From Squalus acanthias (taxonomy: Eukaryota), in assembly GCA_030390025.1 (NCBI GenBank), contig CM059432.1, forward strand, positions 26,724,001-26,788,000: DNA of 64,000 nt, in the 5' to 3' direction. This document shows, piece by piece, positions 1 through 64,000 of this stretch. The translations under genes were made by a program, and so were the position numbers. The notes under the pieces were generated by a model, which was given only the letters and a program-made list of their open reading frames with translations, made no database searches and was not told where the DNA came from. The first letter of the stretch is position 1. Every line of letters starts with the position of its first letter.

Positions 1-472
1 TCCAACAACACTCAAGAAGCTCAACACCATCCAGGACAAAGCAGCCCGCTTGATTGGCACCCCATCCACCACCTTAAACATTCACTCCCTCACCACTGGC
101 GCATCGTGGCTGCTGTGTGTATCATCTACAAGATGCACTGCAGCTACTCGCCAAGGCTTCTTCGGCAGCACCTCCCAAACCCACGACCTCTACCACAAGG
201 GCAGCAGTCTCATGGGAACACCACCACCTCCAAGTTCCCCTCCAAGTCACACACCATCCTGACTTGGACATATATCGCCGTTCCTTCATTGTCGCTGGGT
301 CAAAATCCTGGAACTCCCTCCCTAACAGCACTGTGGGAGTACCATCACCACATGGACTGCAGCGGTTCAAGAAGGCGGCTCACCATCACCTTCTCAAGGG
401 CAACTAGGGATGGGCAATAAATGCTGGCCTTGCCAGCGACGCCCACATCCCATGAAGAATAAAAAATAAAAA
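1..472 (+). mobile_element. 3' end of CR1-group non-LTR retrotransposon (family B)
   Basis: Encodes a C-terminal LINE ORF2-like peptide (…KSWNSLPNSTVG…LQRFKKAAHHHLLKGN), followed by a short 3'UTR with AATAAA and an A-rich tail at ~457-472. Confidence 0.8.
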
Positions 473-502
473 AGGATCAGGGTGGGGGGAACTTCAGCAT
501 CA

Positions 503-945
503 GAAAGGGCTCCCAGATTTACTGGTACTTCACTGGATGACCTTCTAGTAGAAATAAGGTCCAGAATATCAGGTCTCCTGGGGACACAGAGTAGGAAACT
601 GCCACATAGTGCAGGAAGGTTACATAGCTTCACATGATTGGCCAAGGTAAGAGATAGCACTGTTCCACTAGCACCTACTTTAAAAATGATAGAAGCATGA
701 ATTACCTCCTTGCCTCTCATCGGGAACAAAGGGACATAGAAATTGCTAGATGAAAAAAATGACCATGGTCCATGCCACATTGGGTTTTTCTCTTGAAGGT
801 GAGATATTTAAATAGAGCCTGCACGTGTCATAACAATGGTGTGTATGTAAACATATGGGTGATAAGAAGTATCGCTTAACTCTGTATTCTCATGACAAAG
901 GAAAAGGTAGTGCACAGCCAGTGCAACAGGAGGACAAACACCAAT
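503..945 (+). pseudogene. Degenerate Harbinger Myb/SANT-like gene (exon 1 and exon 2 remnants)
   Basis: Translation from 503, ERAPRFTGTSLDDLLVEIRSR, resembles ERAHRFTERALDALVGAVERR of the gene at 24212. AG at 899-900 is followed by EKVVHSQ…TGG, like exon 2 AKLAHNRR…TGGG. Contains stops and frameshifts. Confidence 0.6.
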
Positions 946-1445
946 CTTGAAAACTTTGGAGTAAAAATTTGCCTGTGCCTATTTTTGGGACCAGACCAGC
1001 GCTGCACACCAGAGCACACCCACACCAAGAAGCCCGAGGATCAATAGAAATTGGACGCGAAACGTCAATTTAGGGCCACCAACTCAGCGACAGCGGTCCT
1101 CAGGTAATTCCTGGGAGGTGGGTTGGACTGGGCAATCGTGACACCTGTGGAGTCGGGGAAGAACTCTTTGTGGCTCCATAATAAGTGATTTATTTTAAAA
1201 CAAAAAACATTGCCGAAGGTGTGCTGAATAATCCTGAGCGGGGCAGGCCCGACGCTCATCACTGAGTAATTTTGAAAAGGGGTCCCTCCCAAAATGAGTC
1301 CTTGGAGGCTTCTCAGCCACCTACCTCTCAACCTCACTTTAGTCAGGGAGCACCTCGTAGAAGTAGTAGGTTAGGAGCAAGAGCAAGTAAGGTAGTGTAA
1401 GACGTGTGGGATTACCCCTCGCCCCGTCCAACTGGTTATAGAGTT

Positions 1446-2524
1446 CGGACTTGAGACTGGTTGGCGGACAGAAAGCAGAGAGTAGGAATTAATGGGTCTT
1501 TTTCCAAGTGGCAGGCAGTGACTAGTGGGGTACCGTAGGGATCGGTCCTTGGACCCCAGCTATTCACAATATACATTAATGATCTAGATAAGGGAACTAA
1601 ATGTAATATCTCCAAGTTTGCAGATGACACAAAGCTGGGTGGGCGTGTGTGCTGCGAGGAGGATACCGAGAAACTCCAGGATGATTTGGACAGGTTGGGT
1701 GAGTGGGCAGAAGCGTGGCAGATGCAATATAATGTGGATAAATGCGAGGTTATCCACTTTGGTGTCAAAAACAGAAAGGCAGACTATTATCTGAATGGCA
1801 ATAGAATGGGAGAAGGGGAAGTGCAACGATACCTGGGTGTCCTTGTGCACCAGTCGCTGAAGGTAAGCATGCAGGTGCAGCAGGCGGTGAAGAAGGCAAA
1901 TGGTATGTTGGCCTTCATAGCGAAAGGGTTTGAGTATAGGAACAGGGATGTCCTGCTGCAGTTGTACAGGGCCTTGGTGAGACCACACCTTGAGTACTGT
2001 GTGCAGTTTTGGTCGCCTTATCTGAGGAAGGATGTTCTTGCCATGGAAGGAGTTCAGCGAAGATTCACAAGGCTGATACCTGGGATGGCAGGAATGACAT
2101 ATGAGGAGAGATTGGGTCGATTGGGCTTATACTCGCTGGAGTATAGAAGAATGAGAGGGGATCTCATCGAAACATATAAAATTCTGACAGGTCTGGACAA
2201 ACTAGATGCAGGAAGAATGTTCCCGATGGTCGGAGAGTCCAGAACCAGGGGTCATAATCTAAGGATAAGGGGTAAGCCATTTAGGACAGAAATGAGGAAG
2301 AATTTCTTCACCCAGAGAGTGGTGAACCTGTGGAATTCTCTACCACAGAAGGTAGTTGAGGCAAAGATATATTTCTTAAAGCTAAAGGTATCAAGGGATA
2401 TGCGGAGAAGGCAGGTACAGGGTACTGAGTTTGGATGATCAGCCATGATCTCATCGAATGGTGGAGCAGGCTCGAGGGGCCAAATGGCCTACTCCTGCTC
2501 CTATCTTCTATGTTTCTATGTTTA
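1446..2524 (+). mobile_element. 5'-truncated CR1 LINE (RT C-terminal half and 3'UTR)
   Basis: SGVP*GSVLGP, KFADDTK and LVRPHLEYCVQFWSP motifs (ORF 1647-2438); canonical 3'UTR and (TTCTATGT)-type tail; small deletion near 2368. Confidence 0.95.
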
Positions 2525-3084
2525 TGAGAAATTACACCAGACACACGGGTTCTGCCTTTAACCTTTTATTGTTCCGAAGACAGATTCAAAACCCCAACCA
2601 CTATTCGAGCAGTTCACCAATAATATTACAGGAAATCATACATACAACCACCCGCCGATGATCGGTCCAGCGTTGATTGTAGGTCCTCATAAGCGAAAAG
2701 ACTGGCCAGGCCCCTCCTTCCTCCGACTGCAGCCCAATCCTCGTAGGCGAGATGAGTGGCCAAGCCACCTTCTTCTGACTGCAGTGCTGATATTCTTTAG
2801 CCACTGTGCTTTATACAGCTTTCCTTGCATTTTGCATTAAATCATTCATTCAGAGATAGTGAAATGTTCCTTTAATGTTGGTCTGAGCTGTTCAAGCTGT
2901 CAAACATTTATATTAACTCATCCTGTGTGGCTTATCCTTTTCACAGCCCAAAATTGTTCATTCACTCCTAAAGTTTACAAAAGTGGCAGAAAACACTTGA
3001 TTAAGTTCATGAGTTACGTCGTATTCTGCATTTCAAAACTTCAAAGGTTTGACTTCTCACCTCAGAATGGTCACTGGAGACACC

Positions 3085-3425
3085 GGGCAGAATTTTGATA
3101 CTGGGGCGGGCTGGGGTCGTGTCATCCACTTTTCGTGTTATCCACCCGACTGCAATTGGATGTGGGAGATTGATGCGATTTTCACCTAATTGGGCATTTG
3201 AGTTCCAGCATGTGGGAACCCATGATCCAATTAGTGTTTTCAGTCTGAAAAGTGCCTCTGATGATGTCATCATTGCTGCTGCATTGAAGGTCTGCAAAGA
3301 CTACCTGGCCTTTGCTGTGAGATGACCTGGAAGCAAAATGAGCAGCAGCAGCCTAAGTCTGGTCCCAGATATTTGTGTACAACCACCACCACTCCCAGAT
3401 ATATTATTTCCTCCTCCTCCTCCTC

Positions 3426-3501
<76 letters not shown>

Positions 3502-3851
3502 ATCATCTCCGTTGTAATAGTGGACCTGCAGCTGATAGTCAGCTATCGAAATGTGCTTCCACCAGGTTTCACATTCGTGGTTCAGAACAGGCGTGCTTCA
3601 CGTAGAAAAAGGGTTAAAATCACAAAGGCCTTTCAAAATGGCATTATAGAGGCAATTTAGTGCTTGTTAAGGCCTTAACAGCCTATCCCGCCTCTTAGAG
3701 GCGGGACGGAGTCGGGACCAGCAGACACGATTTAATGAAAATTGCGTGGAGGCGTGATGGAGGCGGGCCTGTGCCCACCCGCCAGTTTTCGCAATTTTAA
3801 CCCCCCACACGCCTCCAAACCCACCTCCATGGGTCAATTAAAATTCTGCCC
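3085..3851. mobile_element. Non-autonomous Harbinger-type MITE
   Basis: Perfect 12-bp terminal inverted repeats GGGCAGAATTTT (3085) and AAAATTCTGCCC (ends 3851); GC-rich subterminal regions; no coding capacity. Confidence 0.7.
3409..3501. repeat. (TCC)6(TAC)25 microsatellite
   Basis: Read directly from the sequence; it explains the poly-Tyr and poly-Leu ORFs. Confidence 0.97.
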
Positions 3852-4439
3852 CATGTCTACAATCTAAGGGGGTTTGTTTATCTCTGTTGACTATCACTAC
3901 CCCCTGCAGTCACAACAGTGTCTCCTGCCTTATCAGTGAAAGACTGCTTGATACATTTACCAACTTTATTTCGCTTTGAAAAACCTTTTTGCCTGGCAAA
4001 GCATTTCAAGAAATGTTAAAAATTAAGGGTCTGTATATACTTTCTACAGTAGTTGACATAAAGTGTAGAGCTGGTGGTGAGAAATAGTTACAGTTAAGAG
4101 TGTCGCAAATTATTGGATCCTTTTTTTGAATTTTGTTCTGGAAAGTTTGACCACATAGCCTTCAGTGTTCATTTCTATAGATCATTGCAACTTTGTGAAC
4201 TTGGTTGATTGCGTGAGAGTGTTACTTCTGTATTATGGCGGCATGGTGCAGAAACCTTTGGGAATGCAGGTCTTTGTGAGGCAGTTGTGTATAGTGGTAG
4301 TAACAGACGTTGGGGGGAGAATTTTATTCGATTTCTCAACTTTAGTTTAGTGAACACATTAGCTACAAATTTCTGTTCCTTTACCTGTCTGTAGGCTGAT
4401 GACTCTCTTGCTCCCAACTCTTTTCGCTCCTGTCCACCA

Positions 4440-5330
4440 TCCACCTAATGTGGCGATGGAGGGCCCTCTCTCTTTTCTTCATCATCCAATTCAGCTTCAA
4501 AAGGTGATATTATGCAGATACAGCAACTAACAATGATTCTGGAGATTCTTGCACTGCAGGGCTCCTTCAGATTTATCCAGGCATTTAAACTAAGACTTCA
4601 AAAAGCCAATGGTCTGCTCTATTAAAATCATTGTAGTCCCATGGGCCTCATTATATTTGCTTCTTCTTGTGTCTGTGGATGGGTAACTGGAGTCATAAGC
4701 CATGACTGCAGGAGATATCCTTGACTGCCAATCAACCATCCTGATACATGGTTCTGAGTCATGACAGCTTCCTGGTTTGTATGTATTAACATGAATAATG
4801 TGATCACACTAATTAGGCATCACACACTAGCTGAATGGTTGATGAAAAAAAGCCTTAGCTATTAATGACATTTAGGGGGTTGTCATGTGGGTTTTTAATG
4901 CCACATGTTATCCATCAATTGCTCCTTGACCCTGTGGGAATGTTGACAGTCTATAGAATTTGACTGCTCATTCTCTTTGTTTCACATGCCCCATGGAGAA
5001 GGTAATAAACCGTGAGATCCACCTAAATAGTATACCAGTGACCTTCTTTATATAGCGGTGAGCTGCTACTTGACTGATGTGACAAAGGTCCAGTGGCAAA
5101 AAAAATTGAAGGCCGTGGTCGCGTTCCCAGCTGCAGCCAATGCTGTTCTCTGGGTAGAAGTGGGCTGCAAGTCTTCAGCCAGCAGTTGGCATAACTCCAC
5201 AATGCCTCTGGGTAGGGAGGAGGGGGGAGTAAGTACAGCCTTCTGGGGCACTGACAGGCAGTGAAATCTAAGCAAGACCTTCTAGGTTTGTAACCCCTGT
5301 GGACTGGGTAGCGACATGTAGGAAACATGC
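4440..5330 (-). pseudogene. Degenerate PIF/Harbinger (HARBI1-like DDE) transposase
   Basis: Minus-strand peptides IVELCQLLAEDLQP…AFNFF, FPQGQGAIDG*HVALK, IQLVCD, PGSCHD, GWLIGSQGY, WLMTP and IEQTIGFLK are colinear with the intact transposase at 26385-27545; multiple stops and frameshifts. Confidence 0.85.
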
Positions 5331-5869
5331 TTTGTAATGTCTCACTCTAACAACCTGCAATCTTCTATAGCCTCATCATCCTCTTCTTCGTAACAAAGGA
5401 ATACTGTGATTCCAATAGGGAATCTATTTCCCCAGTCCAGAAATCTATTTCTCACAGGTACTCACAAAACCTGTCAGTTGAAGTCCTCAGAGAAGTCCCA
5501 GAGCAACAACCAACCAAAACAATGCTGTGCAGGCAAAGTTTCCACAAGCTTCAATCGAGAAATCCAAAATGGCCTCCCAATTCGGTCCCCATCTCACCAC
5601 TGTGCTGCTAATACCACCACTTATATAGTGGAAAGATTCCCAGAGGTCGGGTTGGGGTAGTAATTGGGGGTAATTGCACAGATACCGAGTCCATGCCCGC
5701 TTACCCACATTTACATGCAGCTCTGGATTGGCAGTTCTGCAGAATGGTAAATTTTAAAGAGAATAATTTTGGTGCAACTTTTTCGGGGCAGCATTGTGGT
5801 GGTAGGCCATACCACCCCATTTACTGGTTTTAGTGTCCCAAAAACACCCGAAAATGGCAAATAGCTTAT

Positions 5870-6200
5870 CTACTTACATAAAGTCCTCTCTCAGTTAACT
5901 TCTTTTAAGGCTGAAGGTCCCAAATTTCTCCAGTCTTTCCTCATACTTTGGTTCCCTAACACTGAAGATCAGTTTTGCGGCTCTTCTCTGCACCACCTCT
6001 AAGGCTCATGTGTTTCTTTTGTGTCTCAGTAAGCAAAATGGAACCTAATAGTAAAAGTCAGGTCTCACAATCACTGCACGGTTTTAATAGGGCATCCTCT
6101 GACTTATACTGCACTGATTTAGTAATATAATAATTGTTAATTGCTGCCCCACAATGCCTAGACAGTGCTCAGTCTATTAACTGTAGATCTCCACTTCACA
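5870..6200 (-). mobile_element. Old, decayed CR1 RT fragment
   Basis: Reverse complement gives degraded VRP..Y.V.F and LEVVQRRA-like CR1 motifs. Confidence 0.5.
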
Positions 6201-6239
6201 CTTAGCTAGTTGAACATCGTTCATAAAGTCTGCTCCTCT

Positions 6240-6938
6240 GTGAAGCACCTTGGGATATGACTCCAGCACTACAACCCACCCCCCCCCCCCACCACCCCCC
6301 ATTCTACATTCCTGACTCCAACCTCTTGTGCATCCTCCTCCCTACTCCCTTTGCCCCATCATTGCAACCTGTGATTCCAGTCATCTAGGCCAACTCCCTC
6401 CTCTCCTTAATGACCCTCTTTAAAATTCACTTCTTTGGCCTAATCCTTGTTTGCAAATCCCTCCATGGCCTCACCCCTCCCTATCTCTGTAAATACATCC
6501 CGCCCTACAACCCTCCGAGATCTCTGCCCTCTTCTAATACTGACCTCTTGCGCATCCCCAATTTTTATTGCTCCACCATTAGCAGCCATGCCTTCAGCTG
6601 CCGAGGCCCTAAGCTCTGGAATTCCCTCCCTAAACATCTCTGCCTCTCTACTCTCTCTCCTCCTTTTAGACGCTCCTTAAAACCTACCTCAATGGCCAAG
6701 CTTTTAGTCACCTGTCCTAATATCTCCTTAACGTGGCTGGTGTCAAATTTTGTTTGATAACGCTCCTGTGAAGCGCCATGGGACGTTTTGCTATGTTAAA
6801 GGCGCTATATAAATTCAGGTTGTTGTTGTACTATCTCCTTCTTGGGCTCAGTGTCCATTTTCTTCTTCATACTTCCGTGAAGTGCCTTGGAATGGTTTTG
6901 TAGATTGAAGTGGCAATATAAATACAAGTTGTTGTTAC
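6240..6938 (+). mobile_element. Nested L2-type LINE 3' ends
   Basis: ORF 6410-6757 (SLHGLTPPYL…AFSCRGPKLWNSLP) is a typical L2 ORF2 C-terminus. Tails of the form GTGAAGCGCC..GGGACG…ATATAAAT…GTTGTTGTT occur at ~6768-6829 and ~6877-6937, with a partial one at ~6240. Confidence 0.75.
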
Positions 6939-7018
6939 ATGTCTCCCAATTTCTTTATTACAATGTGCAGTCATTTACACTTATTTGCATTATTTACCCC
7001 AAACTCGTTCCATACTGT

Positions 7019-8607
7019 GGGGCAGAATTTGCGATCGGTATGACGGCGCACGCTCAGAGTACGCTGTCATACCACCTTTGAAATGGATAGCTTGCGCATA
7101 TGCTGAATCCCAAACTTGCGATCTCTCAATTTCCGACGTGACTGATCACCCACTCCGAAACTGAAATGCTAATTGCTGACGCAGAGTTAGGCTAATTGCC
7201 CTGCAATTACGTATGAAAATTTTACAGCTGGTGCAGACAGGTGCAGCGCCTGTTTGCACAGTGTAAGGGGATAGATACCTCCTGACAAATGCAAGTATAT
7301 ATTCTACAAGCCAGTCTTTCAAACTGGCATCAACTACCATCAGATGTTCTGAGTGAGGCTGCTATCTTTGAGATTCTGAGGCCAGAAATGGAAGTATTTA
7401 CATATGATCCACAGGCTTATTACAGTTATATTTATTGTCCATGAAGAGTAAAGAACTGTCATCCAATATGTTTTTGAAGAAAGTATTATTCTCAGGTTCC
7501 TAAAATGTTTTTCTGGGAGGAAAAAAATTAAAATGTAGATGACATACAAAATAACAATGCATTCTGCACTCATGCAAACCACAAATCACAAATTTGAGTA
7601 TATTTTTGAAGTACTGAAGTTTAAATGGTGAATAGCCCTACGATCTCTAACAGTATTAATGAGAGACTGTGGGCTAGAATTTGCGTAGCGGCCCGCGCGA
7701 ACTTTTGAAAAGTAGAAAAAGTAGCGCCAGGCGCTAATGATTCTCTACTGCCGGGAAATTCAGCTTTAGCGCTCCAAGAGGGAAGTGGCGCGCTAAATCA
7801 AGCACTAACCACTTCTCTTATGACACTAAAGTCCGAGAGCGGGGTGGTAGCGGCAGAGCGCTGAACAATTTAGAGTGCATTGCTAACGGCATCAGAGGTT
7901 GCTTTCCTCGTTTAAAGGGAAGGGTCAATGATGGTGCACAACCTCTTTGTCGGCAGTTCTGCGTTGCAAGGTGACCTGCGTGACTGTCATTACAGCCCCA
8001 AACTCTCTCACAAAGTGGAGGGCTTGGACATCTTGCAGCAATGAAACATCAAAAACTTTGAGCAGGCACCAGGCTGGTGCAAATAATAAAGGTTGGCCTA
8101 CCTGAAAACCATTCCCTTTAATTAGCGCTCTCCAAGCGGCCAGCCAAATTGACAACGCCTCCTCTTCCTGCCATTGTTCAGGGGGCGGGAAGCAATTTCA
8201 CATCCGGGGCGATAACGGGGCGCTGCACACTTTATGACGTCACGCTCTGTGAGGCGCTAGAGGCCCAGGCGGTAAGAGTTACCGGCACTGAAGTTCACGG
8301 GCGTCGCTGCATTCGCCGCGCCTGGTCGCTAACCCCTTAACGCCCCGTTAGCACCCCCCACCCCAGGTGCTAACGGGAGGCGCTAACCAACCGAATTTCT
8401 CCCCCCTTCTGTTTGCTGATTGGAGCACCAGCCCATGTGATTCCCAGGTACGCTTACGCTGAGATCCGTGAGCCACTACGCTGCCCTCTACTCCACAGGG
8501 TCTGACAGCAACTTCTCAGAGTTGAGTTCCGAGCAGGTAAGTGCGCATTCGGTTTGGATGCTGGAGGCGTAATCCTTAGTTACGCTGCCGACCGCAAAAT
8601 CTGGGCC
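7019..8607. mobile_element. Harbinger-type MITE (outer)
   Basis: Imperfect TIRs GGGGCAGAATTTGCGATCGG and CCGACCGCAAAATCTGGGCC (16/20 complementary). Confidence 0.55.
7671..8404. mobile_element. Harbinger-family MITE nested in the outer MITE
   Basis: Right end GCTAACGGGAGGCGCTAACCAACCGAATTTCTCCCC matches the right end of the autonomous element (28026-28061); TAGCGCC/GGCGCTA motifs. Confidence 0.75.
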
Positions 8608-8611
8608 ATAG

Positions 8612-10526
8612 GTCAATGAGAAGCAGTAGACAAGCAATGGCTAACATTTAAAGAATCAATACATAATTTACAACAAATGTACATTCCTTTAAGGCACAAA
8701 AACCCCACAGGAAAAGTGGTCCAACCGTGGCTAACAAGAGAAGTTAAAGATAGTATTGGATCAAAGGAAGAGGCTTATAATGTTGCCAAAAAGAGTAGTA
8801 AGCCTGAGGATTGGGAGGATTTTAGAATTCAGCAAAGGAGGACCAAGAAATTGATAAAGAAAGGGAAAATAGATTATGAGAGTAAACTAGCGAGAGACGT
8901 AAAAACAGACTGTAAAAGCTTCTATAGGAATGTAAAAAAGAAAAGATTAGTGAAAGTAAATGAGGGTCCCTTACAGGCTGAGACAGGAGAACTTATAATG
9001 GGGAATAAGGAAATGGCTGAGAAATTATACAAATACTTTGTCTGTCTTCACGGAAGAAGAGGCAAAAAACGTCCCGGAAATAGTGGAGAACCAAGGCTCC
9101 AGAGAGAATGAGGACCTGAAAAAATTAGTATTGGTAAAAAAATAGTACTGGAGAAATTAATGGGACTGAAAGCTGATAAATCCCATGGACCTGATGGCCT
9201 ATATCCTAGGGTTTTGAAAGAGGTGGCTATAGAGATAGTGGATGCATTGGTTGACATTTTCCAACATTCCATAGACTCTAGAACGGTTCCCGCAGATTGG
9301 AAGGTAGCAAATGTAACCCCACTATTTAAGAAAGGAGGGAAAGAGAAAATGGGGAACTACAGACCAGTTAGCCTGACATCAGTAGTAGGGAAAATGCTAG
9401 AATCTATTATTAAGGATGTGGTAACAGGGCACTTAGAAAATAATAATAGGATTGGGCATGGTCAACACGGATTTATGAAAGGGAAATCATGTAACTAGTG
9501 GGGTACCGCAAGGATCAGTGCTTGGGCCTCAGCTATTCATAATCTACATCAATGATTTGGATGAGGTGACCAAATGTAATATATCCAAGTTTGCTGGTGA
9601 TACAAAGCTGGGTAGGAATGTAAGTTGTGAAGAGGATGCAAGGAGGATTCAAGGGGATATAGACAGGCTAAGTGAGTGGGCAAGAACATGGCAAATGGAA
9701 TATAATGTAGAGAAATGTGAAGTTATCCACTTTGGTAGGGAAAATAGAAAAGCAGAGTATTTTTTAAATGGTGAGAGATTGGGAAATGTTGGTGTTCAGA
9801 GGGACATGGGTGCCCTTGTACATGAATCACTGAAAGTTAACATGCAGGTACAGCAAGCAATTAGGAAAGCAAATAGTATGTTGGCCTCTATTACAAGAGG
9901 ATTTGAGTATAAGAGTAAAGATGTCTTACTGCAATTATATAGGGCCCTGGTGAGACCACACCTGGAGTATTTTGTACAGTTTTGGTCTCCTTACCGAAGG
10001 AAGGATATACTTGCCATAGAGGGAGTGCAACAAAGGTTCACCAGACTGGTTCCTGGGATGGAGGGATTGTCCTATGAGGAGAAATTGAGTAGACTAGGCC
10101 TATATTCTCTAGAGTTTAGAAGAATGAGAGGTGATCTCATTGAAACATACAAAATTCTTACAGGGCTTGACAGGGTAGATGCAGGGAGGATGTTTCCCCT
10201 GGCTGGGGAGTCTAGAACCAAGGGTCACAGTCTCAGAATAAGGGGTCAGCCATTTAGGACTGAGATGAGGAGAAATTTCTTCACTCAGAGGGTGATGAAT
10301 CTTTGGAATGCTCTACCCCAGAGGGCTGTGAAGGCTCAGCCGTTGAGTATACTCAAGACAGAGATCGATAGATTTTTGAATAATACGGGAAACTAGAGAT
10401 ATGGGGATAGTTCAGGAAAGTGGAGATGAGGTAGAAGGTCAGCCATTATCTCATTGAATGGCGGAGCAGGCTCGAAGGGCCAAATGGCCTATTCCTGCTC
10501 CTATTTTTTATTTTCTTATGTTCTTA
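8612..10526 (+). mobile_element. 5'-truncated CR1 LINE with internal deletion
   Basis: ORFs 8677-9111, 9160-9498 and 9518-10396 are CR1 ORF2 pieces. KGKSC is joined directly to TSGVPQG at ~9490. YADD-type motif is mutated (KFAGD). (TTCTTATG) tail. Confidence 0.95.
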
Positions 10527-11784
10527 AGAGATTTTCATTTCCTCAGTCTTAGTTAGATTTAAATCCAGCTCCCAAAGGTAAAAAGGAAATACATTTATCC
10601 ACAGTGTCACCCAGTCCTTGCTTGAAGCTTGACTCCTAAATTTAAAAATGTATGAGAAAGTTGTGTTCAGAATTTAAGCCCAATCAATGCTAATGTTCCA
10701 TGTTCATGAAATACAGGTATAGCACTGATAAACTGATAGAGAAACCTAGCTTGAGCAGCTACTGTCTTCCAACAAGTACAGTGCTGCCCAAATTAGATGA
10801 GAAGAGGGCAAGAGGATTCAATTGCCAGCTATTAGTGTCACAATTTTTCAAAAATACCTTGAGCTTTAGAATTCCTGATAAGTTTATAGAATGTACAGAG
10901 CTCAGTAACTTTATAAGGTGACTTTGCCTTTTCAAGTTAACGGTCAATGTTTATCAAATAAAAAAATGTTGGAGAAAATTTATTTTTCTCCCCTGTCGAG
11001 TAGAATTCTCTTCACTCGTGTGTGCACCAAGATAGGTGTTGAGCGCTGCACTGGGCCTCAGAAGAGAATGAATCTGAGCAATATGGTGAACACCAAAAGT
11101 AGCTTTTTAAAGGCTTTGGCTCTTGAGTGGTGATATTCTTATATATCAGGGTCTGCATGGTCCATCCCGTGAGTTACAGAGTTACTCAGAGGACTTCACC
11201 TCGGCATAATCTCCAATACACCCCCTTGCTTTTATTTAATAAGCTGTAATATTAAAAATCTTTTGTTTCTGTGTGAGGGTTAATTGTCCAACTTCCCAGG
11301 GAATGGTGAGGAACATCATTCGCTGGCACATATTAGATATGTAGGCACGTGCTGCACCTGACTTTCCAACAATTTAAAATTCCAACACATGCTACCAGCA
11401 GGTGAAACTACCCAAAGGAGCAAACGCAACATCCGTTCTGCAGTGCCCGGTTCAAATCAGGCCTGATTTTCTGAGGCTTGAAATCAAGAACTCATGCAGA
11501 TGTACAGCAGACGAAAGGCGGTGAATTTGACCCTCTCCACCTTTGGTGCCAGCCGTAGCTGCTTTGTACCATGTAATCTTCCATTGTATTGCCCTCGGTT
11601 TGGTGTCTCAGTCCCTGGGTCCAGCAAAGCTGGCTGCAGCCTATGCTCCAAGACTCGTGTGCTCCTCTCCTTCACATTCCTATCAGCACTACAGATCCAC
11701 TCCCACAATCCCCACCCAACACCACCTCACCTCACATTTTCCTTGCCCAGCATCTTCTGAGTACATCCTCATACAAAGACTGAC

Positions 11785-12050
11785 GGGCGATTTTAACCTG
11801 ACTCGCTCAGCAGAAACCTGGTGGGTGGGCAGTTAAAGTCGCCGTGGCTCTTACCTGTCCGAAAGCCAACATGATCACAACATCTGCAATTGTAACCTGC
11901 TCTCCTGAGCAGACAGCAAGGTGGCATGCCCAGGGGCAACAGGGTCCTTCTTTACTTATGCATGTTGCGGCCGAATGATATCATTGAGACCCGAATGTAA
12001 TTTTAACTCAGGCCTGAGCGGGAATCCACCTGGAGTTAAAATCGGGGCCC
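11785..12050. mobile_element. Short MITE-like element
   Basis: Inverted ends CGATTTTAAC and GTTAAAATCG flanked by G/C runs. Confidence 0.5.
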
Positions 12051-13377
12051 CTAGGGACTAAGATTACTAAGCTCCACGCAATGTTAGACTCTGCAGTGCT
12101 AAATGATAAGGGATGCACTTGCTTTCAGAAGATGGATATTAAATGCTTTTAATCAACTTCAAAAATGTGCCACCGATAACATGTCAGAAAGACTGTAGGA
12201 TTAGCATTGCACAATTGGAGATTCAAGTCAGAGTACTTTAAATTTATAGCCTTCAATATTGGCCAAGCAAACAGCCTACAAAGAAAGACACTAAAAGGTA
12301 GGAATTACTGTCGCTGATGTGATTATATGAATATCTAAGGCCTTGTACCATAATTATTCTTCTTGTTGTTTTAACAGGGGTGCAAATCCCATTTATAGTC
12401 ACCAGTTAGTGCCCCATTAAAAATGCAGAGAGAGGAGTTTCATCCAAGTGCATTAAGGATTCATAACATTGCCAACAGCATTTTCTACTCTTAAAAGGAA
12501 ATTAATGATAACTTGGCAAATTCTAAACCACACATTAGAATTCTGTAACATTAGCCAAAATAAAAAGGAAACAACAAAATAATGGTGACAGAAAAATCCT
12601 TAAAAAAGTAGAATGTAAATCTGTGCAAATGTGACGCCTAAAGTACCCTTTAGGGGCGATTCATGAAGCCAGCATCCCCAGCAGAAGTGGCACTCACAGG
12701 GACCGCATCTCGGGAAATCATGGGCACGCAAGCCATGATTTTTCATCCCTGGCAGTATTGGATCACAGAACCATCAGTCCACAGACAACAGCTCGGGAAA
12801 TTGTGTGAGGCCTAGAGAGAGAAAGAAGAGAGACAGCTAGAGTGAAAGCCAAACAGAAAGACATAGAGAAGCAAACAGCAAAAAAGTAGAAACAAGCAGA
12901 GAGACGGAAGAGAAAAGCAAGTATGTTTTCATTTTGTGTGTGAGAAATGTCATGGGATTTTGATTTATAAATTTTTTAGAAGGTATGTTATTTTCTAGTC
13001 ATTCCTCCCCTTTCTAGTCTCCTTGAGCACAGCCACCTACCACAGCCAGGGATTGGGTACGTGACCTGCTGCCAGGACTCCTATATTGATCTTGTGAGGC
13101 AGCTACTGGGAGGCATGCAATGGTGGTTCAGTCGTGAATTCCCATCTTTTTTTCATTGTATTTTGGAGGGAAGCAAAATGTCTGCCTTGTTTGCTAATAC
13201 AAATCACCACACCTTAAATAATTTGTTGCATGTGAAGAATTTTGAGATGTGCCTGACAGAAGTTATAAGGCGTTAAATAAATGCCAGTTTTTCATGAGTG
13301 TTTAAATAGTCCACAGATTGGTACGGTTGAGTATCTAAGTTGACCATTGACAGGTGTAGGTGAGTGTTTAAATAGAT

Positions 13378-16300
13378 AATAAATAAATCTGGAATAAAAA
13401 TCTAGTATCAGTAATGGTGACCATGAAACTATCGGATTGTCGTAAAAACCCATCTGGTTCACTAATGTCCTTTAGGGAAGGAAATCTGCCGTCCTTACCC
13501 GGTCTGGCCTATATGTGACTCCAGACCCACAGCAATGTGGTTGAATCTTAACTGCCCTCTGAAATGGCCTAGCAAGCCACACAGTTGTAACAAATCACTA
13601 CAAAAAACAATAATAAGAATAAAACCGGACGGACTACCTGGCACCGACCGAGGCACCGGCTTCGCACTCGACAACAGCACACCCAGCCCAGTTGACCCCA
13701 AAAAGTCCTCCTCACTAACATCTGGGGATTTGTGCCAAAATTGGGAGAGCTGTCCCACAGACTAGTCAAGCAACAGCCTGCTATAGTCCTACTCATAGAA
13801 TCATACATTTCAGCCAATGTCCAAGACTGCTCCATCACCATCCCTGGGTACATCCTGTCCCACCGGCAGGAGAGACCCACCGTAGGCAGTATACAGTCGG
13901 GAAGGAGTGGTCCTGGGAGTCCTCAACATTGACTCCGGACCCCATGAAGTCTCATGGCTTCAGGTCAAGCATGGGCAAGGAAACCTCCTGCTGATTACCA
14001 CCTACCGCCCTCCCTCAGCTGATGAATCAGTACTCCTCCATGTTGAACACCACTTGGAAGAAACACTGAGGGTAGCAAGGGCAGAGAATGTACTCTGGGT
14101 GGGAGACTTCAATGTCCATCACCAAGAGTGGCTCGGTAACACCACTACTGACCGAGCTGGCCGAGTCCTGAAGGACGTAGCTGCCAGACTGGGCTTGCAG
14201 CAGGTGGTAAGAGAAGCAACACGAGGGAAAAACCTACTTGACCTCGTCCTCATCAAGCGACCTGTCGCAGATGCATCTGTCCATGAAAGTATTGGTAGCA
14301 GTGACCACCGCACAGTCCTAGTGGAGACGAAGTACCGTTTTCACACTGAGGACACCCTCCATCGTGTTGTGTGGCACTACCCCCGTACTAAATAGGATAG
14401 ATTCTGAACAGATCTAGCAGCTCAAAACTGGGCATCCATGAGGCATTGTGGGCCATCAGCAGCAGCAGAATTGTATTCCACCACAACCTGTAACCTCATG
14501 GCCCGGCATATCCCTCAATCTACCATTACCATCAGGATAGGGGACCAACCCTGGTTCAATGAGGAGTGTAGAAGAGCATGCCAGGAGCAGCACCAGGTGT
14601 ACCTAAAAATGAGGTGCCAACCTAGGGAAGCTGCAACATAGGACTACATGCATGCTATTCAGTGGAAGCAGCATGCTATAGACAGAGCTAAGTGATCCCA
14701 CAATCAACGGATCAGATCAAAGCTCTGCAGTCCTGCCACATTCAGTTGTGAATGGTGGTGGACAGTTAAACAACTAATGGGAGGAAGAGGTTCCATGAAT
14801 ATCCCCATCCTCAATGATGGTGGAGCCCAGCACGCGAGTGCAAAAGACAAGGCTGAAGCGTTTGCAACCATCTTCAGCCAGAAGTGTCGAGTGGATGATC
14901 CATATCGGCCTCCTCCTGCAGTCCCCACCATCACAGAAATCAGTCTTCAGCCAATTCAATTCACTCAACGTGATATCAAGAAATGGCTGAGCGCACTGGA
15001 TACAGCAAAAGCTATTGGCCACGAAAATATCCTGGCTGTTGGGAAGGATTTAAACTAGTTTGTCAGGGGGGTGGGAACCTAAGTGTGGGCCCAGAACGGA
15101 GAGAAACAAAGCTGGAAGTGAAAGTTGGAAAAGTAGTCAGCAAAACTAGTAGGGAGCAGAAACAAAGGCCAATAGTAAAGAGGGTCAAAGTGCAGAAAAA
15201 TATTAAACAGGCAAAGTTGAAGGCACTTTATCTAAATGCACATAGCATTAGCAACAGGGTGGCTGAATTAATGTCCCAAATAGAAGTAAATGGGTATGAT
15301 GTAATTGCCATTACAGAGACATGGTTGCAGCGTAACCAAAGCTCAGACAAAAAGGAAAAAGAGGTGGCGTAGCGCTGTTAATAAGGGATGAGATCGGTAC
15401 GGTAGAGATAAAAGATCTTGGCTCGGCAGATAGTGATGTAGAACTGGAATCAGTTTGGGTGGAGCTAAGAAACAGCAAAGGGCAGAAAACATTGATGGGA
15501 GTTGTGTATAGGCCACCAAACAGTAGTGGTAATGTAGAGCACAGTATCAATCAAGAAATTAGAAGTGCATGTAACAAGGGCAATACGGTAATCATGGGGG
15601 ACTTTAATTTACATATTGACTGGGCAAATCAAATTACCACTAATGGTGTGGAGGACAAATTCTTGGAATGCATGCAAGATGATTTCCTGGATCAGTATGT
15701 GGAGGAACCAACCAGGGAACAGGCTATTCTGGATCTGGTGCTGTGTAATGAGAAAGGGCTAATCAATAATCTTGTGGTAAAGGGGCCATTAGGGACAAGT
15801 GACCATAATATGATTGAATTCTACATTAAGTTTGAGAGTGATGTAGTCTAATCTGAAACTAAGGTCTTCAATCTAAACAGAGGAAGCTACAAGGGTATGA
15901 GGGACAAGTTGGCCATGGTAGATTGGGAGACTACACTAAAAGGTATGAAGGTGGACATACAATGGCTAACATTCAAGGAAATAATGCATAATTTGCAACA
16001 AACATATATTCCTCTAGGGCATAAAAACCCAAAAGGAAAAGTGATCCAACCATGGCTAACAAAAGAAATTAAAGCTAATATTAAGTCAAAGGAGGAAGCT
16101 TATAAAGTTGCCAGAAAAAGCGGTCAGCCTGAGGATTGGGATCTTTTTAGAAATCAGCAAAGGGGGACCAAGAAATTGATAAAGAAAGGGAAAATGGAAT
16201 ATGAGCACAAACTAGCGAAAAATATAAAAATGGATTGTAAAAGCTTCTATAGGTATGTGAAAAGGAAAAGACTGGCGAAGGTAAATGTAGGTCCTTTACA

Positions 16301-18472
16301 GTCAGAGACGGGAGAATTTATAATGGGGAATGAGGAAGTGGCTGAGAAATTAAATAAATACTTTGTTTCTGTCTTCACGGAGGAAGACACAAAAAACCTC
16401 CCAGAAATATGAGAAAACCAAGGGTGTGGCGAGAATGAGGAACTTAAAGAAATTATTATTAGTAAAAAAACAGTACTAGCAAAATTAATGGGACTAAAAG
16501 TCGATAAGCCCCAAGGACCGGATGACCTACATCCTAGGGTTTTGAAAGAGGTGGCTATTGGTATAGTGGGCGCATTGGTTGTCATCTTCCAAAATTCTAC
16601 AGATTCTGGAATGGTTCCTGCAGATTGGAGGATAGCAAATGTAACCTCGCTATTTAAGAAAGGAGGGAGAGAGAAAACGGGGAACTACAGACCTGTTAGC
16701 CTCACATCAGTAGTGGGAAAATGCTGGAATCTATTATAAAGGATGCAATAACTGGGCACTTAGAAATTAATAGTAAGATTGGGCAGAGTCAACATGGATT
16801 TATGAAAGGGAAATCCTGTTTGACAAACCTATTGGAGTTCTTTGAGGATGTAACTAGTGGAGTAGAATAAGGGAAACTGGTAGATGTGTTGTATCTGGAT
16901 TTTCAGAAGGCCTTCGATAAGGTCCCACACTAGAGGTTGGTGAACAAAATTAGGGCACGTGGAATTGGGGGTAATATACTAGCATGTATTGAGAATTGGT
17001 TAACAGACAGAAAACAAAGAGTAGGGATTAGCGGGTTTTTTTCAGGATGGCAGGCTGTGACTAGTGGGGTACCGCAAGGATCGGTGCTTGGGCCCCAGCT
17101 ATTCACAATCTATATCAATGATTTGGATGAGGGCAGTAAATATAACATTTCCAAATTTGCTGATGATACAAAGCTAGGTGGCAGTGTCAGTTGTGAAGAG
17201 GCTTCAAGGGGATCTCGATAGGCTCAGTGAGTGGGCGAGAACATGGCAGATGGAATATAATGTGGATAAATGTGAAGTTATCCACTTTGGTAGAAAAAAC
17301 AGAAAGGCAGAGTATTTCCTAAATGGTGAAAGATTGGGGAATGCAGATGCTCAAAGGGACCTGGGTGTCCTTGTACATGAGTCACTGAAAGTGAATGTGC
17401 AGGTGCAGCAAGCCATTAGGAAGGCAAATGGTTTGCTGGCCTTCATTACAAGAGGATTTGAGTACAGGAGTAAAGAAGTCTTACTCCAATTATATAGGGC
17501 CTTGGTGAGACCACACCTGGAGTACTGTGTACAATTTTGGTCTCCTTAACTAAGGAAGGATATACTTGCCATAGAGGGGGTGCAGCGAAGGTTCACGAGA
17601 TTGATTCCTGGGATGGCGGGACTGTCATATGAGAAGGGTTTGAGTAAACTAGGCCTGTATTCTCTTGAATTCAGAAGAATGAGAGGGGATCTCATTGAAG
17701 CATCCAAAATTATTACAGGGCTTGATAGGGTGGATGCTGGGAGAATGTTTCCCTTGGCTGCGGAGTCTAGAACCAGGGGCCACAGCCTCAGGATAAAGGG
17801 TAGGCCATTCAGGACTGAGATGGAAGAAATTTCTTCACACAGAGGGTGGTGAATCTTTGGAATTCTCTACCCCAGAGGGCTGTGGAGGCTCAGTCATTGG
17901 GTATATTCAAAACAGAAGTCAATAGATTTCTGACTAATAAAGGCATCAAGGGATATGCCGAAAAGGCCAGTGAATGGAGTTGAGGCAGAAGATCAACCAT
18001 GATCTCATTGAATGGCGGAGCAGGCTCGAAGGGCCGAATGGCCTACTCCTGCTCCTATTTCTTATGTTCTTATGTTCTTATGCTCCAGAACTAGCCGTGC
18101 CTCTAGCCAAGCTGTTCCAGTACAGCTACAACACTGGCATCTACCCGACAATGTGGAAAACTGCCCAGCTGTGTCCTGTCCACAAAAAGCAGGACAAATC
18201 CAATCCGGCCAATCAATGCCCCATCAGTTCCCTCTCAATCATCAGCAAAATGATGGAAGATGTCATCGACAGTGCTATCAAACAGCACTTACTCATCGAT
18301 AACCTGCTCACCGATGCTCAGTTTGGGTTCCACCAGGACAACTCTGCTCCATACCTTATTACAACCTTGGTCCAAACATGGACAAAAGAGTTGAATTCAA
18401 GAGGTGAGTTGAGAGTGACTGCCCTTCACATCAAGGCAGCATTTGACCGAGTATGGCATCAAGGAACCCTAG
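13378..18472 (+). mobile_element. CR1-group LINE (family B) 5' half, split by a CR1 insertion
   Basis: APE endonuclease motifs (TYRPP, VGDFNVHH, LLDLV, SDH) at 13732-14395; PWFNEEC; RT N-terminal part to 15039, resuming at 18081 (APELAVPLAKLF…QFGF…AAFDRVWH); many stops. Confidence 0.85.
15035..18080 (+). mobile_element. CR1 LINE, nearly full ORF2 (EN+RT), inactivated
   Basis: LYLNAHSI…[42 protein letters not shown] and FADDTK motifs; stops and frameshifts; 3'UTR and (TTCTTATG)n tail ending ~18080. Confidence 0.95.
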
Positions 18473-18689
18473 TAAGCTCTTTCAACTGCTGGAACACTGC
18501 TGAAACTTAACTTCCATCACCTGGATTACTCTGCCAACAGGACTATGCTGCTCTACTGACTACACTGTTTGACTCAGCTGCTGTGTCTCTGCTCTGCTAT
18601 TCAGTCGCTTCAAGTTTTAAGCTGCTGAATTCTTTTCTCAAATTGGTTTCTGATCTCCTGGACTTCTCTGGACATCTGGGCTACAGCCG

Positions 18690-19049
18690 TGAATGTGCTG
18701 GTGCTCAGAGGGCGTGTTTGGAGGCAGGTCAGAGGTTGAAGTCGTTATGATTGACGGCGGGTTACGAACCCGTCATCATCCCGCCTCCACACAACCTTCC
18801 CGAGTGTCGGGTCCCCGATTTGCAAACGACCCAACACCAAGCGGCGGGAAAGTGATTAAAGGCAATTTTGCAGATCAGGCACCAGTGAACGTTCACTGAT
18901 GTCACGATCAGCCTGGCGTTGAAGTCCCCAGTGGTACCTTGTATCGGCGGCACAAGGGGGGGACCGGATTTGCTGTGCGTCGCTGGATTCGCCTCGCCCC
19001 GGTACTACTGGCGCTAACGGGAGGTGCTATCCAACTGAATTTTCCCCCC
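18690..19049. mobile_element. Harbinger-family MITE fragments
   Basis: GGCGCTAACGGGAGGTGCTATCCAACTGAATTTTCCCCC at ~19010-19049 matches the Harbinger right end; GC-rich upstream sequence. Confidence 0.55.
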
Positions 19050-19199
19050 TTATTTTTAAATAACGTTTAAACGGCAGCTGCCTCTCTGCTGAACTGGTTC
19101 GACTGGTTTTTCAGCTTTGTTGGCTTCTGGCTAGCAGTTGCTGTTTCACTTGCTGTCCTGTGACTTGTTCTACTGCTTTTTCAGCTTTGCTGGTCGCTG

Positions 19200-21590
19200 A
19201 CCTGTGTTTTACATTTTCTCCGCCGCTTTGATCTATGGTGATCTCCAACTTGCGTCAATTTTGCCATCATATTTCTGCACCGCCATCGACTCTCATTCCT
19301 ACAACAACAACCTCCAACCACGAACTCTCTACCCTTCAAATAGCTTCTGGACTTCACTCGCCTATTTGGACAGCGGTTCGTCGATGCTCCGTGCCGGCTC
19401 CATCCTGCTTACATCAGCTTTGTCCTTCCATAGGACCTCTGACTATGACCCTGGTCTCCCTACTATTGTCTCCAACCTATCCCCTGCTACCAGGAAGTAA
19501 CTATCCCATTAATTATTACATAATCAGGCCTATGTAACCTGAGCTTTTACCCTGTGTCCATTCGCGTGCGCACTTTGGCTGATGCTCCGGACCCAAGCCA
19601 TTCAGTTCTCTTTCCACTTCTTTCTCCCCCTTTTCCTTTTCTCTCTATCCCTCCCTGACCACGCTCTCCTGTTGTCATGCCTTCTTTCATCTCTCCTCTC
19701 TCGGACACTCTGCCCTCCCAAACCCCTACTCCAATCCTTCATTACTCTTCGACCTTCCTACTCTCCTGCTGCTGTTCCAGGCTTGCCTCCTGCTTAGATA
19801 AGCCTACAGCTTCCCTCTCTGCCTCTCTTGGCATCCGACGAAGGGCCCATCGAGGCACTCGTCGCTGCCTCCTTGCGAGTAGCAACCCCAACTGTCCCAT
19901 CCTACTCTCTCACCGACCGTCCCGCCCAGCGCGCCCACTGGAGGCTAATCTTGCCAATGTCCCTGTCCAACTCACCCCTCCCAGTGTTGACCCTGTGGAC
20001 GCTGGCAGTGGGTCAGCCATCACCGACCCTGGTCTGCCTCTCCCTCCAGAATGTCCGTTCACTTGCGAACATGGCCCTGGCCATCCATGAGCTTATCATG
20101 GATGATTGCATTGACATCATGGCCCTGACGGAAACGTGGCTGAGGGGTGATGACACCTTACCCTTAACTGAAGCCTCCCTGCCTGGCTATACCTTCCACC
20201 ACTTGCCCCGCTCAGACCGCCGTGGTGGCGGTGTGGCCCTCATCACCAAATCATAACTTGGTCTGTCCCCCTACTCCTCCGCCACTTTCTTCTCCTTTGA
20301 GCATCTCTCCTTATTCCACCCCTCTTACCTCTCATTTAAAATTCTCATTCTCTACCACCCACCCAAGTACCATAAAAATTTTATTGCTGAGATATCTTCT
20401 CTGCTCTCCTCCCTCAGCCTCTGCACCGAGCGACTTCTCATCCTCGGTGATTTCAACCTCGATCTCAATTCATCATGCTCTCTCTCCTCTGAGTTCACTA
20501 CCTTCCTATCCTCCCTTCATCTCTTCCTCCATGTAAACTCCCCAACCCGGGTTCACGGCCACCCCCTTGACCTTGCCATCTCTCAAGGCCTCGCTAATCC
20601 CATCATGTTAATCGCAGATAAGGCCATCTCTGACCACTTCCTCAGATCGCTCTCCACCCACATCCCCCCTTGCCGCCCCCCCGACACCCCTGCACTCCCC
20701 CAACCCTACCTCCTTCTGTGTCCACCCCTGGAAAAAACTCTCTCCCAACTCTCTTACAACTGCACTTACAAAATCCCAACTGTCCAGTCTTTGGCCCTCC
20801 ATTCACCGTGACATTTCTGCAGCTACCGATCTGCTCAACCACATCCTCACCACCACCTTTGATGCCCTAGTCCCTTTTAAAACAATTGCTCTCTCTCACC
20901 CTGGCCATTCCTCCTGGTAGGGCCCTCATCTTTGCTCCCTTAGAGTCATAACGGCACAGAAGGAGGCCGTTCGGCCCATCAAGTCTGTGCCGGCTCTCTG
21001 TAGAGCAATCCAGTCAGTCCCATTACCCAGCTCTATCCCCATAGCCCTGCAAGTTTATTTCCCTCAAGTGCCTAAACTGACCGGCCTGTCTACTCCATCC
21101 TCACCTCTGACAAATGTTTGGAGCTCATGGACTTCTTTGTCTCTAAGATTGAGACCATCTGTTCAACTGCCTCTGCCATTTCCCTTCCTTCTCCTAGCCC
21201 ACTGGGCCAAACTTCCTCTAAGGTCCCCCCGCCCTAGCTCTCAACTCACATCTTTCTCCAGTTTCTCTCCGATCTCCCCTCATGACCTCTCCGTGCTCAT
21301 CTTGTCCATGACACCCACTTCCTGCTCCCTCGACCCTAATCCCACCAAAATGCTGACCACCTAACTTCCCTTTCTGGCTCCCATGTTAGCTGACATTGTT
21401 AATGGTTCTCTCTCCTCAGGTACTGTCCCCTTCTCCCTCAAATCTGCCGTCATCACCCCATCCTCAAAAAACAAACCCTTGACCCCTCCGTTCTTGCAAA
21501 CTACCACCCCCTCTCCACCCTCCCTTCCCTCTCCAAAGTCCTTCAACGGGTTGTCACCTCCCAAATCTGTGCCCATCTTTCCCACAACTC
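19200..21590 (+). mobile_element. L2-clade LINE fragment (EN and RT N-terminus)
   Basis: C/T-rich strand; LQNVRSL…LTETWL…RRGGGVAL, ILGDFN and ISDHF motifs; TSCSLDP…IVNGSLSSGTVP…SAVITP; degenerate. 5' boundary uncertain. Confidence 0.8.
20941..21073 (-). mobile_element. Short CR1 3'-end insertion within the L2
   Basis: Roughly 90% similar by eye to 22302-22434 (CR1-A 3' end), including the AGAGTCATA tail. Confidence 0.8.
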
Positions 21591-21606
21591 TATATATACT
21601 CTACTG

Positions 21607-22300
21607 TTAGCGCCCCGAAAAAATTAGCACCCCCACGCCCGAAATTCACTGGTAGCGCCCCAAGAGGGAGGCGGGGTGCCCTCTTGGGGCACTGCGAGTG
21701 AATATCACAGCGCTATGTGCCCCAGCGCCATGCGCTATGGCACGTCGCGCTGCGGTACTGCAGGCCTTCCTCCCCTAAATAAAGGGGAGGGGCATTGCGC
21801 AGCGCAACCCGGGGCCCAGCTGGGCCACCAGGGATCGGAGTGCCGGCAAAAGAGCCCGGCACTCAAGAGAAGTGCCAGGCTCACGGAGAGCAGCCAGTAC
21901 CACACAGGGGGGCTGCACAGGAGGCCGGGGACGGCAACGAGGGCAGGTGCTGGCAGGCGGCCAACAACAAAAATGGCCGCCCAGCACCTCACCTTTACCT
22001 TGCGCCGCCCCGGCCACAGGTAGGCCCCCCTGTCACTATCGGACATCGCGTCGGGCGGTAAGTCAGGGGGCGCTACCGAAGATCGCGGCCGAGGCGCGAG
22101 CGGGGCGCTGCACAGGGCGATGACATCATCGCCGGAGGCACAGCGCCACGGGTTGCTAATGGTTACCGCCTCTGCTAACCTCCCGCTGAATTTCGCGGGA
22201 GGTGTTGGCGGCGCCGCGCCCATGTGCTACTTGCTTTGCGCCTCGTTAGTGCCCTCTTAGGGTGCTAACAGGAGGTGCAAATCAACCGAGTTTTGCCCCC
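21607..22300. mobile_element. Harbinger-family MITE lacking its left TIR
   Basis: Right end TTAGTGCCCTCTTAGGGTGCTAACAGGAGGTGCAAATCAACCGAGTTTTGCCCCC is homologous to 28008-28061; repeated TAGCGCC motifs. Confidence 0.7.
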
Positions 22301-22948
22301 ACAGAGTCATAATGGCACAAAAGGAGGCCATTTGGCCCATCGAGTCCGTGCCGACTCCCTGTAGAGCTATTCAGTCAGTCCCATTCCCCCGCTCTATCCC
22401 CGTAGCCCTGCAAGTTTATTTCCCTCAAGTGCCTATCCAGTTTAATCTTGAAAACATGGAGTGTCTCCGCTTCCACCACTTCCGTCGGCAGCGAATTCCA
22501 GGTCACCACCACTCGCTGCTTAAAAAAGTTTTTCTCACATCCCCCTGTATCTCTTGCCCAAACCCTTAAATCTGTGGCCCCCAGTCCTTGTACCATCAAC
22601 TAGTGGGAACAGCCTTTCCCCGTCTAGTCTATCCAAACCCGTCATAATCTTGTACACCTCTATCATATCACCCTTCAACCTCCTTTGCTCTAATGAAAAC
22701 AAATCCAGCTTTTGCAACCTGTCCTAGTAGCTAAGATCCCCCATCCCCGGAACCATTCTGGTAAATCTCCTCTGCAGCTTCTCAAGTGTGGTGACCAGAA
22801 CTGGATACAATACTCTAGTTGTGGCCTAACCAGCGCTTTATAAAGGTTCAGCATAACTTCTCTATTTTTGTACTCAATACCTCTATTTATGAAGCCCAAG
22901 ATCCCATATGCTTTGTTAACCACACTCTCAATATGTCCTAGAGTCATA

Positions 22949-23841
22949 GGGGTAGAAATTAGGTCGCGCCCCATTTGGGGCGCAAATATCGTCTGGACGC
23001 AAATATTAGCGCCTGGCGCTAATTATCGGCACTAACTGGAAACTTCACTTTTACCGCCCCGGGAGGTGAGTGGAGCGCTAAAACAGGCGCTGCACACCTG
23101 TCTTAAGGCGCAAAGGCCAAGGAGTGAGGTGCTAACTCAGAGCGCTGGCGAAGCTCATGTAATGTCAGTCAGCAATGGAACACACACACAATGGCAAAGG
23201 CCAGTTCTTAAAGGGGATGGTTAATCTTGCTTTCCATCCACATCCTGTTCATTGCAGCCTTGAATCTCGGCCTGGAGAGACTTGCACATCAAATGTGCTG
23301 GAAAGAACAATGGAGAGTACCAGGCAAAGAGCTCAGAGTGCAGCTCCCACAGTCTCTGCTAAATCGATACAAGGAATGGCAAATCAAAATGAACCTGCAA
23401 AGTGCTGCTCAGTACCCAAAACTCCTTCACACAACGTTGAATCTCTCCAGAAGTCTCTCCCTCTCGCTCTCAGAATGCGTAGTTCAAAAATGCCACCAAC
23501 AATAAAAGACAGGAAGAGGCCCCCTTTAAATAGCGCCACCCCCAGCCCCACAGCGATTGATAGCGTTCCAGTCTTCTGGTCATTGGATGCGCCAGGCGGT
23601 AAGGCAGGGGGCGCCACTCAATTTCCGCTCCGGGGCGCCACAAGGGCGTTGCACCATGGAATGACATCACAATCTGCGCGCGCAGGTGGTCGCAGCGGTA
23701 AAGTTTAGCGCCGCCGCACAATCTCTAGTTAAGTTCCCGAGCGGCGCAAACATCGCTGCACCCGGGCGTTAGCGGCTTTGCGCCCCATTAGCGCCCTCTT
23801 AAGGCGCTAACGGGAGGCGCAACCAACTGAATTTTTACCCC
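22949..23841. mobile_element. Non-autonomous Harbinger deletion derivative (H1, 893 bp)
   Basis: TIRs GGGGTAGAAATT and AATTTTTACCCC; flanks ATA/ACA; the left ~190 bp and right ~340 bp are nearly identical to the ends of H2. Confidence 0.93.
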
Positions 23842-24211
23842 ACAGAGTCATAGGGGGAAAAATTAGGTCGCGCCCCATTTGGGGCGCAAATATCGTCTGG
23901 ACGCAAATATTAGCGCCTGGCGCTAATTATCGGCACTGACTGGAAACTTCACTTTTACCACCCCGGGAGGTGAGTGGAGCGCTAAATCAGGCGCTGCACA
24001 CCTGTCTTAAGGCGCAAAGGCCGAGCAGTGAGGCGCTAACTCAGCGCGCGAGCGCAGCGCAGCTGCTGCCAGTTAGCGAGGGAACACAGACACACTGGCG
24101 CCGGCCACTTCTTAAAGCGGGGGGGGCCAACTTGCTCCCCAGCCACACCCTGCTCATTTCAGCCTTGAATCTCGGCCTGGATAGACCTGTGAATCCATTT
24201 TGCTGCCAAGG

Positions 24212-26072
24212 ATGGAGAGGGTGAGAGAACGAGCTCATCGCTTCACCGAGCGGGCCTTGGATGCTCTGGTTGGCGCGGTGGAGCGCAGAAGATGTATACT
24301 CTTCCCTGAGAGTGGCAGGTGGCCTTTGCCACGCGAGTTCAGAAGAGTGTGGAGGGAGGTGGCTCAGAGCGTCTCCTCCAGGAGCATGGTGCCCAGGACC
24401 CATACTCAATGCCGCAAAAAGTTCAACGACCTCACTCGGGTCGTCAGGGTGAGTGGCTTTTTCTCAATACCTCTCCATCCCTCCATCTCAACCTCACTCT
24501 TAAAACCCCAATGCACAACACTCATCCAACACCTATGGCCCTTTCATGAAACACACACACACATTCCACACTTTGCATACAGTAAGGGCTATTCACCTAT
24601 GGGAGGCACATCAGGCAAGACCATGGCTGCATACAGTAAGGGCTATTCACCTATGGGAGGCACATCAGGCAAGACCATGGCTGCATACAGTAAGGGCTAT
24701 TCACCTATGGGAGGCACATCAGGCAAGACCATGGCTGTATATTTACTCAGATGCTGTCCTTTTTCTTACAGGCCAAGCTGGCGCATAATCGGAGACAGCA
24801 GCAACGGACAGGTGGAGGGCGGCCTCAGCTGCAACCCCTCAGCGATCTTGAGGAGCGCGTCCACAGGATTGTGGCAAGCCGGGTGATCGGTCCCGTCGCC
24901 ACTGGAGACGCCGACCCCGTTCTGGACAGCAATGGTAAGGTCATCACCTTTTTGTCCTCTGTCCTTCCACTTGTCCCTCACAACACCAGCCTTTGACACT
25001 TTCAATCCAACTTGCTAACTCGCTGCACTTATTCCTCCCTTACTGCCACCCTGTCCTCACGCTAAAGCCACTCTTGTACCTCCCTGCTTTCAGATGGTGA
25101 TTCACCAGCTGAGGAGACGGGCCCTGAAGCTGCCACTGGGAGTGATGCTGCAGCTGAGGAGGAAGAGGAAGCCAGAGCATCAGTGCCACCCTCTCCCGAG
25201 GAAGCCCATGCCCACACTGGGAACACGCCTTCCTCGGAGGGGAGCAGGGGGGAAGGGGCTGATGATGGTGAAGCTCCAGGACCCAGCGGGCTGCAGCAAC
25301 GCCATGGGGGGGTAGGGAAGAACGGGGGCCTTCTCCCCAGAGGGAGAGTATGCCAGACACTCCTACTGCAATGGACGCAGAGGAGGAGCGGCTGATCGCA
25401 GAAATGAACACCCAGGCGGTGGGCATGCACACTGAGCTCATGGGTGCAGTGGGAAGGGTGCCCGAATGCATTGAGTCACTGGCAAGGAGTGTGGAGCACT
25501 TCGCTGTAGCACAGGCGGATGCCACACTAACGCTTAGTGCTGCAATTCAGTCACTGGCTGCCGTGATCCCATCTCTGACTGCTCTCATGCAGACTCAGAT
25601 TGAGGCCACGCGAGCACAGACTGCTGCCAACCTCGATGGTTCGTTCACATGTCCCTGGGGCTGTCACCGCGCCGCAGCAGGCCAGCAATCTGTTCTCCAG
25701 CAGATTGCTCCGGATGCTGAAGTGCTGCCCCGTGGGAGTGCCAGTGTGTCGGGCGAGCAGGGAGTTGCTGTCCTCTCTCACGATGACAGCATTCCTGCTG
25801 CCAACACTGTCACTTCTCCACTGCACTTGCCACCGCCTGTAGGACAGACTGCTGCCGCCCATGCAGAGTTGGTGCAGTCTGCAGCCGGGCCCTCCAGGCC
25901 CAGAAGTGGTCGAGGCCGTCCTTCAGGGGCATCTGAAGTGTCAGGGTCTGACGAGCAGCAGCCTTCCACCAGCCTTGCTGCAGCCACTGAGGTCCCATTA
26001 CGGAGGAGCAGTAGGGTTAGAAGGGGGGAAGTGCGCAATGGAAGGAGATCACCCTCGAAGGGCAAAAAGTAG
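24212..26072 (+). CDS. Harbinger Myb/SANT-like (MSANTD-type) DNA-binding protein, three exons; apparent 1-bp frameshift in exon 3
   Basis: Kozak context CCAAGGATGG. Exon 1 24212-24448 (RFT…LV…VWREVA…RTHTQCRKKFNDL), donor GTGAGT. Exon 2 24772-24934 after TTTTCTTACAG (AKLAHNRRQQQRTGGG), donor GTAAGG. Exon 3 from 25094 after CTTTCAG. The frame stops at 25395 unless the G7 run at 25306-25312 is G8, which joins ORF 25350-26072. Confidence 0.82.
24574..24737. repeat. Three identical 54-bp tandem repeats in intron 1
   Basis: Unit TGCATACAGTAAGGGCTATTCACCTATGGGAGGCACATCAGGCAAGACCATGGC starts at 24574, 24628 and 24682. Confidence 0.95.
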
Positions 26073-26384
26073 GAGGTGTGACAAAATGCTGGTCATTTTT
26101 TTATTAAAGGTCGAGGTTCATGGTCCAACTTTTGTTTAGTGTTTTGGACATTATCTCCAGGTTGTGAGAACCAGTTATGTTATTGACTGTTTTTTTGTGT
26201 TTATTTCTATGAGTTTGTCATGAGGAATTGACACACACAGAGTTTGTAAAATAAATAAGTTTCTGTATTCAAAATATACATGGTTGGTGGTTGGAATTAT
26301 TGGTGCCTTGGCCGGCTTAGGGGTTGCGTGCTGGGTTCATTAATGTTGTTAGCAATGGCAGAAGCCATTTCCACAGCAGGGGCC

Positions 26385-27545
26385 CTAGAAGCGGCTTGCT
26401 ATTAGCCGTTGACGGACGGCCCTTGCAGTTTCACCATTGTGGGCCGCCCTCCCGCCTTGGTGCTGCTGATGATCATCCTCCTCGTCCTCTTCCTCCTCTT
26501 CCTCCTCCTCCTCTGGTGGTGCTCCAAGGCCTGGTGGCATTGGCTGGGTCCTGAGGATTGCCATGTTATGCAACATGCAGCACACGACTACGAAGTTCGA
26601 TACTCGCTCAGGCGAGTACTGCAGGGCTCCTCCAGAATGGTCGAGACAGCGGAACCGTTGCTTCAGCACGCCGATTGTGCGCTCAATTATGTTCCTGGTA
26701 GCTTGATGGCTCTCATTGTACCGCAGCTCAGCAGGGGTGTTGGGCGTACGGAGCGGTGTCATCAGCCAGGTGCTCAATGCATACCCCTTGTCACCGAGAA
26801 GCCAACCAACTGGCTGATGCGGTGCCTCGAAAAGTTCTGCCACAGTAGTCTGGCGCAGGATAAAAGCATCGTGGCAGCTGCCAGGATAGTGGGCATTGAC
26901 AGCGAGTATCAGCTGTCTGTGGTCACAGACCAACTGAACATTCAAGGAATGGAACCCCTTTCTGTTCCGGAATTCCTCGGCATTCTCATGCGGAGCACGC
27001 AAAGCCACATGCGTGCAGTCAATGGCGCCCTGCACCATGGGGAAGCCCGCTACCCTCGCAAAGCCCAGAGCGTGGTCACGCTGCTTGTCTGGTGTCATGG
27101 GGAAAGAGATGAACTCTCGTCTCCTTTTAAAGAGGGCATTTGTGACCTGCCGGATGCAGCAATGCACCGCGAACTGGGGGATATTGGCGAGGTCCCCAGC
27201 AGCAGCTTGAAATGAGCCAGTAGCATAAAAGTTGAGAGCCACTGTGACCTTCACTGCCACCGACAGAGACGTCCTGGACCTCAGTTGAGGCTGCAGATTT
27301 GGCTGCAGCAGGTGGCAGAGCTCAGTGACCACCTCCTTGCTGAATCGCAGCCTTCGCAAACACAGCTCCTCAGACATATGAATGTAGGAGAGCTGTTCAC
27401 GATATACCCTGGGAGGGTAAGCGCTCCTGTACATACGCCTGTTAGCCCTCCTCCGTCTGACCATCATTGCCACTCTCTCTCTGCGTCTCTGTATCCTCCG
27501 ATTCAGCTGGAGCAGGACGACGCCCCCAATCAGTGCAGCCCCCAT
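26385..27545 (-). CDS. PIF/Harbinger DDE transposase (HARBI1-like, DDE_Tnp_4), 386 aa, intact
   Basis: GAIDCTH, NRKGFHSLNVQLVCD, PGSCHD, LLGDKGY, IERTIGVLKQRFRCL and CCMLHN motifs; acidic tail; probable start is the ATG at 27545 (MGAALIGG). Confidence 0.95.
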   Translation of the reverse strand: MGAALIGGVVLLQLNRRIQRRRERVAMMVRRRRANRRMYRSAYPPRVYREQLSYIHMSEELCLRRLRFSKEVVTELCHLLQPNLQPQLRSRTSLSVAVKVTVALNFYATGSFQAAAGDLANIPQFAVHCCIRQVTNALFKRRREFISFPMTPDKQRDHALGFARVAGFPMVQGAIDCTHVALRAPHENAEEFRNRKGFHSLNVQLVCDHRQLILAVNAHYPGSCHDAFILRQTTVAELFEAPHQPVGWLLGDKGYALSTWLMTPLRTPNTPAELRYNESHQATRNIIERTIGVLKQRFRCLDHSGGALQYSPERVSNFVVVCCMLHNMAILRTQPMPPGLGAPPEEEEEEEEEDEEDDHQQHQGGRAAHNGETARAVRQRLIASRF

Positions 27546-27743
27546 AGTCTCTTTGCAAGCAAAGTAATGAAGGACAGCAACTAAAGTACTAGCGAAGTTA
27601 GGATCAATAGGCAAAACTACCTCACAAAGCGTTGAGTCAATGCAGAAGTCTCTCTTTCTCTCTCTCCGAATCTCTCTCTCTCTCTCTCTCAGAACGAGTG
27701 CTGCAAAAATGTCGACCACAGAAAAAGACAGGAAGAGGCCCCC

Positions 27744-27751
27744 TTTAAATA
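27744..27751 (-). promoter_or_regulatory. TATA-like box of the transposase promoter
   Basis: TATTTAAA(GGGG) on the minus strand ~200 bp upstream of the ATG, inside a GC-rich subterminal region; conserved in H1 (~23525). Confidence 0.5.
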
Positions 27752-29183
27752 GCGCCCCCCCCCAGCCCCACAGCGATTGATAGCGTTCCAGTCTTCCGGT
27801 CGTTGGATGCGCCAGGCAGTAAGGCAGGGGGCGCCACTCAATTTCCACTCCGGGGCGCCACAAGGGCGTTGCACCATGGAATGACGTCACAATCTGCGCG
27901 CGCAGGTGGTCGCAGCGGTAAGTTTTAGCGCCGCCGCACAATCTCTAGTTAAGTTCCCGAGCGGCGCAAACATCGCTGCGCCCGGGCGTTAACGGCTTTG
28001 CGCCCCATTAGCGCCCTCTTAAGGCGCTAACGGGAGGCGCAACCAACTGAATTTTTACCCCATAGAGTTATACAGCACAGAAAGAGGCCCTTCGGCCCAT
28101 CGTGTCCGCACCGGCCATCAAGCCCTGTCTATTCTAATCCCATTTTCCAGCACTTGGTCCGTAGCCTTGTATGCTATGACGTTTCAAGTGCTCATCTAAA
28201 TGCTTCTTGAATGTTGTGAGGGTCCCTGCATCTGCCACCTTTTCAGGCAGTGAGTTCCAGATTCCAACCACCCTCTGGGTGAAAAAGTTTTTCCTCAAAT
28301 CCCCTCTAAACCTCACGTCCCTTATCTTGAAACTATGCCCCCTGGTTATTGATCCCTCTACTAAGGGGAAAAGTTCCTTTCTATCTACCCTATCTATGCC
28401 CCTCATAATTTTGTACACCTCAATCAGGTCCCCTCTCAGCCTTCTCTGCTCTAAGGAAAACAACCCCAGCCTGTCCAGTCTCTCTTCATAGCTGAAGCGC
28501 TTCAGCCCAGTTAACATCCTGGTGAATCTCCTCTGCACTCTCTCCAATGCAATCACATCCTTCCTATAGTGTGGCGACCAGAACTGCACACAGTATTCCA
28601 GCTGTGGCCTAACTAGCGTTTTGTACAGCTCCATCATAACCTCCCTGCTCTTATATTCTATGCCTCGGCTAATGAAGGCAAGTATCCCATATGCCTTTTT
28701 AACCACCTTATGTACATGTCCTGTTGCCTTCAGGGATCTATGTACATGCACACCAAGGTCCCTCTGATCCTCTGTCCTTCCTAGGGTCCTACCATTCATT
28801 GTGTATTCCATTGCCTTGTTAGTCCTCCCAAAATGCATCACCTCATACTTTTCTGGGTTAAATTCCATTTGCCACTGTTCTGCCCATCTGACCAACCCAT
28901 CGATATCGTCCTGTAGCCTGAGGCTTCCCTCCTCGCTATTTACCACCCCACCAATTTTCGTGTCATCTGCAAACTTACTGATCATATCTCCTACATGCAT
29001 ATCTAAATCATTAATGTACACTACAAACAGCAAAGGACCCAGCACCAATCCCTGCGGTACACCACTGGACACAGGCTTCCAGTCACAAAAACAACCTTCG
29101 ACCATCACCCTCTGCCTCCTGCCACTAAGCCAATTTTGGATCCAATGTGCCAAGTTGCCCTGGATCCCATGGGCTCTTACCTT

Positions 29184-30875
29184 TGTAAGGTTTCCAAAAT
29201 TTGCAGATCCCCAAAACCTAAGGAAAAAGGACTTTGGAACTACCTCAGAGTGATAATATTGCATTTGGGCCTAACCTAAGAGACTGTAAGACCAAAAACC
29301 AAGTTTTGGCATTTTAAAACTATGTCTGGGCCTGTAAAGTGAGAAAAGGCTGCGAAAGACGGTGGGCTCAATCTCTGCAAAAGCAGTTTTGGTTATTGCA
29401 GTTAATTGCACTGTCTGGGGAACCGGGATGACCCTACTCAAGCCCCAGCAAGCATTAACATTTTGACAATAGACCCTAGGAGAAGACAGTCCCACCCAAA
29501 ACAACAGGTCCCATCAAACCGATTACAGGGCCCATCAGAAAACATGCATAATACAAATCACTCAGGACCAGTCTATAGAAAAGACTGAGTCCAGCCTAGA
29601 AACCCAAAACACGAAACCAATCACCAGTGATCAGCCAAGGAGATCGACAGGATGCAAACCATCCCAAAACCCATTTGACACAAACAGAGCAATTACTGGT
29701 AACAGGCCCGCCAAAATTCAGACAATGAACTGAGTAGATTTGGCAGGTAGATAAGGCCATGTTCAATGGGTGAGATTGAAGGCCTGTTAAAAACACAGTT
29801 AACGTGCTAGTAAGTCATTACCGATTTACGAGCCCGCCAAAAAACAAACAATGAACTGAGTAGATTTGGCGGGTAGATAAGGCCACTTCAATTTTGTATA
29901 ATTGAAGGCCCACCAAGCACACACGGCAAGTCCAAAGTTGAGAATCGAGCAGTCAGTCGCAACCGGTTGTCATCAGAAGAAGAAGAGACCAAGAAGAAGA
30001 AGACCCGAGCTGGAAGCGAGTCGGCATCGCTCACCACTCAGACACACCTGAGTCCAGCTCGCGAAGATACCACCTCGACAGACCTTCAACAACGGCCCCA
30101 ACACAGTCACCCGGAGCAACAAGCAGCAACAAGTCACCGACAGCTCCACGAGGTCGACCGACACACTAAACAAGGCCTAAAGCCATCGCGGAAACCAAAG
30201 GCCTCACGAAACCAACAACCGCGCATTACCCCCAACTGACTGGGTAATAGCAGGCCACCACGACCAACAAAGATCAACTCAAGGTGAGAAAACCCGAAGA
30301 ACCGCGAAGTTTCCACACTACAAACTAATCCTGACTTACCCCTGGGTAAGATTTTCCCCAAAGACTCTAAATCCTATTGCTAAACTAAAGAAATTGGGTA
30401 CTCACCAGATAAATCCAAAACGACATCCTACCGCATCAGCGGACTCGCGAAGACTGACCAGAGACCCAGGTGAAGTCCTCTACCACATACGGGGTACGGC
30501 AGACACTAACCGCCATAAACAGCGAACCCCAAAACCGCGATTTAGCCCAACTGTCAAAGGATTGGTGAGCATTATCCCTGGTCCTTCAAAACCTAACTTA
30601 GCTAGTAAAGTGGGGTTGGGAGGGGTGAAGTATTGTTCTACTGTCATTTCCCTCGCTTGTACAGCATTGTTCCCCACCTTTAGAGTGAGAAGAGTGTTAT
30701 TATTTGTGTCTTACCTTTTAATAAAGACTGAAGTTCTTTCATCAAACCCAGTTGTCTGCTGCACCTTTGTATCACAACCCCCAAATAAGTCCAAGGTCCA
30801 GAACCAAGGGAGTGGGAGCGATTCGAGCCACTCAGAAGTCAGCAGTAAAGCTGACACAAACCACCACCCCCTACA
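29184..30875 (+). mobile_element. Solo LTR (1692 bp) of a Gypsy-like or ERV1-like element
   Basis: TGTAAGG…CCCTACA termini; 4-bp TSD CCTT (29180-29183 and 30876-30879); AATAAA at 30720-30725; removing it restores CR1 frame GRLVKKVRAHGIQ. Confidence 0.88.
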
Positions 30876-33800
30876 CCTTCTTGACCAGTCTCCCATGCGG
30901 GACTTTGTCAAAAGCCTTACTGAAGTCCATGTAGACCACATCAACTGCACTACCCTCATCCACACACCTGGTCACCCCCTCGAAAAATTCAATCAAATTG
31001 GTCAGACATGATCTCCCCCTGACAAAGCCATGCTGACTATTCTTGATTAATCCTTGCCTCTCCAAGTGGAGACTAATTCTGTCCCTCAGAATTTTTTCCA
31101 ATAATTTCCCTACCACTGATGTTAGGCTCACTGGCCTGTAATTCCCTGATTTATCCCGACTACCCTTCTTGAATAATGCACTACGTTAGCTGTTCTCCAG
31201 TCCTCTGGCACCTCCCCTGTGGCCAGAGAGGTTCTGAAAATTTGTGTCAGAGCCCCTGCAATCTCCTCCCTTGCCTCACACAGCAGCCTGGGATACATCT
31301 CATCTGGGCCTGGGGATTTATCCACTTTTAAGCCCGCTAAAACCGCTAGTACCTCCTCCCTCTCAATACTAATTTGTTCAAATATATCACAATCCCCCTG
31401 CCTGATTTCTATGCCTACATCGTCCTTCCCCAGAGTGAACATAGATGCAAAATATCCATTTAAAACCCCACCTACATCTTCTGCCTTGACACACAGATTG
31501 CCACTTTGGTCCCTAATGGGCCCTACTCTTTCCCTGGTTATCCTCTTGCCCTTAATATACTTATAAAACACCTTGGGATTTTCCTTTATTTTGCCCGCCA
31601 GTGTTATTTCATGCCCCCTCTTCGCTCTCCTAATTTCTTTTTTAAGTACCCGCCCCCTGCACTTTCTATAATCCTCTAGGGCTTCCATTGTTTTTAGTCC
31701 TTTGTATCTGCCAAAAGACTCCCTTTTTTTCCTAATCCATTCTCATATATCCCTTGACACCCAGGGTTCCCTGGGCTTGTTGGTCCCACCCTTGACCTTT
31801 ACGGGAACATGTTGCCGTTGTACTCTCTCTATTTCCTTTCTGAAAGACTCCCACTGCTCTGATGTGGATTTTCCTACAAGTAGCTGATCCCAGTCCATTT
31901 TGGCCAGATCCTGCCTTATCATGTTAAAATCGGCCTTAGAACCTTTATTTCCGGTCCATCTTTGTCCTTTTCCATGACTACATTAAATCTCACCGAATTA
32001 TGGTCACTGTCACCAAAATGCTCTCCTACTAACACTTCTACCACTTGCCCGGCTACATTCACTAGAATTAGGTCCAGTACCACCCCCTCTCTTGTAGAAC
32101 TTTCTACATGCTGGCTCAAAAAGCTCTCCTGGATGCAATTTAAGAATTCCGTACCCTCGAAGCCTTTCACACTCTGACTATCCCAGTTAATATTGGGGAA
32201 GTTGAAATCCCCTACTATTATTACCCTATTATTTCCACACTTCTCTGAGATTTGCCTACCTGCCACCTTCAGGGACCTATGCACGTTAACTCCCAGGTTC
32301 CTCTGTCCCTGCACACTCTTTAAAACTGTGCCATTAAGTGTATATTGCATCTCCCTGTTCCTTCTGCCAAAATGCATCACCTCACACTTCTCTGTATTAA
32401 ATTCCATCTGCCACTTGTCTGCCCATTCTGCTAGCCTTTCTATGTCCTGTTGCAGTCGATTGGTATCATCATCACTGTTTGCCACGCCCCCAAGTTTGGT
32501 GTCATCGGCAAATTTAGAAATTCTACTCTGTATTCCAATATCCAGGTCATTTATATATATCAAAAAAAGCAGTGGCCCCAGCACTGACCCTTGGGGAACA
32601 CCACTGTCTACCATCCTCCAGTCTGAAAAGCAGCCATTTACCACAACTCACTGTTTACTGTCCTTAAGCCAATTCCTGATCCAAGCTGCCACTGACTCAC
32701 CTATTCCCTGAGCCTCAATTTTGTTAACCAGCCTTCAATGTGGTACTTTGTCAGATGCTTTTCGAAAATCCATGTAGAAAACATCCATTGAATTCCTTTC
32801 ATCAATCCTCTCTGTTACTTCATCAAAAAATTCAATTAGATTAGTCAAACACGATCTGCCTTTTACAAATCCGTGTTGGCTCTCCTTAATTAGCTTAAAC
32901 CACTCCAAATGTGCGTTAATTTTTTCCTTGATTATTGTTTCTAAAACATGACCCACCACTGATGTTAAACTGACCGGCCTGTAGTTACTAGAATTGTCCT
33001 TACACCCTTTCTTGAACAATGGTGTCACATTTGCCACTTTCCAATCCTCAGGCACTTGCCCCTCATCGAGGGAAGATTGGAAATTTATGGCAAGCACTTC
33101 CGCTATCTCCTCCCCCAATTCCCTTAGCAACCTGGGATGCAAGCCATCTGGACCAGGTGACTTGTCCACTCTAAGCATACCCAGCCTTTCTAGTACATCC
33201 TGTCTATCAATTTTCACCCCTTCCATTGCTTCTACATTTTCCACTTCTACCGATATTTTGTCAGCATTCACCTCCTCAGTAAACACCGATACAACGTACT
33301 CACTGAGTATTCTAGCCTTGCCCTGTGCCTCTAAGTATATATCACCTTCTTTGTCCCTAATAGGCCCCACTCCGCCTGTTACTACCCACTAACTGATAAC
33401 ATTCCGGGAGAAGATTTTTGGGTTCATTTTATGTTAACCGCCATTCTACTCTCATATTCTCTCTTTGCCAATCTTATTTTCAACTTCACATCACTTCTCA
33501 ACTTAACAGTTAAAGAGATCATTGACAGCCACAGATAAATAGAACATTGACAGGCACAGTTAATTAGAACATTGACAGGCACAATTAAATAGAACATTGA
33601 CAGGCACAGTTAAATAGATCATTGACAGGCACAGTTAAATAGAATATTGACAGACACAGTTAAATAGAACATTGACAGACACAGTTAAATAAATCACTGA
33701 TAGGCACAGTTATATAGAACATTGACAGACACAGTTAAATAGAACATTGACAGACACAGCTAAATAAAACATTGACAGACACAATTAAAAAGAATATTGA

Positions 33801-34345
33801 CAGGCACAGTTAAATAGAATATTGACAGGCACAGTTAAATAGAACATTGACGGTCACAGTTAAATTGATCATGAAGAGGCTCAGTTAAATGAATCATTGA
33901 TAGGCACAGTTAAATAGATCATTGACAGGCTCAGTTAAATAGAACATTGACAAACACAGTTAAATAGATCATTGACAGGCACAGTTCAACAGAATATTAA
34001 CAGTCACCATTAAATAGAACATTGAAAGACGCAGTTAAACAGAACATTGACAGACACAGTTAAATAGAACATTGACAGACACAGCTAAATAGAACATTGA
34101 CAGACACAATTAAAAAGAATATTGACAGGCACAGTTAAATAGAATATTGACAGGCACAGTTAAATAGAACAATGACAGACACAGTTAAATAGAACATTGA
34201 CAGACACAGTTAAATAGAACATTGACAGGCACTGTTAAATAGAATATGGACAGGCACAGTTAAATAGAATATTGACAGGCACAGTTAAGTAAAACATTGA
34301 CAGACACAGTTAAACAGAACATTGACAGACACAGTTAAATAGAAC

Positions 34346-35608
34346 GGGATTGGGGGTAATATTCTGGCATGGATAGAGGATTGGCTATCTAACAGAAAGC
34401 AAAGAGTTGGGATAAATGGTTCATTCTCAGACTGGCAATCAGTAACTAGTGGTGTTCCACAGGGGTCAGTGCTGGGTCCCCAACTCTTCACAATCTATAT
34501 TAACGATTTGGAGGAAGGGACCAAGTGTAACATATCAAAATTTGCAGATGATACAAAGATGGGAGGGAAAGTAGTGAGTGAGGAGGACATAAAAAACCTG
34601 CAAGGGGACATAGACAGGCTAAGTAAGTGGGCAGAGATTTGGCAGATGGAATACAACACTGGAAAGTGTGAGGTGATGCACTTTGGCAGGAAAAATCCTA
34701 GAGCAATTTATTATCTTAATGGCAAGAAACTGGAGAGTACTGAAGTGCAAAGGGATCTGGGGGTCCTGGTGCACGAAACTCAAAAGGTTAGTATGCAGGT
34801 GCAGCAAGTGATTAAGAAGGCAAATGGAATGTTGGCTTTCATTGCTAGGGGGATAGAATATAAAAATAGGGAGGTATTGCTTCAGTTGTACAAGGTATTG
34901 GTGAGACCGCACCTGGAATACTGCATACAGTTTTGGTGTCCTTACTTAAGGAAAGACATCCTTGCTCTCGAGGCAGTGCAAAAAAGGTTCACTCGGTTAA
35001 TCCCGGGGATGAGGGGGTGGTCATATGAGGAGAGGTTGGGTAGATTGGGACTCTACTCATTGGAGTTCAGAAGAATGAGAGGCGATCTTATTGAAACATA
35101 TAAGATTGTGAAGGGGTTGGATCGGGTGGATGCGGGGAGGATGTTCCCGATGACGGGTGAGACGAGAACTAGGGGACATAGTCTTAGAATAAGGGGCTGC
35201 TCTTTCAAAACTGAGATGAGGAGGAACTACTTCACTCAGAGGGTGGTAGGTCCATGGAATATGCTGCCACAAAAAGCTGTAGAAGCTACAACATTAATTA
35301 AATTTAAAACAGAAATAGACAGTTTCCTAGAAGTAAAGGGCATTAAGGGTTACGGGGAGCGGGCAGGAATTTGGACATGAGTCTAGGTTCGGATCGGTCA
35401 TGGCCCTGTGGGTAGTGGAGCGGGCCCAGGGACTGTGTAGCCTGATTCTGCTCATATTTCGTGTGTGCAATTCTGTTAGATGCAGGAGATGGTTCTGTGA
35501 TAGATAGTAGATTGGCGGTTAGGATCAGATCAGCCATGATCTTATTGAATGGCGGAGCAGGCTCGAGGGGCCGATTGGCCTACTCCTGCTCCTATTTCTT
35601 ATGTTCTT
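34346..35608 (+). mobile_element. 5'-truncated CR1 inserted in the satellite
   Basis: Uninterrupted RT C-terminal ORF to 35380 (FADDTK, LVRPHLEYC); 3'UTR and (TTCTTATG) tail. Confidence 0.95.
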
Positions 35609-38600
35609 ATTGACAGACACAATTAAATAGAACATTGATAGCCACAGTTAATTCGAATATTGACAGGAACAGTTAAATAGAACATTGACAGACACAGTTA
35701 AATAGAACATTGACAGACACAGTTAAATAGAATATTGACAGGCACAGTTAAATAGAACATTGACAGACACAGTTAAATAGAACATTGACAGGCACAGTTA
35801 AAAAGAATATTGACAGGCACAGTTAAATAGAACATTGACAGGCACAGTTAAATAGAATATTGACAGGCACAGTTAAATAGAACATTGACAGACACAGTTA
35901 AATAGAACATTGACAGGCACAGTTAAATAGAATATTGACAGACACTGTTAAATAGAACATTGACAGTCACAGTTAAATTGATCATGAAGAGGCTCAGTTA
36001 AATGAATCATTGATAGGCACAGTTAAATAGATCATTGACAGGCTCAGTTAAATAGAACATTGACAAACACAGTTAAATAGACCATTGACAGGCACAGTTA
36101 AATAGAACATTGACAAACACAGTTAAATAGAACATGGACAGACACAGTTAAATAGAACATTGAAAAACACAGTTAAAGAGAACATTGACAGACACAGTTA
36201 AATAGAACATTGACAAATACAGTTAAATAGAACATTGACAGACACCGTTAAATAGAACATTGACAGACACAGTCAAACAGAACATTGACAGACACAGTTA
36301 AAAAGAACATTGACACACACATTTAAATGGATCATTGACAGACACAGTTAAATAAATCACTGATAGCCACAGTTAAATAGAACATTGACAAGCACAGTTC
36401 AACAGAATATTAACAGTCACCGTTAAATAGAACATTGAAAGACGCAGTTAAATAGAACATTGACAGACACAGCTAAATAGAACATTGACAGACACAATTA
36501 AATGGATTATTGACAGGCACAGTTAAATCGAACATTGACAGACATAGTTAAATAGAACATTGACAGGCACAGTTAAATAGAAGATTGACAGGCACAGTTA
36601 AATAGAACATTGACAGACACTGTTAAATAGAACATTGACAGACACAGTTAAATAGAACATTGACAGACACAGTTAAATAGTACATTGACAGACACAGTTA
36701 AATAGAACATTGACAGACGGAGTTAAAAAGAACATTGACAGACACAGTTAAATAGAATATTGACAGACACAGTTAAATAGAATATTGACAGACACAGTTA
36801 AATAGAATATAGACAGACACAGTTAAATAGAATATAGAGAGACACAGTTAAATAGAATATTGACAGACACAGTAAATGGATCATTGACAGGCTCAGTTAA
36901 ATGAGTCATTGATAGGCACAGTTAAATAGAACATTGACAGACACAGTTAAATAGAACATTGACAGTCACAGTTAAATAGATCATAGACAGACACAGTTAA
37001 ATAGAACATTGACAGTCACAGTTAAATAGATCATCGACAGACACAGTTAAATAGAACATTGACAGGCACAGTTAAATAGAACATTGACAAACATAGTTAA
37101 ATCGAACATTGACAGGCACAGTTAAATAGAACATTGACAAACACAGTTAAATAGAACATTTACAAACACCATTAAATAGAACATTGACAGACACAGTTAA
37201 ATAGAACATTGAAAGGCACAGTTAAATAGATCATTGACAGACACAGTTAAATAGAACATTGACAGGCACAGTTAAATAGAATATTGACAGGCACAGTTAA
37301 ATAGAACATTGACAGACACTGTTAAATAGAACATTGACAGACACAGTTAAATAGAACATTGACAGACACAGTTAAATAGTACATTGACAGACACAGTTAA
37401 ATAGAACATTGACAGACGGAGTTAAAAAGAACATTGACAGACACAGTTAAATAGAATATTGACAGACACAGTTAAATAGAATATTGACAGACACAGTTAA
37501 ATAGAATATAGACAGACACAGTTAAATAGAATATAGAGAGACACAGTTAAATAGAATATTGACAGACACAGTAAATGGATCATTGACAGGCTCAGTTAAA
37601 TGAGTCATTGATAGGCACAGTTAAATAGAACATTGACAGACACAGTTAAATAGAACATTGACAGTCACAGTTAAATAGATCATAGACAGACACAGTTAAA
37701 TAGAACATTGACAGTCACAGTTAAATAGATCATCGACAGACACAGTTAAATAGAACATTGACAGGCACAGTTAAATAGAACATTGACAAACATAGTTAAA
37801 TCGAACATTGACAGACACAGTTAAATAGAACATTGACAGGCACAGTTAAAAAGAACATTGACAGGCACAATTAAATAGAACATTGACAGGCACAGTTAAA
37901 TCGAATATTGACAGGCACAGTTAAATAGAGCATTGACAGACACAGTAAAATGGAACATTGACAAGCACAGTTAAATAGAACATTGACAGACACAGTTAAA
38001 TAGAACATTGACAGGCACAGATAAGCAGATCATTGACAGGCACAGTTAATTAGATCGTTGACAGGCACAGTTAATTAGAACATTGACAGACACAGTTAAA
38101 TAGAACATTGACAGGAACAGTTAAATAATACATTGAAAGACACAGTTAAATAGAAAATTGACAGACACAGTTAAATGAATCATTGATTGGCACAGTCATA
38201 TAGAACATTGACAGACACAGTTAAACAGAACATTGACAGGAACAGTTAAATAGAACATTGACAGACACAGTTAAATAGAACATTGACAGACACAGTTAAA
38301 TAGAACATTGACAGACACAGTTATATAGAACATTGACAGGCACTGTTAAAATGAACATTGACCGACACAGTTAAATAGAACATTGACAGACACAGTTAAA
38401 TAGAGCAATGAAAAACACAGTTAAATAGATCATTGACAGGCACAATTAAATAGAACATTGACAGACACAGTTAAATAGAACATTGACAGACACAGTTAAA
38501 TAGAACATTGACAAGCACAGTTAAAAAGAACATTGACAGGCACAATTAAATAGAACATTGACAGGCACAGTTAAATCGAATATTGACAGGCACAGTTAAA

Positions 38601-41600
38601 TAGAACATTGACAGACACAGTTAAATAGAACATTGACAAGCACAGTTAAATAGAACATTGAAAAACACAGTTAAAGAGAACATTGACAGACACAGTTAAA
38701 TAGAACATTGACAGACACAGTTAAATAGAACATTGACAGGCACAGATAAGCAGATCATTGACAGGCACAGTTAAATAGAACGTTGACAGGCACAGTTAAA
38801 TAGAACATTGACAGGAACAGTTAAATAGAATGTTGACAGGCACAGTTAAATTGATCATGAATGGCTCAGTTAAATGAATCATTGATAGGCACAGTTAAAT
38901 AGATCATTGACAGGCACAGTTAAATAGAACATTGACAAACACAGTTAAATAGAACATGGACAGACACAGTTAAATAGAACATTGACAGACACATTTAAAT
39001 GGAACATTGAAAAACACAGTTAAAGAGGACATTGACAGACACAGTTAAATAGATCATTGACAGACACGGTTAAATAGAACATTGACAGACACAGTCAAAC
39101 AGAACATTGACAGACACAGTTAAAAAGCACATTGACACACACAGTTAAATGGATCATTGACAGGCACAGTTAAATAAAACATTGACAGGCACAGTTAAAC
39201 AGAACATTGAAAGACACAGTTAAATAAATCACTGATAGGCACAGTTATATAGAACATTGAAAGACGCAGTTAAATAGAACATTGACAGACAGAGTGTAAT
39301 AGAACATTGACAGACACAGCTAAAAAGAACATTGACAGACAAAATTAAATGGATTATTGACAGGCACAGTTAAATCGAACATTGACAGACACAGTTAAAT
39401 AGAACATTGACAGGCACAGTTAAATAGAATATTGACAGGCACAGTTAAATAGAACATTGACAGACACTGTTAAATAGAACATTGACAGACACAGTTAAAT
39501 AGAACATTGACAGACACAGTTAAATGGAATATTGACAGGCACAGTTAAATCGAAAATTGACAGACACAGTTAAATAGAACATTGACAGACACAGTTAAAA
39601 AGCACATTGACACACACAGTTAAATGGATCATTGACAGGCACAGTTAAATAAAACATTGACAGGCACAGTTAAATAGAACATTGAAAGACACAGTTAAAT
39701 AAATCACTGATAGGCACAGTTATATAGAACATTGAAAGACGCAGTTAAACAGAACATTGACAGACAGAGTGTAATAGAACATTGACAGACACAGCTAAAA
39801 AGAACATTGACAGACAAAATTAAATGGATTATTGACAGGCACAGTTAAATCGAACATTGACAGATACAGTTAAATAGAACATTGACAGGCACAGTTAAAT
39901 AGAATATTGACAGGCACAGTTAAATAGAACATTGACAGACACTGTTAAATAGAACATTGACAGACACAGTTAAATAGAACATTGACAGACACAGTTAAAT
40001 GGAATATTGACAGGCACAGTTAAATCGAAAATTGACAGACACAGTTAAATAGAACATTGACAGACACAGTTAAATAGTACATTGACAGACACAGTTAAAT
40101 AGAACATTGACAGACAGAGTTAAAAAGAACATTGACAGACACAGTTAAATAGAACATTGACAGTCACAGTTAAATGGATCATGGACAGACACAGTGAAAT
40201 AGAACATTGACAGTCACAGTTAAACAGATCATCGACAGGCACAGTTAAATAGAACATTGACAGGCACAGTTAAATAGAACATTGACAAACATAGTTAAAT
40301 CGAACATTGACAGGCACAGTTAAATAGAACATTGACAAACACAGTTAAATAGAACATTGACAGTCACAGTTAAATAGAACATTTACAAACACCATTAAAT
40401 AGAACATTGACAGACACAGTTAAATAGAACATTGAAAGGCACAGTTAAATAGATCATTGACAGACACAGTTAAATAGAACATTGACAGGCACAGTTAAAT
40501 ATAACATTGACAGACACAGTAAAATAGATCATGACAGACACAGTTATATAGAACATTGACAAACAAATTTAAATAAAACAATGACAGACACAGTTAAATA
40601 GAACATTGAGAAACACAGTTAAATAAAACATTGACAGACACAGTTAAATAGAACATTGAGAAACACATTTAAATAGAACATTGACAGGCACAGTTAAACA
40701 GAATATTGACAGACACAGTTAAATGGATAATTGACAGACAAAGTAAAACAGAACATTGACAGACACAGTTAAATAGAACATTGACAGACACAGTTAAATA
40801 GAACATTGACAGACACAGTTAAATAGAACATTGACAGAAACAGTTAAATAGAACATTGACAGACACAGTAAAATAGAATATTGAAAGAAACAGTTAAATA
40901 GAACATTGAGAAACACATTTAAATAGAACATTGACAGGCACAGTTAAACAGAACATTGACTGACACAGTGAAATAGAATATTGACAGGCACAGTTAAATA
41001 GATTATTGACACACACAGTAAAATAGAATATTGACAGACACTGTTAAACAGAACATTGATAGGCACAGTTAAATAGATTATTGACACACACAGTAAAATG
41101 GAATATTGAGAAACACTGTTAAACAGAACATTGATAGGCACAGTTAAATAGAACATTGACAGGCATAGTTAAATACATCATTGACAGACACAGTTAAATA
41201 GAACATTGACAGGCCCAGTGAAATAGAATATTGACAGACACAGTGAAACGAATCATTGACAGGCACAGTTAAATAGATCATTGACAGGCACAGTTAAACA
41301 GAACATTGACAGGCACAGTTAAAGTAGAAAATTAACAGACACAGTTAAATAGATCATTGACAGACCTAGTTAAAAATAACATTGACAGTCACAGTTAAAT
41401 AGATCATTGACAGACACAGTTAAATAATACATTGAAAGACACAGTTAAATAGAACATTGACAGACACAGTTAAATGAATCATTGATAGGCACAGTCATAT
41501 AGAACATTGACAGACACAGTTAAATAGAACATTGACAGGAACAGTTAAATAGAATGTTGACAGACACAGTTAATTAGAACATTGACAGACACAGTTAAAT

Positions 41601-44009
41601 AGAACATTGACAGACACAGTTAAATAGAACATTGACAGACACAGTTAAATAGAACATTGACAGACACAGTTAAATAGAACATTGACAGACACAGTTAAAT
41701 AGAACATTGACAGACACAGTTAAATAGAACATTGACAGACACAGTTAAATAGAACATTGACAGACACAGTTAAATAGAACATTGACAGGCACAGTTAAAA
41801 AGAACATTGACAGGCACAATTAAATAGAACATTGACAGGCACAGTTAAATCGAATATTGACAGGCACAGTTAAATAGAGCATTGACAGACACAGTAAAAT
41901 GGAACATTGACAAGCACAGTTAAATAGAACATTGACAGACACAGTTAAATAGAACATTGACAGGCACAGATAAGCAGATCATTGACAGGCACAGTTAATT
42001 AGATCGTTGACAGGCACAGTTAATTAGAACATTGACAGACACAGTTAAATAGAACATTGACAGGAACAGTTAAATAATACATTGAAAGACACAGTTAAAT
42101 AGAAAATTGACAGACACAGTTAAATGAATCATTGATTGGCACAGTCATATAGAACATTGACAGACACAGTTAAACAGAACATTGACAGGAACAGTTAAAT
42201 AGAACATTGACAGACACAGTTAAATAGAACATTGACAGACACAGTTAAATAGAACATTGAGAGACACATATAAATAGAACATTGACAGACACAGTTAAAT
42301 GGAACATTGACAGACACAGTTAAATAGAACATTGACAGGCGCAGTTAAATAGAACATTGACAGACACAGTTAAATAGAACATTGACAGGCACAGTTAAAA
42401 AGAACATTGACAGGCACAATTAAATAGAAAATTGACAGGCACAGTTAAATAGAACATTGACAGGCACATTTAAATAGATCATTGACAGATACAGTTAAAT
42501 AGAATATTGACAGGCACAGTTAAATAGAACATTGACAGACACAGTTAAATAGATCATTGACAGACTCAGTGAAATAAAACATTGACAGACACAGTGAAAT
42601 AGAACATTGACAGACACAATTAAATAGAACATTGATAGGCACAGTTAAATCGAATATTGACAGGCACTGTTAAATAGAACATTGACAGACACAGTTAAAT
42701 AGAACATTGACAGACACAGTTAAATAGTACATTGACAGACACAGTTAAATAGAACATTGACAGACAGAGTTAAAAAGAACATTGACAGACACAGTTAAAT
42801 AGAACATTGACAGTCACAGTTAAATGGATCATGGACAGACACAGTGAAATAGAACATTGACAGTCACAGTTAAATAGATCATCGACAGGCACAGTTAAAT
42901 AGAACATTGACAGGCACAGTTAAATAGAACATTGACAAACACAGTTAAATAGAACATTGACAGTCACAGTTAAATAGAACATTTACAAACACCATTAAAT
43001 AGAACATTGACAGACACAGTTAAATAGAACATTGAAAGGCACAGTTAAATAGATCATTGACAGACACAGTTAAATAGAACATTGACAGGCACAGTTAAAT
43101 ATAACATTGACAGACACAGTAAAATAGATCATGACAGACACAGTTATATAGAACATTGACAAACAAATTTAAATAAAACAATGACAGACACAGTTAAATA
43201 GAACATTGAGAAACACAGTTAAATAAAACATTGACAGACACAGTTAAATAGAACATTGAGAAACACATTTAAATAGAACATTGACAGGCACAGTTAAACA
43301 GAATATTGACAGACACAGTTAAATGGATAATTGACAGACAAAGTAAAACAGAACATTGACAGACACAGTTAAATAGAACATTGACAGACACAGTTAAATA
43401 GAACATTGACAGACACAGTTAAATAGAACATTGACAGAAACAGTTAAATAGAACATTGACAGACACAGTAAAATAGAATATTGAAAGAAACAGTTAAATA
43501 GAACATTGAGAAACACATTTAAATAGAACATTGACAGGCACAGTTAAACAGAACATTGACTGACACAGTGAAATAGAATATTGACAGGCACAGTTAAATA
43601 GATTATTGACACACACAGTAAAATAGAATATTGACAGACACTGTTAAACAGAACATTGATAGGCACAGTTAAATAGATTATTGACACACACAGTAAAATG
43701 GAATATTGAGAAACACTGTTAAACAGAACATTGATAGGCACAGTTAAATAGAACATTGACAGGCATAGTTAAATACATCATTGACAGACACAGTTAAATA
43801 GAACATTGACAGGCCCAGTGAAATAGAATATTGACAGACACAGTGAAACGAATCATTGACAGGCACAGTTAAATAGATCATTGACAGGCACAGTTAAACA
43901 GAACATTGACAGGCACAGTTAAAGTAGAAAATTAACAGACACAGTTAAATAGATCATTGACAGACCTAGTTAAAAATAACATGACCCCACTACCGAACAT
44001 CAAGCCACC

Positions 44010-45677
44010 GTGTCCAAGACTGTCACTGACCTCATCTCCTCTGGAGATCTTCCCCCCACGGCCGCCAACCTCATAGTTCCCCAACCCCGCACAGCCCGCT
44101 TCTACCTCCTTCCCAAGATCCACAAACAGGACTGCCCCGGTAGACCCATCGTTTCAGCCTGTTCTTGCCCCACGGAACTTATCTCTTCCTATCTCGACTC
44201 TATTTTTTCTCCCCTTGTCCAGTCTCTTCCCACCTACATCCGCGACTCTTCCGATGCCCTCCGCCATTTTAACAGTTTCCAGTTTCCCGGCCCCAACCGT
44301 CTCCTCTTCACTATGGACGTACAATCCCTCTACACCTCCATTCCCCACCAGGATGGCCTGAGGGCGCTCCGCTTCTTCCTTGAACAGAGGCCCAACCAGT
44401 CCCCATCCACCACCACCCTCCTCCGCCTGGCTGAACTTGTTCTCACATTGAACAACTTCTCCTTTGACTCTACCCATTTCCTCCAAATTAAAGGTGTTGC
44501 TATGGGTACCCGCATGGGTCCTAGCTATGCCTGCCTTTTCGTGGGATATGTGGAACACTCTTTGTTCCAGTCCTACTCGGGTCCCCTCCCTCACCTCTTT
44601 TTCCGGTACATTGATGACTGTATCGGTGCCGTCTCCTGCTCTCGCCCTGAACTAGAACATTTCATTCACTATGCTTCCAATTTCCACCCTTCCCTCACCT
44701 TCACATGGTCCATCTCCGACTCTTCTCTTCCCTTCCTCGACTTCTCCATCTCCATCTCTGGGGATAGGTTATTGACTAACATTCACTACAAGCCCACCGA
44801 CTCCCACAGCTACCTGGACTACACTTCCTCCCACCCCGCCTCCTGTAAGGACTCTATTCCATTCTCCCAGTTTCTCCGTCTCCGCCGCATCTGCTCTGAT
44901 GATGCCACCTTCCATACCAGTGCTTCCGACATGTCTTCCTTTTTCCTCAACCGAGGATTCCCCTCTACCGTGGTCGACACGGCCCTCGACCGTGTCCGTT
45001 CTATCTCCCGCACATCTGCCCTCACCCCTGCCCCTCCCTCCCGGAACCACGATAGGGTTCCCCTTGTCCTCACCTTTCACCCCACCAGCCTCCACATTCA
45101 ACGGATCATCCTCCGCCATTTCCGCCACCTCCAGCGTGATCCCACCACCAAACACATCTTCCCCTCACCTCCCCTTTCAGCATTCCGCAGGGACCGCTCC
45201 CTCCGCGACACCCTAGTTCACTCCTCTACCACCCCCAGCACCCCTTCCCCTTCGCCCGGCACCTTCCCGTGCACGCGCAGGAGATGCAACACATGCCCTT
45301 ATACCTCCCCTCTTCCCACTGTCCAGGGCCCCAAACACCCCTTCCAGGTGAAACAGCGATTTACTTGTACTTCCTGCAATTTAGTATACTGTATTCGCTG
45401 CTCACGATGTGGACTCCTCTACATTGGGGAGACCAAACGCAGATTGGGTGACCGCTTTGCGGAACACCTCCGTTCAGTCCGTAAGGGGGACCCCGAGCTC
45501 CCGGTGGCCTGTCACTTTAATTCACCGCTTCACTCCCACTCTGACCTCACCGTCCTCGGCCTAATACACTGTTCCACGGAAGCTCAGCGTAAGCTCGAGG
45601 AACAGCACCTCATCTTTCGTTTAGGCACGCTACAGCCCTCTGGACTCAATATCGAGTTCAACAATTTTAGATCATAA
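44010..45677 (+). CDS. PLE reverse transcriptase + GIY-YIG endonuclease (N-terminally truncated, no stops)
   Basis: YLLPKIHK, GRPIVS, MDVQSLYTSIP, QIKGVAMGTRMGPSYA and RYIDD motifs; Cys linker CTRRRCNTC; LVYCIRC..C..LYIGETKR…RFAEH; C-terminal GTLQPSGLN. Confidence 0.93.
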   Translation: MSKTVTDLISSGDLPPTAANLIVPQPRTARFYLLPKIHKQDCPGRPIVSACSCPTELISSYLDSIFSPLVQSLPTYIRDSSDALRHFNSFQFPGPNRLLFTMDVQSLYTSIPHQDGLRALRFFLEQRPNQSPSTTTLLRLAELVLTLNNFSFDSTHFLQIKGVAMGTRMGPSYACLFVGYVEHSLFQSYSGPLPHLFFRYIDDCIGAVSCSRPELEHFIHYASNFHPSLTFTWSISDSSLPFLDFSISISGDRLLTNIHYKPTDSHSYLDYTSSHPASCKDSIPFSQFLRLRRICSDDATFHTSASDMSSFFLNRGFPSTVVDTALDRVRSISRTSALTPAPPSRNHDRVPLVLTFHPTSLHIQRIILRHFRHLQRDPTTKHIFPSPPLSAFRRDRSLRDTLVHSSTTPSTPSPSPGTFPCTRRRCNTCPYTSPLPTVQGPKHPFQVKQRFTCTSCNLVYCIRCSRCGLLYIGETKRRLGDRFAEHLRSVRKGDPELPVACHFNSPLHSHSDLTVLGLIHCSTEAQRKLEEQHLIFRLGTLQPSGLNIEFNNFRS

Positions 45678-45954
45678 CCTCAGCTCCAATCACATTTATA
45701 TTTTATTTTATCCACCCTTTTATTTGTCCCCCCCACCTTTTTTTTTCCTCCTAGAAGCTGGCAGCTGTCCTTCATTCTGCCAGTAGATTTCACACTTCAT
45801 TCAGCCTTAATCTGTCACATTAACACCACCTCTAGCCTTGCATATCTCTTAATGTCTCTTAATGTCTCTTCATCTCCTCCTTTGTTCCTTTATCCCCTCC
45901 CCCTTTTCCCAGCTTTACCCTGGCCTTAAATCTATTTGATTTCCAGCTCTTCCC

Positions 45955-45991
45955 AGTTCTGATGAAAGGTCATCGACCTGAAACGTCAACT
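45955..45991 (+). ncRNA. Minimal type-I hammerhead ribozyme
   Basis: Stem I AGTT/AACT; core CTGATGA (45959-45965); stem II AGGTC-atc-GACCT; GAAA (45980-45983); palindromic ACGT in place of stem III; predicted cleavage after GTC (C45987). Confidence 0.85.
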
Positions 45992-48900
45992 CTCTTTCTC
46001 TCTCCACGGATGCTGCCTGGCCTGCTGAGTTTTTCCAGCGTTTTCTGTTGTTATTTCGGATTTCCAGCATCTGCAGTATTTTGCTATCGTACTAGTTAAA
46101 AATAACATTGACAGTCACAGTTAAATAGAAGTTTAACAGGCATAGTTAAATAGAACATTGACAGTAACAGTTAAATAGATCATTGACAGACACAGTTAAA
46201 TAATACATTGAAAGACACAGTTAAATAGAACATTGACAGACACAGTTAAATGAATCATTGATAGGCACAGTCATATAGAACATTGACAGACACAGTTAAA
46301 TAGAACATTGACAGGAACAGTTAAATAGAATGTTGACAGACACAGTTAATTAGAACATTGACAGACACAGTTAAATAGAACATTGACAGACACAGTTAAA
46401 TAGAACATTGACAGACACAGTTAAATAGAACATTGACAGACACAGTTAAATAGAACATTGACAGACACAGTTAAATAGAACATTGACAGACACAGTTAAA
46501 TAGAACATTGACAGACACAGTTAAATAGAACATTGACAGACACAGTTAAATAGAACATTGACAGGCACAGTTAAAAAGAACATTGACAGGCACAATTAAA
46601 TAGAACATTGACAGGCACAGTTAAATCGAATATTGACAGGCACAGTTAAATAGAGCATTGACAGACACAGTAAAATGGAACATTGACAAGCACAGTTAAA
46701 TAGAACATTGACAGACACAGTTAAATAGAACATTGACAGGCACAGATAAGCAGATCATTGACAGGCACAGTTAATTAGATCGTTGACAGGCACAGTTAAT
46801 TAGAACATTGACAGACACAGTTAAATAGAACATTGACAGGAACAGTTAAATAGAACATTGACAGACACAGTTAAATAGAACATTGACAGACACAGTTAAA
46901 TAGAACATTGAGAGACACATATAAATAGAACATTGACAGACACAGTTAAATAGAACATTGACAGACACAGTTAAATAGAACATTGACAGGCACAGTTAAA
47001 TAGAACATTGACAGACACAGTTAAATAGAACATTGACAGGCACAGTTAAAAAGAACATTGACAGGCACAATTAAATAGAAAATTGACAGGCACAGTTAAA
47101 TAGAACATTGACAGGCACATTTAAATAGATCATTGACAGATACAGTTAAATAGAATATTGACAGGCACAGTTAAATAGAACATTGACAGACACAGTTAAA
47201 TAGATCATTGACAGACTCAGTGAAATAAAACATTGACAGACACAGTGAAATAGAACATTGACAGACACAATTAAATAGAACATTGATAGGCACAGTTAAA
47301 TCGAATATTGACAGGCACTGTTAAATAGAACATTGACAGACACAGTTAAATAGAACATTGACAGACACAGTTAAATAGAACATTGACAGGCACAGTTAAA
47401 TAGAATATTGACAGACACAGTTAATTAGAACATTGACATACACAGTTAAATAGAACATTGACAGACAAAGTTAAATAGAACATTGCCAGACACAGTTAAA
47501 TAGAACATTGACAGACACAGTTAGATAGAGCATTGACAGACACAGTTAAATAGAACATTGACAGGCACAGATAAGCAGATCATTGACAGGCACAGTTAAA
47601 TAGATCGTTGACAGGCACAGTTATTTAGAACATTGACAGACACAGTTAAATAGAACATTGACAGGAACAGTTAAATAGAATGTTGACAGGCACAGTTAAA
47701 TAGAACATTGACAGGCACAGTTAAATAGAACATTGACAGACACAGTTAAATAGAACATTGACAGACGCAGTTAAATAGATCGTTGACAGGCACAGTTATT
47801 TAGAACATTGACAGACACAGTTAAATAGAACATTGACAGGAACAGTTAAATAGAATGTTGACAAGCACATTTAATAGAACATTGACAGACCCAGTTAAAT
47901 AGAACATTGACAGTCACAGTTAAATAGAAGTTTGACAGGCACAGTTAAATAGAACATTGACAGTAACAGTTAAATAGATCATTGACAGACACAGTTAAAT
48001 AATACATTGAAAGGCACAGTTAAATAGAAAATTGACAGACACAGTTAAATGAATCATTGATAGGCACAGTCATATAGAACATTGACAGACACAGTTAAAT
48101 AGAACATTGACAGACACAGTTAAATAGAACATTGAGAGACACAGTTAAATAGAACATTGACAGGCCCAGTGAAATAGAATATTGACAGACACAGTGAAAC
48201 GAATCATTGACAGGCACAGTTAAATAGATCATTGACAGGCACAGTTAAACAGAACATTGACAGGCACAGTTAAATAGAAAATTGACAGACCCAGTTAAAA
48301 ATAACATTGACAGTCACAGTTAAATAGAAGTTTGACAGGCACAATTAAATAGAACATTGACAGTAACAGTTAAATAGATCATTGACAGACACAGTTAAAT
48401 AATACATTGAAAGACACAGTTAAATAGAACATTGACAGACACAGTTAAATGAATCATTGATAGGCACAGTCATATAGAACATTGACAGACAAAGTTAAAT
48501 AGAACATTGACAGGAACAGTTAAATAGAATGTTGACAGACACAGTTAATTAGAACATTGACAGACACAGTTAAATAGAACATTGACAGACACAGTTAAAT
48601 AGAACATTGACAGACACAGTTAAATAGAACATTGACAGACACAGTTAAATAGAACATTGACAGACACAGTTAAATAGAACATTGACAGACACAGTTAAAT
48701 AGAACATTGACAGACACAGTTAAATAGAACATTGACAGGCACAGTTAAATAGAACATTGACAGACACAGTCAAATACAACATTGACAGGCACAGTTAAAT
48801 AGAACATTGACAGACACAGTTAAATAGAACATTGACAGGCACAGTTAAAAAGAACATTGACAGGCACAATTAAATAGAACATTGACAGGCACAGTTAAAT

Positions 48901-51900
48901 CGAATATTGACAGGCACAGTTAAATAGAACATTGACAGACACAGTTAAATAGAACATTGACAAGCACAGTTAAATAGAACATTGAAAAACACAGTTAAAG
49001 AGAACATTGACAGACACAGTTAAATAGAACATTGACAGACACAGTTAAATAGAACATTGACAGGCACAGATAAGCAGATCATTGACAGGCACAGTTAAAT
49101 AGAACGTTGACAGGCACAGTTAAATAGAACATTGACAGGAACAGTTAAATAGAATGTTGACAGGCACAGTTAAATAGAACATTGACAGGCACAGTTAAAT
49201 AGAACAATGACAGACACAGTTAAATAGAACATTGACAGACACAGTTAAATAGAACATTGACAGGCACAGTTAAATAGAATATTGACAGGCACAGTTAAAT
49301 AGAATATTGAGAGGCACAGTTAAGTAAAACATTGACAGACACAGTTAAACAGAACATTGACAGACACAGTTAAATAGAACATTGACAGACACAATTAAAT
49401 AGAACATTGATAGCCACAGTTAATTCGAATATTGACAGGAACAGTTAAATAGAACATTGACAGACACAGTTCATTAGAACATTGACAGGCACAGTTAAAT
49501 AGAATATTGACAGGCACAGTTAAATAGAACATTGACATACACAGTGAAATAGAACATTGACAGGCACAGTTAACTCGAATATTGACAGGCACAGTTAAAT
49601 AGAACATTGACAGACACAGTTAAATAGAACATTGACAGGCACAGTTAAATAGAATATTGACAGGCACAGTTAAATAGAACATTGACAGGCACTGTTAAAT
49701 AGAACATTGACAGTCACAGTTAAATTGATCATGAATGGCTCAGTTAAATGAATCATTGATAGGCACAGTTAAATAGATCATTGACAGGCACAGTTAAATA
49801 GAACATTGACAAACACAGTTAAATAGAACATGGACAGACACAGTTAAATAGAACATTGACAGACACATTTAAATAGAACATTGAAAAACACAGTTAAAGA
49901 GAACATTGACAGACACAGTTAAATAGAACATTGACAGATACAGTTAAATAGATCATTGACAGACACCGTTAAATAGAACATTGACAGACACAGTCAAACA
50001 GAACATTGACAGACACAGTTAAAAAGCACATTGACACACACAGTTAAATGGATCATTGACAGGCACAGTTAAATAAAACATTGACAGGCACAGTTAAATA
50101 GAACATTGAAAGACACAGTTAAATAAATCACTGATAGGCACAGTTATATAGAACATTGAAAGACGCAGTTAAATAGAACATTGACAGACAGAGTGTAATA
50201 GAACATTGACAGACACAGCTAAAAAGAACATTGACAGACAAAATTAAATGGATTATTGACAGGCACAGTTAAATCGAACATTGACAGACACAGTTAAATA
50301 GAACATTGACAGGCACAGTTAAATAGAATATTGACAGGCACAGTTAAATAGAACATTGACAGACACTGTTAAATAGAACATTGACAGACACAGTTAAATA
50401 GAACATTGACAGACACAGTTAAATGGAATATTGACAGGCACAGTTAAATCGAAAATTGACAGACACAGTTAAATAGAACATTGACAGACACAGTTAAAAA
50501 GCACATTGACACACACAGTTAAATGGATCATTGACAGGCACAGTTAAATAAAACATTGACAGGCACAGTTAAATAGAACATTGAAAGACACAGTTAAATA
50601 AATCACTGATAGGCACAGTTATATAGAACATTGAAAGACGCAGTTAAATAGAACATTGACAGACAGAGTGTAATAGAACATTGACAGACACAGCTAAAAA
50701 GAACATTGACAGACAAAATTAAATGGATTATTGACAGGCACAGTTAAATCGAACATTGACAGACACAGTTAAATAGAACATTGACAGACACAGTTAAATA
50801 GAATATTGACAGGCACAGTTAAATCGAACATTGACAGACACTGTTAAATAGAACATTGACAGACACAGTTAAATAGAACATTGACAGACACAGTTAAATG
50901 GAACATTGACAGGCACAGTTAAATAGAACATTGACAGACACAGTTAAATAGAACATTGACAGACACAGTTAAATAGAACATTGACAGACACAGTTAAATA
51001 GAACATTGACAGACACAGTTAAAAAGAACATTGACAGACACAGTTAAATAGAACATTGACAGTCACAGTTAAATAGAACATTGACAGACACAGTTAAATA
51101 GAACATTGACAGTCACAGTTAAATAGAACATTGACAGGCACAGTTAAATAGAACATTGACAGGCACAGTTAAATAGAACATTGACAGACACAGTTAAATA
51201 GAACATTGACAGGCACAGTTAAATAGAACATTGACAGACACAGTTAAATAGAACATTGACAGACACAGTTAAATAGAACATTGACAGACACAGTTAAATA
51301 GAACATTGACAGACACAGTTAAATAGAACATTGACAGGCACAGTTAAATAGAACATTGACAGACACAGTTAAATAGAACATTGACAGGCACAGTTAAATA
51401 GAACATTGACAAACACAGTTAAAGAGAACATTGACAGGCACAGTTAAATATAACATTGACAGACACAGTAAAATAGATCATGACAGACACAGTTATATAG
51501 AACATTGACAAACAAATTTAAATAAAACAATGACAGACACAGTTAAATAGAACATTGAGAAACACATTTAAATAGAACATTGACAGGCACAGTTAAACAG
51601 AATATTGACAGACACAGTTAAATGGATAATTGACAGACAAAGTAAAACAGAACATTGACAGACACAGTTAAATAGAACATTGACAGACACAGTTAAATAG
51701 AACATTGACAGACACAGTTAAATAGATCATTGACAGGCACAGTTAAACAGAACATTGACAGGCACAGTTAAATAGAAAATTGACAGACCCAGTTAAAAAT
51801 AACATTGACAGTCACAGTTAAATAGAAGTTTGACAGGCACAATTAAATAGAACATTGACAGTAACAGTTAAATAGATCATTGACAGACACAGTTAAATAA

Positions 51901-54900
51901 TACATTGAAAGACACAGTTAAATAGAACATTGACAGACACAGTTAAATGAATCATTGATAGGCACAGTCATATAGAACATTGACAGACAAAGTTAAATAG
52001 AACATTGACAGGAACAGTTAAATAGAATGTTGACAGACACAGTTAATTAGAACATTGACAGACACAGGTAAATAGAACATTGACAGACACAGTTAAATAG
52101 AACATTGACAGACACAGTTAAATAGAACATTGACAGACACAGTTAAATAGAACATTGACAGACACAGTTAAATAGAACATTGACAGACACAGTTAAATAG
52201 AACATTGACAGACACAGTTAAATAGAACATTGACAGACACAGTTAAATAGAACATTGACAGGCACAGTTAAATAGAACATTGACAGACACAGTCAAATAC
52301 AACATTGACAGGCACAGTTAAATAGAACATTGACAGACACAGTTAAATAGAACATTGACAGGCACAGTTAAAAAGAACATTGACAGGCACAATTAAATAG
52401 AACATTGACAGGCACAGTTAAATCGAATATTGACAGGCACAGTTAAATAGAACATTGACAAGCACAGTTAAATAGAACATTGAAAAACACAGTTAAAGAG
52501 AACATTGACAGACACAGTTAAATAGAACATTGACAGACACAGTTAAATAGAACATTGACAGGCACAGATTAGCAGATCATTGACAGGCACAGTTAAATAG
52601 AACGTTGACAGGCACAGTTAAATAGAACATTGACAGGAACAGTTAAATAGAATGTTGACAGGCACAGTTAAATAGAACATTGACAGGCACAGTTAAATAG
52701 AACAATGACAGACACAGTTAAATAGAACATTGACAGACACAGTTAAATAGAACATTGACAGGCACAGTTAAATAGAATATTGACAGGCACAGTTAAATAG
52801 AATATTGAGAGGCACAGTTAAGTAAAACATTGACAGACACAGTTAAACAGAACATTGACAGACACAGTTAAATAGAACATTGACAGACACAATTAAATAG
52901 AACATTGATAGCCACAGTTAATTCGAATATTGACAGGAACAGTTAAATAGAACATTGACAGACACAGTTCGATAGAACATTGACAGGCACAGTTAAATAG
53001 AATATTGACAGGCACAGTTAAATAGAACATTGACATACACAGTGAAATAGAACATTGACAGGCACAGTTAACTCGAATATTGACAGGCACAGTTAAATAG
53101 AACATTGACAGACACAATTAAATAGAACATTGACAGGCACAGTTAAATAGAATATTGACAGGCACAGTTAAATAGAACATTGACAGGCACTGTTAAATAG
53201 AACATTGACAGTTACAGTTATATTGATCATGAATGGCTCAGTTAAATGAATCATTGATAGGCACAGTTAAATAGATCATTGACAGGCACAGTTAAATAGA
53301 ACATTGACAAACACAGTTAAATAGAACATGGACAGACACAGTTAAATAGAACATTGACAGACACATTTAAATAGAACATTGAAAAACACAGTTAAAGAGA
53401 ACATTGACAGACACAGTTAAATAGAACATTGACAGATACAGTTAAATAGATCATTGACAGACACCGTTAAATAGAACATTGACAGACACAGTCAAACAGA
53501 ACATTGACAGACACAGTTAAAAAGCACATTGACACACACAGTTAAATGGATCATTGACAGGCACAGTTAAATAAAACATTGACAGGCACAGTTAAATAGA
53601 ACATTGAAAGACACAGTTAAATAAATCACTGATAGGCACAGTTATATAGAACATTGAAAGACGCAGTTAAATAGAACATTGACAGACAGAGTGTAATAGA
53701 ACATTGACAGACACAGCTAAAAAGAACATTGACAGACAAAATTAAATGGATTATTGACAGGCACAGTTAAATCGAACATTGACAGACACAGTTAAATAGA
53801 ACATTGACAGGCACAGTTAAATAGAATATTGACAGGCACAGTTAAATAGAACATTGACAGACACTGTTAAATAGAACATTGACAGACACAGTTAAATAGA
53901 ACATTGACAGACACAGTGAAATGTAATATTGACAGGCACAGTTAAATCGAAAATTGACAGACACAGTTAAATAGAACATTGACAGACACAGTTAAAAAGC
54001 ACATTGACACACACAGTTAAATGGATCATTGACAGGCACAGTTAAATAAAACATTGACAGGCACAGTTAAATAGAACATTGAAAGACACAGTTAAATAAA
54101 TCACTGATAGGCACAGTTATATAGAACATTGAAAGACGCAGTTAAACAGAACATTGACAGACAGAGTGTAATAGAACATTGACAGACACAGCTAAAAAGA
54201 ACATTGACAGACAAAATTAAATGGATTATTGACAGGCACAGTTAAATCGAACATTGACAGATACAGTTAAATAGAACATTGACAGGCACAGTTAAATAGA
54301 ATATTGACAGGCACAGTTAAATAGAACATTGACAGACACTGTTAAATAGAACATTGACAGACACAGTTAAATAGAACATTGACAGACAGAGTTAAAAAGA
54401 ACATTGACAGACACAGTTAAATAGAACATTGACAGTCACAGTTAAATGGATCATGGACAGACACAGTGAAATAGAACATTGACAGTCACAGTTAAATAGA
54501 TCATCGACAGACACAGTTAAATAGAACATTGACAGGCACAGTTAAATAGAACATTGACAAACATAGTTAAATCGAACATTGACAGGCACAGTTAAATAGA
54601 ACATTGACAAACACAGTTAAATAGAACATTGACAGACACAGTTAAATAGAACATTTACAAACACCATTAAATAGAACATTGACAGACACAGTTAAATAGA
54701 ACATTGAAAGGCACAGTTAAATAGATCATTGACAGACACAGTTAAATAGAACATTGACAGGCACAGTTAAATAGAACATTGACAAACACAGTTAAATAGA
54801 ACATTGACAGGCACAGTTAAATATAACATTGACAGACACAGTAAAATAGATCATGACAGACACAGTTATATAGAACATTGACAAACAAATTTAAATAAAA

Positions 54901-57900
54901 CAATGACAGACACAGTTAAATAGAACATTGACAGAACAGTTAAATAGAACATTGACAGACACAGTAATAGAACATTGACAGACTCAGTTAAATAGAATCA
55001 TTGACAGGCACAGTTAATAGAACATTGACAGACACAGTTAAATAGAACATTGACAGGACACAGTTAAATAGAACATTGACAGACACAGTTAAATAGAACA
55101 TTGACAGACACAGTTAAATAGAACATTGACAGACACAGTTAAATAGAACATTGACAGGCCACAGTTAAATAGAGCATTTGACAGAGCACATTTAAATAGA
55201 ACATTGACAGGCACAGTTAAATAGAACATTGACAGGCACAGTTAAATAGAACATTGACAGGCACAGTTAAATAGAACATTGACAGACACAGTTAAATAGA
55301 TCATTGAAAGACACAGTTATATAATACATTGAAAGACACAGTTAAATAGAAAATTGACAGACACAGTTAAATAGATCATTGAAAGACACAGTTAAATAGA
55401 ACATTGACAGACACAGTTAAATAGAACATTGACAGGAACAGTTAAATAGAAAGTTGACAGACACAGTTAATTAGAACATTGACAGACACAGTTAAATAGA
55501 ACATTGACAGACACAGTTAAATAGAACATTGACAGACACAGTTAAATAGAACATTGACAGACACAGTTAAATAGAACATTGACAGACACAGTTAAATAGA
55601 ACATTGACAGACACAGTTAAATAGAACATTGACAGACACAGTTAAATAGAACATTGACAGACACAGTTAAATAGAACATTGACAGGACACAGTTAAATAG
55701 AACATTGACAGACACAGTTAAATACAACATTGACAGGCACAGTTAAATAGAACATTGACAGACACAGTTAAATAGAACATTGACAGGCACAGTTAAAAAG
55801 AACATTGACAGGCACAGTTAAATAGAACATTGACAGGCACAGTTAAATAGAACATTGACAGCTCAGTTAAATAGAACATTGACAGACACAGTTAAATAGA
55901 ACATTGACAAACACAGTTAAATAGAACATTGACAGACACAGTTAAATAGAACATTGACAGACACAGTTAAATAGAACATTGACAGACACAGTTAAATAGA
56001 ACATTGACAGACACAATTAAATAGAACATTGACAGGCACAGTTAAATAGAACATTGACAGACACAGTTAAATAGAACATTGACAGAACAGTTAAATAGAA
56101 TATTGACAGGCACAGTTAAATAGAACATTGACAGCACAGTTAAATAGAACATTGACAGACACAGTTAAATAGAACATTGACAGACACAGTAAATAGAACA
56201 TTGACAGACACACATTAAATAGAACATTGACAGACACAGTTAAATAGAACATTGACAGACAGTTAAATAGAACATTGACAGACACAGTTAAATAGAACAT
56301 TGACAGGCACAGTTAAATAGAATATTGACAGGCACAGTTAAATAGAACATTGACAGACACAGTTAAATAGAACATTGACAGCACAGTTAAATAGAACATT
56401 GACAGGCACAGTTAAATAGAACATTGACAGACACAGTTAAATAGAACATTGACAGGCACAGTTAAATAGAACATGACAGACACAGTTAAATAGACTATTG
56501 ACAGACACAGTTAAATAGAACATTGACAGACACAGTTAAATTGAACATTGACAGTCACAGTTAAATAGAAGCATTGACAGGCACAGTTAAATAGAATATT
56601 GACAGACACTGTTAAATAGAACATTGACAACACAGTTAAATAGAACATTGACAGACACAGTTAAATAGAACATTGACAGACACAGTTAAATAGAACATTG
56701 ACAGACCAGTTAAATAGAACATTGACAGACACAGTTAAATAGAACATTGACAGACACAGTTAAATAGAACATTGACAGACACAGTTAAATAGAACATTGA
56801 CAGACACAGTTAAGATAGAACATTGACAGACACAGTTAATAGAACATTGACAGACACAGTAAAGAGACTTTGACAGGCACAGTTAAATAGAACATTGACA
56901 GGCACAGTTAAATAGAACATTGACATGCACAGTTAAATAGAACATTGACAGACACAGTTAAATAGAACATTGACAGGCACAGTTAAATAGAACATTGACA
57001 GCACAGTAAATAGAACATTGACAGACACAGTTAAATAGAACATTGACAGAGCACAGTTAAATAGAACATTGACAGACACAGTTAAATAGAACATTGACAG
57101 ACACAGTTAAATAGAACATTGACAGACACAGTTAAATAGAACATTGACAGGCACAGTTAAATAGAACATTGACAGGCACAGTTAAATAGAACATTGACAG
57201 ACACAGTTAAATAGAACATTGACAGGCACAGTTAAATAGAACATTGACAGACACAGTTAAATAGAACATTGACAGGCACAGTTAAATAGAACATTGACAG
57301 GCACAGTTAAATAGAACATTGACAGACACAGTTAAATAGAACATTGACAGACACAGTTAAATAGAACATTGACAGACACAGTTAAATAGAACATTGACAG
57401 ACACAGTTAATAGAACATTGACAGGCACAGTTAAATCGAACATTGACAGACACAGTTAAATAGAACATTGACAGGCACAGTTAAATAGAACATTGACAGA
57501 CACAGTTAAATAGAACATTGACAGACACAGTTAAATAGAACATTGACAGACACAGTTAAATAGAACATTGACAGACACAGTTAAATAGAACATTGACAGA
57601 CACAGTTAAATAGAACATTGACAGAGCACAGTTAAATAGAACATTGACAGACACATTTAAATAGAACATTGACAGGCACAGTAAAATAGAACATTGACAG
57701 ACATAGTTAAATAGAACATTGACAGACACAGTTAAATAGAACATTGACAGACACAGTTAAATAGAACATTGACAGACACAGTTAAATAGAACATTGACAG
57801 ACACAGTTAAATAGAACATTGACAGACACAGTTAAATAGAACATTGACAGACACAGTTAAATAGAACATTGACAGACACAGTTAAATAGAACATTGACAG

Positions 57901-60900
57901 ACACAGTTAAATAGAACATTGACAGACACAGTTAAATAGAACATTGACAGACACAGTTAAATAGAACATTGACAGGCACAGTTAAATAGATCATTGACAG
58001 GCACAGTTAAATAGAACATTGACAGGCACAGTTAAATAGAACATTGACAGACACAGTTAAATAGAACATTGACAGGCACAGTTAAATAGAACATTGACAG
58101 ACACAGTTAAATAGAACATTGACAGACACAGTTAAATAGAACATTGACAGACACAGTTAAATAGAACATTGACAGACACAGTTAAATAGAACATTGACAG
58201 ACACAGTTAAATAGAACATTGACAGACACAGTTAAATAGAACATTGACAGGCACAGTTAAATAGAACATTGACAGACACAGTTAAATAGAACATTGACAG
58301 GCACAGTTAAATAGAACATTGACAGACACAGTTAAATAGAACATTGACAGACACAGTTAAATAGAACATTGACAGACACATTTAAATAGAACATTGACAG
58401 ACACAGTTAAATAGAACATTGACAGACACAGTTAAATAGAACATTGACAGACACAGTTAAATAGAACATTGACAGACACAGTTAAATAGAACATTGACAG
58501 ACACAGTTAAATAGAACATTGACAGACACAGTTAAATAGAACATTGACAGACACAGTTAAATAGAACATTGACAGACACAGTTAAATAGAACATTGACAG
58601 ACACAGTTAAATAGAACATTGACAGACACAGTTAAATAGAACATTGACAGACACAGTTAAATAGAACATTGACAGACACAGTTAAATAGAACATTGACAG
58701 ACACAGTTAAATAGAACATTGACAGGCACAGTTAAATAGAACATTGACAGACACAGTTAAATAGAACATTGACAGACACAGTTAAATAGAACATTGACAG
58801 ACACAGTTAAATAGAACATTGACAGACACAGTTAAATAGAACATTGACAGACACAGTTAAATAGAACATTGACAGACACAGTTAAATAGAACATTGACAG
58901 ACACAGTTAAATAGAACATTGACAGACACAGTTAAATAGAACATTGATAGGCACAGTTAAATAGAACATTGACAGACACACTTAAATAGAACATTGACAG
59001 TCACAGTTAAATAGAACATGACAAGCACAGTTAAATAGAACATTGACAGACCCAGTTAAATAGAACATTGACAGTCACAGTTAAATAGAACATTGACAGG
59101 CACAGTTAAATAGAACATTGACAGGCACAGTTAAATAGAACATTGACATACACAGTTAAATAGATCATTGACAGACACAGTTAAAATAGAACATTGACAG
59201 ACACAAGTAAATAGAACATTACAGACACAGTTAAATAGATCATTGACAGGCACAGTTAATCGAACATTGACAGGCACAGTTAAATAGAACATTGACAGAC
59301 TCAGTTAAATAGAACATTGACAGACACAGTTAAATAGAACATTGACAGGCACAGTTAAATAGAATCATTGACAGCACAGTTAAATAGATATTGACAGACA
59401 CAGTTAAATAGAACATTGACAGACACAGTTAAATAGAACATTGACAGACACAGTTAAATAGAACATTGACAGACACAGTTAAATAGAACATTGACAGACA
59501 CAGTTAAATAGAACATTGACAGACACAGTTAAATAGAACATTGACAGACACAGTTAAATAGAACATTGACAGACACAGTTAAATAGAACATTGACAGGCA
59601 CAGTTAAATAGAACATTGACAGACACAGTTAAATAGAACATTGACAGGCACAGTTAAATAGAACATTGACAGACACAGTTAAATAGATCATTGACAGACA
59701 CAGTTAAATAGAACATTGACAGACACAGTTAAATAGAACATTGACAGACACAGTTAAATAGAACATTGACAGACACAGTTAAATAGAACATTGACAGACA
59801 CAGTTAAATAGAACATTGACAGACACAGTTAAATAGAACATTGACAGACACAGTTAAATAGATCATTGACAGACACAGTTAAATAGAACATTGACAGACA
59901 CAGTTAAATAGAACATTGACAGACACAGTTAAATAGAATATTGACAGACACAGTTAAATAGAACATTGACAGACACAGTTAAATAGAACATTGACAGACA
60001 CAGTTAAATAGAACATTGACAGACACAGTTAAATAGAACATTGACAGACACAGTTAAATAGAACATTGACAGACACAGTTAAATAGAACATTGACAGACA
60101 CAGTTAAATAGAACATTGACAGGCACAGTTAAATAGAACATTGACAGGCACAGTTAAATAGAACATTGACAGACACAGTTAAATAGAACATTGACAGACA
60201 CAGTTAAATAGAACATTGACAGACACAGTTAAATAGAACATTGACAGACACAGTTAAATAGAACATTGACAGACACAGTTAAATAGAACATTGACAGACA
60301 CAGTTAAATAGAACATTGACAGACACAGTTAAATAGAACATTGACAGACACAGTTAAATAGAACATTGACAGACACAGTTAAATAGAACATTGACAGACA
60401 CAGTTAAATAGAACATTGACAGACACAGTTAAATAGAACATTGACAGGCACAGTTAAATAGAACATTGACAGACACAGTTAAATAGAACATTGACAGACA
60501 CAGTTAAATAGAACATTGACAGACACAGTTAAATAGAACATTGACAGACACAGTTAAATAGAACATTGACAGACACAGTTAAATAGAACATTGACAGGCA
60601 CAGTTAAATAGAACATTGACAGGCACAGTTAAATAGAACATTGACAGACACAGTTAAATAGAACATTGACAGGCACAGTTAAATAGAACATTGACAGGCA
60701 CAGTTAAATAGAACATTGACAGACACAGTTAAATAGAACATTGACAGACACAGTTAAATAGAACATTGACAGACACAGTTAAATAGAACATTGACAGGCA
60801 CAGTTAAATAGAACATTGACAGGCACAGTTAAATAGAACATTGACAGACACAGTTAAATAGAACATTGACAGACACAGTTAAATAGAACATTGACAGGCA

Positions 60901-63900
60901 CAGTTAAATAGAACATTGACAGACACAGTTAAATAGAACATTGACAGACACAGTTAAATAGAACATTGACAGACACAGTTAAATAGAACATTGACAGACA
61001 CAGTTAAATAGAACATTGACAGACACAGTTAAATAGAACATTGACAGACACAGTTAAATAGAACATTGATATGACACAGTTAAATAGAACATTGACAGAC
61101 ACAGTTAAATAGAACATTGACAGACACAGTTAAATAGAACATTGACAGACACAGTTAAATAGAACATTGACAGACACAGTTAAATAGAACATTGACAGAC
61201 ACAGTTAAATAGAACATTGACAGGCACAGTTAAATAGAACATTGACAGGCACAGTTAAATAGAACATTGACAGACACAGTTAAATAGAACATTGACAGAC
61301 ACAGTTAAATAGAACATTGACAGGCACAGTTAAATAGAACATTGACAGACACAGTTAAATAGAACATTGACAGACACAGTTAAATAGAACATTGACAGAC
61401 ACAGTTAAATAGAACATTGACAGGCACAGTTAAATAGAACATTGACAGACACAGTTAAATAGAACATTGACAGGCACAGTTAAATAGAACATTGACAGAC
61501 ACAGTTAAATAGAACATTGACAGGACACAGTTAAATAGAACATTGACAGCACAGTTAAATAGAACATTGACAGACACAGTTAAATAGAACATTGACAGAC
61601 ACTGTTATAAAGAACTTGACAGACACAGTTAAATAGAACATTGACAGACACAGTTAAATAGAACATTGACAGACACAGTTAAATAGAACATTGACAGGCA
61701 CAGTTAAATAGAACATTGACAAGCACAGTTAAATAGAACATTGACAGACACAGTTAAATAGAACATTGACAGGCACAGTTAAATAGAATATTGACAGGCA
61801 CAGTTAAATAGAACATTGACAGACACAGTTAAATAGAACATTGACAGACACAGTTAAATAGAACATTGACAGGCACAGTTAAATAGAACATTGACAGACA
61901 CAGTTAAATAGAACATTGACAGACACAGTTAAATAGAACATTGACAGACACAGTTAAATAGAACATTGACAGACACAGTTAAATAGAACATTGACAGACA
62001 CAGTTAAATAGAATATTGACAGCACAGTTAAATAGAACATTGACAGACACAGTTAAATAGAACATTGACAGACACAGTTAAATAGAACATTGACAGACAC
62101 AGTTAAATAGAACATTGACAGACACAGTTAAATAGAACATTGACAGACACAGTTAAATAGAACATTGACAGACACAGTTAAATAGAACATTGACAGACAC
62201 AGTTAAATAGAACATTGACAGACACAGTTAAATAGAACATTGACAGACACAGTTAAATAGAACATTGACAGACACAGTTAAATAGAACATTGACAGGCAC
62301 AGTTAAATAGAACATTGACAGGCACAGTTAAATAGAACATTGACAGACACAGTTAAATAGAACATTGACAGACACAGTTAAATAGAACATTGACAGACAC
62401 AGTTAAATAGAACATTGACAGGCACAGTTAAATAGAACATTGACAGACACAGTTAAATAGAACATTGACAGACACAGTTAAATAGAACATTGACAGACAC
62501 AGTTAAATAGAACATTGACAGACACAGTTAAATAGAACATTGACAGACACAGTTAAATAGAACATTGACAGACACAGTTAAATAGAACATTGACAGACAC
62601 AGTTAAATAGAACATTGACAGAGCACAGTTAAATAGAACATTGACAGACACAGTTAAATAGAACATTGACAGACACAGTTAAATAGAACATTGACAGGCA
62701 CAGTTAAATAGATCATTGACAGACACAGTTAAATAGAACATTGACAGACACAGTTAAATAGAACATTGACAAACACAGTTAAATAGAACATTGACAGGCA
62801 CAGTTAAATAGAACATTGACAGACACAGTTAAATAGAACATTGACAGACACAGTTAAATAGAACATTGACAGGCACAGTTAAATAGAACATTGACAGACA
62901 CAGTTAAATAGAACATTGACAGGCACAGTTAAATAGAACATTGACAGACACAGTTAAATGGATCATTGACAGGCTCTGTTAAATGAATCATTGACAGACA
63001 CAGTTAAATAGAACATTGACAGACACAGTTAAATAGAACATTGACAGACACAGTTAAATAGAACATTGACAGACACAGTTAAATAGAACATTGACAGGCA
63101 CAGTTAAATAGAACATTGACAGACACAGTTAAATAGAACATTGACAGACACAGTTAAATAGAACATTGACAGACACAGTTAAATAGAACATTGACAGACA
63201 CAGTTAAATAGAACATTGACAGACACAGTTAAATAGAACATTGACAGACACAGTTAAATAGAACATTGACAGACACAGTTAAATAGAACATTGACAGACA
63301 CAGTTAAATAGAACATTGACAGACACAGTTAAATAGAACATTGACAGACACAGTTAAATAGAACATTGACAGACACAGTTAAATAGAACATTGACAGACA
63401 CAGTTAAATAGAACATTGACAGACACAGTTAAATAGAACATTGACAGACACAGTTAAATAGAACATTGACAGACACAGTTAAATAGAACATTGACAGACA
63501 CAGTTAAATAGAACATTGACAGACACAGTTAAATAGAACATTGACAGACACAGTTAAATAGAACATTGACAGACACAGTTAAATAGAACATTGACAGACA
63601 CAGTTAAATAGAACATTGACAGACACAGTTAAATAGAACATTGACAGACACAGTTAAATAGATCATTGACAGACACAGTTAAATAGAACATTGACAGACA
63701 CAGTTAAATAGAACATTGACAGACACAGTTAAATAGAACATTGACAGACACAGTTAAATAGAACATTGACAGACACAGTTAAATAGAACATTGACAGCAC
63801 AGTTAAATAGAACATTGACAGACACAGTTAAATAGAACGATGACAGACACAGTTAAATAGAACATTGACAGACACAGTTAAATAGAACATTGACAGACAC

Positions 63901-64000
63901 AGTTAAATAGAACATTGACAGACACAGTTAAATAGAACATTGACAGGCACAGTTAAATAGAACATTGACAGACACAGTTAAATAGAACATTGACAGACAC

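Follow-up and report, generated by a model that had tools for sequence, protein, structure and literature searches.

Harbinger elements of Squalus acanthias use one octamer variant of CR1 tails as an insertion hot spot, most likely as a side effect of a target preference already known for Harbingers

Within the window, as we call the 64,000-nucleotide stretch of Squalus acanthias DNA analyzed here, three Harbinger elements (H0, H1 and H2) adjoin the octamer-repeat tails of CR1 retroelements, which raises the question of whether such elements constitute a dedicated system that uses the tail of another transposable element as a safe haven, as a sequence-only reading of this DNA had proposed, or whether these tails happen to match a target preference of the kind already known for Harbinger elements.

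The junction letters given in that reading proved to be exact: the window reads CCT-AGAGTC-ATA-(H1)-ACA-GAGTC-ATA-(H2)-ATA-GAGTT-ATA-CAGCACAG, and H1 and H2 do occupy consecutive ATA triplets of a single CR1 tail in the same orientation. The target duplication of H1 is imperfect, with ATA on the left and ACA on the right. To the right of the H0 end the sequence is ACA-GAGTC-ATA-ATGGCAC, and the claim that H0 adjoins a second CR1 tail stands. H0 belongs to a sister family and is truncated on the left by some 55 bp (the match begins about 55 bp inside the left end of a complete relative, L206). It shares 73–81% identity over approximately 620–720 bp with complete relatives at four loci (L206, L217, L192 and L204), and is similar to H1 and H2 (76–81%) at its ends only. 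Its left flank, CACAACTCTAT, lies in an L2-like element and shows no continuation of the CR1 tail. CR1 copy 2 splits CR1 copy 1 at 22940, and copy 1 resumes near 32259; in other copies, the sequence found at 32259 comes right behind that of 22939. Copy 1 and the 3' part of copy 2 are 68% alike, and copy 2 has an interruption of its own at 29184–30874. A 25-bp satellite dominates a repeat search of the whole window. A comparison of public sequencing reads with 21300–28500, aimed at an empty allele of the locus, yielded short contigs that derive from numerous copies of the repeats, and none of them had a joint specific to this locus.

Table 1. Coordinates of the Harbinger and CR1 features in the window
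Feature	Position	Strand	Remarks
H0, non-autonomous Harbinger, sister family	21601–22300	+	right end adjoins CR1 copy 1 tail
CR1 copy 1, 3' part, single-unit tail	22301–22940	-	tail reads ACAGAGTCATA on + strand
Outer octamer unit, CR1 copy 2 tail	22940–22948	-	ends in ATA, the H1 left target triplet
H1, non-autonomous Harbinger (MITE), 893 bp	22949–23841	+	
Spacer ACA-GAGTC-ATA, 11 bp	23842–23852	-	one octamer unit plus duplicated triplets of H1 (now ACA) and H2
H2, autonomous-type Harbinger, 4,209 bp	23853–28061	+	perfect ATA/ATA duplication
Myb/SANT-like gene of H2	24212–26072	+	predicted exons 24212–24448, 24772–24934, from 25094
Harbinger transposase ORF of H2, intact, 386 aa	26385–27545	-	DDE_Tnp_4, E 6.4e-40
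CR1 copy 2: inner tail units, 3' UTR, reverse transcriptase region	28062–32258	-	inner tail units ATAGAGTTATA

Four features identify the elements as PIF/Harbinger: (i) H2 carries a HARBI1-type DDE transposase and, on the opposite strand, a separate Myb/SANT-like gene (Myb_DNA-bind_5, E 1.1e-8); (ii) the terminal inverted repeats are short (about 12 bp in H1, GGGGTARAAATT), the first 12 end bases matching at 11; (iii) among 89 two-ended copies, the 3-bp duplications are identical in 72, and no copy shows a 4-bp duplication; and (iv) the target preference extends beyond the duplication, to six positions on each side. Of 421 relatives of the transposase, the best are shark and ray proteins named HARBI1-like, at no more than 66% identity. 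Among 41 aligned rows, which include fragments, its acidic residues are shared by 34 (D176), 29 (D226), 30 (D252) and 20 (E288), and sequence comparison of the transposase with solved structures produced no match. The Myb gene of the window copy is probably frameshifted near 25300: the spliced model reaches a stop after 233 aa, a 266-aa frame continues at 25272–26072, and other copies do not have 2 bases at 25306. H2 is 94–96% identical to two 4.2–4.3-kb copies (L281 and L283), both of which are also found in CR1 tails. The H1 family is young, with about 98% identity among copies (mean 97.8–97.9% for 98 full-length copies). H1 and H2 are 84% identical over the left 387 bp and 93% over the right 400 bp, which rules out a tandem duplicate, as their internal differences had already led the sequence-only reading to argue.

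The target LINE, whose clade name CR1 we take from its layout rather than from a tree, has a reverse transcriptase ORF (in copy 2, RVT_1, E 3.7e-15 within 28137–29270) and, downstream of it, a 3' UTR that ends in a short octamer-repeat tail. Of 30 loci selected for the tail dimer, 26 show a conserved CR1 3' end ahead of GACTCTAT/AACTCTAT units. In bird CR1 elements, the tail octamer occurs in one to four copies (PMC2612034).

Genome-wide, the tail 11-mer follows 726 of 8,317 exact right ends (8.7%; 462 and 264 in the two orientations), compared with an expectation of 0.0032% from its 120,336 copies, an enrichment of about 2,700-fold over uniform insertion. By a looser rule, 13 of 90 unselected ends (14%) lie in tails; among these 90, tails account for 12 of the 19 ATA/TAT insertions, while tail sites make up 0.11% of ATA/TAT triplets, corresponding to an enrichment of about 600-fold over random ATA/TAT sites. 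The anticipated enrichment in CR1 tails at a fixed register is therefore real; the target is, however, less abundant than had been supposed, with 9,759 empty copies of the preferred two-unit tail site. Tail-inserted copies sit on a TAT/ATA triplet, and 28 of 30 two-ended tail loci, chosen by their right flank, have tail units on both sides. While these copies thus share a fixed position within their target, as Dada- or R2-type elements do, the family does not place most or all of its copies at one position of one target: besides the 726 of 8,317 and 13 of 90 ends above, strict tail context was seen for 13 of 100 and 4 of 100 ends listed for the two sister families (counted by eye). The sister-family ends listed use the same non-tail hot spots.

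Insertions outside CR1 tails, about 86–91% of the total, occupy a palindromic site, ARASWC-(TWA-like)-GWSTYT. We trained a target matrix on 127 non-tail sites (200 half-sites) and on no tail site. Six positions on either side carry 0.3–1.2 bits each (outward: +1 G 0.64; +2 T 0.56/A 0.27; +3 G 0.48/C 0.28; +4 T 0.88; +5 T 0.48/C 0.34; +6 T 0.68), which bears out an extended preference rather than one for 3 bp only, and the leave-one-out median score of 56 non-tail sites was 8.4 bits. The central triplets of the 127 sites were most often TAA/TTA (39), AAA/TTT (22), CAA/TTG (15) and ATA/TAT (13), with three instances of CAG/CTG. The repeat (GACTCTAT)n matches the palindrome at 11 of 12 flank positions in only one register of eight. 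This occupied register scores 11.2 bits (bootstrap 10.0–12.3; 11.25 with 16 recurrent hot-spot sites also dropped), against -2.5 to -24.4 for the other seven. The reconstructed H1 site, likewise at 11.2 bits, falls at percentile 99.9987 among 398,844 background positions (top ~0.001%), and the H2 site scores 10.2 bits.

Furthermore, the matrix ranks the tail variants in the order observed. It assigns 11.2 bits to the GACTC type, 7.2 to the GATTC type, 3.9 to TTCTATGT and at most 1.5 to TTCTTATG; CR1 tails with other octamers score 0.2–1.5 bits. Among the matches listed, G-type 11-mers account for 91 of the first 100 occupied as opposed to 49 of the first 100 overall (counted by eye), giving odds of 10.5 where the matrix predicts 16. 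In the 646 kb surveyed, tails built from other octamers were no rarer, yet they held only 1 of 150 sampled ends.

Nevertheless, the matrix leaves a roughly tenfold excess unexplained. Applied to the present empty 11-mers, it places 0.45% of insertions in tails (bootstrap 0.13–1.0%) versus the 8.7% observed; per two-unit site it predicts 0.30% versus an occupancy of the tail dimer estimated at 2.6–3.6%, a 9–12-fold shortfall, and the gap stays with a sharper matrix exponent (fitted 1.07). The shortfall is comparable, about 10-fold, at a non-tail site early in the coding region of CR1 (1.8%, from 114 copies occupied in one orientation and 6,190 empty ones), which was picked as recurrent and is not a neutral control.

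This excess, the approximately 2,700- and 600-fold enrichments, and the use of tails by three families, with 2,875 element ends directly after the 11-mer, would all fit a family that, by evolution or selection, had come to land harmlessly in CR1 tails because it additionally recognizes the tail itself or the 3' end of CR1. We consider such a dedicated safe-haven system, as envisaged in the sequence-only reading, to be improbable. Only 8.7–14% of insertions lie in tails; a matrix without tail sites already selects the tail register; tails with other octamers score poorly and are almost unused despite being equally common or more so; and the non-tail CR1 site is about as hot. We found no tail-specialized sub-lineage in the tree of copies, nor such a sister family among the ends listed, and the CR1 tail need not have shaped the flank consensus, since zebrafish Harbinger3_DR has a matching one.

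The 11-bp spacer between H1 and H2 recurs between neighbors at six other loci (L283, L284, L285, L287, L288 and L290), and stacks comprise three elements at L282 and four at L284. These stacks could mean that the sequence match starts the hot spot and that more insertions are subsequently drawn in by the local chromatin or by an element already in place. Consistent with this, elements of mixed family and orientation are stacked at 11-bp spacing in the window and at L283, L284, L288 and L290, and, among 60 tail loci, the neighboring site was filled in nine clusters (at least six of them at perfect or near-perfect sites) versus five empty perfect neighbors (binomial p 0.008–0.08 against a baseline of about 30%, our rough estimate of the share of perfect extended tail sites holding some Harbinger). 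However, the sample is small and the baseline rough, and the same-family pair at L285, 99.0% identical, could be a tandem duplication. Tails present through all bursts would be fuller even without attraction, although occupied and empty tails showed no measurable difference in age (94.7 versus 95.1% and 91.3 versus 93.1% identity; p 0.35 and 0.24, small samples). All told, we regard attraction of this kind as quite unlikely.

Tail and non-tail copies are intermingled in the tree of copies (29 label changes versus a shuffled mean of 28), and tail copies, at 97.8% identity as compared with 97.9% for non-tail copies, do not cluster. Because both orientations occur and the copies scatter over the tree, tail copies are independent insertions rather than a composite. 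Co-amplification of CR1 and element as a composite is ruled out by the two orientations, the varied CR1 ends and the mixed tree, and H1 and H2 do not always occur together. That a Harbinger-bearing CR1 was copied as a unit, by retrotransposition or duplication, such that the tail copies stem from few events, fits a few near-duplicate sampled loci (4 of the 150 ends were removed for identical flanks), but is already largely refuted by the presence of both orientations, of several CR1 3'-end types with different tail units used, of three element families, and of equal identities without clusters, and we deem it highly improbable. Equally improbable is a later arrival of CR1 beside existing Harbinger ends, conceivable for H0 alone given its left flank, as tail units on both sides of 11 of 13 orientation-A and 17 of 17 orientation-B two-ended loci imply that the Harbinger split a pre-existing tail.

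We therefore favor, as likely, independent insertions by a young two-gene Harbinger family whose complex reads a symmetric 15–17-bp target that one CR1 octamer variant matches. The match falls at the TAT/ATA triplet of the octamer and would make such tails a strong hot spot. By analogy with the PIF/Harbinger literature, the Myb protein would bind the element ends, the DDE transposase would cut and insert with a 3-bp duplication, and copies of the H1 and H0 type may be mobilized in trans. As the repeat is periodic, every added unit would offer a further good site, giving rise to 11-bp-spaced stacks such as H1–H2. The hot spot is real and strong, and most likely it arises incidentally from target choice of the kind known for Harbingers. 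We can only tentatively entertain a second targeting layer, in which GACTCTAT tails, or an element residing in them, attract the complex, suggested by the filling of about one-third of perfect sites and by stacks of up to four elements; if true, it would represent a DNA transposon heading for LINE-tail specificity and a natural nucleus of nested arrays.

The closest parallel is zebrafish Harbinger3_DR with Harbinger3N_DR (Sinzelle et al. 2008; via PMC3016246 and PMC2836001), which has the same two-gene Myb and DDE layout, non-autonomous partners, a 3-bp duplication and a 15-bp palindromic target, AAACACCWGGTCTTT (PMC3016246). Its flanks, AAACAC and GTCTTT, fit 12 of 12 flank positions of our matrix; its center is CWG, whereas the shark family prefers an A/T-rich triplet, and the excerpts cited mention no repeat hot spot. 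Plant PIF/Pong elements and their Tourist MITEs, such as mPing, likewise have two proteins, a 3-bp duplication, an extended target preference and many non-autonomous copies, but the preference spans 9 bp rather than 15–17 bp (PMC2836001). In human nested insertions, most transposable elements use hot spots along the host element, and hAT-type MER1 elements lie at the same MIR3 positions in both orientations (Levy et al., PMC2836564); those involve other superfamilies and old elements, while the shark hot spot is a periodic tail that allows 11-bp stacks. Among target-specific DNA transposons, Dada (snRNA and tRNA genes), Pokey (28S rDNA) and CryptonV (microsatellites) also occupy a fixed position in a multicopy sequence, and Pokey, like the shark family, inserts elsewhere as well (PMC3706591, PMC8869645). 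Dada families are, however, described as target-gene specific, whereas only about a tenth of shark copies lie in tails, and in its transposase, end repeats and duplication length the shark family is a Harbinger. In titles and abstracts, from literature outside Repbase, Dfam and most subscription journals, we found no description of a Harbinger hot spot in CR1 tails.

With these results, a 15-bp target of the Harbinger3_DR type, its flanks conserved and its center changed, is extended to a family with its closest proteins in sharks and rays. More than 20,000 young insertions of three families together provide a large natural data set with which to ask what protein recognizes the target. Because the stacks interrupt the 3' ends of CR1 copies, they will mislead the annotation and dating of repeats. 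The genome-wide counts show how a broad palindromic preference, combined with one repeat variant, can produce a hot spot with an estimated occupancy of 30%, and such a hot spot is a plausible first step toward true target specificity.

Two members of one Harbinger family, H1 and H2, occupy consecutive ATA triplets of a single CR1 tail (that of CR1 copy 2) with a spacing of 11 bp, as the sequence-only reading had proposed; the target duplication of H2 is perfect (ATA/ATA), and that of H1 is ATA/ACA. Since H1 is only 84% and 93% identical to the two ends of H2, it represents a separate insertion rather than the product of a simple tandem duplication. H0, which had likewise been assigned to the tail of another CR1, adjoins the tail of CR1 copy 1 with its right end, but its left end is about 55 bp short, leaving only one side of a target duplication to read. 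To its immediate left, an L2-like element stops at CACAACTCTAT; because this is a plausible Harbinger half-site, the two flanks of H0 may derive from different original sites. H2 contains an intact DDE transposase ORF of 386 aa (domain search: DDE_Tnp_4, E 6.4e-40), which most resembles proteins of sharks and rays. Its Myb/SANT-like gene (E 1.1e-8) probably carries a frameshift in the window copy, judging from the reading frame.

Features of the locus and its surroundings (window positions)
Feature	Position	Strand	Remarks
CR1 copy 1	22301-22940, resuming near 32259	-	Other copies run from 22939 into the sequence found at 32259
CR1 copy 2	22940-32258	-	Nested within CR1 copy 1
H0	about 21601-22300		Sister-family member
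H1	22949-23841		893 bp; breaks tail of CR1 copy 2
H2	23853-28061		4,209 bp; breaks tail of CR1 copy 2
Elements with related GGG..AATT end repeats	3085-3852; 7019-~7660; 7671-8406; ~18900-19049		Outside CR1 tails, as had been stated for the first three; distant H1/H2 relatives (67-73% in patches) at 7671-8406 and at the 19049 end; no BLAST match of 3085-3852 to H1/H2
L2-like element	19990-21600		Contains a 144-bp CR1 3'-end fragment (20931-21074) with one empty GAGTCATA unit
Tandem repeat	24574-24741		54-bp unit, three times (99% matches), in first predicted intron of the H2 Myb gene
Insertion in CR1 copy 2	29184-30874		1.69 kb; starts TGTAAGG, ends CCCTACA, short direct repeat (CCTT) on both sides; looks like a solo LTR
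25-bp satellite	33506-34345; 35609-64000		>1,100 copies, 85% matches; broken by CR1 piece 34346-35608, restarting directly after the CR1 tail at 35609; also broken near 44200-46100 by a GC-richer LINE-like insert

H1 and H2 share a right end whose exact 22 bases are present 8,317 times in the 3.71-Gb genome. In 726 cases (8.7%) the tail 11-mer (one octamer unit with target triplets at both ends) comes next, 462 in the window's orientation and 264 in the opposite one. There are 120,336 copies of the strict 11-mer, compared with 7,334 of the reversed control, and uniform insertion would place 0.0032% of ends there; the resulting enrichment is 2,700-fold, the patterns counted as occupied admitting slightly more variants than the strict 11-mer. 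By a looser rule, 13 of the first 90 of 100 ends listed (14%, Wilson 9–23%) have an octamer context. Against random ATA sites, the comparison suggested by the sequence-only reading, the enrichment is about 600-fold: 19 of these 90 ends are at ATA or TAT triplets, 12 of them in tails, and tail 11-mers make up 0.11% of such triplets. Given these two enrichments, we consider the observation of tail insertion solid. When all ends of this type of repeat are included, 2,875 directly follow a tail 11-mer.

These insertions are independent events. The 60 loci chosen by their tail flank include elements in either orientation and CR1 3' ends of several types. In the 30 of them that show both element ends, tail units flank the element on either side in 11 of 13 loci of one orientation and in all 17 of the other, so the element split a pre-existing tail. 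We built a tree from 98 full-length copies, of which 33 are in tails and 65 are not; in this tree, most branches of which are weakly supported, as expected of so young a family, the tail label changes 29 times (shuffled mean: 28), and mean identity is 97.8% among tail copies and 97.9% among non-tail copies. Neither a co-amplified composite of CR1 and element nor a tail-specialized sub-lineage is supported.

To define the target, we used 150 ends, comprising 90 unselected ends and 60 of 71 further rows conditioned on C or G at flank position 17; five tail rows already counted, two near-duplicates and the last four rows were dropped. The tail share of this sample (19 of 150) is therefore an underestimate. 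Excluding these 19 sites and four duplicates left 127 non-tail sites (200 half-sites), which have a palindromic target reading outward G-W-S-T-Y-T, then a weak W-A, about an A/T-rich triplet, or on one strand ARASWC-(TWA-like)-GWSTYT. The preference thus reaches well past 3 bp. Identical 3-bp duplications were found in 72 of 89 two-ended copies. Mismatched duplications in the other 17 (L001–L090, L221–L280) are more than the ~1% copy divergence suggests; in some, the two triplets are mutual reverse complements (L005, L074), and TAT to TGT next to the end repeat recurs (H0, H1, L126, L146, L149).

A score matrix trained on the 127 non-tail sites, and hence on no tail site, was compared with 398,844 background positions drawn from 40 stretches of 10 kb at even spacing. 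At its TAT register the repeat (GACTCTAT)n reaches 11.2 bits (percentile 99.9987), while its other seven registers score below 0; the window sites score 11.2 (H1) and 10.2 (H2), and omitting 16 recurrent hot-spot sites leaves the tail register unchanged (11.25). Tail variants score lower (GATTCTAT 7.2, TTCTATGT 3.9, TTCTTATG at most 1.5 bits), and, counted by eye, G-type 11-mers account for 91 of the first 100 occupied ones but for 49 when the first 100 are taken regardless of occupation (odds 10.5, predicted 16). Neither the four window CR1 tails of other types (0.2–1.5 bits) nor a tail of one unit at 20940 (4.0 bits) is occupied. Tails of these other types are no rarer than GACTCTAT tails in the 646 kb surveyed, some of it near selected loci, and yet contain only 1 of the 150 ends sampled. 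The element thus follows the sequence rather than the LINE tail itself. The palindromic preference therefore largely explains the tail insertions, and the dedicated CR1-tail safe haven envisaged from the sequence alone is not borne out: one tail variant matches at one register, and tails are a minority use.

Non-tail hot spots, whose repeat labels are our reading of the flanks, also recur: eight of 150 ends at a single position close to the beginning of the CR1 coding region (L007, L032, L047, L048, L054, L067, L072, L075), five at one site of a SINE-like repeat (L030, L031, L077, L080, L087) and three at a further CR1 site. The CR1 coding-region site is occupied 114 times in one orientation and empty 6,190 times (1.8%); for the tail dimer (two units) we estimate 2.6–3.6% (about 356 occupied in one orientation versus 9,759 empty). 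In two sister families (10,616 and 3,535 ends), 13 and 4 of the first 100 listed ends each had a strict tail context by eye; allowing variants raises these counts to 16 and about 10. The non-tail hot spots turn up again in these lists, including the CR1 coding-region and SINE-like ones.

Two observations count against so simple a reading: the matrix underestimates occupancy, and elements are stacked in tails. For today's empty 11-mers the matrix predicts 0.45% of insertions (bootstrap 0.13–1.0%) versus 8.7% observed, a twenty-fold gap that is partly due to the best sites having been filled already; a sharper matrix exponent did not close it (fitted 1.07). Per dimer site the prediction (0.30%) is 9–12-fold too low. 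The CR1 coding site is also underpredicted about 10-fold (0.19%), so the shortfall is not special to tails, although this site was picked for being hot. The tenfold excess may stem from interdependent target positions, from insertions being retained in repeats, or from recruitment. A second targeting layer beyond the sequence match seems improbable.

Stacks of two to four Harbingers, exactly 11 bp apart, occur in single CR1 tails (L282, L283, L284, L285, L287, L288, L290), among loci chosen for looking like doubles or long copies. L284 (C1:103041900-103045400) holds four elements in mixed orientation, L282 at least two in the tail with more ends nearby, and L283, L288 and L290 mixed families; the L285 pair, 99.0% identical, could have arisen by tandem duplication. 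With all families combined, about 30% of the perfect extended tail sites are occupied (a rough figure: 2,875 x 0.83 occupied versus 9,759 x 17/30 empty). At the 60 loci chosen by tail flank, the neighboring site held an element in nine clusters and was perfect but empty in five (p 0.008–0.08 versus 30%), an excess of filled neighbors that is suggestive only. No age difference was found between occupied and empty tails in small samples.

Extended target preference is described as a superfamily hallmark in the available text of PMC2836001; it spans 9 bp in plants versus 15 bp in vertebrates. The zebrafish Harbinger3_DR consensus, AAACACCWGGTCTTT in the excerpt of PMC3016246, agrees with all 12 flank positions of the shark target and differs at its center. 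As far as the accessible parts of PMC3706591 and PMC8869645 describe them, the main property of the target-specific Dada and R2 elements is absent from the H1/H2 family, which is closer to Pokey, an element that favors one repeat and inserts elsewhere too. For the human genome, the portion of PMC2836564 available reports hot spots of one transposable element within another; DNA transposons that occupy fixed positions in either orientation are among the cases. Our literature search of titles and abstracts (Repbase and Dfam lying outside its scope) found no description of a Harbinger hot spot in CR1 tails.

By analogy with PIF/Harbinger work (available text of PMC2836001), the Myb protein would bind the element ends and the transposase would integrate the element, non-autonomous copies being mobilized in trans. 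Each unit of the periodic tail would offer one good site, which would account for the stacks. By all features tested the H1/H2 family is a Harbinger that inserts independently, with a 3-bp duplication and a palindromic preference of 15–17 bp; its target choice works as in Harbinger3_DR, and its CR1-tail hot spot is real and strong.
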